A stretch of DNA of 64,000 bases from an uncultured Planctomycetota bacterium (GTDB lineage: Bacteria; JAJVIF01; JAPKYR01), in contig CAYGZQ010000007.1 of the NCBI GenBank assembly GCA_964354375.1, forward strand, positions 29,230-93,229, read 5' to 3'. Positions 1-64,000 of this stretch are shown here, one piece after another. How positions within the stretch are numbered: position 1 is the first letter of the stretch; every line of letters starts with the position of its first letter. The notes below the pieces were generated by a model. That model made no database searches, was not told the origin of the DNA, and saw only the letters and a list, made by a program, of their open reading frames with translations. The translations under genes were made by a program, and so were the position numbers.

Positions 1-798
<798 letters not shown>

Positions 799-959
799 CT
801 CAAGGACCACGCTCGCGAGCTGAGCACCGAGGTCTACCCCGTGCCCGAGTACATCGACCATCAGGTCGCTGAGCTGAAGCTGGCCGCGATGGGGGTCACG
901 ATCGACCAGCTCACACCCGAGCAGATCGAGTACCTCTCCAGCTGGCAGGAAGGGACCTA
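799..959 (+). other. In-frame continuation of ahcY after the internal TAG; it encodes the canonical AhcY C-terminal tail.
   Basis: Same frame as ahcY. It translates [53 protein letters not shown], which is the conserved SAH-hydrolase C-terminus, and ends at TAG 957-959. Confidence 0.6.
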
Positions 960-990
960 GATTTCGACAAAGCGCAGGACTCCCGGTGGC

Positions 991-1094
991 TGACGCCGCC
1001 GGTTACGCACTCGCTTACGCTCGTGCTTCGGAATTGGTGTGCAACAATACAGGTCGGAAGCGCGAGCGTAAGCGAGTGCGTAACCGACGGCGTA
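991..1094. repeat. Long imperfect inverted repeat: arms of about 38 bp with two mismatches and a 27-nt loop. It lies directly 3' of ahcY.
   Basis: Arm 991-1029 is tgacgccgccggttacgcactcgcttacgctcgtgcttc. Arm 1057-1094 is its near-exact reverse complement. Confidence 0.6.
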
Positions 1095-1233
1095 AGCCAT
1101 CGGCTCCCGAAGCGCCCAGCAGGGCAGCGGGCATCCAACCTGATGACCCCTTTCATAACACCATTTCCCCCTTTATGATGGTACAATCTCCTCTCCTTGA
1201 AAGGAGGCGTTTGAGATTTTTCGCAAGCTTCCG

Positions 1234-2172
1234 TTGAAAATAACGATCCTGCTCGCGTTCTTCGGGTTCGCTTACGGGATCGGCAACATGGTCACGCCGG
1301 AGATGTACCGGGAGATGTCGCCGGGGAAGCTCGGCTATGTTTTCGTCCCGGACGACGATACGTTTGTCAAGACAAACCACTATCTCGAGATTCGGTTCGT
1401 CCAGATGGGGCCTGAAGCGCCTCTTGCGGCCACAGCATGGATAAGCCGGTCGCCCGACGAAGCTCCTCAGGCGCTTGAGTTCGAGCCCGCGATCTACCGG
1501 GGCAAGGAAACCGACAAGTGGTTCGCCATCCTGCCGCCGCTCGACAAGATAGGCTCTCGATGGTTCTACTACATCATGATCGAGACCAGTGAAGGCCGGA
1601 CAATCGAAATCTGGAAGTCCATGAACCGGCTCGAGAAGCTGTTTTCCGGATTCGAAAAGGACCGGCAGCTTTTCTGGACCACGTACGAGGGCAACGTCGT
1701 GCGCGACATGCCCTACGGCAAGGCTGCGCTGGTGACCCACATAGTGTTCTCGTTCGGCGCGCTTCTCTTTCTGTTCCACACGCTCTACTACGCGCTCTCC
1801 ATTCTGGACAAGCCCGGCTCTCTCGCTTTCATCAAGTGCTTCAGATCGTCATTCTGGGCGCTCCTGATTTTTGCAGTCGGGGCCATTGTCCTGGGAATCC
1901 CAATCACGTGGTACACATTCGGTGTCGGATTCAGCCCGTGGCCCACGCAGGGACTGACATCGCTCGGCGACATAACCGACACCAAGAGCTCCTGGCTCGT
2001 CGTCTGGTGGACCGTTCTGCTCATCAGGTATTTCCGAACCTACAGGGGAGCGCTCGGGGCGGAAATCGAGCCCGCGAAAACAAGAGCGTTCGCGATCTGG
2101 ACAATCGTCGCCCTTCTGGTCACAGTCTTCGTGTTCCTCATCCCGCATAGCCAGTTTTTGCAGTCGAGCTGA
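1234..2172 (+). CDS. Hypothetical polytopic membrane protein.
   Basis: 312-codon ORF with a TTG start at 1234. A soluble N-terminal half is followed by about five hydrophobic helices. I recognise no family. Confidence 0.55.
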   Translation: MKITILLAFFGFAYGIGNMVTPEMYREMSPGKLGYVFVPDDDTFVKTNHYLEIRFVQMGPEAPLAATAWISRSPDEAPQALEFEPAIYRGKETDKWFAILPPLDKIGSRWFYYIMIETSEGRTIEIWKSMNRLEKLFSGFEKDRQLFWTTYEGNVVRDMPYGKAALVTHIVFSFGALLFLFHTLYYALSILDKPGSLAFIKCFRSSFWALLIFAVGAIVLGIPITWYTFGVGFSPWPTQGLTSLGDITDTKSSWLVVWWTVLLIRYFRTYRGALGAEIEPAKTRAFAIWTIVALLVTVFVFLIPHSQFLQSS

Positions 2173-2234
2173 CCTCACCCCCTTGCCCCCTCTCCATCCG
2201 CCGCGGCGGATGGAGAGGGGGCAAGGGGGTGAGG
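2173..2234. repeat. Perfect 62-bp GC-rich palindrome, giving a 31-bp stem. It looks like a terminator or REP-like element, directly after the membrane-protein gene.
   Basis: cctcacccccttgccccctctccatccgcc|ggcggatggagagggggcaagggggtgagg. A partial third copy, gggggtgagg, follows at about 2248-2257. There is no T-tract. Confidence 0.7.
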
Positions 2235-2295
2235 CAGAGGGGGCCGGGGGGTGAGGTCGGGACTTCTCCCATTTCGCGTGCGATACTATTAGTGT

Positions 2296-3225
2296 ATGGA
2301 TTGGCCCTCCGATACCGAGAACTCCGGGTACTATGCGTTTGAGCCGGAGAGGTTTCTTATCCCGCCGATGGAGGGGTTTCTTCGGCGCATTTTCGCAGCC
2401 CGCTGGGGGATGATACTGGTCAGCGGCCCCGAAGCCATGAACCTTCCGGTGATTCTGAATTTCCTGGCCAACTTCGCGCTCCAGCAGGTTTACTACAGCG
2501 AGTTCTCGGCGCAGAAGGCAGATTTCCAGGATCTCGAAAGCGAGAGAAGAAGACTGAGGACCATCGAAGAGGTCCTCGAGGAAGCTCGCGAGGCGGTTTC
2601 CCGGTCCGGCAAGGAAGAGGGCGAGACGGGCGAATACTCCGGACACATTCCGCGCAATTCGGATGTGGTTTTCATCTCCGACCTGAGACCCGAGCTGGTG
2701 TCCGACAGTGTGGCTACGTCGCTCGGGGGCAGGCTTGTGGTGTCGGGCATCCGATCAGAGGGGAGTTTCCCGGCCCTCAGAGCGTTCAAGGACCTTCTCG
2801 GCAGCGATCATCTCGTCGCCGCGAGTCTCATGGGAATCATCGGCCTCAACGTGGTGTCGAGGATCTGCCCCGAGTGCAAGGTGGAAGTTGAGTACGATCT
2901 GGACGATGAGGATTGTTTCCTGATCGGGATGCACAGGAAGAAGCTGCAGGGTTTCAGGGGAATGGGCTGCGAGTCGTGTCAGGGCTCGGGATACATGGGG
3001 AAGATACTCATCCACGAGGGTTTCGAGATGAGCCCGAAGCTGCGTAACGGCCTTCTTGAGTCGCTGCCGCTAAGGCAGCTCAGGATACTCGCGAAGCAGG
3101 AGGGCATGAGGACGCTTCTGGACGCCACGTGGGATCTGGCCGACGCGGGCGAGACAACGCTTGACGAGGTGATTCGCATTGCCGATGTCACCGACCCCGG
3201 CGGGATCGAACTCGCCGACCTGTGA
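2296..3225 (+). CDS. GspE/PilB-family secretion-ATPase-like protein with degenerate Walker A and B motifs (predicted pseudo-ATPase).
   Basis: The C-terminal tetracysteine region RICPECK...GCESCQGSGYMGK...TTLDEVIRI and the His-box-like region VVFISDLRPE...RLVVSGIRSEGSFPALRAFKDL match the GspE core. The P-loop position reads ILVSGPEAMNLPV and has no GKT/S. Confidence 0.7.
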   Translation: MDWPSDTENSGYYAFEPERFLIPPMEGFLRRIFAARWGMILVSGPEAMNLPVILNFLANFALQQVYYSEFSAQKADFQDLESERRRLRTIEEVLEEAREAVSRSGKEEGETGEYSGHIPRNSDVVFISDLRPELVSDSVATSLGGRLVVSGIRSEGSFPALRAFKDLLGSDHLVAASLMGIIGLNVVSRICPECKVEVEYDLDDEDCFLIGMHRKKLQGFRGMGCESCQGSGYMGKILIHEGFEMSPKLRNGLLESLPLRQLRILAKQEGMRTLLDATWDLADAGETTLDEVIRIADVTDPGGIELADL

Positions 3226-3247
3226 CCAGATGGATCGCTTGAAATGT

Positions 3248-3272
3248 GCAGGCCCGATTTTGCCTGCTTTCG
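3248..3272 (+). terminator. Probable rho-independent terminator.
   Basis: The stem-loop gcaggc-ccgatttt-gcctgc is followed by tttcg, about 23 nt after the stop of the GspE-like gene. Confidence 0.45.
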
Positions 3273-3446
3273 AGTATAATTAGATGTGGAAGTTGAGCTG
3301 TAGCTGTACCGTATTTCGATCGTCAGTCTCATTTCCCGCTACCCAATCTGGATTCGGCAACTAGACAGTGGCCGGCGCTTTCACGATGTTCCTTCGCGTG
3401 CCAGCCACGTTGCATAATGAGATTCAGAGAATCCGGGGAGCAGAAG

Positions 3447-4325
3447 ATGAGACCTTCAGACAAGCCAAACCGCCGCCCCCTTTCGTCGCCCAGACGCCTC
3501 GCTCTGCTGGCGACCGCGATATGCCTGTGGATATCCACTCTCTCGATCGTCCTTAACCATGAAATCGCGGTCGAATGGCTTCCCGCCACCGCCCCACGTG
3601 TCGCTCCCGACGGCGTTGTCTACCAGAGCACGGACTACTCATGCGGTCCTGCGAGCCTTGCCACTCTCTTCGGGCACTACAACATCGTAAAGAGTGAGCG
3701 GGAGTGGGCGGAGGTCGCCGGCACAAACCTGTCTGTGGGCACGCGACTGAGCGGGCTGAAGAAGGCGGCGGAGAGCATGGGATTCGAGCCGGTCGCTCTG
3801 AATCCCACATTCGATCAGCTCGACCTGATCTGCCGGCCGTCCATTCTCTTCCAGTCAAAGGACTACCACCTCGTCACGTTCTGGGGAATGGACCGACAGG
3901 GCTGCGCGATCATACGCGATCCCGCGCTGGGACGCACTCGATGGGGTCCGGCTGAGTACGCCGCTTTTACGCCTTCCAGGCCCGATCTCCTCGTGTTCTA
4001 TCCCGGTCGCGTGCCTACGTGCGGACCCGAAAGCTCCAGCATGGAAATCGGCAGAATCCAGAATATGCTTTCTGCGCTGGGTTACTACAAGGGCAAGGTC
4101 GACTGCGCATGGACAGACCGCCTTGCCGCAGCCGTCGCTTCCTTCCAGAGCGACATGCGTCTCGATCCCACCGGAATCGTCGACGCTCCCACGGACATCT
4201 ACCTCGAAGGCGCCTGGCGTCTCGTGACGAACGGGCCCATCGAGCCGTTCATGAGGATCGACTGCACCAATGAACCGACGCATCGGCCGGTAGCCATCCT
4301 GACCCGCCTCTCACCCTCCGAATAA
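3447..4325 (+). CDS. Secreted or membrane-anchored C39-family cysteine peptidase domain protein with a C-terminal peptidoglycan-binding (PG_binding_1-like) domain.
   Basis: The ATG at 3447 has a GGGGAG RBS 7 nt upstream; the longer ORF starts at 3417. The N-terminus has an Arg-rich n-region followed by a TM helix. The C39 motifs are present: Q-x5-CGPASL (YQSTDYSCGPASLATLF) and HLVTFWG...IRDP. The PG-binding-like repeat is IQNMLSALGYYKGKVDCAWTDRLAAAVASFQSDMRLDPTGIVD. Confidence 0.7.
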   Translation: MRPSDKPNRRPLSSPRRLALLATAICLWISTLSIVLNHEIAVEWLPATAPRVAPDGVVYQSTDYSCGPASLATLFGHYNIVKSEREWAEVAGTNLSVGTRLSGLKKAAESMGFEPVALNPTFDQLDLICRPSILFQSKDYHLVTFWGMDRQGCAIIRDPALGRTRWGPAEYAAFTPSRPDLLVFYPGRVPTCGPESSSMEIGRIQNMLSALGYYKGKVDCAWTDRLAAAVASFQSDMRLDPTGIVDAPTDIYLEGAWRLVTNGPIEPFMRIDCTNEPTHRPVAILTRLSPSE

Positions 4326-4409
4326 GCAGCGGCTCCCCCCGAGTGCGCCGGCTTTCCAGCCGGCATTCGTTTGCATCCAACGGTGCGTTTTACGCTATAA
4401 TTCGGCGAC

Positions 4410-5192
4410 TTGAGCGAGAACGCCACAAAGCCCCTGGTCTGTGTTCCCACCTTCAACGAGCGCGAGAACATCTCGAAGCTGATTGGCTGCATATTCGATG
4501 CGATCCCGTTTGCCGAGATCATGATAGTCGACGACGGCTCGCCGGACGGCACCGGCGCTATTGTCGACGAGATGGCGTCGAAAAATCCGCACATTCATTG
4601 CATCCATCGCGCGGGCAAGATGGGGCTTGGGACCGCCTACATCGCCGCCTTCAAATGGGCCCTCGAGCGCGACTACACCCATTGCTTCGAGATGGACGCC
4701 GATTTCAGCCACGACCCGAAGGATCTGCCGAGACTCCTCGACGCAACGAAGGAATTCGACATCGCGATCGGGTCGAGGTTCTATGCGGGGAAGCTCTCGA
4801 TAGTCAACTGGCCGCTGTCAAGGCTCATCCTGTCGCTCGCCGCCACCGTCTACGCCCGGGTGATCACCGGCTTGAGGCTGTGGGACTGCACGACCGGCTT
4901 CAAGTGCTTCCGACGGAAGGTGCTCGAACACCTGCCCCTCGATAAGGTGAAAAGCGAGGGCTACTCGTTCCAGATCGAGATGAATTTCCGCGCGACCAGA
5001 ATGGGCTTCAAGGTGGGCGAGATACCGATCGTCTTCACCGACCGCACCCAGGGTGGCAGCAAGATGTCGAAGAGGATCGTCTTCGAAGCGATCTGGCGGG
5101 TATGGCAGCTTCGATGGGCCGGGGCTATGGAGGATTTGGGCTGCCTGCTAAGGGGAAAGCGTCGCCCCAGACCGGGCAGAGCACAGGGTTAG
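4410..5192 (+). CDS. GT2 glycosyltransferase, polyprenol-phosphate mannose/glucose synthase (Dpm1/Ppm1-like).
   Basis: PTFNERENI, IMIVDDGSPDGTG, the DXD-containing EMDADFSHDP and QGGSKMS are typical of the Dpm1 family. It has a TTG start and a TAG stop. Confidence 0.8.
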   Translation: MSENATKPLVCVPTFNERENISKLIGCIFDAIPFAEIMIVDDGSPDGTGAIVDEMASKNPHIHCIHRAGKMGLGTAYIAAFKWALERDYTHCFEMDADFSHDPKDLPRLLDATKEFDIAIGSRFYAGKLSIVNWPLSRLILSLAATVYARVITGLRLWDCTTGFKCFRRKVLEHLPLDKVKSEGYSFQIEMNFRATRMGFKVGEIPIVFTDRTQGGSKMSKRIVFEAIWRVWQLRWAGAMEDLGCLLRGKRRPRPGRAQG

Positions 5193-5193
5193 C

Positions 5194-6936
5194 CTAATCC
5201 GAACGCGGCTTCGCCTTATTAGCGACTTCCACTATCTGATCAAGCACCTCTCCGATCTCAGGGTCAACCAGCTCGTCCGGAACATGTCTGGCCAGTTGAT
5301 GATAGTGACTCTTGCTCATCAGATTCGGCATGTTGAGCTTCTGGAAGAAGAAAGGAAACAGTATGTCCAGGAAATCGTCGCTCGCCTTCTTGTCGATCCA
5401 CCAGGCGCTTGTCGGGTCGCGGAGCGCAAACGGGGGAACCACCTCTTCAATCGCCTCTCTCATCGCATTCTGACACTCGGTCATTTCTGACTCCGCAAAC
5501 AGTGGACCAAGCGATCGCTTCTGGCCAAACTCCCCGGCGTACGATAACAGGGTTTCTCCCTGGCAAAGATAGTTTTCAATTTCTCTGCGTCTCCACATAT
5601 GTTCCGGCAATTCCTCCCGGTCCAGCGGTTCCTTGTCAGTGCGGTCAGTCAAAATAAAGCCGACAAGGTCTCTCTTGGCCTCACGCAGCCCGCTGAAGTG
5701 CGCTCTGGCCTTGGAGGGAGAATTGCCGACATAGTACACAAACGGCCGTTCCAGCTTATCCTTCGCCGGATGGCGCAGCTTCTCGGCAAAAGCTCTTAGA
5801 ATGGCCAGATCGCTGGAACCTTCCAGATATAGAACCCACCCGGTCTGCTCAGCCTGATAGTACTGGTCGAAACCTATTTCGCGCAGAGATTTCAGTAGCT
5901 GGCTCCCCCGATCGTCAATCCTGTGAGGCGGCCCCACGAACGCCACAACCATATCCCTCCCGGCAGCCTCGGTGAGGACAACCTCAGAGTGACTGGCTGC
6001 AATGACTTGGCTCCCCGATGACCGAGCCGTCTCAGTAAGGATCTGGTAAATCTGTCTCTGGCGCAGGATTTCCAGATGTGCATCAGGCTCGTCGAGAAGA
6101 AGAACAGCTCCCGGATTGGCCGTCATGAAGGCCATCAGCAAAAGGGTTTGCTGAAGGCCGCGACCTGATGACGACAGGTCGAGAGTGACGCCTTTGAGTG
6201 TTTCATAGGTCATGATGATTTCATGCCTCTCGGTGACGACTGGGGAGTTCAACTGTACACCAAAGAGTCCTCTAATCCTGCCACTGACGAAATCCCATTT
6301 GTCCTTTCCCGATTCACCGGAGTAAAGCTGATAGCAGAGATTCCTCAGGACCTCCGCGGTGCGGCCCTGGTCAATCAGGAACCGGATTTCTCCTTTCTGC
6401 TTGACAAACTCGCGATCCGCCAGTCCGGACATCGGTGGGAGAAACGCCAGCTCGGTTCCGATCGCGGGTTTAGGTATGGGTATTCGCTTCGGTTTCTTGC
6501 TTTCGTCGAGCCTCAAGGGCCGACAGTAAATCGATTCTACGTTGGCAAAGTCAAACTCCAATCCGCAGTCCCACGGCATCGACTCGCTCAGGCTCACCCC
6601 TGAGACAATGATGTCTATCCTCACCTTTCTCGGCTTTTCATCTTTATCCCTTGGTTTTGCGAATAGATGCAGATCACGCCAGATGAGTTTCGCATCCGGA
6701 ATCGGCAGGGCAGTGAGATCCTGTCTATTGATGGCTACTCCCGGCCTTTCCTTTGATGATTCGTCAGAGCCATGTTTCTCGATCCACTTCTTCAACCCAA
6801 TATCCCAAAGAGCCAAAGCCTGAAGAGCGGTTGTCTTTCCGGAGTCATTGGGGCCGATGAAGACAACAGCATCGCCAAGCTCGATCGTCACATCGCCGAA
6901 TCGTTTGAAGTTCTTGACGCGCAGTTCAGTAAGCAT
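5194..6936 (-). CDS. OLD-family-like ATP-dependent nuclease: an N-terminal ABC/AAA_15-21 ATPase with a C-terminal TOPRIM/DUF4435-like domain.
   Basis: Walker A is FIGPNDSGKTT inside the MLTELRVKNFKRF N-terminus. There is an ABC signature-like SSGRG, followed by the Walker B/D-loop LLLDEPDAHLE and the H-loop ASHS. The C-terminal part has LYLEGSSD and ILTDRTD acidic motifs that resemble TOPRIM. The region looks AT-richer than its flanks. Confidence 0.7.
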   Translation of the reverse strand: MLTELRVKNFKRFGDVTIELGDAVVFIGPNDSGKTTALQALALWDIGLKKWIEKHGSDESSKERPGVAINRQDLTALPIPDAKLIWRDLHLFAKPRDKDEKPRKVRIDIIVSGVSLSESMPWDCGLEFDFANVESIYCRPLRLDESKKPKRIPIPKPAIGTELAFLPPMSGLADREFVKQKGEIRFLIDQGRTAEVLRNLCYQLYSGESGKDKWDFVSGRIRGLFGVQLNSPVVTERHEIIMTYETLKGVTLDLSSSGRGLQQTLLLMAFMTANPGAVLLLDEPDAHLEILRQRQIYQILTETARSSGSQVIAASHSEVVLTEAAGRDMVVAFVGPPHRIDDRGSQLLKSLREIGFDQYYQAEQTGWVLYLEGSSDLAILRAFAEKLRHPAKDKLERPFVYYVGNSPSKARAHFSGLREAKRDLVGFILTDRTDKEPLDREELPEHMWRRREIENYLCQGETLLSYAGEFGQKRSLGPLFAESEMTECQNAMREAIEEVVPPFALRDPTSAWWIDKKASDDFLDILFPFFFQKLNMPNLMSKSHYHQLARHVPDELVDPEIGEVLDQIVEVANKAKPRSD

Positions 6937-7027
6937 GGCTTATCACGCTGGTTTGGGTTCACTCACTCCCCAAACCGTTTCCAGTTCAAGGGTACATAAT
7001 CGACCCGGCGATGTCACCGCACCGTAC

Positions 7028-7885
7028 TTAGCCGAGGTTTATGTTAAATCCCTTCGAGCCTGAGCCGCGTTCGAACGGCAGGAAGGGCGTCAGTCGACCC
7101 GCCAGGCCCGGCATGGTCATGTGCTGAATCCATACCTTGCCGGGGCCGGTCAGCCTCGCCAGGAAAATACCCTCGCCACCGAGAAATATGTTTTTGAATC
7201 CTTTCTGAAGCTTGATGTCGTAGGTCACGCTTGCCTCGAAACACGCGATATGCCCCGTGTCGATGAGAAGGCTCTGGCCGGGCTGAAGATCCCGGGTGGT
7301 CAGCTCGCCGTCGATCTCCAGGAACACCAGGCCCGGACCGGTGAGCTTCTGCAAAACCAGGCCCTCGCCGCCGAAGAAAGCCGCCCCCGCTCCCCGCCAT
7401 TCCATCGCGAGGTCCACCTCCTCCTGTCCGACCAGGAAACTTCCGCGCTGCGCGATGATCGCTTCTCCCGCCTTCAGCTCGAACGGGAGTATCTTGCCGG
7501 GGAAGCTCGATGCAAACGCGACAGTGCCGGGCGCATTCTCGGCTTTGAAGTAGTTGAGGAAAAGGCTTTCGCCCTGTATGGCGCGACTGGCGGCCTTCAG
7601 AAAAGTGTCCAGCGCGCCCTTGCTCTCTTTCCCTTTTTGAATGGACGTTTCCATTTCTATCGAGGCGTCCATCCAGACCATCCCTCCCGTCTCGGAGAAC
7701 ACTCGCTCCCCCTGGGGGAGGTCGATCTCCACTGTCTGCAGAATCTCGCCCGCAATACGGTAGACGAGCGGTTTGGGCTGGGCCGGTGCGACAGACGCCT
7801 CCTGGGCTCCTCCCGTCTTCGCCCCGCATTCCGGGCAGAACTTCGCGTTGTCATTCAGTTGCTTTCCGCAGTTTGGACAGAACAT
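7028..7885 (-). CDS. Protein with an N-terminal double zinc ribbon followed by an AIM24/TIGR00266-family domain.
   Basis: MFCPNCGKQLNDNAKFCPECGAKT is followed by a roughly 230-aa region with Gly-rich beta motifs (GGEGLVLQKLTGPGLVFLEIDGEL, GGEGIFLARLTGPGKVWIQ) typical of AIM24/DUF124 proteins. Confidence 0.65.
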   Translation of the reverse strand: MFCPNCGKQLNDNAKFCPECGAKTGGAQEASVAPAQPKPLVYRIAGEILQTVEIDLPQGERVFSETGGMVWMDASIEMETSIQKGKESKGALDTFLKAASRAIQGESLFLNYFKAENAPGTVAFASSFPGKILPFELKAGEAIIAQRGSFLVGQEEVDLAMEWRGAGAAFFGGEGLVLQKLTGPGLVFLEIDGELTTRDLQPGQSLLIDTGHIACFEASVTYDIKLQKGFKNIFLGGEGIFLARLTGPGKVWIQHMTMPGLAGRLTPFLPFERGSGSKGFNINLG

Positions 7886-7944
7886 GCCGTTGTTAATCCT
7901 CCGATGTAGAGTTTATCAGCCGAAGCCCAAAAAGCTCCGGCATA

Positions 7945-9108
7945 CTAGACCAGTTTCGTTCCGCATTTGTTGCAGAATTTCTCCTCCGGGTCGACTTGAT
8001 CGCCGCATTTCGGACAGAAGTTCGGCTTGGCTTCCCCAATGGACGGCATCTCGGGAGCGGCTTTCTCCTCCACCGCTTTCGGATGTCGCCTGCCCGCAAG
8101 CACAGCAACAAGTATCACCACGCCCGCAAGCAGAACCAGTATCACCCACCAATACAGGATCACGAATTTGATAATCAGCACCAGGACAATCGACAGCACA
8201 AGGCTTATGACACCTATCACGAATCTCAGCCCGCCACCGACGAAAGGCACGTACTTCAGCAGAAACAGAAGCGGTCCGATTATCAGGTTGAAGCCGAGGA
8301 AGAACAGAATCACACTCAACGCAGTCAGACCCCACTTGGCGGCGCTTTCGCTTGCCGCCAGATCGGCCACGAGCTCATCGGCGCTCTTGTCGGTGATGAT
8401 GAACGGCGTCCCCGACGAAATCCTGTCGCTGACCATCTCTCCCACCACGACCAGGTCGCCGACATCCTCAATCGGCAGATACTCGACAAGAAGCCATCGC
8501 GACCCGAGAGTCTCCGGACCCTTGTCCTGGCAACTCTCGAACCTCGTCAGCCTCAGGTCGGATTCCCTGGGAAGGACCTCGATCTCGCCGAGCATGAATG
8601 AAGAGGCAGCCTGGGTCTGTTCATCGAGGACCTGCCAGTCCTGGACCATGTACTGCTCCTCGACCGTTTCCTGGACTTCCTGACCGTTGACGGTGCGCGT
8701 CACAGTCTTCTGCCTTGTCTCCGGGTGCTCCCTGAACTCCTTGAGGGCCGTGTGATACCAGAAGACATCCTCTTTCGCATTGATTTCCTTGCACGCGATG
8801 TCGAAAGGCATCACCTCGACATTCTCGGGTTTCCCGTGGACCTTCAGCAGGCCGGTCTGTCCTTTGGCCTCGGCAGCGGTGAGAAGCGGCAGCGCATCGA
8901 GGGTCTTGCTGTGCTCTGCAACCCCTCTCACCGAGCACCACGCCGGAACAAAGGCCAGAGCGAACAGGATAAATCCGAGGAACATGCCTCCGATCGAGTC
9001 CATACATCCCTGCTTGGTGTCGCGGAAGCCTTTCGCCAGTGGATTCGCGCTCCCGAGCACTTTTCTGGACACTACGCGGGAACCGATGAATCTCTCTCTT
9101 GGGCTCAT
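7945..9108 (-). CDS. Membrane protein with an N-terminal signal/TM helix, a roughly 200-aa extracytoplasmic domain, a C-terminal TM bundle and a terminal double zinc ribbon.
   Basis: There is a GGAGGG RBS before the ATG at 9108. A hydrophobic stretch runs FLGFILFALAFVPAWC. The extracytoplasmic domain is followed by three or four TM helices. The C-terminus is FCPKCGDQVDPEEKFCNKCGTKLV. Confidence 0.6.
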   Translation of the reverse strand: MSPRERFIGSRVVSRKVLGSANPLAKGFRDTKQGCMDSIGGMFLGFILFALAFVPAWCSVRGVAEHSKTLDALPLLTAAEAKGQTGLLKVHGKPENVEVMPFDIACKEINAKEDVFWYHTALKEFREHPETRQKTVTRTVNGQEVQETVEEQYMVQDWQVLDEQTQAASSFMLGEIEVLPRESDLRLTRFESCQDKGPETLGSRWLLVEYLPIEDVGDLVVVGEMVSDRISSGTPFIITDKSADELVADLAASESAAKWGLTALSVILFFLGFNLIIGPLLFLLKYVPFVGGGLRFVIGVISLVLSIVLVLIIKFVILYWWVILVLLAGVVILVAVLAGRRHPKAVEEKAAPEMPSIGEAKPNFCPKCGDQVDPEEKFCNKCGTKLV

Positions 9109-9174
9109 TTCGACCCCCTTCCCTCCGGCACCGGGCCGGATGGGCGACAGTTTGTGATTGACAGCCGAAAAAAC

Positions 9175-12100
9175 TCAATATCCCGACACATACACTTCGT
9201 CGATCTGCCAGCCCGCTCTGGAAGCTCCCAGCGAGCCGACAGCAGCGGCGAACGCGAGACGGAAACCGTCCGGATTCCCCACCCATGCCGGGTCCAGGTT
9301 GCACACCGTAAGCCTCATAAACTTGGGATTCGAATCGTTGCAGAAAGCCGGCATTCCTATAAGCTCGTTGTTCCCAAGGATCACGCAGTCATACTCATTA
9401 AACCCACCGTCAAGGTCTGCCGGAAGCTCGCCCCACAGGAAGTCGGTCAGGTAGTCCTTCCCGTTGACGATATGCACGTTCCCGCCGTCCTGGCAGAACC
9501 CCGTAAGTCCGTAATCGTCGAACTCGTAAGAATGTGTGAAGACAAGTTGCAGGGTTGTGAATCCGGGAGGCACGAAGATAGGAGGCGAGAACAGCACCGA
9601 ATGCGTCAGAAGATCGTATTTGTACGTGCTTCCCGAGAACAACGGACCACGACCCACAAGGTTCGGATTCTGGTGCCATCCTATATACCAGCTTGAGGAT
9701 CCCCCGGAGTCGAAATCCTTGATCCAATCGTTCCTGTCATAGTCGGTCGCGCTGAACTCCCAATCGGCATGAAACAATGCGCCGCCTCCGACGCACCATT
9801 CGCTTCGCACTTCCGGCAGATGGAATGCGTCTTGGGCCACTACCGGGATCCAGTAGCGATTGACGTTTTCGTCGAGATAGCCCAGCTCGGAGCCGACAAT
9901 GTCCTCGACCTTGAACGAGATCGAATCGCCGGACACGTCGCCATAATAAACGTCCTCCACCCGCCGCCCGGGAGAACGGTAATCCCAAAGGTACCACTGG
10001 TAATAGACTCGATCGCCGTCGGGATCCTCGGCGGGAAGCTGCAAAGTAACCTGCTGACTCCAGCCCGGCGTCAGGTTCCCACCCTCGATCTCGTCCACCG
10101 TCGGCGGATCATTGGGCTGGTCGTCAAGGATGTACACCGAGACATCGTCGATCATCCAGCCCCTCGCGTTCGGGAAGTCCTGATTCAAGGCCGTGCTTGC
10201 CGCGAAACTGACCCTGATATCGTGTCCGGCAAATAGTGGATCGATTCTGGCTACACTGGTCGTCAGGGTATGATGGGTGCCCGAAAAAACGTCCTGGTTC
10301 AGAAGCTTGTTCTGGGTGCCCTCATATATGGGCTTCGCCCAGTACTCCCTTCCGGCTTTGATATTGGCCGGCGTGATGCCATGGGAGAGTATCTCGCCGG
10401 CCTCGGTGATCTTTACGTTTCCGCCGCTGTAGGCCTGCCAGTAGTTGGGGCTCGCGCTACCGTAAATTTGCCCGAAGTCGAAAGAATGCCTGAAGACGAC
10501 TATTCCCTGGGTCATTGCGGACGGCAGATGGATTGCCGGGCTGACGAGAATGTCGGACGACCCGTAATCATAATCGGTGTTCGCTGCGCCGAACTTCCGA
10601 CCGGTCCCATCGAGCGTATCGTCCGTCACGGCGTCGTCGGTCCATCTCGACGGTCCCTCGCCTTCCAGAGTCGCCCAGCCGATGTTGTCGCCTTTGTCTG
10701 CATCGTCCATGCTTGCATGAAAAATCTGGCCATTGACCCACACCGTATACGGATCGGCATTCACAGAAGCGTTGTAACCGTCGTCCACCTTGCACTTGAT
10801 CAGCCACTCGCCCTCCTGAATGCCCGTGGAACTGAAAATCACATCAATCGTCCCATCTTTGTTGCCCTCTCCCAGATCGACCGTGAGTATCCCCTCGGGA
10901 TGCACCACTTTCCAGTTGTATTTGAGCGGAAGAACGCTGTCGACCTTGACCTGGTATGTCACCTCATGCTTGTTTCGCGGATAGAGAGGTCCGGAAATCC
11001 CCTCGGTGATAACCGGCGGCTCGGGCTGCACATGGGGCACAAGCTCGAGCTGGTACTGCACCATCTCGGTTTCGTTCAACGTGATGACACGGATGAAATA
11101 CTGTCCGACATCGCAGACAAGCGACGTATCCAGGCTGCCGACTCCCCCGATCACTTCCGCCTGCGCGATTTTCGTCTCGGACGCATCATAGATCGTGACA
11201 AAGGTCTGCGGGGACGTGGTGTAGAGGTTCACCATCCCCTGCTCCCAGACCTCGGACCCGTTTTGAAATGAATAATAGTCCTTGTAGTCGGTCAGGCTGC
11301 CCCCAAGGCGGCATAACGATCCCTGTGCGACGTCCATCCACTCCAGCGCCTCCGCATCGTCGATCCCGTTGTTCTCATCCGCGACGCATTCCAGCTTGGG
11401 GACGTTGATTATCAGTTCCTGAAAAGCGCTGACCGGCTCGTCAGGAGCCTCGGGAAGTCCCGTGTTGTACTTCAGCCCATCGTTGGAGCCCACTCGAATC
11501 AGCACCAGATGGTCGCCGTCGTGATTGGGAATCGCCTTGCCGCTAAGGTCTATCCGATACCGGGCCTTCGTGCCGTCATCGGATACGAAATTCATCGTCT
11601 GGCCTCCCGAAAACAACTCGGGCGCAAATATTCTGACCGTATCGACTTCCGCCGCGACATTCCCGTTCGCCTTCCCCTGCCAGTCGTAAACATCAGCGTT
11701 TATGACAAGCTGTCCCTTGCCTCCCACTCCCTCCTCAAAACATAGCGTGTTCAATTCGACATGGGCGTCGACATGATACGGTTCCGACTGATTAGCCTCG
11801 ATCGGGAAATCGTCGGGGATTTCCTGCGGGGGAAACGGATCGGGATAATCCCAGCATGCGTCGACGGCATAGTTGAACACGGCCGGACAATCAGTGGCTT
11901 GTGGAGGCTTGACTCTGTATCGTCGCTTGCATGTGGTGCCGACGTACGACACTCCGCGACCGAGGTCATCATCGAGCGGGACATTCGCCATGCTCGTCAC
12001 GGGCTGATACTTGTCGAGGTAGTCGCAGAAGTACTTGTAGGGATTCACGGTGGCGGTCAGCAACTCTGTATCCTGGGTGCCTAGCTCACCGGGCACGTAG

Positions 12101-12630
12101 CCGTTCAAACCCGAGCCTGTAAACTCCCTGGGGTTCCACCAGCGCGTGTACCCGTCCGCATTCAGAAGCCTCCATTCGTCAACGTCCGATACGACAAGAT
12201 TGCCGATCTGCAGGCTGCCCGGCGTCATGAGAATCCCCTTGGCGTCGAAGCCGTACAAACTCGGGCTGTCCGGATACGGATGCGTAAAGGTGAAATCCAG
12301 CGCGAAGATCTTGTTGGGAATGTCGCTTGCCTGCCAGTCAAACCAGATGCCCACGCAGTCATAAGTGTTCAGAGGCTCCACCAGGTTGACATGGAATCCG
12401 GCCGACCTCAGCGGCGTCATCTCGACCGTCAGATTTTCGGTGTCAAGCCTTACCTCCCACAGTCCGAGGAGACGATGATGCGTCCCGCTCTCGTCGCGAC
12501 CGGCAGGGAAGCTCAACGAAGGACTCGACGGATCTCCGCGATCCGATCCTGAGCAGCCTGCCCCGACGCACCACGCAACCGCCGCCATCACCAGGATGCA
12601 TGCCGACCAAACGGCTCTTCGCTTGACCAT
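9175..12630 (-). CDS. Giant lipoprotein, family member A (1151 aa): conserved N-terminal module, a PPC-like segment and two or three MAM/jelly-roll-like modules.
   Basis: GGAGGTGA RBS. Signal peptide plus lipobox VGAGC. The N-module motifs are LLGLWEV, ADGYTRWWNP, TATVNPYKYFCDYL, FNYAVDACW and IPDDFPIEAN. It also has CRLGGSLTDYKDYYSF and repeated C-terminal modules ending GWMIDDVSVY and GWQIDEVYV. Confidence 0.8.
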   Translation of the reverse strand: MVKRRAVWSACILVMAAVAWCVGAGCSGSDRGDPSSPSLSFPAGRDESGTHHRLLGLWEVRLDTENLTVEMTPLRSAGFHVNLVEPLNTYDCVGIWFDWQASDIPNKIFALDFTFTHPYPDSPSLYGFDAKGILMTPGSLQIGNLVVSDVDEWRLLNADGYTRWWNPREFTGSGLNGYVPGELGTQDTELLTATVNPYKYFCDYLDKYQPVTSMANVPLDDDLGRGVSYVGTTCKRRYRVKPPQATDCPAVFNYAVDACWDYPDPFPPQEIPDDFPIEANQSEPYHVDAHVELNTLCFEEGVGGKGQLVINADVYDWQGKANGNVAAEVDTVRIFAPELFSGGQTMNFVSDDGTKARYRIDLSGKAIPNHDGDHLVLIRVGSNDGLKYNTGLPEAPDEPVSAFQELIINVPKLECVADENNGIDDAEALEWMDVAQGSLCRLGGSLTDYKDYYSFQNGSEVWEQGMVNLYTTSPQTFVTIYDASETKIAQAEVIGGVGSLDTSLVCDVGQYFIRVITLNETEMVQYQLELVPHVQPEPPVITEGISGPLYPRNKHEVTYQVKVDSVLPLKYNWKVVHPEGILTVDLGEGNKDGTIDVIFSSTGIQEGEWLIKCKVDDGYNASVNADPYTVWVNGQIFHASMDDADKGDNIGWATLEGEGPSRWTDDAVTDDTLDGTGRKFGAANTDYDYGSSDILVSPAIHLPSAMTQGIVVFRHSFDFGQIYGSASPNYWQAYSGGNVKITEAGEILSHGITPANIKAGREYWAKPIYEGTQNKLLNQDVFSGTHHTLTTSVARIDPLFAGHDIRVSFAASTALNQDFPNARGWMIDDVSVYILDDQPNDPPTVDEIEGGNLTPGWSQQVTLQLPAEDPDGDRVYYQWYLWDYRSPGRRVEDVYYGDVSGDSISFKVEDIVGSELGYLDENVNRYWIPVVAQDAFHLPEVRSEWCVGGGALFHADWEFSATDYDRNDWIKDFDSGGSSSWYIGWHQNPNLVGRGPLFSGSTYKYDLLTHSVLFSPPIFVPPGFTTLQLVFTHSYEFDDYGLTGFCQDGGNVHIVNGKDYLTDFLWGELPADLDGGFNEYDCVILGNNELIGMPAFCNDSNPKFMRLTVCNLDPAWVGNPDGFRLAFAAAVGSLGASRAGWQIDEVYVSGY

Positions 12631-12669
12631 CTCGACTCACCTCCGCATGCGATTCGGACTTGAACTCGG

Positions 12670-15600
12670 TCACTCCACCCCGTAAAGAACGACCTCATCA
12701 ATCAGCCACCCTCTGCGTGGCACACCGGACAGGCTTGAGGACGCCGCGAATCCGACGCGAATGCTCATCGGGTCCGCCAGCCACAAAGGATCAAGATACG
12801 CGTAGGAGATCCTCATTGCAGCCGGGGCCTCGTCGTTACAGAAGGCATCCTGACCGCCAAGCAGACCACCCGACTCAAGCTGGCAATCATACGGGAAGCC
12901 TATGTCCATCTGTTCCGGGGGGTCGAACCAATGGAAATCGGTCAGGTAGTTGTCAGCCTCGACAACGTGCACGTTCCCGCCGTCATGGCACTCCGAGACC
13001 ACATCATCATCGTAGAACTGGTAGTAATGGGCGAACCCGATCATCGCTTCGCTGAATCCGGGAGGGATGAAAATCGGGGGAGTGAAAAGCACTGCGTGAT
13101 CGTCAGTCGTGTAATCGGTGTCCGCATCGGCGAACTTGTACCCACACCCGCCGAGCACCGAATCCGTCACGCTCGCACCGTGCCATGTCGAGTCGCTGCC
13201 TTCGTCGAACGCGGTATCCCACTCGGCCTTATCGTAATACGGAGTCGGGTCATCGGGATCAAACCAGAAGAGAATCCCGTTGCCCACCGTCCACGCTTCC
13301 CTCTTTATTCCCTCATGATATCCGTCTGTTACCGACACGCTGACTCGGAATCGATTGCTGTAGCCACCGGTCACGAGATCGCTGATGACGAAGTCAAGAG
13401 CGGGGGCGATCGGATCGTAGTAGATGTTCCTCACTCGAACGCCGGGATACCGGAAATCCCACAGCGACCAGGTTCTGTAAATTGCGTCCCCGTCCGGATC
13501 GGACGCCGCCATCGCGTAATGAAGAGGATCATCCATATGGGGCGCAAGGTCCCCGCCTTCCAGCGGTCCGGCATCGGGTTCCTGATTGGGAGCATCTCCC
13601 TCGACATATACCGCGACATCGTCGATCAGCCAGCCGCGGTAGTTTGAGTATTCATGTCCGGTTGTCACGGCAAAGCCGATGTAGATATCGTTTCCGGCCA
13701 TTGCCGGAGGAATGCTCGCGGCGGAGACGGTGAGTCTGAACGGATCGGAAGCCTCATTCGACCGGTAGCAGAACGCCTGCTGGTCCTCCATCAGGGTATC
13801 GCCCTGGATCAGCTGGGACCAGCATGGCATCCCTCCCGTAATCTCGGCCGGCAGAACGTCGTAGGACGGGAGCTCGGGCGCCTCCGTTATCTTCACATTG
13901 CCTCCGTCGTATCCCTCCCAGAACTCGTACCCCGGCCTCGTCTTGGCAATGTCGAGGTCGTACGAGTGACGGAAAGCGATAATCCCGTGACCCATCCCGC
14001 TCGGAAGACTCACGGGCGGGCTCACAAGGATGTCGGACGAATTGTTCGTGTAATTAGTATTCGCCTCTCCAAACTTTCGACCTTCGCCCTGAAGCAGGGT
14101 GTCCGAGGTGGCCAACAGGGTCCACGCCGTGGTTCCAGCCTGCCCCACATGGGTCCAGCCCGCATTGTCTCCAGTCGTGTCATCGTTCAAATCAGCATGG
14201 AAAATCTGACCGTTAACCCAGACATGGTATGGGTCGGCCGAGACCGGTCCCCCCACCCCGTTCGTGACTTCACAACGGATCTCTGCTTCCCCCAGGATAC
14301 AGAAATCCGAGAACTTGACCTCCAGATGACCGTTGCCGTCGCCCGGATCGGGTCCGAACACCACAAAACCCGAGTCCACGATAGTCCAGCCATACGTCAC
14401 CGGCCAGACTGAATCAACCCCGATTTCGTACAGGGTGTTCTGTGCGCATCGGGGATACTTGTATCCGCTGATTTGGCTCACGATCACCGGCGCTGAGACG
14501 TCCTGAGCGTTCCCCTTGAGATCGACGTAGTAGTAGATCGTGTCCACTTCGTTCATTGTCAGAACGCGGAGATAATAGGTCCCCGGCATCAGGTAAAGCG
14601 CGCCGAGATCGATCTGGGCCTTCCCGCCGGAAATCTCCGATTGCGTCAGCTTCGTATGGGTCGAATCGAACACGCTCAGGAAGACCATGTTCGACCAGGC
14701 ATAGAGCGTGGCTGATCCTGTAAGCCCCTTGTCTACCGGAATTTCGAAGGAGTAGTAGTCGCTGTAGTCGATCAGCTCTCCGCCAGGGCGGCAGAGAGTC
14801 CCGTAGGCGGAGTCGATGAGATCGAACGGTTCCGCAGTGGCAAAAGTGTTGTTTCCGTCCGGGCCGCATTCGAGTTCCTCGACATTGACCCAGAGCACCT
14901 GGTAGGCGCTTAACGGCTGGTCCGGAGCTCCCGGCGCAAATGAGTTGTACTTCAGGCCGTCGTTCGATCCGACCCGGAATATCACCTGATGCTCACCTGA
15001 GCGCGCGGGGTTCACGATTCCGCTCAGATCAACGGAATAGACCGCCTTGACTCCCGTGTCCTGCACAAGGCTCATGGTCTGCCCCCCGCTGAAAAGCTCG
15101 GGAGCGAAAACCCGCACCGTGCTGACCTGGTCCGCGATGTTCCCGAGCGCCTGACCCTGCCAGTCGTACACTTCGAGCGTCAACAGGAGATTTCCACCGC
15201 CACCGGTCCCCGCATCGAATCCCAGCGTGTTCACATCGGCTCTCGGAAGCAAATGGAACGCCTCCGGCTGGTTAGCCTCCATTGGGAAATCATCCGGAAT
15301 TTCTCCGGGTGGATTCGGCACCGGCGGCGCCCATGATGCGTCCACTGCGTAGTTGAAGATGACCTGGGGACCGGGGGACATCTGGAACCAGATGAAGTAC
15401 CTTCTCGTGTTCGACGATCCGGCCGTGAACACCCCCCTGCCCTCGTCATCGTCCAGACCGACAAATTCGATCAGCTCTTCGATTGGCTGCTTAAACCCGA
15501 GGTAATCGCAGAAATATTGGTACGGATTCACGGTCGCAGTCAACAGGCCCGTGTTCGCGGTTCCCAGATTGCCCGGGATATATCGCATCATTCCCGACCC

Positions 15601-16137
15601 GTGGAACTCTGTCGGGTTCCACCATCTCGTATACCCGTCGGCACTTGTCAGGCGTGTCTCGGTCGGTCCTGCGAACACAAGATTCCCAACTACCTGGGTG
15701 CCGGGAGTAATCATGATGCCCTTCACGTCGAAACCCGCAAGCTGCGGGCTCGTTGCGAAAGGATGGGTCAGCGTCACGTCCACCGTGAACTTGCCCATCG
15801 CCGGGTCGCTGGCCGGGAGGTCGATAACCGCAGCCACTCCCATGGTCGAGTTGAGTATCCCCACGACATTCATGTGGAACGCGCTGTTCCTGAGCGGGAT
15901 CATCTCTACCGTCATCTTGTCGCGATCCAGTATCGCCTCCCAGTATCCCCACAGCCCGTGCGCCGCGCCCTTCGAAGAAGAAGCCGCGGCTTGAGTCAGT
16001 GCCTGCGAATCAACGCTCGTCTCCCCGGAAGCTCCCGGGGCAACCGGAATGTCGCCGGAACATCCCGCGGCAAGAAACACCGTGGCAAGAGCGAGGAAGG
16101 GAAGAGTACTACGCGTCCAGAGAATCAGCCGTTTCAT
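12670..16137 (-). CDS. Giant lipoprotein, family member B (1155 aa), a tandem paralog of A.
   Basis: AAGGAG RBS and lipobox LAAGC. The whole protein is collinear with A: HGLWGYWEA, ADGYTRWWNP, TATVNPYQYFCDYL, FNYAVDASW, IPDDFPMEAN, CRPGGELIDYSDYYSF, and GWLIDDVAVY / GWLIDEVVLY. Confidence 0.8.
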   Translation of the reverse strand: MKRLILWTRSTLPFLALATVFLAAGCSGDIPVAPGASGETSVDSQALTQAAASSSKGAAHGLWGYWEAILDRDKMTVEMIPLRNSAFHMNVVGILNSTMGVAAVIDLPASDPAMGKFTVDVTLTHPFATSPQLAGFDVKGIMITPGTQVVGNLVFAGPTETRLTSADGYTRWWNPTEFHGSGMMRYIPGNLGTANTGLLTATVNPYQYFCDYLGFKQPIEELIEFVGLDDDEGRGVFTAGSSNTRRYFIWFQMSPGPQVIFNYAVDASWAPPVPNPPGEIPDDFPMEANQPEAFHLLPRADVNTLGFDAGTGGGGNLLLTLEVYDWQGQALGNIADQVSTVRVFAPELFSGGQTMSLVQDTGVKAVYSVDLSGIVNPARSGEHQVIFRVGSNDGLKYNSFAPGAPDQPLSAYQVLWVNVEELECGPDGNNTFATAEPFDLIDSAYGTLCRPGGELIDYSDYYSFEIPVDKGLTGSATLYAWSNMVFLSVFDSTHTKLTQSEISGGKAQIDLGALYLMPGTYYLRVLTMNEVDTIYYYVDLKGNAQDVSAPVIVSQISGYKYPRCAQNTLYEIGVDSVWPVTYGWTIVDSGFVVFGPDPGDGNGHLEVKFSDFCILGEAEIRCEVTNGVGGPVSADPYHVWVNGQIFHADLNDDTTGDNAGWTHVGQAGTTAWTLLATSDTLLQGEGRKFGEANTNYTNNSSDILVSPPVSLPSGMGHGIIAFRHSYDLDIAKTRPGYEFWEGYDGGNVKITEAPELPSYDVLPAEITGGMPCWSQLIQGDTLMEDQQAFCYRSNEASDPFRLTVSAASIPPAMAGNDIYIGFAVTTGHEYSNYRGWLIDDVAVYVEGDAPNQEPDAGPLEGGDLAPHMDDPLHYAMAASDPDGDAIYRTWSLWDFRYPGVRVRNIYYDPIAPALDFVISDLVTGGYSNRFRVSVSVTDGYHEGIKREAWTVGNGILFWFDPDDPTPYYDKAEWDTAFDEGSDSTWHGASVTDSVLGGCGYKFADADTDYTTDDHAVLFTPPIFIPPGFSEAMIGFAHYYQFYDDDVVSECHDGGNVHVVEADNYLTDFHWFDPPEQMDIGFPYDCQLESGGLLGGQDAFCNDEAPAAMRISYAYLDPLWLADPMSIRVGFAASSSLSGVPRRGWLIDEVVLYGVE

Positions 16138-16274
16138 TCCGCAACACTCCTTTGCATTCGAATTGTTTCACTAGCCGACCGCACGCGAACACCCGTTGCC
16201 TTGAGCCTGTTAACGAAACACAATAATAAGGTATAAGGTTTTGTGCCGTCAAACATCGACACACCGCGGCTTCG

Positions 16275-16667
16275 TCAGACGGCCAGGTACATCACGAGAA
16301 GCTGGGCCGCGGCCATAAGCACAGACAGCGTCCCGAGTACGATCACAAGCGGGTACAGGCTCAGCGTCCCGTACTTCCGCAAGGCCTTACGCATCATGAC
16401 CCCGATGATCGACACAATCAGCAGGAGGATATGGTAGCCCATCATGGTCCGCGCGAAATCGTCCATCGGGATCCACATGCCGGTCCTGAGCCGGGCGACC
16501 ATCTGCCAGGCCATCGCCCAGACTCCCAGCGTCACGATGAAAAGAAAAATCCCGGTGAATCTAAACAGGATCAAGTAGCCGTACGGTATCGCAGGCTCAG
16601 GAATCTCGCTTATTACTGGATCATCTATCGGACCAAACATCTCGCTTTCTGTAGAACGGATACTCAC
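16275..16667 (-). CDS. Small hypothetical integral membrane protein (130 aa, about four TM helices).
   Basis: Clean ORF co-directional with its neighbours, with hydrophobic helices throughout. Confidence 0.5.
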   Translation of the reverse strand: MSIRSTESEMFGPIDDPVISEIPEPAIPYGYLILFRFTGIFLFIVTLGVWAMAWQMVARLRTGMWIPMDDFARTMMGYHILLLIVSIIGVMMRKALRKYGTLSLYPLVIVLGTLSVLMAAAQLLVMYLAV

Positions 16668-16671
16668 AAGA

Positions 16672-17937
16672 TCACTTCGCCACGTCGGCGGGATGAGTGA
16701 TCTTCCCCCTCACGGCCGTCGCAGCGGCAACCTCCGGTCCCGCCAGGTACACCTTGCTGTCGCGGTGACCCATCCTGCCTTTGAAATTCCTGTTCGATGT
16801 ACTCAGGCAGACATCCCCCGGACCCAGGACTCCGCCATATCCGCCCAGGCATGGTCCGCAGCTCGGCGTTCCGACCGCCCCGCCCGCATCGACGATTCTC
16901 CCGATTATCCCCTCGTTCAACGCCTCTCTGAAGACCTCCTGCGTGGCCGGCGTCACCAGAACCATCGTATGATTGTCGAACGAATTGTTCCCAAGCACGC
17001 GGGCAAATCTGCGCAGGTCCTCAAGCGACCCGTTCGCGCAGCTCCCCAGGAAAACCTGATCGACCCTCACACCCTCCACTTCTCTCACGGGGTGAACGTC
17101 GGCAGGATTGTCGGGCACCGCCACCATAGGCTCGAGCTCCGAGATATTGAACGAGTGAACTCTGACATACGATGCGTCGGCATCGGGAAGCACGGGCTCG
17201 CACGGACCGTCCACGCGTCCGGAAAGCCACGACAGCACCTTCTCGTCTGGAGGGATCACCACGGTGCACGCTCCGGTCTCAGCCGACATGTTGGCGATCG
17301 TGATTCTGTCGGCAACCGACAGGTGCTCGAAAGCGCCACCCTCATACTCAAGCGCCTCGTTCATCGCACCTTCCTTGCCGAGCGAACCCACCACGCTCAG
17401 GGCGATGTCCTTTCCGCCGATGAACCGCCTCGGTTGGCCGTCAAGGACGATCTTTCTTGATTTCGGCACTTCGAGCCAGAACTCCCCGAGTGCCCACAGA
17501 GCTGCGAGATCAGTTGCCCCGACACCGTAGCCCACGGCCCCCAGGGCGCCCACGGTGATTGTGTGGCTGTCCGCGCCTGCAATGAGCATTCCCGGCCGGA
17601 CCAACCCCTTTTCCAACAGCAAAATGTGGCAGATGCCGCCCCATCCCACCTCATAGTAGTGTCCGACATCCATTTCCCTGGCGAATTCGCGCATCGACCG
17701 ACTGAGCGTGGCCGATTGGATATCCTTCGCAGGCTGGAAATGATCCTGGACCAGAACAACCTTGTCGGGATCGCGCACTTTCCCGATTCCGATCTGCCGA
17801 AAGACATTTATCGCGTGGGGGGCGGTGAGATCGTGACCCATGATCAGGTCGGGTCGGCAAGTCAGGACATCGCCGGCTCTGGCGGAGTCGACATCCGCGT
17901 GTCCCGCCAGCACTTTCTCTGTTATCGTCTGCCCCAT
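16672..17937 (-). CDS. leuC: 3-isopropylmalate dehydratase / homoaconitase large subunit, short archaeal type (about 420 aa).
   Basis: Aconitase-family motifs are present: LIAGADSHT, GSCANGS, and the cysteine ligand region SCGPCLG. Confidence 0.85.
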   Translation of the reverse strand: MGQTITEKVLAGHADVDSARAGDVLTCRPDLIMGHDLTAPHAINVFRQIGIGKVRDPDKVVLVQDHFQPAKDIQSATLSRSMREFAREMDVGHYYEVGWGGICHILLLEKGLVRPGMLIAGADSHTITVGALGAVGYGVGATDLAALWALGEFWLEVPKSRKIVLDGQPRRFIGGKDIALSVVGSLGKEGAMNEALEYEGGAFEHLSVADRITIANMSAETGACTVVIPPDEKVLSWLSGRVDGPCEPVLPDADASYVRVHSFNISELEPMVAVPDNPADVHPVREVEGVRVDQVFLGSCANGSLEDLRRFARVLGNNSFDNHTMVLVTPATQEVFREALNEGIIGRIVDAGGAVGTPSCGPCLGGYGGVLGPGDVCLSTSNRNFKGRMGHRDSKVYLAGPEVAAATAVRGKITHPADVAK

Positions 17938-17998
17938 CGTCCCGGGTGATTCGAGTACTCTACCCTAAGAGGTCATGCAAGAGCAATCCCCCCCCATC

Positions 17999-19342
17999 TC
18001 AGCGGGCGCATCCCGCAAACGACTCGCTGAAATTCACGAACACCCCCGCCAGGCACCAGGCCCAGAACAGCGCAGTGTCCAGCCGACTCCACCTGCCGAC
18101 CCTCCTTGACGACTCCGCCCCGATGACCGCCATGCTCCCAAGCGGCACAATCAGAAACAAGTGATAGAAATCGTGACCCGGAACCCAGAAGCTTAGAAAT
18201 ATCATAAGCGGCAGCACCCACAGAACGCACAGCCCGAACCACCATCGCAGCATCGGAGCCATTTTCCTCAAATTCAGAATGCCCGTCAGCCAGATCGTCG
18301 GAAGAACAATAGCGAATCCGCTGAACCAGACGCTCCGGAACAGAAGCCGGTCCGTGCGCACACCTCCGAAATAGAAACCGAGGAATGTCCTGAGATTCGT
18401 CGCGAATCCGTCCCAGGCCGATTGCGCCCAGTACTCTCTCTGATGGGCATAGAGCGTCGCGTATTTGATCAGCCCTGGAAATGTGAACTCGCCGGTCGGA
18501 CCCAGCGCAAGCGCCGCAACGATGACATAGACAAGTACAGGCGCTCCGAGCGCGATCGCGGTCATGCCCCCGAACCAGCCCGCAGAAATCCCTCGCCCCT
18601 CCCTTTTCATTGCGACCATCAGCATCAGGACCCAAACCAGGATGAAAGGAACTATGATGCTCACGATCTGATGGAACAGGATAGCGACTGCAAGCCAAAG
18701 CCCTGCCCGAATGAGAAAAGCCGGCTTGCCGTTCGATGCGAAAGCGAGAATCGCGCCCGAGGCGACCGCGAGCAGCATCACGGCGGTCGGGTACTGAGCG
18801 CCGTCCGTTGCGTACCGGAAAAAAGTGACACTGGTCGCGAGGAACACGCACCAGGGCAGTGGGAACGGACTTCCCGGCACGAGTCGAATCAGAAGCCGGT
18901 ACAGCAGAAATACCGTGGCGGCGCACACGAGTGCGTTCCACCACTGCAGGAAGGTGATTGCGCCGAGCTGGGGGACCGCCTGTCGCAACAGACGGAAAAT
19001 GGCCGCTGTAACCGGCAGATAGAACAGATGATGCGGGTTCCACAGCACCCACCATCCCGCGCTGCGCTCCCGCTCTCCAAGTCCCCGAAGCTCTTCCGTC
19101 GAAAGCCGTGGACTCACCGGCATAGATGGAGGCGGCACCGTCACGTAGAACGGGGTTCCCTCGGCGGATGCGTAATTGTGAAGATAAATCGCCCAGCCCT
19201 GAGCATCGCCGTTCGGAATCTTCGCATTGGGACACGCAAGGTAGACGACCAGGCATACGAAGCCGAGTATCCAGCCGACCAGATACTCGCGTCTCGACGG
19301 CGATCTCTGAAGTGCGCTTTCCTCCATTAGCGGTCGGGACAA
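17999..19342 (-). CDS. GT-C-fold membrane glycosyltransferase-like protein (PMT/ArnT/DUF2723-like, 12 or more TM helices).
   Basis: 447-aa polytopic ORF. The track places a TTG at 19342; the first ATG is at 19327. An Asp/Glu-containing first periplasmic loop and the helix pattern resemble dolichyl-phosphate-mannose-type transferases. Family assignment is tentative. Confidence 0.5.
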   Translation of the reverse strand: MSRPLMEESALQRSPSRREYLVGWILGFVCLVVYLACPNAKIPNGDAQGWAIYLHNYASAEGTPFYVTVPPPSMPVSPRLSTEELRGLGERERSAGWWVLWNPHHLFYLPVTAAIFRLLRQAVPQLGAITFLQWWNALVCAATVFLLYRLLIRLVPGSPFPLPWCVFLATSVTFFRYATDGAQYPTAVMLLAVASGAILAFASNGKPAFLIRAGLWLAVAILFHQIVSIIVPFILVWVLMLMVAMKREGRGISAGWFGGMTAIALGAPVLVYVIVAALALGPTGEFTFPGLIKYATLYAHQREYWAQSAWDGFATNLRTFLGFYFGGVRTDRLLFRSVWFSGFAIVLPTIWLTGILNLRKMAPMLRWWFGLCVLWVLPLMIFLSFWVPGHDFYHLFLIVPLGSMAVIGAESSRRVGRWSRLDTALFWAWCLAGVFVNFSESFAGCAR

Positions 19343-19553
19343 GACTAACCCAGCCGGAAAGCAGGCGCAACAGAAGAATCACCGCAAGGGCGCCAAGAAC
19401 ACCAGGGACACCAAGAAGACGGACAAAATGAACCTTAACAGCAGGAAAATATCTCTGAATGGGGACGAGAGGCGGCCTCATACCAGGAATCGTCGCCCGA
19501 AAGGTTGATACCCAGGCTCGCAAGCAATAGAATACCGATTCCGTTTGCTTCAG

Positions 19554-21740
19554 ATGTCTGATTCTCACAACATGTACAGGCTCAACTCCCGGATTGCGAG
19601 GTCCAGCGACGGATGTCCGGCGCATCCGTCCCACTCCCAGTATCACCTTCTCAGGCTGCTCATCGGTAGTCTTCTCGGCGGCTGGAGCGCGATGCTGGTG
19701 TTCATGCTCCTGGGATTCCTGGGATCGATCGAGTTCACCCGGTCGGGGGGGCTGGCGATGCAGTGGGTATTCGTCGGGGGATCCGTGCTCGGCATCCTGC
19801 TCGGCCTGATCTTCTCGATAATCGCTGCCGTGCTGGTCAACATGATCCCGCCGCTCGGCAGAATCCTTCACCCGCTTGCGCTGGTAAGGGCAGGTTTCAT
19901 TCTGGTAATCGTCTGGCCTCTTGCTGCCCTGGCTCCCTGGCCGTACACATCTCTCGGTTTCGTACTGGCCCCGTTCGTCGCCATACTCCTGGCCTGGCTC
20001 GGCCTGAGGGGCAACCTTCACGCCGAGCTTGTGCCGCACTCCTCGATCGGACGGCTCCTTGGTACATCCGTCGGACCGTTCCTCGCCCTTGCGCTCGCTC
20101 TGTTCATCCTCATCCCGATGGTCAACCGCGGCTTCGGCAATCCGCACCAACCCAGGCTGGTTATCATCGCTGTCGACGGTGTCGACGGTCAGCTCCTGAA
20201 CCAATTCGTGCATGCCGAAGATTCCGACAAGTATGCGAACCTCAGACAGATGGCCGACGAGGGCGGCCTCGGAATAGTCGGAGCCGTTCAGCCCCTCGTA
20301 CCCACTCGCATGTGGGCGGACCTCATGACCGGCACCGACGCCGAGACTCACGGAATCTTCGACATCCACAGCACGTCCGCCGACTTCAAGGGCATGCCGA
20401 TATGGGAGATTCTCTCGGAACACGACTACAGGGTCGGCCTGTTCCAGGTTGCCCCTCCGCATGAGAAATGGTCGGACGCCGAATTCGACATTGCCGCGCC
20501 GGGCACGTTCGAGGCGCGAACCGATCCTCTGGCTCTCGTCCTCGAAAACGTCAGGGCGGCCGGTCGAGGCGAGGGCCGCCCGAATCCCCTGCAGGCACTC
20601 TACCTCGCGTGCCTTCTTGCCAGACACGGCGTAACGCTCGAAACGATCGCCGACCTGGCAAGGGAGTATCTCCTCGAGCTTGCCACCCGACCGTCGCCGC
20701 GTCTCACGTACCAGGCTCGCAAGCTTCTCGAGTTCAGAATCGAAACCGACTGCGCTCTCGCCCTTTTGAGACAGCATCCCGTGGATGCGGCGATCCTCCG
20801 TTTCGACAGTCTCGGACCCCTGTTCTTCACGTACTGGCGATACTCGAAGGCAAACGAGTTCGGTCCGCCGCCGGAGGATGTCGACGCTTCGGTTCTTGCG
20901 GGGCTCGGACAGGTCCTGCCGGACGCTTATGTGCAGCTCGACGGCCTCGTTCGGAGGCTTGAGACATTTCGCGGCCCCGGGACTTATTTCGCCGTTGTCT
21001 CCAACCACGGAATGAGGTCCGCCACCGATCGCAGACGCCTGGATCTCCAACTGTCCCCGGATCGGCTCATCCGGGCCTGCGGCTGGGAGGGTCGAGTCGT
21101 GGGAGACTCGGGCGGCGATGCCGTCTACTTTCGGCTCAGGGAGCCGTCGACCGATTCGGACCCGCTTATCGAGCTTGAGGACCTGCTGAGGACCGCCGAA
21201 TGGTCCGCCGGAGTCGACAATTATTCCGGAAGCAGAGGCATGCGAAATCTCCTGACCACCAACCGGCGTGAGAACTACCTCGAGGTCACCATCACCTTCT
21301 CCCATGATCTGACGCGCGAGTCATGGGTCACTATGGGCGCCTGGTCGGGACCGCTTGGGGATATCCTGCTTCCGGGCGAGCCGATGAGCGGACTTGTCTC
21401 CGGCACCGGCGTTTTTCTTGTATCCGGTCCGAGTTTCAAACCGGACGCGGTCGCAAACAGCCCTGCCCTCTTCGACATAGCGCCGACCCTGCTGCATGCG
21501 CTGGGCATTGAGATTTCCCGGGAGCTCCTCGGCCGCGTGATGGATGAGATGTTCGATTCTGTATGGCTCAGCAAGCATCCGGTCAGGTTCATCGACAGTT
21601 ACCATCCGCCCCGGCCTGCAGAACCCGAGCCGGGCCTCCAGCCGTCGACCCAGCCTCCCGAGGCGTTTCAGTATTCCGTCCCCGAGCCCCAGACCCCCGA
21701 GGAAATCCACTACTCCCCCCCGGCGCCTGTTGATTTGTAG
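19554..21740 (+). CDS. Membrane-anchored alkaline-phosphatase-superfamily protein (type I phosphodiesterase/nucleotide pyrophosphatase-like) with a Pro-rich C-terminus.
   Basis: After four or five N-terminal TM helices comes LVIIAVDGVDGQ, the metal-binding motif of the AlkP core, then a roughly 450-aa soluble domain. The start is uncertain: ATG 19554 or TTG 19545. Confidence 0.55.
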   Translation: MSDSHNMYRLNSRIARSSDGCPAHPSHSQYHLLRLLIGSLLGGWSAMLVFMLLGFLGSIEFTRSGGLAMQWVFVGGSVLGILLGLIFSIIAAVLVNMIPPLGRILHPLALVRAGFILVIVWPLAALAPWPYTSLGFVLAPFVAILLAWLGLRGNLHAELVPHSSIGRLLGTSVGPFLALALALFILIPMVNRGFGNPHQPRLVIIAVDGVDGQLLNQFVHAEDSDKYANLRQMADEGGLGIVGAVQPLVPTRMWADLMTGTDAETHGIFDIHSTSADFKGMPIWEILSEHDYRVGLFQVAPPHEKWSDAEFDIAAPGTFEARTDPLALVLENVRAAGRGEGRPNPLQALYLACLLARHGVTLETIADLAREYLLELATRPSPRLTYQARKLLEFRIETDCALALLRQHPVDAAILRFDSLGPLFFTYWRYSKANEFGPPPEDVDASVLAGLGQVLPDAYVQLDGLVRRLETFRGPGTYFAVVSNHGMRSATDRRRLDLQLSPDRLIRACGWEGRVVGDSGGDAVYFRLREPSTDSDPLIELEDLLRTAEWSAGVDNYSGSRGMRNLLTTNRRENYLEVTITFSHDLTRESWVTMGAWSGPLGDILLPGEPMSGLVSGTGVFLVSGPSFKPDAVANSPALFDIAPTLLHALGIEISRELLGRVMDEMFDSVWLSKHPVRFIDSYHPPRPAEPEPGLQPSTQPPEAFQYSVPEPQTPEEIHYSPPAPVDL

Positions 21741-21755
21741 TTATGTAGCCCGGCA

Positions 21756-22188
21756 TTTCCTTTGCCGGGTTTGCCTGTATTCTATTCCCGTCCCGGCATT
21801 TCCAGAGGCTATCTCGAAACTCAGTGAACTGGTGACAAAGGAGTTGCATCGGGAGGGCGAGGCTCCTGCCGAGCCGCACTATCCCAGCGGTTACGGCTCA
21901 GCGAGAGCTTCGCCCTCCCGAATCTGGCGGAACGTTGGGAGTTTTAAGCCAGCCTCTTCCTTTGCCGGGTTTGCCTGTATTCTATTCCCGTCCCGGCATT
22001 TCCAGAGGCTATCTCGAAACTCAGTGAACTGGTGACAAAGGAGTTGCATCGGGAGGGCGAGGCTCCTGCCGAGCCGCACTATCCCAGCGGTTACGGCTCA
22101 GCGAGAGCTTCGCCCTCCCGAATCTGGCGGAACGTTGGGAGTTTTAAGCCAGCCTCTTCCTTTGCCGGGTTTGCCTGCATTCTATGCC
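21756..22188. repeat. Perfect tandem direct repeat, 200-bp unit, about 2.15 copies.
   Basis: Copy 1 (21759-21958) and copy 2 (21959-22158) are identical base for base. A third copy starts at 22159 and diverges after about 30 bp. The unit contains internal inverted repeats (cgggagggcgaag...cttcgccctcccg and cctttgccggg...cccggcaaagg). Confidence 0.85.
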
Positions 22189-22215
22189 CGGCAAAGGAGA
22201 TGCCGGGCTACTCGC

Positions 22216-24537
22216 TCAGCCCATGGCGAGACCGAACACGGCGGCGAAGATCGGACCGTCCGGTTCAATGCTGAACCAGACGTGTATTTGGTAGTGTTCA
22301 GGGTCCACATCGATGCAGGCAGGATAGCCTGGGATATCAAGCAGGCCGGCCCAGGACGCGCCTGTCTGATCGAAAGTCTCGATGCTCCATGTGGCGGCGC
22401 CCTGTTCCAGGACAACAACCCAGTTGTACGCGCCGTAACCGCCCTTGCTGGTCGGCATAACGGCGATGTCCCTGGGGGTTCCGTGGAATTCGTTGACGGT
22501 AGTAAACGGCAGATTCAGCAGCCCTGTGTTGTCGGTTGATACAACGCCGAAGCATTCCAGCGCAGGAGGTTCGGTTTCCATGAACCAGCAAATCAGGTCC
22601 ATTGAGCCTGAGACGCCCTGAGGGTCGGAGTCCAGCGCGAACCTGTCAAGATGCTCGATATCCACTTTGCCGTCGCCCGGTCCCGCCGGCACAAGGGACC
22701 CGCTGATATAGTCGACATCGCCGCTGAACGGGTTGCCCGTGAAGCCATACTGATAAACTCCCAGGATCACCGTGACCTCGGGATCCGGCTCCACGCCGGC
22801 GTCGGGATCGTTCACCTGGATCCAGTATATCTTTGCGTTCTTGACGCTGTCGGCCCAGTTCGCGGCTGTGTCGACGAACCGGAAATACCCCAGTGTCGGA
22901 TCCGGCATCCCTATCTGCATCGGCAACTGGCCGCTTTGGCTGTAGACCTCATTGAAGAAGAAGGCGTAGTCGCGCTTCAGACCGCCGAGGAATGTCGGCG
23001 ACTTCGCAGCAGAGATAGTGGATGCGACAAACTGTCCAAACGGGCAAAGCTCGAACCTGCCTAGTGTTTCGGGCGCCCCGTACAGGTCCAGTTCCGTGTA
23101 CCCGAAGAAACCTCCCAGCGTCGTCGCATGAACGGCGCTCTGGTAGTCAAGATCGTACTTGTACAGCATGTAATCGTCGGCAAAGAAATACACTCCCTCC
23201 ATCGAGCCTCCTCCCACGACCGAGATCTCCTTCAACACAGTCTCAGGCTGCGTCGGCAGGATTTTGGCGGTCACGAGATCCCATTTCAAAGGAGGCACCC
23301 AGCTCACCAGCGTCTGGAAGCGATGATAAGCGCCGACAACAGCACCGGACGGACCGAAGAACATGGAGTAACCGTCCTGAGTGTACTTTTCATAAGTCTC
23401 GACAGTGATCAGGCATTCCTTGATACCGTCGGACTCCAAAGCGTCGGGCGCAATCTCAGCCGTGTACGTAGAGTACACCGGATCGTCCGGTCCGCCGCCG
23501 CTTCCCGACACGACAGCCGCAGTGACCGGCGAACCGACTATACCCGGCGCGTCAATCACCACCCGCTCAATCTCATCGGGGCGCCACGTGTACACGTTGA
23601 TGTCCAGGGAGAGTTTCCCGCCCGTTCCGAGACCTTCCAGCCAGTACAGCGTGTTTTCCTTCTCGATGACCTCGACAGCGTAGCCCTCGGGCGCGTTGGC
23701 GGCCGTAGGGAAGTCGTCAGGTACGGTCGGATTGTCCATGGTGCTCGGGGGCGCCCAGCATGCATCGATCGCGTACTGAAACCGAAGCCAGTCAGCCGGA
23801 TCGTCGCCGAAGCTGATTTCGTAGTGGCGACGATTCGAGGAACCCGCGGAGAAGGCTCCCCTTCCCCCATTCGGCACGGTTGTGACGGGATCGTTCAGGC
23901 CCAGGCCGTCCGCGAAATACTTGTATCCGTTCACCGTCGAAGTGAAAACCCCCGCTCCGCCTTTCGAGCCAATGAGACCCTGCTTGAAGCCGAAAATCCC
24001 CGTGCCGGGGAACTCCTTCGGATTCCACCAACGAGTCAACCCGTCCGGATTCAGAAGCCTCGGCTCGCTGTAGGAGGGGAAGATGAGCGAGATATCGCCG
24101 AACGGCAGGTCCGATCCCGGCGTCAGGACAATTCCGCGAACATCGAATCCGGAATACTGATCCATGCCCGGAAACGGATGGTTGAGAATGACATCCACGC
24201 CGACGTAGTTCTGGGACTGGTTGATTACGAGCGTCCCCGAATCGAAGGTGAGTCCGGACAGAGCCGGGGGCTCCAGAAACCCCAGGGCGTTGAGATGAAA
24301 ATCCGCCCCCCTGACCGGCAGCACCTCGATCCTGCCGACGCTTTTCTGTATCGCGATGTCCCAGAGTCCCCAGAGGCATCTGCTTGGTGACGCCGTGACC
24401 GACGCAGCGGCATCGGGCGAAACCGGGCTGCCGTTGTGCGGAGCGACGGCGTCACCCGACCCGCATCCGAGCAGGTACGCGCTCAGGAAAACGGCTGCAA
24501 CCCATATTGAGTGTCCAGGCTTTATAGACATAGTCAT
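22216..24537 (-). CDS. Giant lipoprotein, family member C (about 773 aa from the ATG at 24537).
   Basis: Lipobox LLGCGSG. The N-module motifs are CLWGLWDIA, PDGLTRWWNPKEF, TSTVNGYKYFADGLG, FQYAIDACW and VPDDFPTAAN. The C-terminal half is divergent. Confidence 0.75.
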   Translation of the reverse strand: MTMSIKPGHSIWVAAVFLSAYLLGCGSGDAVAPHNGSPVSPDAAASVTASPSRCLWGLWDIAIQKSVGRIEVLPVRGADFHLNALGFLEPPALSGLTFDSGTLVINQSQNYVGVDVILNHPFPGMDQYSGFDVRGIVLTPGSDLPFGDISLIFPSYSEPRLLNPDGLTRWWNPKEFPGTGIFGFKQGLIGSKGGAGVFTSTVNGYKYFADGLGLNDPVTTVPNGGRGAFSAGSSNRRHYEISFGDDPADWLRFQYAIDACWAPPSTMDNPTVPDDFPTAANAPEGYAVEVIEKENTLYWLEGLGTGGKLSLDINVYTWRPDEIERVVIDAPGIVGSPVTAAVVSGSGGGPDDPVYSTYTAEIAPDALESDGIKECLITVETYEKYTQDGYSMFFGPSGAVVGAYHRFQTLVSWVPPLKWDLVTAKILPTQPETVLKEISVVGGGSMEGVYFFADDYMLYKYDLDYQSAVHATTLGGFFGYTELDLYGAPETLGRFELCPFGQFVASTISAAKSPTFLGGLKRDYAFFFNEVYSQSGQLPMQIGMPDPTLGYFRFVDTAANWADSVKNAKIYWIQVNDPDAGVEPDPEVTVILGVYQYGFTGNPFSGDVDYISGSLVPAGPGDGKVDIEHLDRFALDSDPQGVSGSMDLICWFMETEPPALECFGVVSTDNTGLLNLPFTTVNEFHGTPRDIAVMPTSKGGYGAYNWVVVLEQGAATWSIETFDQTGASWAGLLDIPGYPACIDVDPEHYQIHVWFSIEPDGPIFAAVFGLAMG

Positions 24538-25061
24538 TTTTGGCTGCCCCCGGGACCGCGTAATCCGCCCGAGTATATAGATACGCTTGCCCCGCCTCTG
24601 CTTAGAATTCCCGGGAACCGTCTCTCCGATTGATGTCAAAGAGACTACCCGGTCCGTACGCCGGCGTCAACCATCCAGGCCGTTCCCGGGGGACGGACAG
24701 TACCCAACGCCCTTGTCCTTAATCGGGTTATAAGGCATTATATCAGGTTTAATTGGACGGCGGCAATCACGAAACTGGGTCCACAGCTATAATCATCTAT
24801 CAATGCCTATCAATTGATAGTTTACAAGCGAAACTTGAATGTATAAGTCTTTTTGGCGCAGAATTCACCCGAAAAAACGCAGGGCGAAACATCGTCGCGG
24901 CCCGCTCCCAATGCACGATATGCCTGGTTGCGGATACGAATGCCTCCCGTCCCGGCGGGAAGTGCCCTTGACTGAGAACACGCGACATAGTAAATGATTA
25001 CTGACTATTCGGATTGCCTGCACTAACAGTCTAATCTTCAAAGACTGGGAAGGGGAGAGAA

Positions 25062-25286
25062 ATGAAGGGGCAACGCGTCACCGTCACCGAGGTGGATGAT
25101 CTTTCATCCGCCCGCGACTCCAGCCGCTTGGGCTCCGGGACCCAACCGCGTGAATCATGGCGCGGTTTTTTAGTGGGCTCGGAAAGCCCGGAGCCGACCG
25201 AGGAGGACGAGGTCATCTGGAACATGCCGCCCACATACCCCTTTGACGGCGAAGACCCGAAGGAGAACTCCGGCTTCATTTCATAG
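25062..25286 (+). CDS. Possible small acidic protein of 74 aa. The call is speculative.
   Basis: There is an AGGGGAG RBS 4-5 nt before the ATG. The ORF lies in the AT-richer leader upstream of the kinase gene and I recognise no homology. Confidence 0.25.
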   Translation: MKGQRVTVTEVDDLSSARDSSRLGSGTQPRESWRGFLVGSESPEPTEEDEVIWNMPPTYPFDGEDPKENSGFIS

Positions 25287-25545
25287 CCGGGAAACTCTGA
25301 AATTCGACGGGCCTGTCACAAGGGGGACCTCCCGCCTCGAACTGCTGATCGGAGAAGTCGCAAGTCTCCAGCTCGTATCCGGACCGGGGACCGGCGAACC
25401 CGTCAAGAGCATCTCGCCCAGGATATTTTAATTAATATCAGTACTGTGTAAATTGCATTGAATCTGATTAAGTCCAGACGTAAATGCAATGATTAAAGTC
25501 CGATTGACTCCGAATGGAGCATCGGTACTGATACTTATTGTGTAG

Positions 25546-28500
25546 ATGTCTGAAGACGCCGGGGCATACTTGGGGTTGCGACTGAAAGGCCGCTACCTTA
25601 TTGAGGATCACATCGGCAGTGGTCTGTCCGCGCACGCATTCCGCGCATACGACACCCTGCTGCAGGGACGTGTCGTGGTCAAGATAATCAAGAGCTCCAT
25701 CGCAGACGTCGCCATCGATCTCGGGGAGAAATGGAAGGAGGAGAGCCGCAAGGCCATGCAGGTCCGCGGACACCCTCATATCGCCAGCATCCTCGACCTC
25801 GGCGAAGAGACGTTGGCAGTGAGCGACAAGCCCGAGAACGTTCACTTCATCGTCACCGAATTCATAGAGGGCAAGACCCTAAGAGACCTCGCGGGCGATC
25901 GCAGCCCTCTCGATCCTCCGACCATCTTCGCAATCTCGCACCAGCTTCTAAGCACTCTCGACTTCCTGCAGGCCAGGAAACTCTCGCACGGCGACCTCCA
26001 CGCCGGCAACATCATGGTCTCCCAGACCGGCGGCAACAGGCCGTTCATCAAGATCATCGATTTCGGCCTGGCCTCCAACACGCTTGTCCCGCGAAACCGG
26101 GAAAAGGACATACATTTCGCGCTCGGCCAGCTCGAGCATCTGTGCAAGAAGGCGCTTGCAGTCGAGAAAGAGGAGCACACGCGCGCGGTCCTGGAGAGCT
26201 TCGCCGCGCAGCTCAAGAAGGCGCAGAACTTCATTCCGAGCGGACGCATGCGCATCGCAGACCTTGTCGCGGAGGTCGAGACCCTGCAGCAGGAGCTGGC
26301 CAAGGGAGCGGTCCCCGGTGCGAAGGCTGTAACCGACGGCGAAGGCCCGCGCCGGCGGATCGACGTCACGAGGCGCACGCACTTCGTGGGACGCAAGAAC
26401 GAGGTCGAACGCCTGTACCAGCTTACCTCCAACGCTTTCCTGTCGAAGCAGGGCGCGCTTATGTTTGTCTCGGGAGAGGCCGGTGTGGGCAAGACCCGCC
26501 TGGTGGATGAAGTGCTCGGACGGATAGCCACCGAGAGAACGCGTCACCTGCTCCTCTACAACCGATGCAAGCAGGCTCCCAATCTGCCCCACGCCGCTCT
26601 GTTCGAAGCGGTGACCGATTTTCTGGACGAGATCCCGGGGGGTACCGACGAGGAGAAATTGTCGGTCGTTCTCGGATCGAGCCACAACATCGTGAGGCCT
26701 TTCGCGAGTCTGATAGCGGACTACCGTGCGATCAGCGGCATGAATCCGTCCAGAGACCCCGAAATCTCCTCGTCCGGGAACGCAGCGCACCTGTTCAGCG
26801 GATTCCTCACGCAGGCCGCCCTGAACACGCCGGTGGTTCTTTTCCTCGACGATCTCCACTGGGCCGATGCCGCGACGCTGGAATTCCTTGATTTTTTCGC
26901 TGCACGCATCCACGATTCGCCCATCGTAGTGTTCGCCACTCATCGACCCGAAGAGCTGGCGGGCGGCCGTGACGGGAAACCTCATCCGCTCGACATCCTG
27001 CTGGCCAAGCTCGACAGCAACGTCTCCACCAGGACAATCGAGCTCGGGGGGCTGGAGCGGGAGGAAGTGGACGAGATACTGAGCAATCTCTACACGTTTG
27101 TGCGTCCGGACGATTTCACCGCTCTGTCGGAGTCGGTCCGGAAGATGGCGGGCGGCAATCCCTTTTATCTCTTCGAGATCACCGGCCTGATGGAGGACGA
27201 GAAGATCCTGGTCGAGCGCGGCGAAAACAACTGGATTCTGGACGGGGACCTCGCGGAATTCGCGGTTCCGGACTCGATCAACAGCCTCATCCACCGCAGG
27301 GTCGACAGGCTCAGCCTGAACGAGATTCTGCTGCTGCGCGCCGCAGCCCTGCAGGGCGACAGTTTCGATATAAACCTTCTTGAGCGCATGTTCACCCCGC
27401 CGGACGAGAATCTGTCGGATATCATTGAAAACCTCCTCAAGCGTCACGGGCTAATCCAGCAGAGAGAGCCCGTCCATTTCGCGTTCAGCCACCACCAGGT
27501 CAGAAGGGCCATCCTGAGAGGCATTCCGCAGGACGATGTGGCTCGCGGACATCACGACATCGCACGCCTGCTCCAGCAGATGGCCGAGGAGAACCAGACG
27601 GCGGTCCCGAACTACCTGATCGCCCACCACCTCTCGCTCGCGGGAGAGAATACGGCGGCCGCCGAAAACTTCCATGCCGCAGGGAAGCGCGCGCTCAAGG
27701 CTCAGCAGTTCCACCTTGCGCTCGATCACCTGCGTCACGCGGCCGATCTCCTGGGCCCCTCCGATATGGAGACCGTCCTCGGCATCAACGTCACCCTGGA
27801 CCTGCTCGAAGCGGTCAAGCCCCTGGGTGAGCGCAAACTCCACGAGATGGCCGTGCACCAGCTGCAGGCGATCGCCGGCCACACCGGACGTCCCGACCTT
27901 CAGCTCAGGTCCATGCTCGAAGAGTGCATCTACCTCAGGATGATCAGCGAGAACGAGAAATCGCTGCAGGTGGCGCTGAGTCTCCTCGAACTGGCCAGGA
28001 AAAAAGAGGACGAGCAGACCGAGGCGGTGGCCCTTAAGGAAGCGGGCACTACGAGCTACCTGATGGGCAACATGGAGACCGCGGAGGAATACTTCCATCT
28101 CGCCGCGGGCATCCTCGCCAGCACCGGCGACCGCGCTCAGCTCGCGCGCGTCTACAACAACCTCGGGCTCGTCTGCAGAAACACCATGCGGCAGAGCGAG
28201 ATGATCCGCTACTTCCGCCGCGCCCTCGACATCTTCCGCGAGATCGACGACAGCATCGGGCAGCGTTTCCCACTGGGCAACCTCGGGATCGTCTACTTCG
28301 AGCGAGGAGAGTACGAGCGCGCATTCGAGTGCTTTTCGGCGCTCAAGGCGTCCATGGGCGACCGCGCCGACCTCATGATGGAGGCCAAGGTCGATTTCTC
28401 CATCGGGGAGATCTACCTCGAGGTCGGCCTGCTCGACAAGGCTCGCGAGTCCTGCGAGCACGCGCTCGAGACCTTCATGACCATCGGCAACCGTCAGGGA

Positions 28501-29073
28501 GAGAGCGAAGTCCTCGGCACCCTCGGCGGCATTCATCTCGCCAAGGGCGATATCCAGATCGCCAGGGAGTACTTCGAGCGATCCATGGAAGTCAAGAAAG
28601 TCATCGGGAACATGGTAGGAATGCTGCACTCGCAGATCACGCTTGCGAGGATCGCCAACATGGAGGGACGTCACGACGAGGGTCTGAGACTCGCCGAGGA
28701 GGTTCTGGAGAACGCACGCAAGAGAAACCAGCGCTCAATCGAACTCGAGTGCCTCACGGAGATCATGGTTGCGAAGGCCCAGATCGAAAACCCAGTCAAA
28801 GCCCTGGATGTCCTCAGCGCAAACGAGGACCCCTCGAACCTGAACGCGGGCGTATCCTCGGCACTCATATCGTTCGCCTACAAGGTCGGCGAGCTCGCAT
28901 TCCAGGCGGGCGACGAGAGCCGCGCGCTCAGGTACATCGGCCTGTCGGGCAAGATCGTCGAGGGTATCCTCGAGAGCATCACCGAGCCCGAGTGGCGTTC
29001 CGCATACGAAAAGAAACGGGAGCGCATCCTGGAGACATATCGGCGTCTCAAGCCCGCCATCGCGGAAACGTAG
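25546..29073 (+). CDS. PknK/MalT-like multidomain regulator: an N-terminal Ser/Thr protein-kinase domain, an AAA/STAND P-loop NTPase and C-terminal TPR repeats.
   Basis: Kinase motifs are the G-loop IGSGLSAHAF, the VAIK-like VVVKIIK, the non-RD catalytic loop HGDLHAGN and DFG (IDFGLA). The P-loop is FVSGEAGVGKTRLVDEV. Beyond about residue 800 are repeated TPR-like helices (e.g. YNNLGLVCRNTMRQSEMIRYFRRALDIF). Confidence 0.85.
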   Translation: MSEDAGAYLGLRLKGRYLIEDHIGSGLSAHAFRAYDTLLQGRVVVKIIKSSIADVAIDLGEKWKEESRKAMQVRGHPHIASILDLGEETLAVSDKPENVHFIVTEFIEGKTLRDLAGDRSPLDPPTIFAISHQLLSTLDFLQARKLSHGDLHAGNIMVSQTGGNRPFIKIIDFGLASNTLVPRNREKDIHFALGQLEHLCKKALAVEKEEHTRAVLESFAAQLKKAQNFIPSGRMRIADLVAEVETLQQELAKGAVPGAKAVTDGEGPRRRIDVTRRTHFVGRKNEVERLYQLTSNAFLSKQGALMFVSGEAGVGKTRLVDEVLGRIATERTRHLLLYNRCKQAPNLPHAALFEAVTDFLDEIPGGTDEEKLSVVLGSSHNIVRPFASLIADYRAISGMNPSRDPEISSSGNAAHLFSGFLTQAALNTPVVLFLDDLHWADAATLEFLDFFAARIHDSPIVVFATHRPEELAGGRDGKPHPLDILLAKLDSNVSTRTIELGGLEREEVDEILSNLYTFVRPDDFTALSESVRKMAGGNPFYLFEITGLMEDEKILVERGENNWILDGDLAEFAVPDSINSLIHRRVDRLSLNEILLLRAAALQGDSFDINLLERMFTPPDENLSDIIENLLKRHGLIQQREPVHFAFSHHQVRRAILRGIPQDDVARGHHDIARLLQQMAEENQTAVPNYLIAHHLSLAGENTAAAENFHAAGKRALKAQQFHLALDHLRHAADLLGPSDMETVLGINVTLDLLEAVKPLGERKLHEMAVHQLQAIAGHTGRPDLQLRSMLEECIYLRMISENEKSLQVALSLLELARKKEDEQTEAVALKEAGTTSYLMGNMETAEEYFHLAAGILASTGDRAQLARVYNNLGLVCRNTMRQSEMIRYFRRALDIFREIDDSIGQRFPLGNLGIVYFERGEYERAFECFSALKASMGDRADLMMEAKVDFSIGEIYLEVGLLDKARESCEHALETFMTIGNRQGESEVLGTLGGIHLAKGDIQIAREYFERSMEVKKVIGNMVGMLHSQITLARIANMEGRHDEGLRLAEEVLENARKRNQRSIELECLTEIMVAKAQIENPVKALDVLSANEDPSNLNAGVSSALISFAYKVGELAFQAGDESRALRYIGLSGKIVEGILESITEPEWRSAYEKKRERILETYRRLKPAIAET

Positions 29074-29136
29074 CCGCCCCGAAAAAATCCTGCCCTTCCT
29101 TGCGAATCACGTTCCGTTTCTGGTAACACTGCACCG

Positions 29137-29751
29137 GTGCTAAACCTGGAAGCTCAGCCGAACCAGTCCGTTTTCAGCTCCGTCGTTCGATCGCCGCGCC
29201 TGATCCTTCGACCATACTCCGAAGTGCGCGATCTCGAAGATATCGCCTCGATGCTCGCCGATCCTCGAAACGCGGACGCCATCGGGGTATCACCCGGTGC
29301 ATTTTCAGTCGAGAGAGTTCGACAATCCAAGCGGGCTCGCGCAGACTCAGGTGTCGCCGGAGACTGGACCGTCTTTTTTCCCGCAAACGATGCGGAGCGT
29401 TTCGTCGGGGAAGCGAGAATCGCTGACTGGGACTCACTGAATCACATCAGGGAAATCTTCGCCTCGATCCACCCAGCGTATGGCGGCAAGGGCTTAGGAG
29501 TCGAGGCCGTCTCCGCTCTCATGGAACACATTTTCCGTACGGACCAGATTGCCACGGTCAGGGTCCAGACCCTGGAAAGCAATCTGAAGGCGCTGAGACT
29601 GACGGGGAAGCTCGGTTTCAGGGAATCGGGCAGACGAATCGTGCTTCCCGATCCCGTCCGCGGATTCAAGGGCGGGACGGCTGTCTTCCTCGAGTGCAGA
29701 TCCCACCAATTCAGACTTCCAACCGAAGGCACAGAAAAAACCCGGCTTTGA
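29137..29751 (+). CDS. GNAT-family N-acetyltransferase (RimL/RimJ-like).
   Basis: RLILRPYSEVRDLEDIASML, ...SIHPAYGGKGLGVEAVSALMEHIF... and LESNLKALRLTGKLGFRESG fit the Acetyltransf_3 pattern. Confidence 0.7.
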   Translation: MLNLEAQPNQSVFSSVVRSPRLILRPYSEVRDLEDIASMLADPRNADAIGVSPGAFSVERVRQSKRARADSGVAGDWTVFFPANDAERFVGEARIADWDSLNHIREIFASIHPAYGGKGLGVEAVSALMEHIFRTDQIATVRVQTLESNLKALRLTGKLGFRESGRRIVLPDPVRGFKGGTAVFLECRSHQFRLPTEGTEKTRL

Positions 29752-29762
29752 AACCGGGTTAC
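29738..29762. terminator. Bidirectional rho-independent terminator-like hairpin overlapping the GNAT stop codon.
   Basis: aaaaaacccgg-ctttgaa-accgggtt with flanking A/T runs, between convergent genes. Confidence 0.5.
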
Positions 29763-29805
29763 GTTGAACTCTTTATTGAATCGGCAGTCCAAGGATCTCA
29801 ACGCA

Positions 29806-30693
29806 TCATCTGAATTTCGCCAGCATGATCAGCAGGTCGTTGGATCCCGCATTACCCTCGCCCGCGACCTTGCCGGCTATCGAGTCGGCCGCCTCCTTGC
29901 TGGCCGTGTCCTCGCCGAGCAGGAACTGCGCCAGGCTCTTGGCGGCGATCAGGTCGACCTCATTGATGTCATCGTGGATCTGGCTCGAATCGTAGTAGCC
30001 GGGCTCCGCGATGACCTTGTTCAACAGGTCGAGCGCCGTCTGCGCATCGCCCTTGCCCAGCGCGATCCCCGCAAGCCCCACGCAGGCGTCATAGTTGTTA
30101 TACCCGCCGAAGAGGCTCTGGTCGAAATGGACCTTTCCTTCCTGATGATTGCCCTTGCCTCTCGAGAAGCACCATCCGAGCCCGTTCTCAGCCGACAGAA
30201 CGCCCTGCGTGAGAAGCGTGTTCTGGTTTTCCTCGCCCTCGATGTATCGCATGTAGGGCAGCCAGACCTGTCCCGACCTGGCATCGTTCGCCTGTGTGTT
30301 GAACACGCGGATGGCCGAATCATAGTCACCGCTCTGGTACTCGATCCAGGCGACCATGTTCTGAGCATTCAGGAGAGTGAACGTTCCGAGCTGTCTCGAG
30401 CCGTGGATGACCTCCACCTGCTCATCGAGCCTGTAACGGTAGCCTGCCGCGGGGTTCGCGAACGAGATTCGCATCGTGTAGTCGCCGGTCGGAGCATGGA
30501 TGATGAAATTGCCCCACCGGTCGGGATAGTTGACCGCCGGGTTCCCCGTAAGCGTCACCATCACAGCCTCGCCGCCGAGCGGATTGCCGAAACCGTCCAC
30601 CACCCGACCCATCAGCGTGCCGCTCGATCCCCCCTCGCACGCGACAAGCCCGAGAAGCATGGCTATGAGTCCTGCAAAGGCTATGTTTCGCAT
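29806..30693 (-). CDS. Lipoprotein with a carboxypeptidase-regulatory-like (CarbopepD_reg) beta-sandwich and a TPR-like helical C-terminus.
   Basis: The ATG at 30693 has an AAGGA RBS and the lipobox is LVAC. GRVVDGFGNPLGGEAVMVTLTG is typical of CarbopepD_reg. The longer ORF to 30738 would overlap the upstream gene. Confidence 0.6.
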   Translation of the reverse strand: MRNIAFAGLIAMLLGLVACEGGSSGTLMGRVVDGFGNPLGGEAVMVTLTGNPAVNYPDRWGNFIIHAPTGDYTMRISFANPAAGYRYRLDEQVEVIHGSRQLGTFTLLNAQNMVAWIEYQSGDYDSAIRVFNTQANDARSGQVWLPYMRYIEGEENQNTLLTQGVLSAENGLGWCFSRGKGNHQEGKVHFDQSLFGGYNNYDACVGLAGIALGKGDAQTALDLLNKVIAEPGYYDSSQIHDDINEVDLIAAKSLAQFLLGEDTASKEAADSIAGKVAGEGNAGSNDLLIMLAKFR

Positions 30694-30734
30694 ATTCCAG
30701 TCCTTTCGATTACGAGTCGAATATCTCCCGAGCT

Positions 30735-32384
30735 TCACTTGACGCCCCCGGCGCCATCCGCCAGCACGTAGAGAGCGGTGACGGGGGCAACCGGCGCGCC
30801 GCCCGACATCCCCATCACAGTCACGCTCACATTGCCCATCGCCCCGGGCGTGAATCGACCCATATAGAAACCGGGGCGGCCCTCGACTTCCTCGAATACT
30901 ATCGTCCCGTTAAGCGATGAATCTCGCATCGACCACGTCGCAGTCGGGGGGCTATCGAGGGGCACGAACGACTTGACCATCACGAGGACCTCGCCCGCGA
31001 ATATCGGGCTTGCCGTCACTCCCACCTGGAGATAGGAATTCGCAGATGTGCCGGATTGACTGAGCGCGCCGGCAGCGTTCAATATGCCGTACCCGTAGAA
31101 ATCGTTTACGCCATTGTCGTTTTCATCCGGACCCGCCATCGGTATCGCAGTTAACTCGATTCTCGCTCGCACATCGTCCGGGGTCAAATAGGGATAATGA
31201 CTGAGAATGAGCGCAGCCACGCCGGTAACCATCGGTGTGGCGAAACTGGTGCCGCTCGCAAGTCCGTACGGGGGACCTTCGCCGGTGTACAGATAGACTT
31301 CTCCCTCGGGCACGGTCGTCACAATATCCACACCCGGAGCCATAATGCTCAGAATATCCTCACCGTAGTTTGAGAACACGGCTTTCAGGCCGTTGTTGGC
31401 GACAGCCCCGACCCCGATGACCTCCGGAAGGGCGGCCGGATAGTAAAGGCTTTGACGGTCGATGGCAGGATCCCCGGTTTTCTTGTAGTACTGACCGGGA
31501 TTCGCGTTGCCCGCTGCGGCCACGATCACAATGCCCGCGTCGTGGGCGTCGGTCACCGCCTCCTCCTCGATACTCATAGTACCCACTCCGCCGATTGAGA
31601 GGTTGATGACATCGCAGCCCGCCACTCGGGCCTCGTCGATCCCCTCGACCTCATCGAAAATATCGCAGTCCAGAAGCGGGCCCCCACAAGCCCGGATCGG
31701 AAGCATCCTGATGTTCCAGTTTACCCCGGCGACCCCCACACCGTTGTTCCCGACCCCGCCGATAACTCCGCACACGGCAGTGCCGTGACCGCTGTCGTCC
31801 TTCACAATGTCGGGCCATTCGGGTCCTTCCCTGACATTGATGCCGGGAAGAACCAGGTTGGGGATGAGATCGGGATGCGTGGTGTCGACACCGGTATCGA
31901 TCACACCCACGAGAACACTCGCCGACCCAGTCTCGACATCCCACGCTCCGGGCACCTGCGCGACCAGCAGCTCTTCCTTCTGCAGCGAGTAGTACGGATC
32001 GTTGGGGACCCGCGATGCGCTCCGGCGATAGTTCGGATAAACCTCGGCGATGTTTGAAAAACCTCTCAGGCGCGTGATGGCCTCGAAAGGCGTGCTCCCG
32101 TCGGTGATCTTGTACCTCGCCACCGGACGGCTCGACATCGCTTTGTCGAAAACGACGCCGGGAAGGATATCCGCCGACTGCGCCACTCTGGCATCGGCGT
32201 ACGTTTTGAACTCGACTATGACTTCATCGGTGACCATCCCGTTGATGGAGTAGAGAACGGGAAGGTCCGCGTCGACAGGCACGTTTGGCGTCACCGCCTC
32301 CAGCGCCCCTGCCCCGGTCCCGATCATCGTCAGGCCCAGTGCAGCCGCCACAATCGCGAACAAAAGATGGGGACGTAATGTCAT
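30735..32384 (-). CDS. Secreted subtilisin-like serine protease (peptidase S8) with a C-terminal beta-rich extension.
   Basis: The catalytic triad contexts are VIDTGVDTTHPDL (Asp), HGTAVCGVIGG (His) and GTSFATPMVTGVAALI (Ser). The signal peptide is MTLRPHLLFAIVAAALG. The ATG at 32384 has a GAGGTG RBS. Confidence 0.85.
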   Translation of the reverse strand: MTLRPHLLFAIVAAALGLTMIGTGAGALEAVTPNVPVDADLPVLYSINGMVTDEVIVEFKTYADARVAQSADILPGVVFDKAMSSRPVARYKITDGSTPFEAITRLRGFSNIAEVYPNYRRSASRVPNDPYYSLQKEELLVAQVPGAWDVETGSASVLVGVIDTGVDTTHPDLIPNLVLPGINVREGPEWPDIVKDDSGHGTAVCGVIGGVGNNGVGVAGVNWNIRMLPIRACGGPLLDCDIFDEVEGIDEARVAGCDVINLSIGGVGTMSIEEEAVTDAHDAGIVIVAAAGNANPGQYYKKTGDPAIDRQSLYYPAALPEVIGVGAVANNGLKAVFSNYGEDILSIMAPGVDIVTTVPEGEVYLYTGEGPPYGLASGTSFATPMVTGVAALILSHYPYLTPDDVRARIELTAIPMAGPDENDNGVNDFYGYGILNAAGALSQSGTSANSYLQVGVTASPIFAGEVLVMVKSFVPLDSPPTATWSMRDSSLNGTIVFEEVEGRPGFYMGRFTPGAMGNVSVTVMGMSGGAPVAPVTALYVLADGAGGVK

Positions 32385-32595
32385 GTATGCCCACCTCAAA
32401 GGTGATAGTTCCGTCGAACATAGAATAGACTACAGAAACTGGCCAAATCTAACACCAAGACTACTACACGGGAAAACTTAACTCAAGTGTCCGCGCGCCC
32501 GTATGATTAATGTTCCACCTTACGACCCAAAAATGAACCTCTGGGATCAAAGCAAGGGGGCCGTTGAAAAAGTCTGAAATGGTGACTTTCCGCAC

Positions 32596-32664
32596 GTGGG
32601 GCAGGCTTTCCAGCCTGCCATTCAATCTGGATTCAGAGGCGACAGGCTGGAAAGCCTGCCCCAC
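32596..32664. repeat. 24-bp inverted repeat with one mismatch and a 21-nt spacer, in the divergent intergenic region.
   Basis: Arm 1 is gtggggcaggctttccagcctgcc. Arm 2 is gacaggctggaaagcctgccccac. Confidence 0.7.
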
Positions 32665-32774
32665 AAAGACGCATTTTCAACAGCCCCAACGAGGAGAGGC
32701 ACCCACATCCCGATTTCGCCCGAAAGCTGGTCACCGGATAAGGAGGGGACCACCCGCCGCGGCGGGCGAAATCA

Positions 32775-33890
32775 GTGTCCCGGTCCCCCTCGCGACCGTG
32801 GTACAATCCCCCCGTGACTTCGGACAAGGCAGAGAAACCGGGGATACCGATCGCAGTTATCTCGGACGGCAAACCTGGCCACGAGAATCAGAGCCTCGGA
32901 ACGGCTGAACGGGTCCCGAACAGCAATGTTATCCTCCTGAGGCACAAGCTCAGGGAAGGACTCAAGGAAGGCCTTCTGCGCGCGCAGGTGCGTCTGTCCG
33001 GCGGCAGAATCGCGCACCCCCGCGCATTGCTCAGATACGCTTTTCAGGAGAGCGAGATCGATCGTCTGGCTGCGCACTCGCCCAGGGCCGTCATCGCCGC
33101 GGGAACTCCATCCGCTTCCCTCTGTATCCTCGCGGGCCGACTCACCGGCGCGAAAACCTGCGTCTGCATGAGACCCAGCATGCTGCCACTTGGGATGTTC
33201 GACCTCGCGATAGTCCCGGCGCATGACAATCCGCCGGACGAACCGAACATTCTCCGGACCCTGGCCGCCCCGAACCGGGTTTCGCCTGAGAACCTTGCCA
33301 AGGAGGCCGACAGATGGTGGGATGAGCTGCCTGCAGGCGACCGGATCGTTTCCTGGACCATCGGAGGGCCCTCCGCGAGCGCGAGATTCGACGAAACCCA
33401 TGTTCTGGGCGGATTATTGGAGACGCTGGTATGGGCCAGGCAGCACGGATGGCAGGTGTGGCTGTCCACTGCGCGACGCACGCCGGTGTCGCTGGAAGAG
33501 GGTATCGCGAAAATCGCCAGGGGATATCCGGCGCTCACATGGATGCTTCTGTGGCATCGCGACCAGAGAAATCCCCTATATGCAATGTTTGCACGATCGC
33601 GCCTCGCGATTGTCACGTCCGACTCGGTCAGCATGATCGCTGAGGCCGCAAGCGCGGGCAAGGGTCCGCTCGTCTACCAGGCGAGCGCGGCCACCGACCC
33701 GTCCGCGAAACCCTCCAAACATGATCGAATGCTGGAAAACCTTATAGAAGCGGGCTACGGCGCCCAGGCTTCGACCTCAAGCGATCTCCTCGAAAAGATG
33801 CAGAGTCTGATTATGAGCAAAGAAGAGTTCCCCGGTCTAAACGATACCGACAAAGCCGCCCAGAGGCTCTTCGAATTATTGCGGGACTAG
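32775..33890 (+). CDS. ELM1/DUF1022-family protein (mitochondrial-fission ELM1-like, putative glycosyltransferase-fold).
   Basis: IAVISDGKPGHENQSLG, and a C-terminal SDSVSMIAEAASAGKGP pattern typical of the ELM1/GtrOC family. The start may be the GTG at 32814. Confidence 0.5.
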   Translation: MSRSPSRPWYNPPVTSDKAEKPGIPIAVISDGKPGHENQSLGTAERVPNSNVILLRHKLREGLKEGLLRAQVRLSGGRIAHPRALLRYAFQESEIDRLAAHSPRAVIAAGTPSASLCILAGRLTGAKTCVCMRPSMLPLGMFDLAIVPAHDNPPDEPNILRTLAAPNRVSPENLAKEADRWWDELPAGDRIVSWTIGGPSASARFDETHVLGGLLETLVWARQHGWQVWLSTARRTPVSLEEGIAKIARGYPALTWMLLWHRDQRNPLYAMFARSRLAIVTSDSVSMIAEAASAGKGPLVYQASAATDPSAKPSKHDRMLENLIEAGYGAQASTSSDLLEKMQSLIMSKEEFPGLNDTDKAAQRLFELLRD

Positions 33891-34922
33891 TCAGCGGACA
33901 GGGAGAGACCCGTCAATCGATGCGGGCGGGCGACCTTCGCCGAACTCAAGGAGTATGCGGGCGACCTCCTCGGGATCGTCACATCTCACGATCCGGTTTC
34001 TGACAAGCGACGCCTGCGCGAACCCCCTAAGATATCGGACCACGTGTTTTCTGAACTCCAGAATCCCCCTCTTGTCATGAAACTGCGCCAAGAGCCGCCT
34101 TTGGTGTTCCAGCATCACCTCGACCAATTCCGACCTGGTCCTTTTCGGTCGGCCAGCGCCTTCAGTCATGAATCTCTCACAGTCGCCCACAAGCCAGGGG
34201 TCGCCCATCATCGCTCGCCCGATCATCACGCCCGCGCAGCCCGTTGTATCGAACATACGCTTTGCATCATCGGGTGTGCCGATGCCTCCGTTGCCGATAA
34301 CAGGGATGGAAAGGTCACTCACAAGCCCCGCGATTGCCTCCCAGTCCGGCTCTCCGCCGAATCCCATCTTTGCAGTCCGACAATGAAGCGTAACCCAGGC
34401 GCAGCCGAGGTCCTGCGCGCGTCTGCAGGCCTCGATCCCCGATCGATCATCCGGGCTCGTGTAATACCCGATCCGTGTCTTCAGGCTGACCGGTATTTTC
34501 ACCGCCCCCAGGATCGCTTTCAGATTTGCCGACAGGAGATCGAGGTCCCTGAGAAGGGCGCTGCCGCCCCCGCCCTTGTGAACCTTCCGCACACTGCATC
34601 CGCAGTTGAAGTCGATTGTGCTCGCGCCGGCATCCTCAAGGATTTTCGCCGCTGTCGCGCAGATGTCGGGAACGCTTCCGAAAATCTGCACGTGGCATCT
34701 CTCTTTCGCCACGTCCCTGACAAAGGCGTCCCTGTCGGGCGATTTCCTTGAGGCGACAGCATGTGTGGAGACGAAGGGGACCCAGACATGACGCGCACCG
34801 CGTTCTCGAAGAATCGGTCGATAGGCGGCGTCCGTCCATCCCGCAAGCGGCGCTGCGCATACGGGCTTCTCGGCCGGATCGAGAAGTCGTTCCAGGAGAT
34901 CATCGTCCCGCTTGTCTGCCAC
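33891..34922 (-). CDS. dusB: tRNA-dihydrouridine synthase.
   Basis: The TIM-barrel Dus motifs are present: DFNCGCSVRKV, the HCR motif (TLHCRT) and IGNGGIGTPDDAKRM. Confidence 0.85.
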   Translation of the reverse strand: MADKRDDDLLERLLDPAEKPVCAAPLAGWTDAAYRPILRERGARHVWVPFVSTHAVASRKSPDRDAFVRDVAKERCHVQIFGSVPDICATAAKILEDAGASTIDFNCGCSVRKVHKGGGGSALLRDLDLLSANLKAILGAVKIPVSLKTRIGYYTSPDDRSGIEACRRAQDLGCAWVTLHCRTAKMGFGGEPDWEAIAGLVSDLSIPVIGNGGIGTPDDAKRMFDTTGCAGVMIGRAMMGDPWLVGDCERFMTEGAGRPKRTRSELVEVMLEHQRRLLAQFHDKRGILEFRKHVVRYLRGFAQASLVRNRIVRCDDPEEVARILLEFGEGRPPASIDGSLPVR

Positions 34923-34990
34923 CGGGGCAATTGTAGCATGCGCCTCCGGCGCATGGTTCTTGGGGATCCAGGCGGCACCGCTGATGCGCC

Positions 34991-35776
34991 TTACCTGCTC
35001 CGATTCAAATTGTGGATTATCTTCAACCCTTTCAGAGTGAGGTCGGGATCGACATGCTGGATTACATCGGTCGCGTCCGCGACAAGCTCCACCATTCCGC
35101 CGGTACCGATAACGGTCGCGTCATCGCCCAGCTCCCTTCGGAACCTGGACACCATCCCCTCCACTACGGACGCGTAACCGTTTATCGCCCCCGACATGAG
35201 GCTCTCCTCCGTGGCATGACCTATCGCGCTCACCGGCGGACGGAAATCGATCATAGACAAGAGTGCCGCTTTATCCGCGAGCGCTGCGAACGATGTCCGC
35301 ATGCCGGGGAAAATGGCGCCTCCGATGTATTCCTTGTTTCGGGTAATGGCGCAGAATGTCACGGCCGTGCCGAAATCGATAATGATCAGAGGAGGTGTGT
35401 ATAAATGAATTCCCGCGACCGCGTTGACGATCCTGTCCGCGCCCACCTTCCTCGGATCGTCGTACTTGACCGCAAGCTCGGTGCGTATCCCGGGTCCGAC
35501 AATAAGAGGGTCGATGTCAAAATAGGTCTTGCCCACCGAGCGGAAAGTGCTTGTCAGAGAAGGCACCACCGACGAAAGCACGATTCCGTCGATATGATGA
35601 AATGCGTCGCCTTTGTCCGACTCGGTTCTGAGGGTGAGGATATTCGCCAGGAGCGCTCCGTACTCGTCGGCCGTTTTCTGAGGATCGGTGGCGATTCGGG
35701 CCTTTGCGGCGATCCTGTCTCCGTCAAAGACCCCGCAGACAATATTCGTGTTCCCTATGTCGATCGCGAGCAACAT
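34991..35776 (-). CDS. coaX: Type III pantothenate kinase.
   Basis: The N-terminus LLAIDIGNTNIVCGVF and the ASKHA-fold motifs IIIDFGTAVTF and GTGGM are present. Confidence 0.85.
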   Translation of the reverse strand: MLLAIDIGNTNIVCGVFDGDRIAAKARIATDPQKTADEYGALLANILTLRTESDKGDAFHHIDGIVLSSVVPSLTSTFRSVGKTYFDIDPLIVGPGIRTELAVKYDDPRKVGADRIVNAVAGIHLYTPPLIIIDFGTAVTFCAITRNKEYIGGAIFPGMRTSFAALADKAALLSMIDFRPPVSAIGHATEESLMSGAINGYASVVEGMVSRFRRELGDDATVIGTGGMVELVADATDVIQHVDPDLTLKGLKIIHNLNRSR

Positions 35777-35794
35777 ATGCCGGGACCGAAAGCC

Positions 35795-36091
35795 TCACTG
35801 CTCAGCCTGGAGACCGCGATAGTATGCGCGCTCCTTCTCAAGCTTCTCCACGACCGGCTTGATCTTCTCGAACTCGGCCTTGATTTCCTTCAGCTCAGCT
35901 TGCAGCTCCGATATTCGTCCTGAAAACTCGCTGTCGGCACGCTTCAGCACGTCCATGCGGTACTCAAGCGAGCGTATGAGCTTCTCCATGTCCCTTCCGC
36001 CCGTGAGTTCGTCGATCTTCTCGGTCAGTTCCTTGATGTAATCCTCAAGGAACTCGATATGTTCCTGCCGATTTCTGATGTCGGTGGTCAC
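35795..36091 (-). CDS. Small coiled-coil protein, 98 aa, hypothetical.
   Basis: Heptad-rich E/K/L sequence inside the nadC-coaX operon. Confidence 0.45.
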   Translation of the reverse strand: MTTDIRNRQEHIEFLEDYIKELTEKIDELTGGRDMEKLIRSLEYRMDVLKRADSEFSGRISELQAELKEIKAEFEKIKPVVEKLEKERAYYRGLQAEQ

Positions 36092-36190
36092 TTGGTACTT
36101 CCTTTCCGAAACGCATCGCCCGCAGGTGCCTCACTCATCACACGGTCTGAAGGCACAAGCCGGGCTGAATGCTCTCAATATTAATATCGG

Positions 36191-37093
36191 TTAAGACAGG
36201 TGTTTTTCTTTCATCGGGCCCGGCGATCTGAACTCCAGCGACAGGTCGGCGCTGGGGGCGGAATGAGTTATGAGTCCGACCGAGATGATTTTCACTCCGC
36301 TCTCAGCCCAGTCGCGGACGTTCTCGAGGGTGACGCCGCCGGAGGCCTCCACAATCACCGTGTCACCGACGAGCTGGACGGCTTCCCGGCCGTCATCGGG
36401 AGTCATGTTGTCGAGCATGACGATATCCGCCCCGGCCGCAGCCGCCCGCTCGACCTGATCGATGTCGTCAACTTCGACCTCGATCTTCACTGTGTGACCG
36501 CTCTTGCTGCGCAGGAGCGCAATCGCCTGCTCAAGCTCATGGCCGACCAGCACAATGTGATTGTCCTTCAGCATCACGCTGGCGGAAAGATCGAACCGAT
36601 GGTTCGACCCGCCCCCGCACCGCACGGCGTATTTCTCCAGCGCCCGAAGGCCGGGCGTGGTCTTGCGGGTATCGACAATCTTCGCCCTCGTACCGGCGAT
36701 AAGTCTCACAAACGCTGATGTCAAACCGGCAATTCCCGACAGGTGATTGAGCAGGTTCAAAGCAGTCCTTTCGGCATGAAGCAACTTCCTCGCGTCGCCC
36801 GTGACCCGTATCAGGACATCCCCCCGCTGATACGGAGTGCCGTCCGCCACGGCTTTTTCCGCGACCAGGTCGGGATCGGATCTCCTCAGTATCCGGACAA
36901 ATCCGCCCACTCCGCAAGCCACACCGCCTTTGGTCTTGGCGAGCACTTCCGCGGTTACTTTCATCCCGTCCAGGGGAAGATAGTCGCTTGTGACATCGCC
37001 GCGTCCGATATCCTCGGCGAGCCAGCGCTCCATGTCGCTGTCCAGGGTCTCCCACGGAAAATCAGGGATGCCTTCTTCCAGGTTGGGATTCAT
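36191..37093 (-). CDS. nadC: Nicotinate-nucleotide pyrophosphorylase (quinolinate phosphoribosyltransferase).
   Basis: The length and the QPRTase pattern (…GDVTS…, …LLNHLSGIAGLTS…, the MLDNM TIM-barrel C-terminus) fit NadC. Confidence 0.85.
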   Translation of the reverse strand: MNPNLEEGIPDFPWETLDSDMERWLAEDIGRGDVTSDYLPLDGMKVTAEVLAKTKGGVACGVGGFVRILRRSDPDLVAEKAVADGTPYQRGDVLIRVTGDARKLLHAERTALNLLNHLSGIAGLTSAFVRLIAGTRAKIVDTRKTTPGLRALEKYAVRCGGGSNHRFDLSASVMLKDNHIVLVGHELEQAIALLRSKSGHTVKIEVEVDDIDQVERAAAAGADIVMLDNMTPDDGREAVQLVGDTVIVEASGGVTLENVRDWAESGVKIISVGLITHSAPSADLSLEFRSPGPMKEKHLS

Positions 37094-37101
37094 TGTCTTC
37101 C

Positions 37102-37902
37102 TCAGGTGCCGATAATCACCGGCCGGGTGAGCCCGCGCACGGTGGCAAGAATGGAGTAGGCGGCCAGCCGGCTTGTGGCCGGATTTCGCTCGAAAGGCAC
37201 GTTCGAGATGTCCATTATCAGCATTCCGTGGCCGCTTTCAACCTTGATGGTGTGGCGGTTACGATCTCCGAGGGGCTCGGCCCACATCTCGACCCGCGTC
37301 CGGTCCAGCCCGATCGTCGCGTGCGCCAGCGCCGCAGCCACGTTGATACTCCTCGGAAACGCCTTCGCGGCCTCGCGCGCAGTCCCGGAGAAAACGATTG
37401 TCGGCTCAGTCAGCTTGAGAAGGTCCATGCCCTTTTCGCGCACATATTCCGCGTCCGCAAGCGTCTTCGCGGGTTTGGTTGTCATGAGTGTTACGCTCGC
37501 GATGCTCTGGGGCGGAATCGCCTTGAGAGCGTCAAGTCCCGCGATCGCTCCCGACGGCAGTATGAGACGCCCGCCGGTCTTCTCCGCTATCGCCCTGTAC
37601 TCATCCAGATCCCCTAGCCCCCCGATGCTGGCGATGATCGCGATCTTCCCCTTCTGAAGCGCCCATCTCGCCACTGTCCCGGCAACCGCCCCGGAAGCGG
37701 CCTCAACATAAACGTCGGTTTTCGCGGGGAACTTCTCGAGAGGCATCAACAGCGATTCGGAGTAGCCGCTCTCCTTCAGAACCGTCCGACCTCGCTCTAT
37801 GTCGATTTCCGCCAAAGCGACAAGAGTGAACGAGGGATCATCTTTCAGTCCCTTGATCAGAAACTCCCCGATGGTGCCCGCTCCCACGATGCCCACGTTC
37901 AT
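37102..37902 (-). CDS. nadX: L-aspartate dehydrogenase.
   Basis: The Rossmann N-terminus is MNVGIVGAGTIG. The roughly 265-aa DUF108-type fold, and the position between nadA and nadC, fit NadX. Confidence 0.75.
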   Translation of the reverse strand: MNVGIVGAGTIGEFLIKGLKDDPSFTLVALAEIDIERGRTVLKESGYSESLLMPLEKFPAKTDVYVEAASGAVAGTVARWALQKGKIAIIASIGGLGDLDEYRAIAEKTGGRLILPSGAIAGLDALKAIPPQSIASVTLMTTKPAKTLADAEYVREKGMDLLKLTEPTIVFSGTAREAAKAFPRSINVAAALAHATIGLDRTRVEMWAEPLGDRNRHTIKVESGHGMLIMDISNVPFERNPATSRLAAYSILATVRGLTRPVIIGT

Positions 37903-37931
37903 ATTCTTTTGACCCTTCGAGACAGCGTGTC

Positions 37932-38831
37932 CTAGCCCACCAGCATGTGTTCCAGCGACTTCACTGCGCGCCTGGCTATCTCCTCCGGCACGGTCACCTC
38001 GACCGTCTCCGTCTCCAGCGAGTGCAGCAATTTCGCGATAGTCGTCTTCTTCATGTTCGGGCAGATGTTCAGCTCCGACGGCGTGTGAAACTTCTTGCCG
38101 GGGAACTCATTCTGCAGCTTGTGGAGCATGCCCTGCTCGGTGGCGATGATGAACTCGGACGCGTCGCTCTCACGGCAGAATTTCAGCATGCCCGAAGTGC
38201 TCGCGATATGGTCCGACAGCTCGAGCACGTCCGGGTTGCATTCCGGATGAGACACAACGACTGCGTTCGGCCATTTTTCCCTGGCGAGGATGATATCTTC
38301 CTTCAATATTCGGTTATGAGTCGGGCAGAAGCCTTCGTAGATCTCGACATCCTTGCCGGTCTCATGGCGGACGAATTTCCCGAGGTTCTTGTCGGGAAGA
38401 AACACGACCTGCGTTCCTTTCGGAAGCCCGGCCACGACCCTCACTGCGTTCGCGCTGGTGACGCAGAGGTCGACCTCCGCCTTCACGTCGGCGGTGGTGT
38501 TGACATACGCGACAAGAACTGCGCCGGGATACTCCGCCCTGAGCTCCCGGACGGTCTCCGGGTCGATCATCTGGGCCATCGGACAGATCGCCGAATAGTC
38601 CGGCATGATCACTTTCTTCCGGGGCGACAGGATTTTCGCGGTCTCCGCCATGAATCTCACACCGCAGAAAACGATAAGCTGCGCGTCGACCCGGGCCGCG
38701 ATGCGCGACAGTTCCAGCGAATCGCCGACATAATCGGCGACATCCTGGACCTCCGGCGGCTGGTAGTTATGGGCCAGGATAACTGCGTTCTTCTCCCGCT
38801 TCAGCTCATGTATGCGTTCCTGAACCGTCAT
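37932..38831 (-). CDS. nadA: Quinolinate synthase.
   Basis: VILAHNYQ, FCGVRFMAET and the conserved Cys ligands (CPM, CPTH, CPNM) are present. Confidence 0.9.
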   Translation of the reverse strand: MTVQERIHELKREKNAVILAHNYQPPEVQDVADYVGDSLELSRIAARVDAQLIVFCGVRFMAETAKILSPRKKVIMPDYSAICPMAQMIDPETVRELRAEYPGAVLVAYVNTTADVKAEVDLCVTSANAVRVVAGLPKGTQVVFLPDKNLGKFVRHETGKDVEIYEGFCPTHNRILKEDIILAREKWPNAVVVSHPECNPDVLELSDHIASTSGMLKFCRESDASEFIIATEQGMLHKLQNEFPGKKFHTPSELNICPNMKKTTIAKLLHSLETETVEVTVPEEIARRAVKSLEHMLVG

Positions 38832-38888
38832 TGCTGCTCCCTTGTCAATCTCTCGTTCATTCAGGCGAGCGATAAAGCGCCGACGACA

Positions 38889-39290
38889 CTATTCCATTCC
38901 GATCTCTTCCAGGGAAGTGACCGGCACCGGGATTTCATCCTCGATTACGGCCTCGATCTCGTTACCCGGCCCGAGAACAACGGTTCTGGGACGGGCTGTC
39001 TCGCCCCCCTTGAAGTAGGCGAAAGCCATGATCAGGCAGACATCGCCCGGCTTCGCGAGATGCGCCGCGCCGCCGTTCATGCCTATCACTCTCGATCCCG
39101 ACGGCGCCTCGATCGCATAGCTTTCGAAACGCGCGGGTTTCGTAAGGTTCACGATGAGAACCTTTTCGTACGGCAGTATCCCGGCGGCATCGAGAAGGTC
39201 GCGCGCGATCGAGACGGACCCGATGTACTCCACATCGGATCGGGTTACCGTCGCGTGATGCAATTTTCCCAGAAGAAACTGTCTGAACAT
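38889..39290 (-). CDS. panD: Aspartate 1-decarboxylase.
   Basis: GKLHHATVT...EYIGSVSI carries the pyruvoyl Gly-Ser processing site, and ...SYAIEAPSGSRVIGMNGGAAHLAKPGDVCLIMAF follows. A GGAGGGG RBS precedes the internal ATG at 39290. The track ORF is N-extended. Confidence 0.85.
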   Translation of the reverse strand: MFRQFLLGKLHHATVTRSDVEYIGSVSIARDLLDAAGILPYEKVLIVNLTKPARFESYAIEAPSGSRVIGMNGGAAHLAKPGDVCLIMAFAYFKGGETARPRTVVLGPGNEIEAVIEDEIPVPVTSLEEIGME

Positions 39291-39292
39291 CT

Positions 39293-40177
39293 TCACCCCT
39301 CCTTGTCGGGGTTCATAACGGTGTTGTCGATCAGTCGTGTATTTCCGATGAACACCGCAAGCGCCAGAACCGCCGGCTTCTCGATCACATCGATCTCTGC
39401 AAGGTTCTCCGCATCGCGGCATTCCACGTAGTCTATCCGTGCGCTTGAGACCGGCTCAATGACCTCGCGGGCGACTCGCTCGATCGCCCTCGGGTCGCGC
39501 TCTCGGGCCTCGAACGCCTTTTCCGCAGCGTCAAGAGCTTTTCTCAGGCACCCGGCGGAGGGAAGCTCCTCGGCGCTCAGGTAAGCGTTCCTGGAGCTCA
39601 TCGCAAGCCCCCTCGGCTCGCGCACGATCGGGCAGCCGACGATCTCCACGGGAAAATCAAGGTCCCTTACCATCCTCTTGATAACCAGCAACTGCTGGAA
39701 ATCCTTCCAACCGAAATACGCCTTGTCCGGAAGGCAGGCGTTGAACAATTTCGCCACCACCGTCGCGACGCCTCGAAAGTGCGACGGCCTGCTCCTTCCG
39801 CACATGACTTTCGATATCGTCTCCTCGATCACGAACGTGCTCTGATCGTCGCGATACATCGCCTCGACTGTCGGGCAGTACGCCGCGGTCGCCCCGGCAT
39901 CTCTTGAGAGGCTGAGGTCCCGGTCCTCATTTCTCGGGTACCTGTTCAGGTCCTCGGCGGGCCCAAACTGGAGAGGGTTGACGAAAATCGTCACGACCGT
40001 CTCATCACATTCCTTCGCGCTCGCACGCATGAGCGACAGATGTCCCTCATGAAGCGCCCCCATGGTCGGGACGCAACCTATCGATTTTCCTTCGACGCGA
40101 CGTTCCCGCGCCCAGCTTTGCATCTCGACCGGGCTGCGGAAAACGGGGATCGGCGTATCTCCCCTCGCGTTCTTCAC
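39293..40177 (-). CDS. panC: Pantoate-beta-alanine ligase.
   Basis: GCVPTMGALHEGHLSLM is the HIGH-like motif. ...IVGCPIVREPRGLAMSSRN is also present. Confidence 0.85.
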   Translation of the reverse strand: MKNARGDTPIPVFRSPVEMQSWARERRVEGKSIGCVPTMGALHEGHLSLMRASAKECDETVVTIFVNPLQFGPAEDLNRYPRNEDRDLSLSRDAGATAAYCPTVEAMYRDDQSTFVIEETISKVMCGRSRPSHFRGVATVVAKLFNACLPDKAYFGWKDFQQLLVIKRMVRDLDFPVEIVGCPIVREPRGLAMSSRNAYLSAEELPSAGCLRKALDAAEKAFEARERDPRAIERVAREVIEPVSSARIDYVECRDAENLAEIDVIEKPAVLALAVFIGNTRLIDNTVMNPDKEG

Positions 40178-41049
40178 ACCGACTCCTTGCCGCCGGTCTG
40201 GTCGGCGATACCCTCGGCCAGCTTCCGGAAGACTTCATCGTCGACAGAGAACGATTCATCGTGGGACGGATACTCGCCCGTATGGACATCGTTGATGAAA
40301 TGCCTGACCGCTTCCGTGACCGTGTCCCCGAGGTGCGCGTATTTCCGCACGAATCTGGGCTGATATCCTGGAAGCAAGTCCATGATGTCGTGAAATACCA
40401 GAATCTGACCGTCAACGTCCGGACCGGCCCCGATTCCGATGGTGGGGATTGTCAGCTCGGCCGTCACCATTTTCGCAACTTCCTGGGGCACACATTCAAG
40501 CACGAGGGAGAACGCGCCCGCGGCCTCGACCCTCTTCGCTTCGGCCAGAAGCTCCTCTGCCGCTTTCCGTTTCTTCGCCTGGACCCGAAAACCACCGATC
40601 GCGTTGATCGACTGAGGAAGAAGTCCCAGATGCGCCATCACAGGCACTCCGGATGAAACCAGCCTCTCCATGAGCCCCAGAAGGCGTCCGGCGCCCTCGA
40701 ATTTCACCGCCTCGCATCCGCCCTCCTTGACCAGGCGGATCGCGTTTTCCATGGCCTGGTTTTCGTCGGCCTGGAAGCTCCCGAACGGCATGTCGCCCAC
40801 CAGGAGCGCATGCTTAAGCCCCCTCGCGACCATCCGCGTGTGGTAGATCACTTCGTCTAGTGTAACTGGAAGGGTGGTTTCGTGGCCCTGCACAACCATC
40901 CCCAGCGAATCGCCGACAAGTATGCCGTCGATTCCGGCCCGGTCGAGAAGCACCGCCGTGGGGTAGTCGTATGCCGTCAGCCAGACAGACTTCTCGCCCC
41001 GTTTCTTCATCGTCCGGATGGTCCGGACTGTGACTTTCTCGGTCGTCAT
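40174..41049 (-). CDS. panB: 3-methyl-2-oxobutanoate hydroxymethyltransferase.
   Basis: LTAYDYPTA, ILVGDSLGMVVQGHETTLPVT and AGAFSLVLECVP are present, with an AGGAGGATAG RBS. Confidence 0.9.
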   Translation of the reverse strand: MTTEKVTVRTIRTMKKRGEKSVWLTAYDYPTAVLLDRAGIDGILVGDSLGMVVQGHETTLPVTLDEVIYHTRMVARGLKHALLVGDMPFGSFQADENQAMENAIRLVKEGGCEAVKFEGAGRLLGLMERLVSSGVPVMAHLGLLPQSINAIGGFRVQAKKRKAAEELLAEAKRVEAAGAFSLVLECVPQEVAKMVTAELTIPTIGIGAGPDVDGQILVFHDIMDLLPGYQPRFVRKYAHLGDTVTEAVRHFINDVHTGEYPSHDESFSVDDEVFRKLAEGIADQTGGKESV

Positions 41050-41214
41050 CCTATCCTCCTTTCCCAGGTAGAATGGATGCCCCCTCTGTCGTCGGCCGCC
41101 GGACCCGCGCCGTGAAAAGAAAAACGCCCTTGCGATCCGGGCGGAAACGGTACAGACAATCCAGCTTCTGTGACTCCCCGTCTCGGTCGCGATGGATCCA
41201 AGCGGTCAACGAAT

Positions 41215-41781
41215 CTAATTTAACACACTATTCCAAAGTCGGCAAGACTCCGGGGGAAAATCCCGGGAATTTGCGACATTTTGCACAAGCCGCCCCTGAT
41301 GCGGCGTGAGCTTGTCCATCACGTCCACAAGCGGCATCACGACAAACGCCCGATCCTTCCACCTCCGATGCGGTATCGTCAGAACAGCGCTCTCACCGCC
41401 GGTTTCCCTGACGACCAGCTCGATCTCATCATTACCAAGAAAAATAATGTCGCAATCGAGAGTCCTGTTACCTTTGCCCGTCCTCGCTTCCTCAGATCTG
41501 TCCCTGCCGCACTTCTCTTCGATCTCGTGACACGTCCTGAGAAGCTCTTCGGGACCGAGAATAGTCTGAACGACGATGACCGCGTTCAGAAAATTGTCGT
41601 CGAAATTTTCCCCGACCGGCTCGGATTCGTAGACGCGGCTCCAGGCCAGCACTTCAACACCGTCGGCCAGCCTCCAGAGGTCAAGCCCACGCTGAAGATG
41701 TGTCAGGCGGTCGGCGATGTTCGATCCGAGGCCGATGACGGCACGCTTCCCCCTTGAGTATCGAGCAGAATCGACGGGCAT
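41215..41781 (-). CDS. folK: 2-amino-4-hydroxy-6-hydroxymethyldihydropteridine pyrophosphokinase.
   Basis: AVIGLGSNIADRL, ...YESEPVG... and ...RTLDCDIIFLGN... are HPPK motifs. Confidence 0.8.
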   Translation of the reverse strand: MPVDSARYSRGKRAVIGLGSNIADRLTHLQRGLDLWRLADGVEVLAWSRVYESEPVGENFDDNFLNAVIVVQTILGPEELLRTCHEIEEKCGRDRSEEARTGKGNRTLDCDIIFLGNDEIELVVRETGGESAVLTIPHRRWKDRAFVVMPLVDVMDKLTPHQGRLVQNVANSRDFPPESCRLWNSVLN

Positions 41782-41980
41782 GCGAAACAGGATAGTACAT
41801 ATGCAGCGTCAAGACGAGTCCCATCCGGAACAAGAGCCGACTGGAAAGTCGGCGGACCCGGAATGCAAAATCAACTGCCGGACGCACCCTTCGCAATCAT
41901 GGGTTTGGCGGAGATACTGGATAAGTGGTAGAATAAATTTTTTGCGGGCTGCACCCGGGGAAACCAAGGAATCGAGATTT

Positions 41981-43294
41981 ATGAGCAGTCGTATCGGCAT
42001 CCGGAGAGAAGACAAGAACGAGTGGGAGCGTCGCGTTCCCCTTATCCCTACCGACATCGCTACGCTTCAGAGCGAGTATGGGCTCCAATTCTCCCTCCAG
42101 CCGTTCGGCACTCGCGCCTACCATGACGGGGAGTACATAGCGGTCGGAGCGAAGATCGACGAGGCGCTTGAGGGCTGCCCGATCGTTCTGGGCATCAAGG
42201 AAATGCCGATCGATTTCTTCCTCGGGGACCTGACGTACATTTTTTTCGCCCATGTCATCAAGGGCCAGACCTACAACATGCCGATGCTGCGCAGGATTCT
42301 CGAGCTCGAGTGCAATCTCATCGACTATGAGAAGATAGTGGACGATACAGGCCGACGTCTCGTCTTCTTCGGAAACGAAGCCGGGCTTGCCGGGATGATC
42401 GATACCCTGTGGGCGCTGGGGCTGCGGTTGAAGATACAGGGGATCGAGAACCCGTTCCTCGGCGTCAGACAGGCGCTCGAGTATCCGCGACTGTCCGTAG
42501 CCGAGACCGCCCTCGAGAGCGTGGGCCGGGACATCGCGGAAAACGGGGTTCCGGAGGAAATCCATCCCCTGGTCATCGGGTTCGCGGGCTACGGAAACGT
42601 CTCGATCGGCGCGCAGACGATCCTCAACCATCTGCCCGTAATCGAGATCTCTCCAGAGGAGCTTCTGGAGCCCCCTGTGGGCCTTTTCGATTCCCGCAAC
42701 TTTATCTATAAGGTCGTCTTCAAAGAGCAGCACATGGTTGTCCCCAGAGACGCCGGTCAGCCTTTCGAGCTTCAGGACTACTACAAGAACCCCGACAAGT
42801 ACTCACCCGCTTTCGAGAAATACATCCCGCACCTCACGGTCCTGATGAACTGCATCTACTGGACAAAGCGATATCCACGCCTCCTGTCAAAGGGCTTCGC
42901 GGAGGATTTGTACCGTCAGGGCGTTCCCAAGCTGAAGGTCATTGGAGACATCTCGTGCGACGTCGAGGGTGCGATCGAGGTCACGCTCAGAAACACGAAC
43001 TCCGGGAACCCGATCTTTGTCTATGATGTCGATTCGAAACGAGCGATCGACGGCGTATCCGGCAACGGTCCGGTTGTGCTGGCCGTCGACAACCTGCCCT
43101 GCGAGCTTCCCAGGGAGGCAAGCGCACGATTCTCGACCACCCTCAGGGACTTCATCCCCAGCCTAGCCAACGCGGATTTCTCGGCACGCTTCGACTCTCT
43201 TGACCTGATCGCCCCTCTCAAACGCGCGCTGATCTGCTATCATGGCGGGCTCACGCCCGACTTCAAGTACATTTCCGATTTTCTTGCTCAGTAA
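41981..43294 (+). CDS. Saccharopine dehydrogenase (L-lysine-forming, LYS1/LKR type) with an AlaDH/PNT-like N-domain.
   Basis: The ATG at 41981 has an AAGGA RBS. The N-terminus is IGIRREDKNEWERRVPLIP and the dinucleotide fold is IGFAGYGNVSIG. Confidence 0.7.
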   Translation: MSSRIGIRREDKNEWERRVPLIPTDIATLQSEYGLQFSLQPFGTRAYHDGEYIAVGAKIDEALEGCPIVLGIKEMPIDFFLGDLTYIFFAHVIKGQTYNMPMLRRILELECNLIDYEKIVDDTGRRLVFFGNEAGLAGMIDTLWALGLRLKIQGIENPFLGVRQALEYPRLSVAETALESVGRDIAENGVPEEIHPLVIGFAGYGNVSIGAQTILNHLPVIEISPEELLEPPVGLFDSRNFIYKVVFKEQHMVVPRDAGQPFELQDYYKNPDKYSPAFEKYIPHLTVLMNCIYWTKRYPRLLSKGFAEDLYRQGVPKLKVIGDISCDVEGAIEVTLRNTNSGNPIFVYDVDSKRAIDGVSGNGPVVLAVDNLPCELPREASARFSTTLRDFIPSLANADFSARFDSLDLIAPLKRALICYHGGLTPDFKYISDFLAQ

Positions 43295-43324
43295 TTTTCG
43301 AATTTGTCCCCAAGGAGAGAGAAG

Positions 43325-44686
43325 ATGGCTCCCAAAGGTAATGAGACCAAACGAATACTATTGCTCGGCGCAGGGCTGGTCACTCGTCCGCTGGTTGAGT
43401 ATCTGCTTGCCATACCCGAGTTCCGGCTCACGATAGCCACTCGTACGGCATCCAAAGCTGACGCGCTTATCGGGGGAAACCCCCGCGGCTCTTCCGAGCA
43501 TTTCGATATCGAGAGGAATCCGGGAGCGATTGACGATCTGGTCGCGAGTCACGACCTGGTTATCAGCCTGCTTCCCGCCATGCATCATCCGACCGTGGCG
43601 AAGGCGGCGATCAGGCACGGGAAAACGATGGTCACCACCAGCTACGTCAGCCCCGCGATGAAAGAGCTCGATTCCGCCGCCAGGGACGCAGGCATCCTTA
43701 TCCTGAACGAGATCGGTCTCGATCCCGGCATCGACCACATGTCGGCGATGAAGATAATCCATGCGGTTGCAGACGGCGGGGGCAAGGTCACTTCGTTCCG
43801 ATCGTACTGCGGCGGACTTCCCGCTCCCGAGGCCAACACCAATCCCTGGGGATACAAGTTCTCGTGGAGTCCGCGAGGTGTCGTGCTCGCCGCAAGAAAC
43901 ACGGCGAAATATCTGGAGGACGGAAAAGTCGTGCAGATTCCCGGCGAGGATCTCTTCGACCATTTCCACATCGTCAAGCTGAACGAGCTCGACGACCCGT
44001 ACGAGGCCTACGCTAATCGCGACAGCATGCCTTACCTGGAGCTGTACGGCCTGAAGGACGCAAAGACGATGTATCGCGGCACGCTCCGCAACATCGGACA
44101 CTGCGTCACGTGGAAGAAGCTGGCGGACCTGGGACTTTTCAGCATCGATATAATGAAGGGTCTCGGCGGCCTGACCTATCGCGGCTTCATCGCCAGACTA
44201 GCCGGCGTTCCTGACGACGCGAATTTCGAGAAAGCGCTCACCCGGAAGCTGGGTCTCCCGGACGATCCTCCCGTTTTGGAGAAATGGCGATGGCTGGGTC
44301 TTCTTGACGAGACCCCGGTCCCTGCCGACGAATCGAGCCCCCTGGACATCCTTGTTGCCGCTTTCCTCGAGAAGCTTCAGTATGAGCCCGGCGAGCGAGA
44401 CATGGTGGCGCTCCATCACATTTTCATCGCCGAGTACCCGGGCAGAAAAGAGAAAATCACGTCGACCCTCATCGACTTCGGAATTCCCAACGGAGATACG
44501 TCCATGGCTCGGACAGTGGGACTCCCCGCAGCGGTCGCGACAAAGCTGGTGCTCCAGGGCAAGATCAATCTGACCGGCGTACACATCCCGGTGATTCCCG
44601 AGATATACAATCCGGTCCTCGACGAGCTGGAAGAGCTTGGCATCAAATTCACAGAGCGAACCACGCAAGAGAGCGGTCAGCCATGA
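43325..44686 (+). CDS. Saccharopine dehydrogenase (L-glutamate-forming, LYS9 type), also called saccharopine reductase.
   Basis: An AAGGAGAGAGAAG RBS precedes the start. ILLLGAGLVTRPLVEYL is a Rossmann fold, and the Sacchrp_dh C-terminal region follows (GLDPGIDHM, ...RNIGHCVTW...). Confidence 0.75.
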   Translation: MAPKGNETKRILLLGAGLVTRPLVEYLLAIPEFRLTIATRTASKADALIGGNPRGSSEHFDIERNPGAIDDLVASHDLVISLLPAMHHPTVAKAAIRHGKTMVTTSYVSPAMKELDSAARDAGILILNEIGLDPGIDHMSAMKIIHAVADGGGKVTSFRSYCGGLPAPEANTNPWGYKFSWSPRGVVLAARNTAKYLEDGKVVQIPGEDLFDHFHIVKLNELDDPYEAYANRDSMPYLELYGLKDAKTMYRGTLRNIGHCVTWKKLADLGLFSIDIMKGLGGLTYRGFIARLAGVPDDANFEKALTRKLGLPDDPPVLEKWRWLGLLDETPVPADESSPLDILVAAFLEKLQYEPGERDMVALHHIFIAEYPGRKEKITSTLIDFGIPNGDTSMARTVGLPAAVATKLVLQGKINLTGVHIPVIPEIYNPVLDELEELGIKFTERTTQESGQP

Positions 44687-45153
44687 CGAAGAAATCCCCG
44701 AAGAAAGCCGGACGCCTCAATCTGCTCCTTGTCAACGGTCCGTTGCTGGGGGCCTTAGGGAAGCGCTCGCCCGAGATCTACGGGACCGACACGCTCAAAG
44801 ATATCGAGTCCTGGATCGTGGCAAGAGCTGCGGAATTGGGCGCGGACGTGAAGTGCTTTCAGTCCGAGTCCGAGGGCGACATTCTGAAGTTCCTGCTGGA
44901 CAACGCCGATGCGGTCGACGGGGTGATCATCAATCCGGGCGCGTACGCGCACTATTCCATTGCCCTGAGAGATTGCCTGGAATACCTGCCTTGCCCGGTT
45001 GTCGAGGTGCACCTGACTAATCTCTACGGTCGTGAGCAATTCAGGCACGAGTCGGTGACCGGCGCGGTTTGCGACGGCGTGGTAATGGGTCTTGGAAAAC
45101 AGGGTTATCTTGCCGCCCTGATGTATCTGCTGAACAAGCTCCAAGAGAATTGA
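44683..45153 (+). CDS. aroQ: Type II 3-dehydroquinate dehydratase.
   Basis: LLLVNGPLLGALGKR, ...NPGAYAHYS... and ...HLTNLYGRE... are present. The ATG overlaps the upstream stop (ATGA). Confidence 0.85.
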   Translation: MTKKSPKKAGRLNLLLVNGPLLGALGKRSPEIYGTDTLKDIESWIVARAAELGADVKCFQSESEGDILKFLLDNADAVDGVIINPGAYAHYSIALRDCLEYLPCPVVEVHLTNLYGREQFRHESVTGAVCDGVVMGLGKQGYLAALMYLLNKLQEN

Positions 45154-45183
45154 AAGACACGCGGAAAATGTCTGCCCGGCCGC

Positions 45184-47961
45184 TCAGTCAGGAAGCCAGG
45201 TCAGCGGATCGGGCCCGCCATACGCACCCATGTCCGATCCGTCATGACCCGTCCCCTTGCAGGGCGAATCGGGCTGCAGGCGGTAATCGCCCATCGCGGG
45301 ATTGATGAACTTCGGGTTTTCGTAGGTGAAACCGGTGCCCTCGACGACCTCGTGGACCCCGGCATAGAACGCATGGCCGACATTGTAGGCGCACGAGTAA
45401 TCCACCGGCAGCTCCGAAGCCCACATGCCCAGGTATGCCCATCGCCAACCCATCATTCCGGCAGTCAGATCGGTCACTATAAGGTCGCGATAGATCACGC
45501 CGGACGGGTCGGTATTGAAATCAGTTGCCTCGAATGCATAAATCCACGCCGGCCCTTTGATTCCGCTGACCGTGTTGTGTTCAAGCGTCATGTTCTCGGC
45601 GTCATAGATGTCGATGCCCCACGTCCAGCCGGTATCGCCCAGGTTGTTGTTGATGTCGAAAACAAGGTTGTTCCTGACCGTCGAACCCTGGCAGTAGGAT
45701 ATTTCCACTGCAGATGTCCACTGGGTCTCGACAAAAGGTTCCGAGTATGTGATATGGCCTACGACATTCTTCGCCACCAGACCTGTGGCCCCCGCGTCTG
45801 CAACCGAAAGGACATACATCCCGCCGGGGGAGCCGTACGTGATGTTAAGCAGCACACAGTTCGTCACTGTTGCCCCCGTTCCGCTCACGTTGATGAAGCC
45901 ATTGGCCACCTTGTGATATCCGTTGACCCGAACGTCATTGACCACCACTCCATCGCCTCCCCATTGCCCCCCGACCGCATACTCGCAAGTGTTTCCGCCC
46001 GGATTGTCGATGAATTCGATGTCGTCCACTCGAAGGTCGTGGCCCATTCCGACATGAATCCCGTCCGGCGCAATGCCGTTTGACGGATCGTACAGGCACC
46101 TGGGCTGAGCTCTGAAATGCCTGACCGTGGCGTTCTGGACTGCATTGATGCGCACCATGTCCTCAGTCGAGCCCTCAGCGGTAGTCAGCAGCGGAGCCGG
46201 ATCGGACCAGCCTTCGACAACGATGTCCGAGAACGATATCTCTACGTTCTCCTCGTACACGCCGTCCTTCACAAGGACCCATCTCTGGCCGCAATCGTTG
46301 TTGGAGTTGTCGATGCCCTGCTGAATCGTGGGCCAGGGATGGTCGAAGCTGCCGTCCGCAGACAGTGGATCCGCGTCGTCATCGACCCATGTCGGTCCGC
46401 CTATCGAAAGGGTCAGCGGATCGTCCAGGGTATCCGTCAAGGCCTCATCATCGGTGACGCGGAGGTCCACCGTGTACGATCCCGAGTCTGCGAAAGCCTT
46501 TGACGGATTCACATCGGTACCTGAATCGTACGGATCGCCGTAGACACCATCACCATCGAAATCCCATTCATACTTCACGATGGTGCCGCCCGCAGGATCA
46601 TAGGACCCCGATCCGTCAAACTCGATCACGTCGCCCGGACAATGCGGCGGCGGAGTGACAATCTCGGCCACGGCAACGGGCGCATCCCCCTGCACTCCCG
46701 GACCCACGCTTACGGACGCGGCAAGATACGACGCGAGATTCCCGTCAGGAAACGCAAATCCGGGAATTCCGGAGTCATAGGTCGACGGAAATGCGCTCTC
46801 GATAACCACCAGCACCGGGACCTCCCCCTGCCCTGTCGGATCCACCTGGGGAACCTCCAGCAGGAAGGTCGCCGACTTCTCGTCCTGGCTCACCATGGCC
46901 GATTGAAGGGCCATGGGATCGAAGCTGGCAAGACCGCCGGTCGTGATAAGGCCGTCCGGCGTCTCGAGATGGATCGCGGCTATCTCCGCAAGCACTCCCG
47001 CGGGCTGCTGCGGACCCTGATGATCGAACACCCTCACCAGCAGCCTCATCGTGCCGCCCTTGTTGTTCGGGTCCGTGTAGAACATGTCCGACTGATCGGC
47101 TGCGCTGAAGGCGTACGCTTCGGCGCAGTTGGCTGACAACGGAAAATCATCCGGCACATCCACGGGCGGGTCCGGATCAGAAAGGTCCCAGCTCGCGATA
47201 ACGGCGTACTGGAAGCGGTACTTGGGCGAGCCGCCGATCATGGGGAACTGGAGCTCGAAACGTCGAGCCAGCGTATCGGCGCATCTGAACATCCCGCGCG
47301 GATTCGGGCATGCTGGGTCGCTGAAGAACCCGACCATGTCATCTTGAGCGCCGAGACCCTCGCAGTAACACTTGTATGGATTCAGGGTCGCCGAAAAATC
47401 CGTGCCGGGAAGCCCAAATGCGCCATTGGTGAAACCGAACATCTTCCCGTACGACGTGAATTCCATCGGGTTGAACCATCTTGTCATGCCGTCGGCATTC
47501 AGAAGCCGGACCGATTCCTCACCACCATACAGGATATTCGCGTCCGCGATTCCCGATATCGATCCGTTCGCGATCACCGCCCCACGGACATCGAAACCCG
47601 TGAACCTGTCAAGGCCCGGAAACGGATGACCGATCGTGACGTCAACGACCACGTAACCGGTCGCCCAGTCCGTCGACGAATCGACCGCTATCGAAATGAG
47701 ATTACTCGGCGCAACAGGCGGCTGGAGAAACCTCACCACATTGCATGTGAAATCGGCGCTTCGAAGCTGCGCAATCTCGGCCGTGCCCGAGACCGGATCG
47801 AGGAAGACGTCCCACACACCCCATAGGCCGGTCTTTCCCGACGCAGACGCTCGATCCGTTCCCGCAGTCGTCTGAGGCGAAATCGGATCGCCCCCGCCCG
47901 CGCAACCGAGCGCAACTGCTGCCAGCAAAGCCAGTCCCAGAAAAAGGACAATTCTCTTCAT
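45184..47961 (-). CDS. Giant lipoprotein, family member D: conserved N-module, a PKD domain and a right-handed beta-helix.
   Basis: The ATG at 47961 has a GGGAG RBS and the lipobox is ALGCAG. The N-module motifs are TGLWGVWDV, ADGMTRWFNP, SATLNPYKCYCEGLG, FQYAVIASW and VPDDFPLSAN. The PKD motif is GSGSYDPAGGTIVKYEWDFDGDG. Repetitive beta-helix turns follow (NCVLLNITYG...). Confidence 0.8.
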   Translation of the reverse strand: MKRIVLFLGLALLAAVALGCAGGGDPISPQTTAGTDRASASGKTGLWGVWDVFLDPVSGTAEIAQLRSADFTCNVVRFLQPPVAPSNLISIAVDSSTDWATGYVVVDVTIGHPFPGLDRFTGFDVRGAVIANGSISGIADANILYGGEESVRLLNADGMTRWFNPMEFTSYGKMFGFTNGAFGLPGTDFSATLNPYKCYCEGLGAQDDMVGFFSDPACPNPRGMFRCADTLARRFELQFPMIGGSPKYRFQYAVIASWDLSDPDPPVDVPDDFPLSANCAEAYAFSAADQSDMFYTDPNNKGGTMRLLVRVFDHQGPQQPAGVLAEIAAIHLETPDGLITTGGLASFDPMALQSAMVSQDEKSATFLLEVPQVDPTGQGEVPVLVVIESAFPSTYDSGIPGFAFPDGNLASYLAASVSVGPGVQGDAPVAVAEIVTPPPHCPGDVIEFDGSGSYDPAGGTIVKYEWDFDGDGVYGDPYDSGTDVNPSKAFADSGSYTVDLRVTDDEALTDTLDDPLTLSIGGPTWVDDDADPLSADGSFDHPWPTIQQGIDNSNNDCGQRWVLVKDGVYEENVEISFSDIVVEGWSDPAPLLTTAEGSTEDMVRINAVQNATVRHFRAQPRCLYDPSNGIAPDGIHVGMGHDLRVDDIEFIDNPGGNTCEYAVGGQWGGDGVVVNDVRVNGYHKVANGFINVSGTGATVTNCVLLNITYGSPGGMYVLSVADAGATGLVAKNVVGHITYSEPFVETQWTSAVEISYCQGSTVRNNLVFDINNNLGDTGWTWGIDIYDAENMTLEHNTVSGIKGPAWIYAFEATDFNTDPSGVIYRDLIVTDLTAGMMGWRWAYLGMWASELPVDYSCAYNVGHAFYAGVHEVVEGTGFTYENPKFINPAMGDYRLQPDSPCKGTGHDGSDMGAYGGPDPLTWLPD

Positions 47962-48011
47962 AACGGCAACTCCCATGACCCTGAATAGATAACCTGATGC
48001 AATATGGAGCA

Positions 48012-50777
48012 TCACTGGTACGCGCGAACGTAGCTCGATCCGGCCACCACGAGATAGTCCCCCGCCAGAGCGGCGCCGCCTCGCTGAGTCTCGCCGGTGG
48101 GAATCGACCTGACGATGCTTCCGTTGGACGCATCCAGGAAGTAGACCGTCCCGTTAAGCTCAGGAGCGATCACGATGCCGTTCGGATAGCTGGGTGTGAC
48201 CGTGGCCACAATCATCGCGTCGAAGTATCCGGACATCGGGGAATTCCACTTCAAGCTCGCATAGTCGCCGTTGTCCGTAATACAGTGCACCGGGCCGGAG
48301 AACGCACACGCGAAATACATATCGTCCCCCAGCTTCGATACGCCGCCGTTGATGGGGTTGGCAGGGGTCGCCTGGTACTTCCAGACAAGGTCGCCCGCAG
48401 AATAGGCGCCCTGGTCCTCGACGGCGACGCAGTACACCTCGCCCGCATAGCTCGCGAAATAGGCCCTGCCGTTGTCGATCAGCGGATTGTTGTAGTGATC
48501 GACGGTGATAGTCGTGTATCCTGAGTGCCAGGACCAGTCGACCGTCCCGCTATCGATGTCGACACAATCCAGGTAGTTCTCATGCGTACCCCAGTTGTAT
48601 CCCACAGCGTAGGCCTTGCCGTCCTTCGCCGACACACCCGCCTCGAATGCAGCCATTATCGGCACCTCGTGAATCAGAGTTCCCGTCTGGGCATTGAGGA
48701 TGTACATTGCGGCTTCCAGACGGCCCTTGGCAATGACCTTGTCCTCGTAGACCGTCAACTGCGTGCCGAGCCAGTTCTGATCGCTCGGACTGGTATCGTC
48801 GTACGTCCAGAGCGGGGTGGGATTGTAGCCGCTCGAATTCGCATTGAAGCAATAAATCTTGTCGCCTCCCACGATGAGACGCTCGGTCCCGTCGCCCGCA
48901 TCGTAAAACGCGAATCCCGGCTGACACCTTTGATAATAGCCCGACGGGTCTATCTGCGCGGTCCAGAGCTGGGCGCCGGTCGTGAGATTGTACCCAAGCA
49001 CAAGAGTGCTCGTTCCGGCGTAGAACGCCGTATTGCTGGTGAAGAATATCTTGTTCTCGGCAACCACCGGAGTGCAGTATTTGTAGGCTCCGGATGCCGT
49101 CGTTGCGTAGACCTGGTTCAGACTGAGAGGATCCGCCGTCGTGGCCGACGGATTGCGCCCGAGATGGGACGAGTTGTACATGATGCATTCCCACCAGTAC
49201 GGCCACGTCGACTCCGTCACCTCGAACCCGTCCGGAAGCTCACCGTAAAGAGTTGTCGGGTTGGTCACGCGAACATCGTAGACCCCCACTACGGCGCCGG
49301 CGGACGCGTTCAGGTCGAGATCACACGTGATGAGCGTCCCGGCGGACGCGACTTCACCCGTGGCCTCGATGACCACACCGGGATCATCGTTCTTGATAAG
49401 CGTCACCTGCGCGCCGTCCAGGAAGTAGTTCCCCGTCACCTCGACTGCGGTCAGCACCTTTCCGATATCGCCGCTGTCGGGATCGATGGCCGTGACTATC
49501 GGGGCAACGTCGGTCGTTACCGAAACATCCGTCAGAAGATAAGAGGCCAGAGCCCCTTCGGGGAACGGGAATCCGGGAAATCCCGAATCGTAACTGTTCG
49601 GATCCTTGCTCTCAACAACGACCAACACCGGGTAGCCGCCCGTGCCGTACGGATCAACTTCCTCCACGCTGAGAAGCCAGGTCGCGCTGATGTCGTCCTC
49701 AGCATATAACGCTGCGGACAGCTCCGCTCCCTCGAACGTGGCGATGCCGCCCGTAGTGATGAGTCCGTCAGGAGTCTCGATATGGATTGCGCCGATTTCG
49801 TCGGCGACCCCGCTCGTTGTGCCCGCTCCCTGATGGTCAAACACGCGAACCATGAGGCCGAGCGTTCCGCCCGACGTGTCCTCGTCGACGTAGTACATGT
49901 CGGACTGGTCCGCGGCCGAGAAGCAGTAAGCCTCCTGGCAGTTCGCCGAGAGCGGGAAATCGTCGGGGATCTCATAGGGTTGATCTCCCGCGGGCTGGTC
50001 CCAGCTCGCGATCACTGCGTACTGGAATCGATACTGCGGCACCCCTCCGACCGTCGGAAACTGAAGGTCGTACCTTCGCCTGAGAGTGTTCCCGGCGGAG
50101 AAGAGCCCCCTTGGGTTGATGCAGGAAGGGTCGGCAAAGAACTGCGCGACATCATCCTGGCTTTCGAGGCCGTCGCAGAAGTACTTGTAGCCGTTCAGAG
50201 TGGCGTTGAAATCGTAATTCGGCGCGCCCATTTTCCCGAGAGTGAAACCGAAGATAGTGCCGTACTTGGTGAACTCGGACGGGTTGAACCAGCGCGTTAG
50301 GCCGTCCGCGTTGAGCACCCTCAAATCCTCCTCGCCCGCGTACAGGATGTTGCTGTCCGCTATCCCCTGGATCGTGCCGTTGCCGATGCATACGCCGCGC
50401 ACGTCGAACCCGGTGTACATGTCCAGTCCCGGAAACGGGTGCGTGAAAATCACGTCCACAAGCACGTGTCCGGTGATGAAATCGGTCAGCGGATCGATAT
50501 CGATCCCCATCAGGTTCTTGGGAGAGATCGGCGGTTGAAGGAACTGAGTCACGTTGCACGTGAACTGGACTCCGCGAACCGGCACTATTTCAGCCGTCCA
50601 CGTGGTGGGATCCAATGCAACGTCCCAGATCCCCCAGAGATGGGTGCCGCCGATCTCCGCCGCCAGCGGTCTTTCAACCGTAAGATCAGGGGCGGTGGGG
50701 GTATGAGAGGAGCTTGAGCACGCGAGCGCGATCACTGATGCCAGTGCCAGAACAAGGGAAACCAACCTGCCAGCCAT
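48012..50777 (-). CDS. Giant lipoprotein, family member E: conserved N-module, an IPT/TIG domain and a PQQ-like beta-propeller.
   Basis: The ATG at 50777 has a GGAGGT RBS and the lipobox is IALAC. The N-module is near-identical in pattern to D (THLWGIWDV, ADGLTRWFNP, NATLNGYKYFCDGL, FQYAVIASW, IPDDFPLSAN). The TIG motif is PIVTAIDPDSG...VTGNYF. There are repeated Trp-containing propeller blades. Its stop overlaps the 5' region of D. Confidence 0.8.
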   Translation of the reverse strand: MAGRLVSLVLALASVIALACSSSSHTPTAPDLTVERPLAAEIGGTHLWGIWDVALDPTTWTAEIVPVRGVQFTCNVTQFLQPPISPKNLMGIDIDPLTDFITGHVLVDVIFTHPFPGLDMYTGFDVRGVCIGNGTIQGIADSNILYAGEEDLRVLNADGLTRWFNPSEFTKYGTIFGFTLGKMGAPNYDFNATLNGYKYFCDGLESQDDVAQFFADPSCINPRGLFSAGNTLRRRYDLQFPTVGGVPQYRFQYAVIASWDQPAGDQPYEIPDDFPLSANCQEAYCFSAADQSDMYYVDEDTSGGTLGLMVRVFDHQGAGTTSGVADEIGAIHIETPDGLITTGGIATFEGAELSAALYAEDDISATWLLSVEEVDPYGTGGYPVLVVVESKDPNSYDSGFPGFPFPEGALASYLLTDVSVTTDVAPIVTAIDPDSGDIGKVLTAVEVTGNYFLDGAQVTLIKNDDPGVVIEATGEVASAGTLITCDLDLNASAGAVVGVYDVRVTNPTTLYGELPDGFEVTESTWPYWWECIMYNSSHLGRNPSATTADPLSLNQVYATTASGAYKYCTPVVAENKIFFTSNTAFYAGTSTLVLGYNLTTGAQLWTAQIDPSGYYQRCQPGFAFYDAGDGTERLIVGGDKIYCFNANSSGYNPTPLWTYDDTSPSDQNWLGTQLTVYEDKVIAKGRLEAAMYILNAQTGTLIHEVPIMAAFEAGVSAKDGKAYAVGYNWGTHENYLDCVDIDSGTVDWSWHSGYTTITVDHYNNPLIDNGRAYFASYAGEVYCVAVEDQGAYSAGDLVWKYQATPANPINGGVSKLGDDMYFACAFSGPVHCITDNGDYASLKWNSPMSGYFDAMIVATVTPSYPNGIVIAPELNGTVYFLDASNGSIVRSIPTGETQRGGAALAGDYLVVAGSSYVRAYQ

Positions 50778-50915
50778 GGTGGACCTCCGAGATTTGAACA
50801 GCCATTCACTTAGATGTGTCGTGCATAGGAAATAATAGAATAACACAGCCGGGAAAACAAGAAAGCGGCGCATTGAGAGTCGCGCCGCTGGGGGAGAGCT
50901 GGTTTGAGCAATACG

Positions 50916-51278
50916 CTATCGTTTCGCGCCATCCGGCTCGCGGTCCAGAAGAATCCACTCCAGTTTCGACATAACGATAATCTGCGCGGGAATGGGCTCC
51001 AGCCCGGAGACGCGCATCTCGATTCCATCGCGGGCAAGCTCTCGATGCCATTCGAGAAGCGTGCGCAGTCCGCTGATGCTGAGATACCTGCACTTGCTCA
51101 TGTCGAGAACGACCTCTTTCGCGCCGGCTCTCGCAACAGTCCTGGACATTCTCGCGAACGCGCTTGCCATCCGATCGGTGCATTCCTCGTAGTCCCAGAC
51201 GAGCGTGATTCGTCCGTCCCGGCCCGGCCCGGACGGTTGCGGAGACTTCGACTCGACTTGCCGCACACGATCGATCAT
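50916..51278 (-). CDS. STAS-domain protein (anti-sigma-factor antagonist, SpoIIAA-like).
   Basis: VVLDMSKCRYLSISGLRTLLEWHRELARDGIEMRVSGLEP matches the STAS core. It lies immediately upstream of, and co-directional with, lipoprotein E. Confidence 0.65.
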   Translation of the reverse strand: MIDRVRQVESKSPQPSGPGRDGRITLVWDYEECTDRMASAFARMSRTVARAGAKEVVLDMSKCRYLSISGLRTLLEWHRELARDGIEMRVSGLEPIPAQIIVMSKLEWILLDREPDGAKR

Positions 51279-51437
51279 GGTCAGTATATCGACCGCACGG
51301 GAAATTACTTTAGATATGTATCCATTAAGTCAGCTTAATACCCATAAAGCCGGGTGAGCATCGAGCGATCGCGTCTCTGAAGCCGAGAGGTCCGCTCCTT
51401 GACCGCCAAATATCGAAATGGTAGATTTACATACCGC

Positions 51438-51514
51438 GGCGGTGTAGCTCAGATGGTTAGAGCATGCGGCTCATACCCGCAGTGTCACTGGTTCGAGTCC
51501 AGTCACCGCCACCA
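51438..51514 (+). tRNA. tRNA-Met (anticodon CAT), elongator-like; it could instead be tRNA-Ile2/lysidine.
   Basis: The 7-bp acceptor pairs ggcggtg with caccgcc. The D-arm is tagctcagatggttagagc. The anticodon loop is ctCATac. The T-arm is GGTTCGAGTCC. The CCA end is encoded. There is no GGG:CCC anticodon stem and pair 1-72 is G:C, so it is not an initiator. Confidence 0.85.
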
Positions 51515-51524
51515 GTTGAAATGA

Positions 51525-51554
51525 AGCCCCCGGACCGTCCCGGGGCTTTTCTTT
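51525..51554 (+). terminator. Rho-independent terminator after tRNA-Met.
   Basis: The stem-loop gcccccgg-accgt-cccggggc is followed by ttttctttg. Confidence 0.55.
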
Positions 51555-51916
51555 GTCTTGCCGACTTCCGTCCCATCTTCCTTCTCAGTCTGTCCTCGAT
51601 CAGCATCGCAAACGGAGCGGCCTGCGACAACAAGCGCCGGGCCTCAGCTTCGATGATAAGCCCGGCCACATTGTCGGGCGGACGGGCTCGCCCCCTCCAG
51701 ATTCGGTCGGAATGGAGATCCGACTCGGCATTCCCCCATCCGCAGCCGGCCCCGGAGGCGGGTTGTCAGATTGATTTGAGATCGCTCGCCAAAGCCGAAG
51801 CGTCATAAACAGGATTTAATTCCAGATCTTTCGAACTCCCGGTCGGATTGACCAAACCTCTTGCCGGTGATCCTTGTCTCATGTTTCAAGGGGAAAAAAC
51901 CGCATGGAGGCGCAGT

Positions 51917-54262
51917 GTGATTGAATTTCTCAATCGATGTTTCTGCTATTGCCTTTGCAGCGCAGCCGTCGTTGCGATCGCGCTGATGTCCGTCGGCTGC
52001 AACTCTGAGGGAGATCCGTCATCGCCCGCGTCGGGAAGACTGACGGACAAATTAAGCACATGCCGTCCGCAACCGTCTTCGGACGTCGAAAAGAGCCAGC
52101 AGACGGCAAACTGGGACACGATCGGAAACAGGCCGCTTTACGCCGACGGCGAAATCCTGATTGTGCTGAACGACGACGCCAATCCGTCCGATGTTTCGCT
52201 CATAAATACGGGCACGCTTCAATTCCGCGAGACGATCCCCTGCCGATGGGGCACCATCTACCGCATGAAGATCGCGGACGGAAGCAGTGTGGAGGAGACG
52301 GTAAAGTTGTTTGCATCGGATCCTGATGTGAGAATTGCCCAGCCGAATTATCTCTATTACTTCTGCGAAGCGCCGTATGTTCCGGATGACCCGATGTGGG
52401 CATACCAGAGCGATCCCGCCGACCCAAAGGACAGCATTTACGATCAATGGGGGCCCTCGATGGTAGGCGCGCCCGTCGTCTGGAACGACACCAATGGCTC
52501 CGCCGGTATGATCATTGCCGTCCTGGACACGGGAGTAAGGCATGACCACGAGGACCTGCACGACAACCTCTGGACAAATACGGACGAGATTCCGGACAAC
52601 GGCGTCGATGATGACGCTAACGGGTATATCGATGACGACTGGGGATGGAATTTCGCTGACGAAAACAACAATCCCGACGATACATCGCTGATCGATTATC
52701 ACGGGACCGCAGTCGCGGGCGTGGCGGCGTCGGTCCAGGATAATTTCAAAGGAGTCTCCGGAATAGCCCCGGGAACGAAAATCATGGCCCTGAAGGTAAG
52801 TTTCGATTCCACAGCCGCCCTCGAGTCTTCCGTTGCCGAGGCCCTGAACTACGCAGTGGAAAATGGCGCCACGATCGCGAGCATGTCGTTTCTGGCGTAC
52901 GTACACTCGACAATCATGTACGAGGCATGCACGAACGCATGGAATGACGGCAACGGCATCAACCTTGTCGCTGCGATCGGCAATGACAACGGAGTCTACT
53001 ATGCAAGTCCGAACGGATTCGAATGCGTAATCTCAACCGGTGGAACGTGCCCATGGACCAAGAGCGGTCAACCGAGAGACGAAAAGCGGATCAAGAAAAA
53101 TGAGGACGGTTACCCGTGGGGCTCCAATTACGGGGGTAATCTCTCGGTCATGGCCTTTGCCGCCCAATACAGCACGCCGGACGGAGAGCATACCGATTCC
53201 TACTGGGACGGGTTCAATCATATCCTGTTCTGGGGGACCTCCTGCACCGCTCCCTTCGCATCCGGCATTCTTGCTCTTATCAGGTCGTATCATCCGACGG
53301 AATCACCCGCCTGGGCGAGGACCAGGCTGGAGGAAACCTGCGACGACCTGAATGTCCCGGGCTATGATGTCCAGACCGGAAACGGACGGGTCAATGCCAT
53401 AAGGGCAGTCTACGGGGCCGACAGATATGTCGAGTTCACTGATCCCGACGGCTTCGTACAGATTCCGACACCAGACGCTCAGGTGTTCGAAACGATCAAT
53501 GATCGTCCGGGCAGCCCATATCACGACGTCGAGGACCTCTACAAAGTGACGATGACGCACACCGGCTCTCTTATCCTGAGCTTGGATATTTTCACATGGG
53601 GTGAAAACCTGGACCTTGCCGTGTACTCGGATCCGGGAATGTCGGAATTGATGGGTGAGTCTGCCGTCGAAAACCACTGCGGCAGCAGTTTCGAGAAGCT
53701 TCTCCTGCATGTGAGCGCGGGAGAGGATTACTACATAAGGATATTCTCTCCGGGCATCGGCAATTCGACAGCCTATGGACTGGCGGTTCACAACGGCACA
53801 GACAGTCTGTCGGTCACCGGCGAAAGCATCTCGCCCGCAGTCATCAACGAACAGACTGAGGACGCACCAATCCTGAAAATCATGCTTGAGATCGGCAGCC
53901 AGGCCACTCTTGACGAGATCATTCTCAATTTGCACGGATCTCATTCGTATCAGAACTGGACCTACGGGAGGCTCTACAAGGACCAGGACGGCGAGGGGTC
54001 ACTGGATGACGGCGACATTCTTCTGGACGGGAAAATCCCGCAGGTCGGAAATCGGATCAGGTTCGAAAGCCTGGGGACAGCCTGGGACTATACCAAGCCG
54101 CTGATCCTGTTTTTCACGGCTGACCTCACTCCGACTGCCGAAGAGTCGACGCTGCACTTTTCGCTTGAATCATACAAGGATGTAAGCACGGAGGAGAGCA
54201 TTTCGGCTGAATACATCCAGTTTCCGATCAGGTCGAACGACATTCTCGTCGGACCCGGCTAG
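51917..54262 (+). CDS. Subtilisin-like serine protease (S8), a lipoprotein or secreted protein with long C-terminal beta-rich domains.
   Basis: The triad contexts are AVLDTGVRHDHEDL (Asp), HGTAVAGVAAS (His) and GTSCTAPFASGILALI (Ser). A GGAGG RBS lies 6 nt before the in-frame GTG at 51917. Alternative starts are the ATG at 51881 and the TTG at 51848. The lipobox-like sequence is MSVGC. Confidence 0.8.
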   Translation: MIEFLNRCFCYCLCSAAVVAIALMSVGCNSEGDPSSPASGRLTDKLSTCRPQPSSDVEKSQQTANWDTIGNRPLYADGEILIVLNDDANPSDVSLINTGTLQFRETIPCRWGTIYRMKIADGSSVEETVKLFASDPDVRIAQPNYLYYFCEAPYVPDDPMWAYQSDPADPKDSIYDQWGPSMVGAPVVWNDTNGSAGMIIAVLDTGVRHDHEDLHDNLWTNTDEIPDNGVDDDANGYIDDDWGWNFADENNNPDDTSLIDYHGTAVAGVAASVQDNFKGVSGIAPGTKIMALKVSFDSTAALESSVAEALNYAVENGATIASMSFLAYVHSTIMYEACTNAWNDGNGINLVAAIGNDNGVYYASPNGFECVISTGGTCPWTKSGQPRDEKRIKKNEDGYPWGSNYGGNLSVMAFAAQYSTPDGEHTDSYWDGFNHILFWGTSCTAPFASGILALIRSYHPTESPAWARTRLEETCDDLNVPGYDVQTGNGRVNAIRAVYGADRYVEFTDPDGFVQIPTPDAQVFETINDRPGSPYHDVEDLYKVTMTHTGSLILSLDIFTWGENLDLAVYSDPGMSELMGESAVENHCGSSFEKLLLHVSAGEDYYIRIFSPGIGNSTAYGLAVHNGTDSLSVTGESISPAVINEQTEDAPILKIMLEIGSQATLDEIILNLHGSHSYQNWTYGRLYKDQDGEGSLDDGDILLDGKIPQVGNRIRFESLGTAWDYTKPLILFFTADLTPTAEESTLHFSLESYKDVSTEESISAEYIQFPIRSNDILVGPG

Positions 54263-54428
54263 TGGCTGATTCGGATCAATCCGCCTTGGCCACTCACCCA
54301 CTCTCTGCGTCCTACTCTTTCTTGTCCGGCTCGCCCTCGATGTCGTAGTTGAGATCCCTCACTATCTGCCTGACCGGACCGCAACCCGTATCCAGACGAC
54401 CGTTCAGAACTGCCTCAATACAGGGGAC

Positions 54429-54503
54429 TGGCTGGGGCGGTAGGATTCGAACCTACGAATACAGGCTCCAAAGGCCCGTGCCTTACCGCTTGGCGACGCC
54501 CCA
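54429..54503 (-). tRNA. tRNA-Gln (anticodon TTG).
   Basis: The minus-strand sequence is tggggcg-tc-gccaagcggtaaggc-a-cgggc-cTTTGga-gcctg-tattc-gtaggttcgaatcctac-cgcccca-g-CCA. GGTTCGAATCC is the T-loop, and the anticodon loop has U33 followed by UUG. Confidence 0.8.
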
Positions 54504-54581
54504 GTGCTGCCTTTCACCACCATCAACGTAACAGCCGCACGCAACGCTGTCAAGTCCACAATACTATCGCGCTGAATCCCT

Positions 54582-55352
54582 TCAGGCGTGCCCCATGATC
54601 CGACGGACCATGCTCAGGTCCTCGGGCTTGTCTACATCGAACCCTATCTCCGGGTACGGCGTGATGACTCCCCTCATCCGCGCGCCGAGAATCTTCGTGG
54701 CCTTGTCCTCCAGACCCTTCAGATCCAGCTGCTTGAACGCGAACCTGATAATGAACGGCAGCCCGAACAGCCTGACCAGCTTCGCCGGCGACTTCCTGTC
54801 GCGTATCACCGCCTCGACCTTGTCGCGGTTCTTCAGAACCTTCTCCGGATTGACGACAAACACGTTGCCGCCGGTGAACGTGCCCTCTTTCAGACTCTGT
54901 GTGGTCCTCTTGCCGCCGGGGAATTTCTGATCGAAGAGCTTGACGTCGATGATGGGATAGAAGACCTCGGCGTCCATCTTCCCGATCTGCTCCATAAGGT
55001 TTCTGAGCGCATCGGGCGTGATGAGCGGTATGTCGCAGGTTGCGTTAAGCACATAACGGTGCTGACGAAAGCGCTCGAGGCCGGTCATGTAATTCTCGAG
55101 CATGCTGCCGAGGTCCTCGGCGACCTGGTCCGGCTGAAGGCCGAATGTCGAGCGAATGCGCTCCGCATTGCCGATGACCAGCATCTCGCCGCAGATACCG
55201 CTGCCCTTGAACGCATCGAGGACCCACCCGAGCATGGGTCGCCCCCCGACCTCAATGAACGCCCGCTCTTTCTCTGTCTCGCCGGCTGCGAGGATTTTCT
55301 CAGGCGTCGCACCGCCGGCCAGGATGATGACTGGATAGACTTCCGTTGCCAT
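54582..55352 (-). CDS. MobA-like NTP-transferase domain protein (nucleotidyltransferase, guanylyl/cytidylyltransferase-like).
   Basis: VIILAGGATPEKI...KERAFIEVGGRPML is the GT-A nucleotidyltransferase N-terminus. Its length and pattern resemble CobY/CofC/MobA-type enzymes. Substrate is unassigned. Confidence 0.55.
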   Translation of the reverse strand: MATEVYPVIILAGGATPEKILAAGETEKERAFIEVGGRPMLGWVLDAFKGSGICGEMLVIGNAERIRSTFGLQPDQVAEDLGSMLENYMTGLERFRQHRYVLNATCDIPLITPDALRNLMEQIGKMDAEVFYPIIDVKLFDQKFPGGKRTTQSLKEGTFTGGNVFVVNPEKVLKNRDKVEAVIRDRKSPAKLVRLFGLPFIIRFAFKQLDLKGLEDKATKILGARMRGVITPYPEIGFDVDKPEDLSMVRRIMGHA

Positions 55353-55555
55353 GATTGGTTCCCTCCACCATGAAGTGTCAAATCAGGCTTTTCGCCCACC
55401 GACATTTTACCGCTTGCATGTCGAATTGTGAAATTCCTGGAGGGGACAGCCACCCCCGATGCCTCACGTAATAGACACTCCCCATGCCGTTGGCTATAAT
55501 CTATCGTCCCTTTCCGGAAGGGCGATGTACGCCCGGACGGTCAAAGGCGGAAAGC

Positions 55556-56224
55556 ATGAAATCCGCAAAAAGTGGAAAGCCTAAGAAGCCGGTCGCACGC
55601 GAGTACCTGATCCCCGACCTCGACGACATGCTTCTCTCGCCTCCGGACGGCGAGATAGTGGAGGCGCTTGCCGAGCATTACGCGGACATCCTGTCCCTGA
55701 TCGGAGAGGACCGCGGGCGTGAAGGTCTGAGAAGGACCCCAAGGCGCGTCGCGGAGAGCCTCAGGTTCCTCACAGCGGGCTATTTCCAGGATGTCGACCA
55801 GGTCGTCGGCGACGGGGTTTTCGAGGACCCCTGCGACGAGATGGTGCTGGTCAGGGATATCGAGCTGTACTCCCTCTGCGAGCATCATCTCCTGCCCTTC
55901 TACGGGCGGTGTCATGTCGCGTACATCCCCAACGGCAGGATCATCGGGCTGTCCAAGCTGCCCAGGATAATCGACATCTACGCGCGACGGCTGCAGGTGC
56001 AGGAGCGTCTCACCAACCAGATCGCCGACACAATCGAGTCCATCCTGAAGCCCAAGGGCGTGGGGGTCGTTATCGAGGCGTATCACCTCTGCATGATGAT
56101 GCGGGGCGTGCAGAAGCAGAACTCGAAAACCGTCACCAGCGCCATGCGCGGCGGATTCAAGCGTTTCTCCAAAACCCGCATGGAGTTCCTGAGCCTGATC
56201 AGCCTGGGTACCGAGAACTTCTAG
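55556..56224 (+). CDS. folE: GTP cyclohydrolase I.
   Basis: [12 protein letters not shown], ...[20 protein letters not shown]... and ...LQVQERLT... are canonical FolE motifs. The ATG at 55556 has an AGGCGGA RBS. Confidence 0.9.
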
Positions 56225-56233
56225 TTCGGGATC

Positions 56234-56956
56234 CTATTCCTCCGACTTAGGATTTTTGGGAGAGCCCCTGAGCCTGCGCTTCACCCTGCCGCACTCAAAC
56301 CGGAGGATGTCCCCATACATCGCAGCCCTCTGCCTTACCCCTTCCCAGTATCCGCGCTTCTCCTCTTTGGTCCGATGCGTCACGCCTTTAAGGATAACCT
56401 TCTCGACCCTTATCGCGCCGGTCGTCCAAAGCTCGGTCAGAGCACGTTCGATTGCGAACCCTGCCGAGCTCATCTCGAGATTGGCCAGTACCGATCTTCG
56501 CACCGCCCTCTGCCCCGACAGGGAAGGGGTGATGATGTGGGCAAGATCGGTGTGCAGCCGTCCCCCCCTGAAAAGGCCGACCGACATGTCCGCACGGTCG
56601 TCCACGACCGGTTTCAGAAGGTCGCTGATGTGACCGGATTTGAGCCCCACAAGGTCGGCGTCGAGAAACAGAACTACCTGCTCGTCAGTTGCTTCAAGAC
56701 CGGCTTTCATCGCGGCGCCCTTGCCTTGATTCTCGCTCAGCCGGATCACCTGCACTCCCTCGACCGAAGCTGCGGCATCCGATGTCGAATCGGTTGAGCC
56801 GTCGTCGACGACCAGGACTCTGTGGACGCCGGGATGCGCCAACGCAAGCCCGGCGATCTCTGCGACGGTCGCAGCCTCGTTGTATGCGGGGATGATGCAG
56901 ACTGTTGTGGAGGTGTTCGTCGACATCCGGTGACGAGATCGATTTTCCGGGTGCAC
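56234..56956 (-). CDS. GT2-family glycosyltransferase (glucosyl-3-phosphoglycerate-synthase / Dpm-like).
   Basis: CIIPAYNEAATV, VVDDGSTDST and FLDADL are present. Confidence 0.75.
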   Translation of the reverse strand: MHPENRSRHRMSTNTSTTVCIIPAYNEAATVAEIAGLALAHPGVHRVLVVDDGSTDSTSDAAASVEGVQVIRLSENQGKGAAMKAGLEATDEQVVLFLDADLVGLKSGHISDLLKPVVDDRADMSVGLFRGGRLHTDLAHIITPSLSGQRAVRRSVLANLEMSSAGFAIERALTELWTTGAIRVEKVILKGVTHRTKEEKRGYWEGVRQRAAMYGDILRFECGRVKRRLRGSPKNPKSEE

Positions 56957-56960
56957 AAAA

Positions 56961-57689
56961 TCAGTTCAGAGGCACGTTCGGCGTCTTGCCCTCGACGTAA
57001 TTCGCGAAGAATTCGTTGTCGAGACCCAGGCCGAACTCGTAGTCCGTGTAGGCGGTCGTTGTCGTGGCGAGCAGGTTGCCGTCCGGGTCCTTCGCCTCGG
57101 CCACCGTCTCCAGCAGAAGGATGAATTTGTCCGCCGGACCGTATGTATAGCTGATGGTCGTGTTGAGGTTCTCGAATTCCCTGGTGGCGTGCGTCGCCAG
57201 CGTCCTCACGTGCCTGAAATCGTCCTTTGCCACGTAGTAGGTCCTGTTGTACTGGGCGAACGCAGGGTCCCTCGGAGTCGTGCGGATCACGTAGCACGCA
57301 ATGTCATTGACCTCAGCATCCCGCTGGCGAACGAGGTCCACGCTCTCGAGAAGAACAACGAGCAGGTTGTCATTGAAATAGAAAGCGGGCTGATCTTCGA
57401 TGAGCTGCATCTGCGTCACCGGCTCCATGAAGTAGAGGTCCTTCTCAAGAATCTCTTTCGCATCGACGCCTGCGCGGACGGTGGTCTCGGCCAGCTTGCA
57501 GCGGTAATCATTGATGCCGGGGTCCGCGGCAAGCTGATCGCCCTCGTAGTGGATCATCCCGTCGAAGATCTCGAGCGCGGAGAGCTGCGGGGCGCCAGCA
57601 CCGGATGCGGCCCCGGCGACGATCACAAGGAACACCGAAACAAATGCCATGAGGCGTGTCATTCTTCTTCTCCTCAGTGTGGTTGTCAA
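56961..57689 (-). CDS. Secreted LolA-like / outer-membrane-lipoprotein-sorting-fold protein, hypothetical.
   Basis: A signal peptide, and a size and beta-rich composition compatible with the LolA-like family. The assignment is weak. Confidence 0.4.
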   Translation of the reverse strand: MTTTLRRRRMTRLMAFVSVFLVIVAGAASGAGAPQLSALEIFDGMIHYEGDQLAADPGINDYRCKLAETTVRAGVDAKEILEKDLYFMEPVTQMQLIEDQPAFYFNDNLLVVLLESVDLVRQRDAEVNDIACYVIRTTPRDPAFAQYNRTYYVAKDDFRHVRTLATHATREFENLNTTISYTYGPADKFILLLETVAEAKDPDGNLLATTTTAYTDYEFGLGLDNEFFANYVEGKTPNVPLN

Positions 57690-57770
57690 TCCATATTATA
57701 GCATAGCACGATCCGCGACGTACGGCCCGACCGTCACGGTTGCCCTCACTACCATACGAGCCCCGAAAGC

Positions 57771-60700
57771 CTAGCCGGGTTCATCCGTCATCACCTTTTC
57801 CCTGACGATCTCGCCCGACGGCTCCTGGCCTTCCCAGACCCCGGTGAGCTCGTGAATACGCGTCCTCACTTTCTGGTAAGTCTCGCTGTTGGGGCTGTAC
57901 AGTGACTGAGTCATCAGTTGACGGTAGTAGCTGATCGCCCGGACGTTGTCTCCCAGCTTCTCATAGATTCGACCCAGGAGAAAATACGCGTAATCGAACG
58001 GGGCCTGGTTGCGAACGTTGCCTTTCCTGTTGAACGTCTGGATATAGTTATCCCTCGCGAGCTCGTGGTATTTCGCCGAATCCTCCATGTTGCCCGATTC
58101 CTTCGAGATATCACCCAGCGATTCGTACACCTGCCCAAGCTCGTAATAGCCGTAATATACGTTCGAGGAAAGCTTGATGCAGTCCTTGAACGCCTGCTCC
58201 GCCGCCAGAAAATGGTCGATCCCGGCTTTGACTTCGTCCTTTCGGATACTCTCCGCGCCAAGCGCCTTGTGGGCTTTGCCAAGCCACAGGTAAAGCTGCC
58301 ATCTGATCTGTGGCTTCTCCTTCAGCCACGCGTCGACAACCAGCGCCCGCTCAGCCCAGAAAATGATCTCATCGTAACGGAATTCCTCCTCAAGAAGTCG
58401 AAGGAGGTCCTTGTAGTATTCCACTTTGACCGGGTAGTACTGTGCGGCAGTCATGTAGGCCTGGATCGCCCGCCCGCGGCTGGCGACGGCGTCCTCATCC
58501 AGCTTCTTCGCCTGCTCGGTCAGCTTGTCTATCTGGCTCTGAATGGCCGCACGCTCCTCGTCCGATTTCGCGTCCGCCAACTGGGTCCGGTAGTTCCCGG
58601 TTTCCGTTCGCATCCTTGCGGCAAGCTCGCCCGCCAGGCTTCTCCTTGCCTCGTAGCCCATCGCGAGGGCATAGTGCGTGTCGGACTGAGGATACAGAAG
58701 CTGCCCTTCCTCGAGATGCCTCGTCCCGAGGACCACATCCTGGTATGTGTTCTTCTTGATGAGCGAGAAGCCGTTGAAAAATTCCGCCCTGCCGTTGGTC
58801 GGATCGAGCTGGTATGCCTTCCAGAAGAAATCGGAAGCGACCTGTCCGATGTACTGCTTTCTCTCCGGAGAGGTGTCCGAATCGATGTTTCGGAGAGCCG
58901 CGATCCCCTTCACCACCAGGTACTGGCTCTTGAAATTGATAACCTGCGTGTACACCCCCCACAGGCTCAGCAGAAATGCAAGTGTGATGAGAGGTATCAC
59001 TACGAAGGGTCGGAACTTCGTCCGGACATTCATGTAGAGGGCGGGCTCATAAGACACTGCTTTTGCGGTCGGCGCCACGACAGGTCCCGACTGGTCCTTC
59101 TTTCTCTTCTTCTTCCTGAACGGCTCGGGCGCCTGCGCCGCGGCGGCAAGGGCCTCCGCTTGCTGCCTCTTCTGCTGCTTCCGCAGGGCTATGTCCGCGA
59201 TCAGGAAACCCATCGCGGTGAATATCAGTCCGCCCGCCTGGATCTGATGATACGGGAAACTGAATGAACCCGATGCAAGCGAGCTTGCGGTCGCTCCCAT
59301 GACGCCGAGAGCGAAGAACTTCCGTGCCGGATCCTTCTCCTCACTCAGAAAACGATACCCCATTACAAAGAACATTATGAAAACGAGGGCATAGAAGGTT
59401 GTGCCCACGATCCCTGCCTCGACAAGCATCTGCAAATGATCGTTGTGCGCGCGGAACGTCGGAATGACATTGTGGAACCAGTCATTGAAGTTGTATGTCT
59501 CGAGGACCTCGGTCTGGTACGGAAGGTACTCCACCTCAAAGAAGCCGAATCCGCCGCCGAAAATGAGCCGCTTGGGAAAGGTCGCAGGGTCGACCAGCAT
59601 CAGGTAGGACGCTCGCCACATGGTCAGCCGGTTTCGGAAGGTCTCGTCCTGGGTGAAGTCGGTCATGCTCTTGAGGCGCTCCCAGGGACTCTGGGCGAGC
59701 GGGTTGTCCACCCCTTTCTCACGCTCGTTGAAGATCACTCCCGCCAGTACGAGCACGATGGCGAGCCCAGCGACACCCGCTACAAACCCCAGCTTGGATA
59801 GTCTCCTCGATACCACAAGCGATTCCCAAAGGAGACCGAAGACGAGCGAAGCCAGTCCGACGCAGGCCAGGAGAATGGTGACAAACAAAGTGACCCTGGA
59901 TACGTTGGTGATGCTGGTTACAGTCGCTTCCGAAAGAAAGGTGACGAAACTCTCCGAGCGCAAGGCCAGAAGCAAACCCAACGCGACCGCAAGGATGACA
60001 AGTCCCGCGATTCGCGCCACGACGCCCACCTTGGACATCCGCCTAAGCGTAAGCTCCCGCCTTCTAACCCAGAACAGGCCGAATATCACAAACGCAAGGC
60101 CGACGAAAATCCCCAGCCAACCGGCTCGGTTGTAGACCGCGATCATCTCGAATGAGTTGATCGCCAGCGTGATCCCGAGGAACACTCTCAGATTCAGCGA
60201 GTCGGACGACAGAAGGAGGCCGAGCCCGATGAACAGCGTCAGCGCCAGGTATTCGCCGTAATAGTTCGGGTTGGCGAAAAATCCCGCGAGCAGGAAATAC
60301 CGTCCAGCCGACGGAGTCTTGTAAAACCAGGGATACGCCTGTCCTGCACTGACCTCGCCCTGGGGATAGAAGCCTCCGGAATGTCCGAAAACGTTATAGG
60401 GAATATCGAAATACTTCCAGAAACCCCACAGCGTGCACACGAGCGCCGTGACCATGACCGCGATGAGCACCGCGTCCCTGCGACGCTTGTCGGGGATGTA
60501 AGCCAGGGCCAGAAGGAAACATGCTGCGAAGGCTATCCACTGAATGACGTTCTTGATCGCGGCAAGACGGTACGGGAAGAGAATCAGGGTCAGGAGCATG
60601 TATGCAGTAAACAGCAGCAGGAAAAAGCCTACGGGATTCTTCGGCACACCGGTCGGCCGTCCGATGAAATACCTCACGACGAAGTAGCACAGGAACAGGC

Positions 60701-61202
60701 ACGCGATCGCGAACCCGAGCTCCTCCTTCGGCATCAGCATGTTCCGCTCAAGCTGGTTGTAACTCACCAGCGGTGCGAAAAACTGAAACTCGATCATCAG
60801 GTAGAACGGGAGCTGGTCGAAGAAGTCCCAACGATCGCGCTCGGTACGGATGAAATGTATGACAGCCCGACCGACGACGAGAATCAGCATGCATCCTATG
60901 CCGATGGTGAACTTGTTCAGGTAGAAACCCTGGGGGGGCACGTCCGGCCAGTGCCATTTGCCCGCATAGGTCCACCAGAGGACCGCCAGCACAACCGGGT
61001 AAAAAAACAAGCGCTCGACCAGCGACTCGAACGGCTCCAGCCGCCCGAAGATGAACGGGTCGAGGTCGATTCGCAGAAGGTAGGCGACTGAGAGTATCAG
61101 AACTACCAGCAGAAATGCGGTGCCGATATGCAGCCATTCAGGTCTGGCGATGAAATTCGCCACCAGCGGCTGTACCCCGATGTTTGTGAGAAACTCGTAC
61201 AC
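57771..61202 (-). CDS. Giant polytopic membrane protein with an O-antigen-ligase (Wzy_C)-like core and C-terminal TPR repeats.
   Basis: There are 20 or more TM helices. A Wzy_C-like periplasmic loop (…HNDHLQMLVEAGIVGTTFYALVF…) is followed by a roughly 450-aa soluble TPR region (…YYELGQVYESLGD…, …YFLLGRIYEKLGDNVRAISYY…). Confidence 0.7.
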   Translation of the reverse strand: MYEFLTNIGVQPLVANFIARPEWLHIGTAFLLVVLILSVAYLLRIDLDPFIFGRLEPFESLVERLFFYPVVLAVLWWTYAGKWHWPDVPPQGFYLNKFTIGIGCMLILVVGRAVIHFIRTERDRWDFFDQLPFYLMIEFQFFAPLVSYNQLERNMLMPKEELGFAIACLFLCYFVVRYFIGRPTGVPKNPVGFFLLLFTAYMLLTLILFPYRLAAIKNVIQWIAFAACFLLALAYIPDKRRRDAVLIAVMVTALVCTLWGFWKYFDIPYNVFGHSGGFYPQGEVSAGQAYPWFYKTPSAGRYFLLAGFFANPNYYGEYLALTLFIGLGLLLSSDSLNLRVFLGITLAINSFEMIAVYNRAGWLGIFVGLAFVIFGLFWVRRRELTLRRMSKVGVVARIAGLVILAVALGLLLALRSESFVTFLSEATVTSITNVSRVTLFVTILLACVGLASLVFGLLWESLVVSRRLSKLGFVAGVAGLAIVLVLAGVIFNEREKGVDNPLAQSPWERLKSMTDFTQDETFRNRLTMWRASYLMLVDPATFPKRLIFGGGFGFFEVEYLPYQTEVLETYNFNDWFHNVIPTFRAHNDHLQMLVEAGIVGTTFYALVFIMFFVMGYRFLSEEKDPARKFFALGVMGATASSLASGSFSFPYHQIQAGGLIFTAMGFLIADIALRKQQKRQQAEALAAAAQAPEPFRKKKRKKDQSGPVVAPTAKAVSYEPALYMNVRTKFRPFVVIPLITLAFLLSLWGVYTQVINFKSQYLVVKGIAALRNIDSDTSPERKQYIGQVASDFFWKAYQLDPTNGRAEFFNGFSLIKKNTYQDVVLGTRHLEEGQLLYPQSDTHYALAMGYEARRSLAGELAARMRTETGNYRTQLADAKSDEERAAIQSQIDKLTEQAKKLDEDAVASRGRAIQAYMTAAQYYPVKVEYYKDLLRLLEEEFRYDEIIFWAERALVVDAWLKEKPQIRWQLYLWLGKAHKALGAESIRKDEVKAGIDHFLAAEQAFKDCIKLSSNVYYGYYELGQVYESLGDISKESGNMEDSAKYHELARDNYIQTFNRKGNVRNQAPFDYAYFLLGRIYEKLGDNVRAISYYRQLMTQSLYSPNSETYQKVRTRIHELTGVWEGQEPSGEIVREKVMTDEPG

Positions 61203-61343
61203 TATGTTGCGCAGATAATAACCATTCGGACGCTTGACGCCCGCAGTTGCGGCCCACTAGTATATCCGCGTCGGCGTGCCGGCGCCAATGCAGGGCGATA
61301 AATATATCGACACCGGGACCGTGCCGGAGGGATACCGAATATC

Positions 61344-62267
61344 GTGGCTGTAAGAGTGAGATGTTTCGCCAAGCTCAACCTGTTCCTGAAAATCTACGGG
61401 AAACGTCCCGACGGCTTTCACGACGTCATCAGCCTCATGCAGTCCATCGACCTCGCCGACAAGCTCCTCCTCGAAGAGACCGGCGACGAGGGAATCGTGA
61501 TCTCCTGCACGAACCCGGACATTCCCGCCGATTCCCGTAACCTGGTCTGGCGAGCGGCCGAGATACTGGCCGAGGCCGCGGGCCGTCCGGTCGGCGGTCT
61601 GAGGATAACCATCGAAAAGAACATACCCGTCATGGGCGGACTCGGCGGAGGCAGCTCGGACGGCGCCGGCGCTCTCACCGGGCTCAGAAAGCTGTGGAAA
61701 CTGGATATCGAGGACGAGCAGCTTTTTGAGGCGGCCGCGAGACTGGGAAGCGACGTCCCGTTCTGCCTTCTCGGTGGAACCGCCCTCGTGAGCGGCAGGG
61801 GCGAGTTCCTCGAGCCGATGCCCGCCGGCATCGCCGACACACCTCGGAGCTTCGGCGCGTTCCTTCTCATCATCCCGCCCTTGCACGTCTCGACCAAAGC
61901 CGCGTACGAATTGCTCGACGACGATCGGGAGAGAGCGGTCAGAAAATGGGACGAGCCGAGGGAAGAGTACACTGCCTCAAGGGAAGGCTGGATGGCCGCG
62001 ATCGCCACGGGTAACCTTCCCCTCCTCTTCCACAACGATTTCGAGCAATCCCTCTTCCACGCAATGCCCGAGCTGGAGGCCATTCACACGAACCTGAGGA
62101 ATTTCGCGGGCCATGCGCTCCTGTCGGGCTCCGGTTCGTGTATCTTCGCATGGTACCCCATGGTCCTTGATGCGATGGCCGCAGTGGACAGGTACCCCGC
62201 GCTGGCAGGAGAAACCCCCCTCGTCGTCTTCCCCGCCAAAACCGGCATCCAGGTCGAGAGTGACTAA
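61344..62267 (+). CDS. ispE: 4-diphosphocytidyl-2-C-methyl-D-erythritol kinase.
   Basis: AKLNLFLKI, and the GHMP-kinase motif PVMGGLGGGSSDGAGAL. Confidence 0.85.
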   Translation: MAVRVRCFAKLNLFLKIYGKRPDGFHDVISLMQSIDLADKLLLEETGDEGIVISCTNPDIPADSRNLVWRAAEILAEAAGRPVGGLRITIEKNIPVMGGLGGGSSDGAGALTGLRKLWKLDIEDEQLFEAAARLGSDVPFCLLGGTALVSGRGEFLEPMPAGIADTPRSFGAFLLIIPPLHVSTKAAYELLDDDRERAVRKWDEPREEYTASREGWMAAIATGNLPLLFHNDFEQSLFHAMPELEAIHTNLRNFAGHALLSGSGSCIFAWYPMVLDAMAAVDRYPALAGETPLVVFPAKTGIQVESD

Positions 62268-62320
62268 GGAACGCGGGTCGCGCGCAGAGAAAGGCTCGGC
62301 GCTGACAGGTCTCGGCCGGG

Positions 62321-64000
62321 TCACCAGTAGCCATTGGGTGGATATTTGACGAGGAACGCACCGCTGGCAGAGTGAATATCGCTATCCGGGCCTGGGTCGA
62401 AGTCCACTGGTCCGGTATAATATCCTGCTACAAAGCCATTTCCCGCCTGGTCCGCAGCGACAGCGCGCCCGTCGTCTCCGTATTCATTTCCGAGAGTGCG
62501 CACCCATTGAAACAAACCATTAGAGTCGAACCTGGACACAAAAACGTCGGGCAGCAGCCATTCACCATAAGACGTACATTCATCCACTCCCGGACCTGGG
62601 TCGAAATCCGCAGTGCCAGCAAAGTAGCCCACAGCCCAAGCATTCCCATTACCATCGACACAGACATCCAGGCAATCTGCGCCGCCTGCAGAGGGGTCAG
62701 ACCCGCTCCAAGTATTGACCCACAGAAGTCCGCCTGATGAATCCAACTTGCTGAGAAACGCGCCTGAACCATTCGCAGTTCGTTCAATTACTCCACTCCC
62801 CGGATCAAAGTCCCTTGTGAAATCAAACCTGCCTCCAACAAAGATGCTTCCGTGGCTGTCGCAATCGAGTTTGGATGGAATTCCACTGCCAGTTGAGTTA
62901 TTCCCTCCCCACGCACCGGCCCAGAGGAAGTCTCCAGTTGAGCTGAACTTGGTGAGAAAGACGTTATCCCAATCATCGGCAGTGCGTTCCGCCTCTCCGG
63001 GACCAGGATCGAAGTCTGCGGTTCCTGAGAAACTGCCAGTAGCATACACGCACGCGGATGTTGGGGCCTCAACGTCATAACCAAAGACATTCTGCTGGCC
63101 CCCCCAGCTCAATGCCCACTGAAAGGCTCCGTTGCTGTCGAACTTGCTGAGACATGCATCGCCACCTGTCCCGTTTTCGTTTGAGTCGTGTATGTCCTCC
63201 CCTATGCCGGGATCAAAGTCCATACTGCCACCGAAAAAACCCAACACATAGAGGTCTCCCGAGGGATCAACGGCAACGCCTTGGCCAGATGCGCCGTCAA
63301 CGCCGCTGCCCCCCCAAGTGAGAGCCCACTCAAAACCCCCATTTTGGTCGAATTTGCTGAGAAACGCATCAAGAGACCCGGTCGCTGCATGTTCATCAAC
63401 TCCCGGTCCTGGATCGAAGTCTACAGTTCCTGCGAAGTAGCCTGTCACGTAGACGTTGCCGCCGAGGTCAACCGCCACGCAGTTGCTGTTATCCCAATCG
63501 GGGCCTCCCCAAGTCAAGGCCCACTGAAAAGACCCATTGGCATCAAACTGGCATAAGAACGCGTCACCTTTCCCATTTGAAATGTGCTCGTCGATCCCTG
63601 GGCCAGGATCGAAGTCGACAGTCCCCTCATAGCCCCCTGTCACCAATACATCTCCTGACTTGTTGACCGTTACCGAGTCGCACAGCGTATAGCCGGTGTC
63701 TCCCCAAGTCCTTGCCCACCCTGCCTTGGGGCCGACCTTCGCGATCCCAACCTGCCATGCTTGAACCTGGCCGAGGTTCGGGTCGGACTCAGTGTCGGCA
63801 ACTCTCACTAGGAGAGGATACTCGCCTGCCGAAGCGCCAAGGTCATTCGAAAGAGTCCCGGCAAACACGTAAGCTTCCTCACCCGCACCCGCAGAAAAAC
63901 TCAGCGGAAGCTCTCCGGAGAGGAGATCGGGAGCTTCGAGTGTCACCGATGAAATCGTTTCCTTTCCCTGATGATCGAAAACCTCGACTTCGACTTGCGC
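62321..64000 (-). CDS. SBBP beta-propeller-repeat protein. The N-terminus probably lies beyond the window edge.
   Basis: There are seven or more repeats of G(G/Y)xGTVDFDPGPG...G..DAFLSKFD..G..QWA.TWGG, which is the PF06739-like SBBP repeat. The reading frame stays open from the ATG at 63946 up to position 64000. Confidence 0.65.
   Translation of the reverse strand, partial: AQVEVEVFDHQGKETISSVTLEAPDLLSGELPLSFSAGAGEEAYVFAGTLSNDLGASAGEYPLLVRVADTESDPNLGQVQAWQVGIAKVGPKAGWARTWGDTGYTLCDSVTVNKSGDVLVTGGYEGTVDFDPGPGIDEHISNGKGDAFLCQFDANGSFQWALTWGGPDWDNSNCVAVDLGGNVYVTGYFAGTVDFDPGPGVDEHAATGSLDAFLSKFDQNGGFEWALTWGGSGVDGASGQGVAVDPSGDLYVLGFFGGSMDFDPGIGEDIHDSNENGTGGDACLSKFDSNGAFQWALSWGGQQNVFGYDVEAPTSACVYATGSFSGTADFDPGPGEAERTADDWDNVFLTKFSSTGDFLWAGAWGGNNSTGSGIPSKLDCDSHGSIFVGGRFDFTRDFDPGSGVIERTANGSGAFLSKLDSSGGLLWVNTWSGSDPSAGGADCLDVCVDGNGNAWAVGYFAGTADFDPGPGVDECTSYGEWLLPDVFVSRFDSNGLFQWVRTLGNEYGDDGRAVAADQAGNGFVAGYYTGPVDFDPGPDSDIHSASGAFLVKYPPNGYW

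Follow-up and report, generated by a model that had tools for sequence, protein, structure and literature searches.

A conserved gene for a 74-aa protein (25062–25286, plus strand) lies between the lipoprotein C and kinase genes in the window, the 64,000-nucleotide stretch of DNA analyzed here. The original prediction had treated 24540–25545 as intergenic and as one control region; neither description holds, since this separate gene, with its own predicted expression signals, sits inside it. The best reading of the locus, which we hold tentatively, is a module of a small-protein partner and a STAND kinase, laid out over three transcription units. As parts of the same joint explanation, and offered with the same reserve, the interval 24538–25545 would be the junction of these units, not a single operator region, and the small protein gene and the STAND kinase gene would form an evolutionarily stable unit. 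The first unit would be lipoprotein C, transcribed leftwards; the second would be the 74-aa gene, transcribed rightwards, whose structured 5′ UTR with a strong Shine-Dalgarno sequence is preceded by a promoter-like block of its own; and the third would be the kinase-NOD-TPR gene, transcribed rightwards from its own bipartite promoter-like element and probably running on into a GNAT gene. The window locus was compared with related loci (numbered L0xx), all of them metagenome-assembled and from one clade in which the kinases are at least 56% identical.

The small gene is called in the source assembly (P0123). Its frame, length (70–82 aa), MKG start, and Shine-Dalgarno sequence are conserved across orthologous loci whose flanks are unalignable. 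The MKG start is followed by a variable hydrophilic middle, RGF, and the C-terminal motif IW-x-x-PP-x-YPF...EN[ST]GF[IVL]x. In six pairwise comparisons of divergent loci, the C-terminal part has a pN of 0.16–0.28 versus a pS of 0.5–1.0 (synonymous sites in the C-terminal third are saturated), and the N-terminal two-thirds evolve almost neutrally. At the level of sequence, these comparisons show a real gene under protein-level selection. The protein has no match in Pfam, NCBIfam, or PADLOC, and its family amounts to nine clusters among 1.84 billion representative proteins. It has a hydrophilic N terminus and no signal peptide and is probably unstructured. The ENSGF end is replaced in the variant carried by L010 and L042, and in L011, L019, and L021 the protein runs on for six to eight residues past the motif, which together argue against strict C-terminal recognition.

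Upstream of the small gene is a promoter-like block, CCCTTGAC-N11-GACATAGTAAAT (24965–24995, plus strand), that a sigma-70 consensus scan missed. Across 11 loci its CTTG and GACAT.GTA elements, and the spacing of the two, vary little or not at all, with flanks that are not conserved, and the block is also found in L038 and L039. The 5′ UTR (25010–25059, plus strand) contains the conserved CGGATTGC (25010–25017), with GGATTG invariant, a hairpin with the arms CAGTCT/AGACTG (25027–25032 and 25042–25047), and a purine-rich Shine-Dalgarno tract, GGGAAGGGGAGAG (25047–25059), conserved in all loci. The hairpin is present in nine of 11 single-sequence folds; its arms differ yet are complementary (e.g., CAGCCUUC/GAAGGCUG and GGUCUCCGG/CCGGAGACU).

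Counting the divergent L010/L042 variant, 15 related loci carry the small gene upstream of the kinase; three kinase-linked small genes came from a protein-first search. All family members with readable context lie 210–280 nt upstream of a kinase N terminus, and none of these was seen away from the kinase. The linkage holds next to lipoprotein C, next to an unrelated 788-aa membrane protein (L005, L008), and next to other genes (L018, L021). Four kinase-bearing loci (L006, L017, L020, L022) lack the small gene, which is therefore either dispensable for the kinase or encoded elsewhere in those genomes; L007 has too little upstream sequence to judge. Alignment of the loci shows tight linkage of the small gene to the kinase and separate conserved upstream blocks for both genes. 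The small gene, the kinase, and lipoprotein C might instead be adjacent only by synteny in a young clade, forming no functional module, with a role for the small protein unrelated to its neighbors. The flanking housekeeping genes (aconitase-family, S8 peptidase, Elm1-like, Dus, pantothenate kinase, and NadC) are also in conserved order, and a single clade supplies all loci, as would be expected from synteny, but the pair of small gene and kinase survives at least three changes of upstream neighbor, which lipoprotein C does not, its spacing is held, and the small-protein family was seen in no other context. Mere synteny is thus a quite unlikely account of the pair.

Immediately before the kinase gene is a bipartite promoter-like element (25504–25535, plus strand) made up of TTGACT (25504–25509), exactly 20 nt, and GATACT (25530–25535), followed by 10 nt and the ATG. 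A GATAnT-type hexamer occurs at the same 20-nt spacing in 14 out of 17 loci (one register off in L003), 6–11 nt before the kinase ATG, and is preceded by TTGAnn in ∼10 of those 14. The element is kept in the four loci where the small gene is missing, and also in L007. The ATG has an in-frame stop immediately before it and no Shine-Dalgarno sequence, and a promoter-like element abutting it suggests a leaderless or near-leaderless mRNA. Two direct repeats of the form tgattaa[ag]gtcc had been described in this region. Both are present on the plus strand within 25465–25501, TGATTAAGTCC (25465–25475) and TGATTAAAGTCC (25490–25501), and the window has no further match, but a single A inserted in one of them sets the two apart and only the second fits the pattern as written. 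The second copy falls within a conserved block, (T)GAT[AT]AA(A)GTCCGA, that immediately precedes the -35-like hexamer in most loci; the more upstream copy is apparent, by eye and without a separate count, only in the window, L003, and L021.

The spacer after the small gene (25287–25380, plus strand) has more C than G and ends in a conserved 9-mer, CTCGTATCC (25372–25380). This 9-mer is found in eight of 10 loci, 131–175 nt before the kinase ATG (best shuffle, five of 10). Over the 75–105 nt after the small-gene stop, the C/G ratio is 1.15–3.4 in all 10 loci, the window having the lowest value (1.15), and in L005, L008, and L038 terminator-like hairpin and T-run sites follow the 9-mer, between the small gene and the kinase. 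The spacer may be a 3′ UTR or a termination zone. Separate transcription units are supported by these inter-gene hairpins together with the kinase promoter-like element in loci without the small gene. A conserved C terminus by the stop codon, Pro-Pro, and a C-rich spacer also fit a regulatory nascent peptide.

By analogy with TnaC and SecM, which act on tnaA and secA and are likewise short upstream ORFs with C-terminal conservation, Trp and Pro, and a long spacer to the downstream gene, the small ORF could be a cis-acting leader peptide: Its conserved C terminus would stall the ribosome at or near the stop, and the ribosome stalled there would cover a part of the C-rich spacer where Rho loads or transcription terminates, tuning read-through into the kinase gene. 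Conservation in the last ∼25 codons by the stop, with an aromatic residue, Pro-Pro, and an invariant final motif, would suit such a peptide, as would the nearly neutral N terminus, the excess of C over G after the stop in every locus, and the finding that the ORF never occurs apart from the kinase gene. The distance to the kinase is also similar to that in tnaC-tnaA, whose spacer is of a length comparable to 210–260 nt. However, at 70–82 codons (three times the length of tnaC) the ORF is big for a leader peptide, and it has an elaborate promoter, a 5′ UTR, and a strong Shine-Dalgarno tract; six to eight codons follow the motif in three loci, one variant is without the terminal motif, and the excess of C in the window is small. 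Unlike the gene downstream from TnaC, the kinase gene carries at its ATG a separate conserved promoter-like element that persists where the small ORF is absent, and the hairpins and T-runs in some loci suggest constitutive separation. We therefore regard action in cis as unlikely.

The kinase gene (25546–29073, plus strand) encodes 1175 aa, and its predicted kinase-STAND-TPR architecture is borne out by the Pfam domains Pkinase, AAA_16, and TPR_12/TPR_MalT. A reduced Hanks-type domain (residues ∼1–255) is followed by an AAA_16 NOD (∼280–461; 82.9 bits), helical and winged-helix-like parts, and a TPR superhelix (∼690–1175); Pfam detected no DNA-binding domain. There are 19 orthologs at 56%–100% identity, after which identity drops below 30%. 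The best fold match is a solved STAND-TPR protein (6mfv; E 1e-13, TM 0.58 on the target), and the TPR part matches peptide-binding TPRs by fold (LGN/Pins-peptide complexes, RapF, and NprR). TPR superhelices in general show such likeness to peptide receptors.

As had been predicted, the catalytic loop is non-RD (SHGDLHAGN, residues 147–155) and there is no APE motif, the match to the Pkinase profile ending at position 147 of 263. Invariant across the orthologs are K46, E66, D150, N155, and D172-F-G, together with the NOD motifs Walker A (GEAGxGKT) and Walker B (DD). The modeled kinase domain (pLDDT 85.7) has a Hanks fold (PknB, GAK; TM ∼0.63) with only three helices after DFG: In this clade, ∼110 residues after DFG are replaced by ∼80 residues that form them. 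The domain has no activation segment, no APE, and no helix-F motif, whereas canonical distant relatives keep all three. These kinase-AAA_16-TPR proteins (P0023–P0120, 25%–30% identical) have the same domain order, with homology over kinase, NOD, and TPR, but retain HRDLKPxN, GT..YMAPEQ, and the helix-F motif DLYALG. The alignments show a kinase domain that is reduced yet keeps all catalytic residues (Lys, Glu, Asp, Asn, and DFG).

By domain architecture, the protein resembles Mycobacterium tuberculosis PknK: Both are soluble, and in both a Hanks-type kinase at the N terminus is followed by an AAA_16-type NOD and a sensor region of MalT-like/TPR type. PknK is a canonical RD kinase with activation-loop threonines, unlike the present protein, which has H[GD]DLHAGN as its loop and no activation segment, APE, or helix-F motif, and we know of no small gene linked to PknK. 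Its family is noted for multi-domain architectures (bioRxiv 10.1101/2025.01.12.632604). The suggestion that the protein signals mainly through its scaffold, as PknK does, is not supported: PknK is reported to phosphorylate the regulator VirS (PMC4601284), and the catalytic residues are invariant here. Since PknK acts catalytically, the scaffold analogy is weak.

In the proposed module of small protein and STAND kinase, the small, probably unstructured protein would affect the STAND protein in trans: The small protein's conserved linear motif at the C terminus (W-x-x-PP-x-YP ... N[ST]GF[IVL]) would dock in the TPR superhelix as a ligand, antagonist, or substrate, and the Walker A/B NOD would then switch via nucleotide-dependent oligomerization. 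The N-terminal kinase module would be the output; with all catalytic residues kept but the substrate-binding lobe and the activation segment lost, it would respond to proximity, not to activation-loop phosphorylation. The contact between the small protein and the STAND protein, the direction of control, and the targets are what we infer.

Several known systems share parts of this arrangement. MalT-class STAND NTPases (e.g., PDB 6mfv) also have a Walker A/B NOD and then a TPR superhelix, and by analogy their working principle, ligand-gated, nucleotide-dependent oligomerization, would be expected here. The effector here is a reduced kinase domain, not a DNA-binding domain as in the MalT class, for which, to our knowledge, no co-conserved small protein gene has been described. 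As in RRNPP systems (Rap/Phr, NprR/NprX, PlcR/PapR), a TPR protein gene adjoins a small gene with a conserved C-terminal part, which in RRNPP is the active ligand. RRNPP receptors, however, have neither NOD nor kinase, and the pro-peptides of these Firmicutes systems are exported via signals and act from outside, unlike the small protein described here, with its hydrophilic N terminus and no signal peptide. In Streptomyces AfsK/AfsR/AfsS, Ser/Thr kinase signaling is joined to a NOD-TPR STAND protein, and the 63-aa afsS gene adjoins; the kinase protein has a weak TPR-level match to the AfsR model. AfsK and AfsR are separate proteins, AfsR carries a DNA-binding domain (SARP), and afsS lies downstream as a transcriptional target, whereas kinase and STAND are fused here and the small gene is upstream.

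Partial, below-threshold matches to a TOMM kinase/cyclase (188 bits vs. a cut-off of 706), the HaaT RiPP TPR (143 vs. 1125), the MADS6 kinase, and the PD-T4-6 and mad6 kinases raise the alternative of an anti-phage defense system or of a RiPP precursor with a TPR recognition protein. All of these matches fall well short of the cut-offs and involve no more than generic parts (kinase N-lobe, AAA_16, or TPR). The locus is single copy among housekeeping genes, not in a variable island, with no conserved adjacent maturase (radical SAM or cyclodehydratase), and a variable N terminus with a conserved C terminus is the reverse of leader/core peptides. Either role is very improbable.

To the left of the interval, the ORF at 22216–24639 (minus strand) encodes a lipoprotein, as predicted. 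Its likely true start is the ATG at 24537 (MTMSIK...LLGC), which gives a gene of 773 aa (22216–24537) with the lipobox LLGC. The 18–20 orthologs (53%–89% identity) all have a hydrophobic region and then GC. Lipoprotein C matched no Pfam or NCBIfam family; its N-terminal ∼400 aa are common to the paralogs A, B, D, and E. The gene is monocistronic because the downstream gene (19545–21740, plus strand; confirmed, 731 aa) is convergent. Among the 17 kinase loci whose upstream sequence is long enough to judge, the divergent pairing of lipoprotein C and kinase recurs in nine, and it is also present in L042, reached from the lipoprotein side. In eight loci lipoprotein C does not adjoin the kinase, being either replaced or absent there, and two of three further orthologs examined (67% and 56% identity) have no kinase nearby. 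Since the whole neighborhood is syntenic, adjacency alone says little. On gene order, lipoprotein C is a frequent but dispensable neighbor of the kinase. On the other side, a GNAT gene (Pfam Acetyltransf_3; 29137–29751, plus strand) begins 63 nt downstream of the kinase; it follows the kinase directly in the window, L016, L003, L007, L011, L017, L018, L020, and L042 and is a frequent co-directional neighbor, possibly in the same operon.

The perfect 14-bp palindrome CTATCAATTGATAG (24807–24820) and the half-site CTATCAAT (24797–24804) noted earlier are both present, spanning 24797–24820, and the palindrome occurs once in the window. As a palindrome it is not beyond chance: The window has five perfect 14-bp palindromes versus 4.5 expected, and one arises in 6% of shuffles of the intergenic region. 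Among close relatives, its aligned counterpart is CTATCGATTGATAG in L016, CAATCAACTGATTG in L011, and GAATCGATTGATTC in L001. In these loci and the window the core is kept, with flanking positions changing in pairs that preserve the dyad, and the window and L011, which otherwise align poorly here, can be aligned over a ∼45-nt block surrounding the palindrome. Half-site and palindrome together are a candidate operator for some DNA-binding protein. The preserved dyad, the alignable block, and the recurrent divergent pairing would be compatible with the idea that lipoprotein C, or by extension its family, has a dedicated regulator in the kinase-STAND-TPR protein, which would work through the shared divergent region and use the palindrome and the TGATTAA-GTCC repeats as operators. 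Yet a search for the same palindrome or repeats upstream of A, B, D, and E, set beforehand as a refutation test, found no such site, and six of 10 lipoprotein-C-bearing intergenic regions are without the palindrome. The kinase protein, with no detectable DNA-binding domain, cannot itself read it. The repeats are part of the kinase promoter-proximal block, ∼950 bp from the lipoprotein C start. Kinase and lipoprotein C each persist without the other, and their adjacency is expected among relatives in a region syntenic with housekeeping genes. A dedicated regulator beside a surface-protein family is distinctly unlikely.

The interval had been described as clearly AT-richer. An AT excess is present but modest (53.2% GC vs. 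58.6% in the window), and low GC is concentrated in two pockets, at 24701–24900 (∼43%) and 25401–25500 (35%). Closer to lipoprotein C, ∼40 nt upstream of its ATG, the conserved box TATATAGATAC (GTATCTATATA on the lipoprotein C strand; 24574–24584, minus strand) aligns across the window, L016, L011, L003, L001, and L019, the rest of the intergenic region being unalignable; we infer that it is a candidate core promoter of lipoprotein C.

The interval between lipoprotein C and the kinase gene (24540–25545), described in the original prediction as a single control region, contains a conserved 74-codon ORF on the plus strand (25062–25286; called in the source assembly). The two flanking genes lie where they had been placed: the lipoprotein gene on the minus strand (ORF 22216–24639, with a likely start at ATG 24537 and a product reading MTMSIK...AYLLGC), and the kinase gene on the plus strand (25546–29073), whose 1175-aa product matches Pkinase, AAA_16, and TPR_12/TPR_MalT in Pfam. 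The interval is AT-richer than the window (53% GC vs. 58.6%), but the bias is weaker than the "clearly AT-richer" region that had been described; there are two AT-rich pockets, 24701–24900 at ∼43% GC and 25401–25500 at 35% GC. The lesson for annotation is that short conserved genes can hide inside long AT-richer "control regions." Rfam 15 covariance models gave no match at E ≤ 1 across 24450–25650, and two tRNAs are the sole RNA-family matches in the whole window. GC content in the window is at its lowest in the kilobase 6001–7000 (52%), the site of an AAA_15/AAA_21 (AbiEii/OLD-like) ATPase gene (5194–6936, minus strand; GC3 lower, at 0.62), which from its sequence may be acquired or of a defense type.

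The small ORF is found upstream of the kinase gene in the window and in many of the related loci from other assemblies and metagenomes (L016, L001, L003, L005, L008/L013, L011, L012, L018, L019, and L021), with a divergent variant in L010 and L042. The window protein begins MKGQRVTVTEVDDLSSARD and has no hydrophobic stretch. The aligned products share an N-terminal M[KR]G and, after a hydrophilic middle that varies, a conserved C terminus, IW-[ST]-x-PP-x-YPF ... EN[ST]GF[IVL]x. When divergent loci are compared, the C-terminal third has pN of 0.16–0.28 with synonymous sites saturated (pS 0.5–1.0), and the N-terminal part evolves near-neutrally. A word-index search with the small protein returned only a 91% twin; the rest emerged when 1.84 billion representatives were searched exhaustively with HMMER, giving nine clusters of 72–80 aa. 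Among the members reached from this protein-first search, L038 and L039 have a kinase start (MAEDxRxYLGL[RK]LKGRY) 210–250 nt downstream from the small gene, and a third newly looked-up member is followed, after 277 nt, by a gene of at least 618 aa on the same strand. The family has no match in Pfam, NCBIfam, or PADLOC. As judged from these sequence comparisons, the small gene and the STAND kinase gene are a stable unit, often with a GNAT gene downstream.

Sequence upstream of the small gene is also conserved. A block CCCTTGAC-N11-GACAT[AT]GTAAAT (window 24965–24995) is common to all loci compared, as is a second element, CGGATTGC (25010–25017), which includes an invariant GGATTG ahead of a hairpin. 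This hairpin (25027–25047) abuts the Shine-Dalgarno tract of the small gene, which is preceded by GGGAAGGGGAGAGAA, and recurs at homologous sites in nine further loci (L001, L003, L005, L008, L011, L012, L018, L019, and L021). Its arms vary by locus yet stay complementary (CAGUCUUC/GAAGACUG, CAGCCUUC/GAAGGCUG, GGUCUCCGG/CCGGAGACU, CAGUUGUCC/GGAUAACUG), as seen in single-sequence folds and without a formal covariation statistic; RNAalifold on a MAFFT alignment of the 5′ UTR, in which the hairpin arms are misaligned, returned no structure. Downstream from the small-gene stop, C exceeds G over the first 75–105 nt in 10 of 10 loci, most weakly in the window. The 9-mer CTCGTATCC (window 25372–25380) ends this stretch at the point where the AT-rich stretch begins; it is present in eight of 10 loci, compared with at most five in shuffles, and lies 131–175 nt upstream of the kinase ATG. 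In three loci a hairpin and T-run follow the CTCGTATCC zone. An apparent inverted pairing of CTCGTATCC with GGATACGA at 24932 was attributed to chance, the upstream copy not being conserved elsewhere.

The kinase gene appears to carry signals of its own. In 14 of 17 loci the last ∼60 nt before its ATG show a conserved pattern, (T)GAT[AT]AA(A)GTCCGA, a TTGACT-like element, exactly 20 nt, GATA[CTG]T, 6–11 nt, and ATG; TTGAnn occupies the −35-like position in approximately 10 loci. The ATG is immediately preceded by an in-frame stop and has no Shine-Dalgarno sequence. The same block is found in L006, L017, L007, L020, and L022, of which L006, L017, L020, and L022 have no small gene upstream, the upstream sequence of L007 being too short to judge. 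Since the element abuts the ATG, a Shine-Dalgarno sequence is absent, and the block is kept where the small gene is not, the simplest reading is that the kinase mRNA would be leaderless or near-leaderless and transcribed from its own promoter-like element. Direct repeats had been noted here as a possible shared operator: Both copies are present, TGATTAAGTCC (25465) and TGATTAAAGTCC (25490), but an inserted A distinguishes one from the other, so that only the second fits the pattern as written, and this second copy falls inside the promoter-proximal block of the kinase instead. Promoter prediction with a sigma-70 consensus, which is not informative for this lineage, returned two minus-strand sites only and none of the conserved blocks found later. 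Shine-Dalgarno-like sequences are present at only approximately one-third of window ORFs, and TATAAT-like boxes lie 5–10 nt ahead of several starts (2296, 4410, 33891–34922 on the minus strand, and 56961–57689 on the minus strand); the sequence suggests that leaderless mRNAs are frequent in this organism.

The main rival reading of the small ORF makes it a cis-acting leader peptide, which we consider improbable.

The kinase orthogroup comprises 19 proteins at 56%–100% identity; beyond it, outside one uncultured clade, identity falls below 30%. Their loci were gathered from assemblies, GTDB genomes, and JGI metagenomes, with MAGs labeled Planctomycetota or unclassified bacterium making up the genome records. 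Pkinase (PF00069) reaches 63.4 bits (cut-off 31.7), but the profile match stops at position 147 of 263. The N-lobe is that of a Hanks kinase, with IGSGLSAHAF, K46, and E66 invariant in the 19 orthologs, and PknB is the best PDB sequence match, over residues 13–185. D150, N155, and D172-F-G are likewise invariant. The catalytic loop reads H[GD]DLHAGN, the HRD Arg being replaced by Gly or Asp and the Lys by His, so that the residues needed for chemistry are kept but the family signature is absent. For the activation segment with its APE motif, helix F, and helices G–I, an alignment with canonical relatives shows no counterpart of GT..YMAPEQ or DLYALG; homologs of the same architecture at ∼25% identity retain HRDLKPxN, GT..YMAPEQ, and DLYALG, whereas a shorter helical segment replaces them here.

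Structure prediction gives a similar picture. The kinase part of the full-length AlphaFold model is unusable (pLDDT 30–55), and a model of residues 1–280 was built on a deeper alignment (pLDDT 85.7, pTM 0.82). It predicts a Hanks N-lobe, helices D and E, and the catalytic and DFG strands, then only three helices; in structure it most closely matches GAK, PknB, and PknA (TM ∼0.63). A Bud32/RIO-like minimal kinase, as weak NCBIfam matches and JGI names would have it, was not adopted, since in the fold search the domain falls among the Hanks kinases, PknB and GAK included. The remainder of the protein is of the STAND type: AAA_16 reaches 82.9 bits (cut-off 32.6) and TPR_12 90.8 bits, and Walker A (GEAGxGKT) and Walker B (LFLDDLHWAD) are invariant across orthologs. 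The full-length model (overall pLDDT 77.8) matches the solved STAND-TPR protein 6mfv, as well as CED-4 and Apaf-1, and for its TPR part the matches are TPRs that bind peptides (LGN/Pins complexes, RapF, and NprR).

We tentatively favor, with somewhat less than even confidence, a mechanism in which the small protein would act in trans as a partner at the TPR sensor of the STAND protein, and NOD-driven oligomerization would activate the minimal kinase domain as output. We are more doubtful of a self-contained switch in which the 74-aa protein would be intrinsically disordered and a dedicated TPR ligand, or a substrate delivered via the invariant Ser/Thr of N[ST]GF, with the kinase activated purely by oligomerization; if true, the STAND kinase would be gated by a protein ligand, with no counterpart described. 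Bacterial STAND proteins are common and their ligands mostly unknown, and a kinase-linked small protein is a candidate ligand or substrate. A reduced kinase domain with all catalytic residues and no activation segment would show a Hanks kinase turned into an oligomerization-driven output module. Readings as an anti-phage defense system or a RiPP locus drew only generic domain matches, all sub-threshold; they were rejected, and we regard them as very improbable.

The window kinase shares the kinase-STAND architecture of PknK-like kinases, as judged by Pfam domain order, but PknK has an activation-loop-regulated catalytic domain, whereas the window kinase has no activation segment. The protein does not appear to be an ortholog of PknK (Rv3080c), a judgment made from the clade-limited orthogroup and the missing activation segment. 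Signaling through a scaffold "as PknK" does is not an apt analogy, since phosphorylation of VirS is the reported mode of action of PknK (PMC4601284). The pseudokinase families of the bSTK atlas (DLHK, ActPs1-3, GLW, DYD, and CP1) have lost the VAIK Lys and/or the HRD Asp and/or the DFG Asp (bioRxiv 10.1101/2025.01.12.632604); all three catalytic residues are invariant here, which places the window kinase outside these families. RRNPP pairs use a secreted pro-peptide with an export signal, in contrast to a small protein without a hydrophobic stretch, and their receptors join TPRs to an HTH or phosphatase module, whereas the window TPR protein carries a NOD and a kinase domain but lacks an HTH.

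Downstream from the kinase, a GNAT gene (Acetyltransf_3, RimJ/RimL-like; window 29137–29751) follows at 12–90 nt in nine loci. From this arrangement it may be co-transcribed with the kinase, and its product could be part of the output. In L042, two STAS-domain genes (106–790) lie just past the GNAT gene downstream from the kinase, unlike the STAS gene of the window, which had been placed beside family members E and D.

Lipoprotein C is the divergent neighbor of the kinase in the window, L016, L006, L011, L003, L001, L019, L010, and L039. It is absent beside the kinase in L017, L018, L020, L021, and L022, and in L005 and L008 an unrelated 788-aa membrane protein takes its place; that of L005 was considered as a distant lipoprotein C and dismissed, having no similarity. 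Conversely, among the 18 lipoprotein C orthologs (53%–89% identity), no kinase lies near those of L040 (67%) and L041 (56%), and that of L042 (53%) lies alongside a small-gene variant, a kinase, and a GNAT gene. The wider neighborhood is syntenic (an aconitase-family gene, S8 peptidase, Elm1-like, Dus, pantothenate kinase, and NadC), so that within this clade the adjacency of kinase and lipoprotein C is weak evidence of regulation. We find no sign of a family-wide regulator at this locus, and the proposal that the kinase protein is a dedicated lipoprotein regulator, which has little left in its favor, seems to us unlikely. A reading as mere synteny, without a functional module, we think unlikely as well.

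The palindrome had been described correctly, as a perfect CTATCAATTGATAG at 24807–24820 with a half-site CTATCAAT at 24797, and occurs once in the window. No copy lies upstream of A, B, D, or E in searches allowing up to three mismatches or using a degenerate core, and a family-wide operator was rejected. Nor is it statistically exceptional: The window has five perfect 14-bp palindromes where 4.5 would be expected, and 6% of shuffled versions of the intergenic region contain one. Six other lipoprotein-C-bearing intergenic regions lack the CTATCAATTGATAG site. The closest relative has it with one substitution, and at the aligned site in L011 (CAATCAACTGATTG) and L001 (GAATCGATTGATTC) the outer positions change pairwise with the dyad kept, giving mild support for a candidate site of protein binding in this subclade. 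Because Pfam detects no DNA-binding domain in the STAND protein, the binding factor would have to be a different one.

In lipoprotein C itself, the first 40 residues include a hydrophobic region and then GC in 20 of 20 orthologs (lipobox region in the window, VAAVFLSAYLLGC). The gene is monocistronic because the downstream gene (19545–21740, plus strand) is convergent. This 731-aa gene (GC3 0.75), whose product is 49% identical to an L003 membrane protein and to an L001 Phosphodiest-domain protein, is the real gene at its site; a 1110-aa ORF on the opposite strand (17973–21305) was discarded as a shadow ORF, with GC3 of 0.45–0.57 and an Arg-rich, nonsense-like product. Members of the lipoprotein family (9175–16137, 22216–24537, and 45184–50873; homologs P0156–P0256) have only the N-terminal ∼350–400 residues in common, a region without a Pfam match. 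More than 200 metagenomic relatives combine the family domain with PQQ/BamB-like propeller, PKD, SBBP, Kelch, or beta-helix C termini. A gene pair encoding AIM24 plus zinc-ribbon and TMEM43 plus zinc-ribbon proteins adjoins member B in the window (7028–9108, minus strand), and the same pair adjoins the lipoprotein C ortholog in L040 (3687–5737); the family paralogs have therefore swapped positions between genomes.

Follow-up and report, generated by a model that had tools for sequence, protein, structure and literature searches.

A STAS gene with a putative sigma-28-type promoter and an adjacent lipoprotein array as putatively separate transcription units in an uncultured Planctomycetota bacterium

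Here, we analyse a locus within a 64,000-nucleotide stretch of DNA from an uncultured Planctomycetota bacterium (the window, whose coordinates are used throughout), where a small STAS gene precedes the genes of two large lipoprotein paralogues, E and D. Three further paralogues (A, B and C) lie elsewhere in the window, and related loci are given by L-numbers. The features are:

9175-12630, minus strand: paralogue A (tblastn, translation, lipobox)
12670-16137, minus strand: paralogue B, in tandem with A (tblastn, translation, lipobox)
22216..24537, minus strand: paralogue C, likely start ATG 24537 (tblastn, translation, lipobox)
44683..45153, plus strand: aroQ, type II dehydroquinase (PF01220, E=1.3e-48), convergent with D
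45184..47961, minus strand: lipoprotein D, 925 aa, with a Shine-Dalgarno sequence and lipoprotein signal peptide at its start
48012..50777, minus strand: lipoprotein E, 921 aa, with a Shine-Dalgarno sequence and lipoprotein signal peptide at its start
50803..50817, minus strand: leader motif ACATCTAAGTGAATG, within what is predicted to be the 5' UTR of the array's first gene
50832..50860, minus strand: putative sigma-70-like promoter of the lipoprotein array (conserved position and spacing)
50854..50889, minus strand: intrinsic-terminator-like element after STAS (terminator scan)
50916..51278, minus strand: STAS gene, 120 aa (Pfam STAS/STAS_2)
51286..51312, minus strand: putative sigma-28 (FliA/SigD)-type promoter of STAS (consensus and conservation)
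51438..51514, plus strand: tRNA-Met (CAT) (ARAGORN; Rfam RF00005, 69 bits)
51848-54262, plus strand: subtilase, on the opposite strand and upstream of STAS

The gene order is in part that of the initial annotation: STAS, E and D are adjacent genes on one strand, and E and D are paralogues. The tRNA-Met and the subtilase, which had been placed downstream of the array, instead lie divergently, upstream of STAS on the plus strand, and the tRNA-Met has a sigma-70-like promoter sequence (TTGACC-17-TAGATT at 51399-51427). The likely start of E is ATG 50777, with GGAGG (50788-50784) before it and a lipoprotein signal peptide after it, and that of D is ATG 47961, preceded by GGGAG (47974-47970). With the starts moved to these positions, the gaps become 138 nt between STAS and E and 50 nt between E (stop codon 48014-48012) and D, so that the 42 bp first reported between STAS and E proves to be a product of maximal ORFs and the reported overlap of the E stop with the 5' region of D disappears. 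An E start at ATG 50873 was rejected because it falls within the terminator hairpin and corresponds to ACG in L003, a relative with 90% identity, where an independent gene caller gives matching models of E and D (922 and 925 aa).

The STAS gene encodes a stand-alone SpoIIAA-type protein, as had been proposed from the sequence and as Pfam and fold matches bear out. The domain is matched by PF01740 (E=3.4e-10; 40.1 bits against a cut-off of 22.6) and PF13466 (E=1.5e-9), the first beta-strand being absent because the Pfam match begins at profile position 30. The AF2 model (pLDDT 82, with the N-terminal ~20 aa disordered) has SpoIIAA, TM1442 and RsbV as its best Foldseek matches (probability 1.0; TM up to 0.67/0.73), and the stand-alone ORF is conserved in relatives at 98-151 aa. 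We reject the alternative of a SulP C-terminal fragment, since the 158 nt upstream hold a promoter sequence and the divergent tRNA-Met, with no transporter domain, and since STAS has a promoter and a terminator sequence of its own.

The subfamily to which this protein belongs has the hallmarks W[DE]x[DE]xC and LDMSxC[RK][YF]LS[VI]xG, and scores 33 bits against TIGR00377, under the cut-off of 53. In a phmmer alignment, the DSAG loop of TM1442, whose Ser we take to be the phosphorylated Ser59, falls opposite SISG, with Ile facing the loop Ser. The canonical phosphoserine position is Ile or Val in 20/20 aligned subfamily members, the positions beside it vary (S/A/T/G and S/N), and two Cys residues, C33 and C63, are near-invariant. 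STAS is thus a SpoIIAA-like fold without the canonical phosphoserine. Neither an RsbW/SpoIIAB kinase nor a PP2C phosphatase nor a sigma factor turned up among the window ORFs that were scanned, and the genes flanking STAS in L003, L105, L107, L108 and L109 include no RsbW/SpoIIAB kinase/anti-sigma factor or PP2C. Together with the phosphoserine position, the scan of the window ORFs argues against the partner-switching control of the lipoproteins that had been suggested. As the likeliest role of the STAS protein we offer, tentatively and at low confidence, that it would bind an anti-sigma factor or similar partner independently of phosphorylation.

E and D are predicted Sec/Lsp-type lipoproteins, with signal sequences MAGRLVSLVLALASVIALAC (E; lipobox VIALAC) and MKRIVLFLGLALLAAVALGC (D; lipobox VALGC), and the lipobox Cys20 is invariant in a 54-member alignment of the family. 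The N-module of E spans ~420 aa (about 50777-49509; AF2 model with pLDDT 86 and pTM 0.84). As initially described, the C-terminal domains differ, E ending in a PQQ/BamB-like beta-propeller (PF13360, E=1.2e-10) behind an IPT/TIG match that stays sub-threshold (16.3 bits, cut-off 20.9; E=0.0098), and D carrying a PKD domain (PF18911, PKD_4; E=8.6e-14, 51.8 bits against 27) and a C-terminal right-handed beta-helix match that is also sub-threshold (21.4 bits, cut-off 25.9). Their functions are guesses from domain content, by which they would probably sit in the envelope or at the surface and bind or process polymers.

The N-modules of E and D are each other's closest relatives among the five in the window (54-55% by tblastn, 58% over 411 trimmed columns, and 30-36% to those of A, B and C), in agreement with the initial annotation. 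Of the two motifs that it gave as common to both, FQYAVIASW is shared, while IPDDFPLSANC occurs only in E, D having VPDDFPLSANC. The recent duplication it had drawn from this likeness is not supported: E groups with its orthologues from other species (62% identity) and D with its own (60%), and each C-terminal architecture is conserved between species (46-57% identity), so that both the duplication and the domain difference are older than these species. E-orthologues of identical architecture occur in L003, L005, L006, L009/L108, L107 and L109, and D-orthologues in L003, L008, L009/L108, L107 and L109.

A conserved N-module joined to differing C-terminal domains, first noted for these paralogues, is a pattern of the whole family. 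Within the window, A and B share 44% identity from end to end and the C N-module is 33-36% identical to the others (tblastn); 17973-21305 (minus strand), which might be picked as one of the five giant ORFs, was rejected as a shadow ORF, the third paralogue being C. Beyond the window, the N-module is found in 2,763 clusters at 50% identity (E<=1e-3) and is N-terminal in 150/150 of the matches listed; a handful of MAGs hold >510 matches, with at least 32 genes in a single MAG. A lipobox is detectable in 122/145 N-module regions, the C-termini include PKD, PQQ propeller, LVIVD, SBBP and beta-helix domains, and tandem arrays are frequent. The N-module matched no Pfam or NCBIfam family and no PDB sequence, and its fold no PDB structure (TM <= 0.2). 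It is a conserved, all-beta module of ~420 aa without detectable relatives, followed by variable binding or catalytic modules, and the lipoproteins form an uncharacterised, very large family specific to a lineage of uncultured bacteria.

Upstream of STAS lies a sequence with a -35 element TAAAGTAA (51312-51305), a spacer of 11 nt and a -10 element GTCGATAT (51293-51286). The sigma-28 consensus is TAAAGTTT-n11-GCCGATAA, with the -10 octamer at -15 to -8 (PMC2859248, PMC12784957). The window copy matches only 12/16 consensus positions, with the spacer exactly 11 nt, and those of relatives match 15-16/16 (L086 16/16). Seven nt separate the end of the -10 octamer from the STAS ATG (51278), from which a leaderless mRNA is predicted, and this distance is 7-8 nt in 9/10 STAS orthologues. 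The pattern TAAAGTWW-N12-YCGATAW has a single exact match in the window (0.31 expected by chance with <=2 mismatches); across related loci it occurs once per STAS locus (12/110 loci) and is absent from the rest of ~1 Mb, a looser regex (TAAA-N14-16-GCCGATA[AT]) adding just two unrelated matches, in L002 and L027. The motif is conserved and the intergenic DNA around it is not. These features suggest a promoter of flagellar (sigma-28) type, and by inference STAS would belong to a late flagellar/motility regulon.

After the STAS stop codon, a 9-bp GC-rich hairpin, AGCGGCGCG/TGCGCCGCT (50889-50864), is followed by the T-tract TTCTTGTTTT, the hairpin having a minimum free energy of -16.2 kcal/mol (z = -3.6). 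Equivalent hairpins with a T-tract follow STAS in 8 more distinct sequences with differing stems, the nine ranging from -12 to -25 kcal/mol. Set into this T-tract is the -35 element of a putative sigma-70-like promoter, TTGTTT (50860-50855), with a spacer of 17 nt and a -10 element TATTAT (50837-50832). It matches 8/12 consensus positions and falls under the scan threshold, and the form TTGnnn-17-TAT(T/C)AT is kept in the window, L003, L005, L006, L009, L086, L087, L107 and L109. TATAAT-like elements and GGAGG also occur upstream of other members of the lipoprotein family. The leader motif beyond it occurs solely in the post-terminator leader, in the window, L003, L005 and L109, whichever gene comes first in the array; it had no match in an Rfam search, and no conserved RNA fold was found for it. 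The STAS promoter, the terminator and the E promoter all three recur at orthologous loci in 8-10 related metagenomic genomes.

The proposal that STAS heads an operon with E and D thus gives way to a different layout, in which a conserved hairpin and T-tract and then a putative promoter occupy the 138-nt gap. STAS has a putative promoter of its own, of another class (sigma-28) than that of E. Together these signals suggest that STAS and E/D are separate transcription units. Between E and D the terminator scan found only a weak hairpin, the E-to-D gap is 24-87 nt across relatives, and the two genes are probably co-transcribed. Because terminators need not be tight, a fraction of the STAS transcripts may run on into E.

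The genes around STAS are conserved as well. A divergent tRNA-Met adjoins it in 9/9 loci with enough upstream sequence, on the downstream side the array is bounded by a conserved aroQ (L003, L006, L108, L105), and STAS is followed by a lipoprotein gene in 8/9 species-level loci. The array holds 1 gene in L006, 2 in the window and L108, and 3 in L005, L107 and L109, and in one relative (L105/L106) the tRNA-Met and STAS are followed directly by aroQ, with no lipoprotein gene between. The array expands and shrinks among species (0-3 genes) as tRNA-Met and STAS stay put. The sole flagellar genes encountered were FliK and FlhB-like ones, in the related contig L001.

In light of this arrangement, we favour, at a probability of roughly 60%, two independent transcription units on a conserved backbone of tRNA-Met, STAS, lipoprotein array and convergent aroQ. 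In the first, STAS would be transcribed alone from the sigma-28 (FliA)-type promoter, as a predicted leaderless mRNA ending at the intrinsic terminator. In the second, the sigma-70-like promoter with its -35 element in the terminator T-tract would drive E and then D. Which of these promoter and terminator signals work in vivo we infer from the sequence and its conservation.

What, then, might the nearness of STAS to the lipoproteins mean? One option is a single module, in which STAS, by partner switching or export coupling, governs the expression of E and D or their export, with the hairpin as a leaky terminator or an attenuator within an operon. In its favour, one to three N-module genes directly follow STAS in the window, L003, L005, L006, L087, L009/L108, L107 and L109, conservation extends from STAS to the terminator, promoter and leader motif, and the leader motif ATCTAAGT resembles the -35 region of the STAS sigma-28 promoter, ATCTAAAGT; the 8/9 adjacency and a cassette travelling with STAS would both fit a functional link. 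Nevertheless, L105/L106 keep STAS with the array lost or never present, and about 140 other N-module genes in related loci (~0.8 Mb) have no adjacent STAS of this subfamily, both of which weaken the coupling further. The promoters differ in class with a conserved strong hairpin between the units, the STAS protein lacks the canonical phosphoserine and a nearby kinase or phosphatase partner, and it has no signal peptide and is cytoplasmic, whereas E and D are exported. As conservation also covers tRNA-Met and aroQ on either side, plain synteny suffices to explain the adjacency. We therefore consider the single module unlikely and disfavour a functional coupling of STAS to the lipoproteins.

A second option, which we regard as quite improbable, keeps the plain synteny and separates STAS from motility, the motif serving another sigma factor or being no promoter at all. 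STAS might then, for example, serve an ABC transporter as an MlaB-like accessory or belong to a stress partner-switch encoded elsewhere in the genome. The roles of STAS proteins are many, an MlaB chain (7ch8_L) is among the fold matches, other canonical STAS pairs exist in the lineage (L061, L067, L083), L107 has a Hanks-type kinase upstream, and no flagellar regulator is found near STAS in L105, L107, L108 and L109. Against these points, SpoIIAA and TM1442 outrank MlaB as fold matches, and the motif agrees with both sigma-28 octamers, has a spacer of exactly 11 nt, stands at the exact distance for transcription to start at the ATG, and is conserved amid unconserved intergenic DNA while being essentially unique in ~1 Mb.

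Least probable, and to our minds a long shot, is that the whole cassette (sigma-28 promoter, leaderless STAS, terminator, sigma-70 promoter and leader motif) is a motility-linked switch, either because sigma-28-driven transcription into the terminator would occlude or modulate the overlapping lipoprotein promoter, or because STAS would be a phosphorylation-independent antagonist of a FlgM-like anti-sigma factor, with the two near-invariant Cys at the partner-binding face possibly conferring redox sensitivity. If true, the array of surface lipoproteins would be expressed according to whether the cells swim or are attached.

Under the favoured reading of two transcription units, how does the locus compare with known systems? 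Lineage-specific expanded lipoprotein families combine a conserved N-terminal module with swapped C-terminal domains. The family described here is alike in having dozens of members in each genome, often in tandem and with C-termini that vary, and differs in that its N-module is undescribed in the libraries searched. The C-terminus of E matches the PQQ_2/BamB family and both E and BamB are lipoproteins, but E is not BamB, since it scores 28.6 against the TIGR03300 cut-off of 285.2 and the propeller type alone is common. D resembles PKD/beta-helix surface proteins as a lipoprotein with PKD and a sub-threshold match to a pectin-lyase-like beta-helix. Unlike BamB and such surface proteins, the E and D domains sit behind a ~420-aa N-module without a Pfam, NCBIfam or PDB relative.

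With SpoIIAA, RsbV and TM1442, the STAS protein shares its fold (rmsd 2.0 A to TM1442), its size and a single-domain architecture, but it falls under the TIGR00377 cut-off, lacks the DS[ST]G phosphoserine, has the two near-invariant Cys and has no cognate RsbW/SpoIIAB nearby. The nearest precedent for the proposed role is HsbA of Pseudomonas aeruginosa, a STAS anti-sigma antagonist that sequesters the anti-sigma-28 factor FlgM and releases FliA (PMC5085249). HsbA is switched by way of HsbR, with phosphorylation of Ser56, and its gene lies beside hsbR and hptB, whereas the subfamily here has Ile/Val at the phosphoserine position and no adjacent kinase or phosphatase, FlgM being only a candidate partner. 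Both are nonetheless stand-alone STAS proteins, the link to the sigma-28 circuit here being the putative promoter of the STAS gene. Finally, the putative promoter resembles class 3 (sigma-28/FliA/SigD) promoters in both octamers, in the 11-nt spacer and in the distance to the predicted start, although the STAS gene it would drive is not among the known flagellar or chemotaxis genes and would have a leaderless mRNA.

We propose that this locus would consist of a sigma-28-type STAS gene lying beside a variable tandem array of members of a large, undescribed lipoprotein family. What the initial annotation called an operon headed by STAS, a gene for a SpoIIAA-like protein, is more probably a pair of units whose sigma-factor signals differ. 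STAS is a real gene (Pfam STAS, E=3.4e-10, with a STAS_2 match too), and it is followed on the minus strand by two long ORFs, lipoproteins E and then D, as had been described. Comparing the proteins with the window by tblastn gives exactly five paralogues (A, B, C, D and E) that share an N-terminal module of ~420 aa (the N-module).

Genes of the STAS locus and paralogues in the window
50916-51278, minus strand: STAS ORF, 120 aa
45184-50777, minus strand: lipoproteins E and D together
9175-12630, minus strand: paralogue A
12670-16137, minus strand: paralogue B
22216-24639, minus strand: paralogue C (22216-24537 from its likely start, ATG 24537)

The gene models rest on conserved starts. That of E is ATG 50777 (GGAGG 5' of it at 50788-50784, MAGRLVSLVLALASVIALAC after it) and that of D is ATG 47961 (GGGAG 5' of it at 47974-47970, MKRIVLFLGLALLAAVALGC after it). 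With the stop codon of E at 48014-48012, these starts leave gaps of 138 nt between STAS and E and of 50 nt between E and D, and no gene overlaps the next; the 42-bp STAS-E gap and the E/D overlap reported initially were products of maximal ORFs. The same models were reached independently by the gene caller on L003, a syntenic JGI contig (922 and 925 aa). An upstream ATG at 50873 was rejected as the start of E, as it lies inside a hairpin and is ACG in the 90%-identical relative. The tRNA-Met (51438-51514, +) and subtilase (51848-54262, +) that had been placed downstream are actually upstream of STAS and divergent from it; a second subtilase in the window is at 30735-32399 (-). Of the C-terminal domains ascribed to D and E, the PKD domain of D (E=8.6e-14) and the PQQ/BamB-type beta-propeller of E stand, while the right-handed beta-helix of D and the IPT/TIG match in the region before the propeller of E are sub-threshold.

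Elsewhere in the window, an ORF at 17973-21305 (-) was rejected as a fifth giant paralogue, being a low-complexity shadow ORF (1110 aa, Arg/Gly/Pro-rich translation) with no family match; here the real gene probably lies on the other strand (19545-21740, +), where a phosphodiesterase is weakly matched. Directly downstream of A is a pair of zinc-ribbon proteins (7028-9108, -), one AIM24-like (7028-7885) and one TMEM43/GIDE-like (7945-9108). The window also has a Pkinase-AAA_16-TPR giant (25546-29073, +), a weak LolA-like protein (56961-57689, -; E=5.9e-4, below the cut-off) and, adjoining the latter, a 1143-aa O-antigen-ligase (Wzy_C) and TPR protein (57771-61202, -).

The case for two units is based on the following signals around STAS and E.

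Predicted transcription signals on the minus strand
51286-51312, minus strand: sigma-28/FliA-type promoter of STAS; -35 TAAAGTAA (51312-51305), 11 nt, -10 GTCGATAT (51293-51286), 7 nt, ATG
50889-50864, minus strand: intrinsic terminator after STAS; 9-bp GC hairpin, then TTCTTGTTTT
50832-50860, minus strand: sigma-70-like promoter of E; TTGTTT (50860-50855), 17 nt, TATTAT (50837-50832)
50803-50817, minus strand: leader motif ACATCT(A/T)AGT(G/T)AATG; also at L005 755 and L109 800

A candidate for the promoter sought upstream of STAS is an element ending 7 nt before the ATG, and its architecture is that of sigma-28/FliA, for which the published consensus is TAAAGTTT-n11-GCCGATAA (PMC2859248). The exact pattern has one match in the window, where 0.31 chance matches are expected even with up to two mismatches; across ~1 Mb of fetched DNA it occurs once per STAS locus and nowhere else, a looser regular expression adding two unrelated matches (L002 and L027). 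Every orthologous locus retains the element, which in this DNA is all but confined to these loci; it matches the consensus at 16/16 positions in L086 and at 15/16 in L005, L006 and L109. Since the -10 octamer lies at -15 to -8 in the Pseudomonas aeruginosa fliC open complex (PMC12784957), transcription of STAS is predicted to start at the A of its ATG and so to give a leaderless mRNA, with which the lack of a Shine-Dalgarno sequence at STAS is consistent.

The terminator hairpin begins 26 nt past the STAS stop, and an equivalent hairpin is present in 9/9 distinct orthologous sequences, with differing stems (-12 to -25 kcal/mol, z -2.1 to -7.6) and a T-tract after each. Within this T-tract starts the promoter of E, whose pattern TTGnnn-17-TAT(T/C)AT is kept in all nine sequences. 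On this model the STAS transcript would end near 50855 and that of E would begin near 50825. Taken together, these conserved signals indicate that STAS would be monocistronic and that E would have its own promoter, under which D probably falls as well; a conserved terminator followed by a separate promoter disfavours STAS as the head of an operon. The leader motif lies downstream of the E promoter and is confined to the leader that follows the STAS terminator, regardless of which array gene comes first. It is similar to ATCTAAAGT in the STAS -35 region. Neither conservation of an RNA fold nor an Rfam match was found for the E leader, and a k-mer search for a motif shared by the whole family, run over 115 upstream regions, returned only generic TATAAT-like and GGAGG signals. 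In L109 (495-725) and L110 (670-900) the stretch from the STAS stop to the terminator contains three copies of a tandem repeat of ~46 nt (GTCGCGGTTCTGAAAGAGTGTGAAAGAGTCCGCTCCATGACT), which had been called as an ORF of 76 aa.

Does the adjacency of STAS and the lipoprotein genes reflect function? The relatives compared were 19 members of the STAS subfamily, from profile searches, along with genome and metagenome loci.

Arrangement of STAS loci in relatives (X, diverged PKD/beta-helix paralogue; E', extra array gene; aroQ, convergent gene)
L003: STAS-E-D
L009/L108: STAS-E-D-aroQ
L006: STAS-E-aroQ
L087: STAS-E, contig end after E
L005, L109: STAS-X-E-D
L107: STAS-E'-E-D
L105/L106, 8001-8807: STAS abuts convergent aroQ, saccharopine dehydrogenase and AlaDH genes; no lipoprotein gene

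From these arrangements, and with a divergent tRNA-Met in 9/9 loci having upstream sequence, tRNA-Met and STAS are the invariant core, and the STAS-aroQ interval holds 0 to 3 array genes. In L105/L106 STAS (53% identity) is 9 nt from aroQ and, unlike that of the window, is preceded by a Shine-Dalgarno sequence; its leader is also longer. Some 140 further N-module genes, spread over ~0.8 Mb of related loci, are without a copy of this STAS, and there is none in L001 or L002, the closest N-module matches on long contigs, making the link locus-specific. Given the variable array, L105/L106 and the N-module genes without STAS, synteny accounts for the adjacency as well as function does. The lineage itself seems rich in STAS genes. 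In three MAGs, adjacent pairs of canonical full-length STAS genes (PF01740, E 1e-17 to 1e-21; L061 7595-8349, L067 5277-5973 and L083 5022-5785, all -), unrelated to the window STAS, are convergent to a distant E-type paralogue. L107 has a Hanks-type Ser/Thr kinase (6259-7434, 391 aa) just upstream of tRNA-Met and STAS.

The pairwise identities bear out the claim that the N-modules of D and E are nearer to each other (54-55% by tblastn, 58% over 411 trimmed columns) than to those of A, B and C; A and B share 44% over their full length, and all other pairs 30-36%. A recent E/D duplication does not follow: in the neighbour-joining tree of N-modules E groups with its own orthologues (62%) and D with its own (60%), while E and D share 58%, and each C-terminal architecture is kept across species at 46-57% identity. 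From this we infer that the duplication and the domain difference are older than these species.

The family itself is large, with dozens of copies per genome. Searching with the N-module profile gives 2,763 clusters (50% identity, E<=1e-3), 1,399 of them with E<=1e-30, and the module is N-terminal in 150/150 matches listed. Over 510 copies came from scanning genomes, all in a handful of MAGs that bear the label Planctomycetota or "bacterium", and one MAG has at least 32 distinct N-module genes. A lipoprotein signal peptide is detectable in 122/145 N-module regions, and the C-termini among 54 members include 13 PKD, 11 PQQ propeller, 6 LVIVD, 2 beta-helix and 2 SBBP. The AF2 model is all-beta and confident (pLDDT 86, pTM 0.84); no model in Pfam or NCBIfam matches the module, a profile search of PDB sequences found no relative, and Foldseek against the PDB gave noise only (TM <= 0.2). 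Its invariant polar residues (H113, D125, D158, R223, R234, Y253, N279, E282) suggest a putative binding or catalytic site. The N-module is therefore a candidate for domain definition, and for the envelope of this uncultured lineage (MAGs labelled Planctomycetota or unclassified) the undescribed family may offer a way in.

What might STAS do? Its AF2 model (pLDDT 82) has a minimal STAS fold, with SpoIIAA, TM1442 and RsbV as top matches. In the alignment to TM1442 its loop YLSISG stands against YMDSAG, placing Ile at the loop Ser, which we take to be the phosphorylated Ser59. This position is I/V in 20/20 subfamily members, and C33 and C63 are near-invariant. Among the window ORFs scanned, none encodes RsbW/SpoIIAB, a PP2C, a sigma factor or FlgM. 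Because of the I/V position and the lack of partner genes among these ORFs, the partner-switching control suggested initially finds no support in its classical, kinase-driven form. In light of the sigma-28 promoter of STAS, its nearest functional precedent may by analogy be the STAS protein HsbA, which acts by sequestering FlgM, an anti-sigma-28 factor (PMC5085249). Like HsbA/FlgM, the window STAS would be tied to sigma-28, in its case by promoter, but its subfamily seems to belong to the sigma-28 regulon while lacking the usual phospho-switch, which would make it a variation on HsbA/FlgM-type control.
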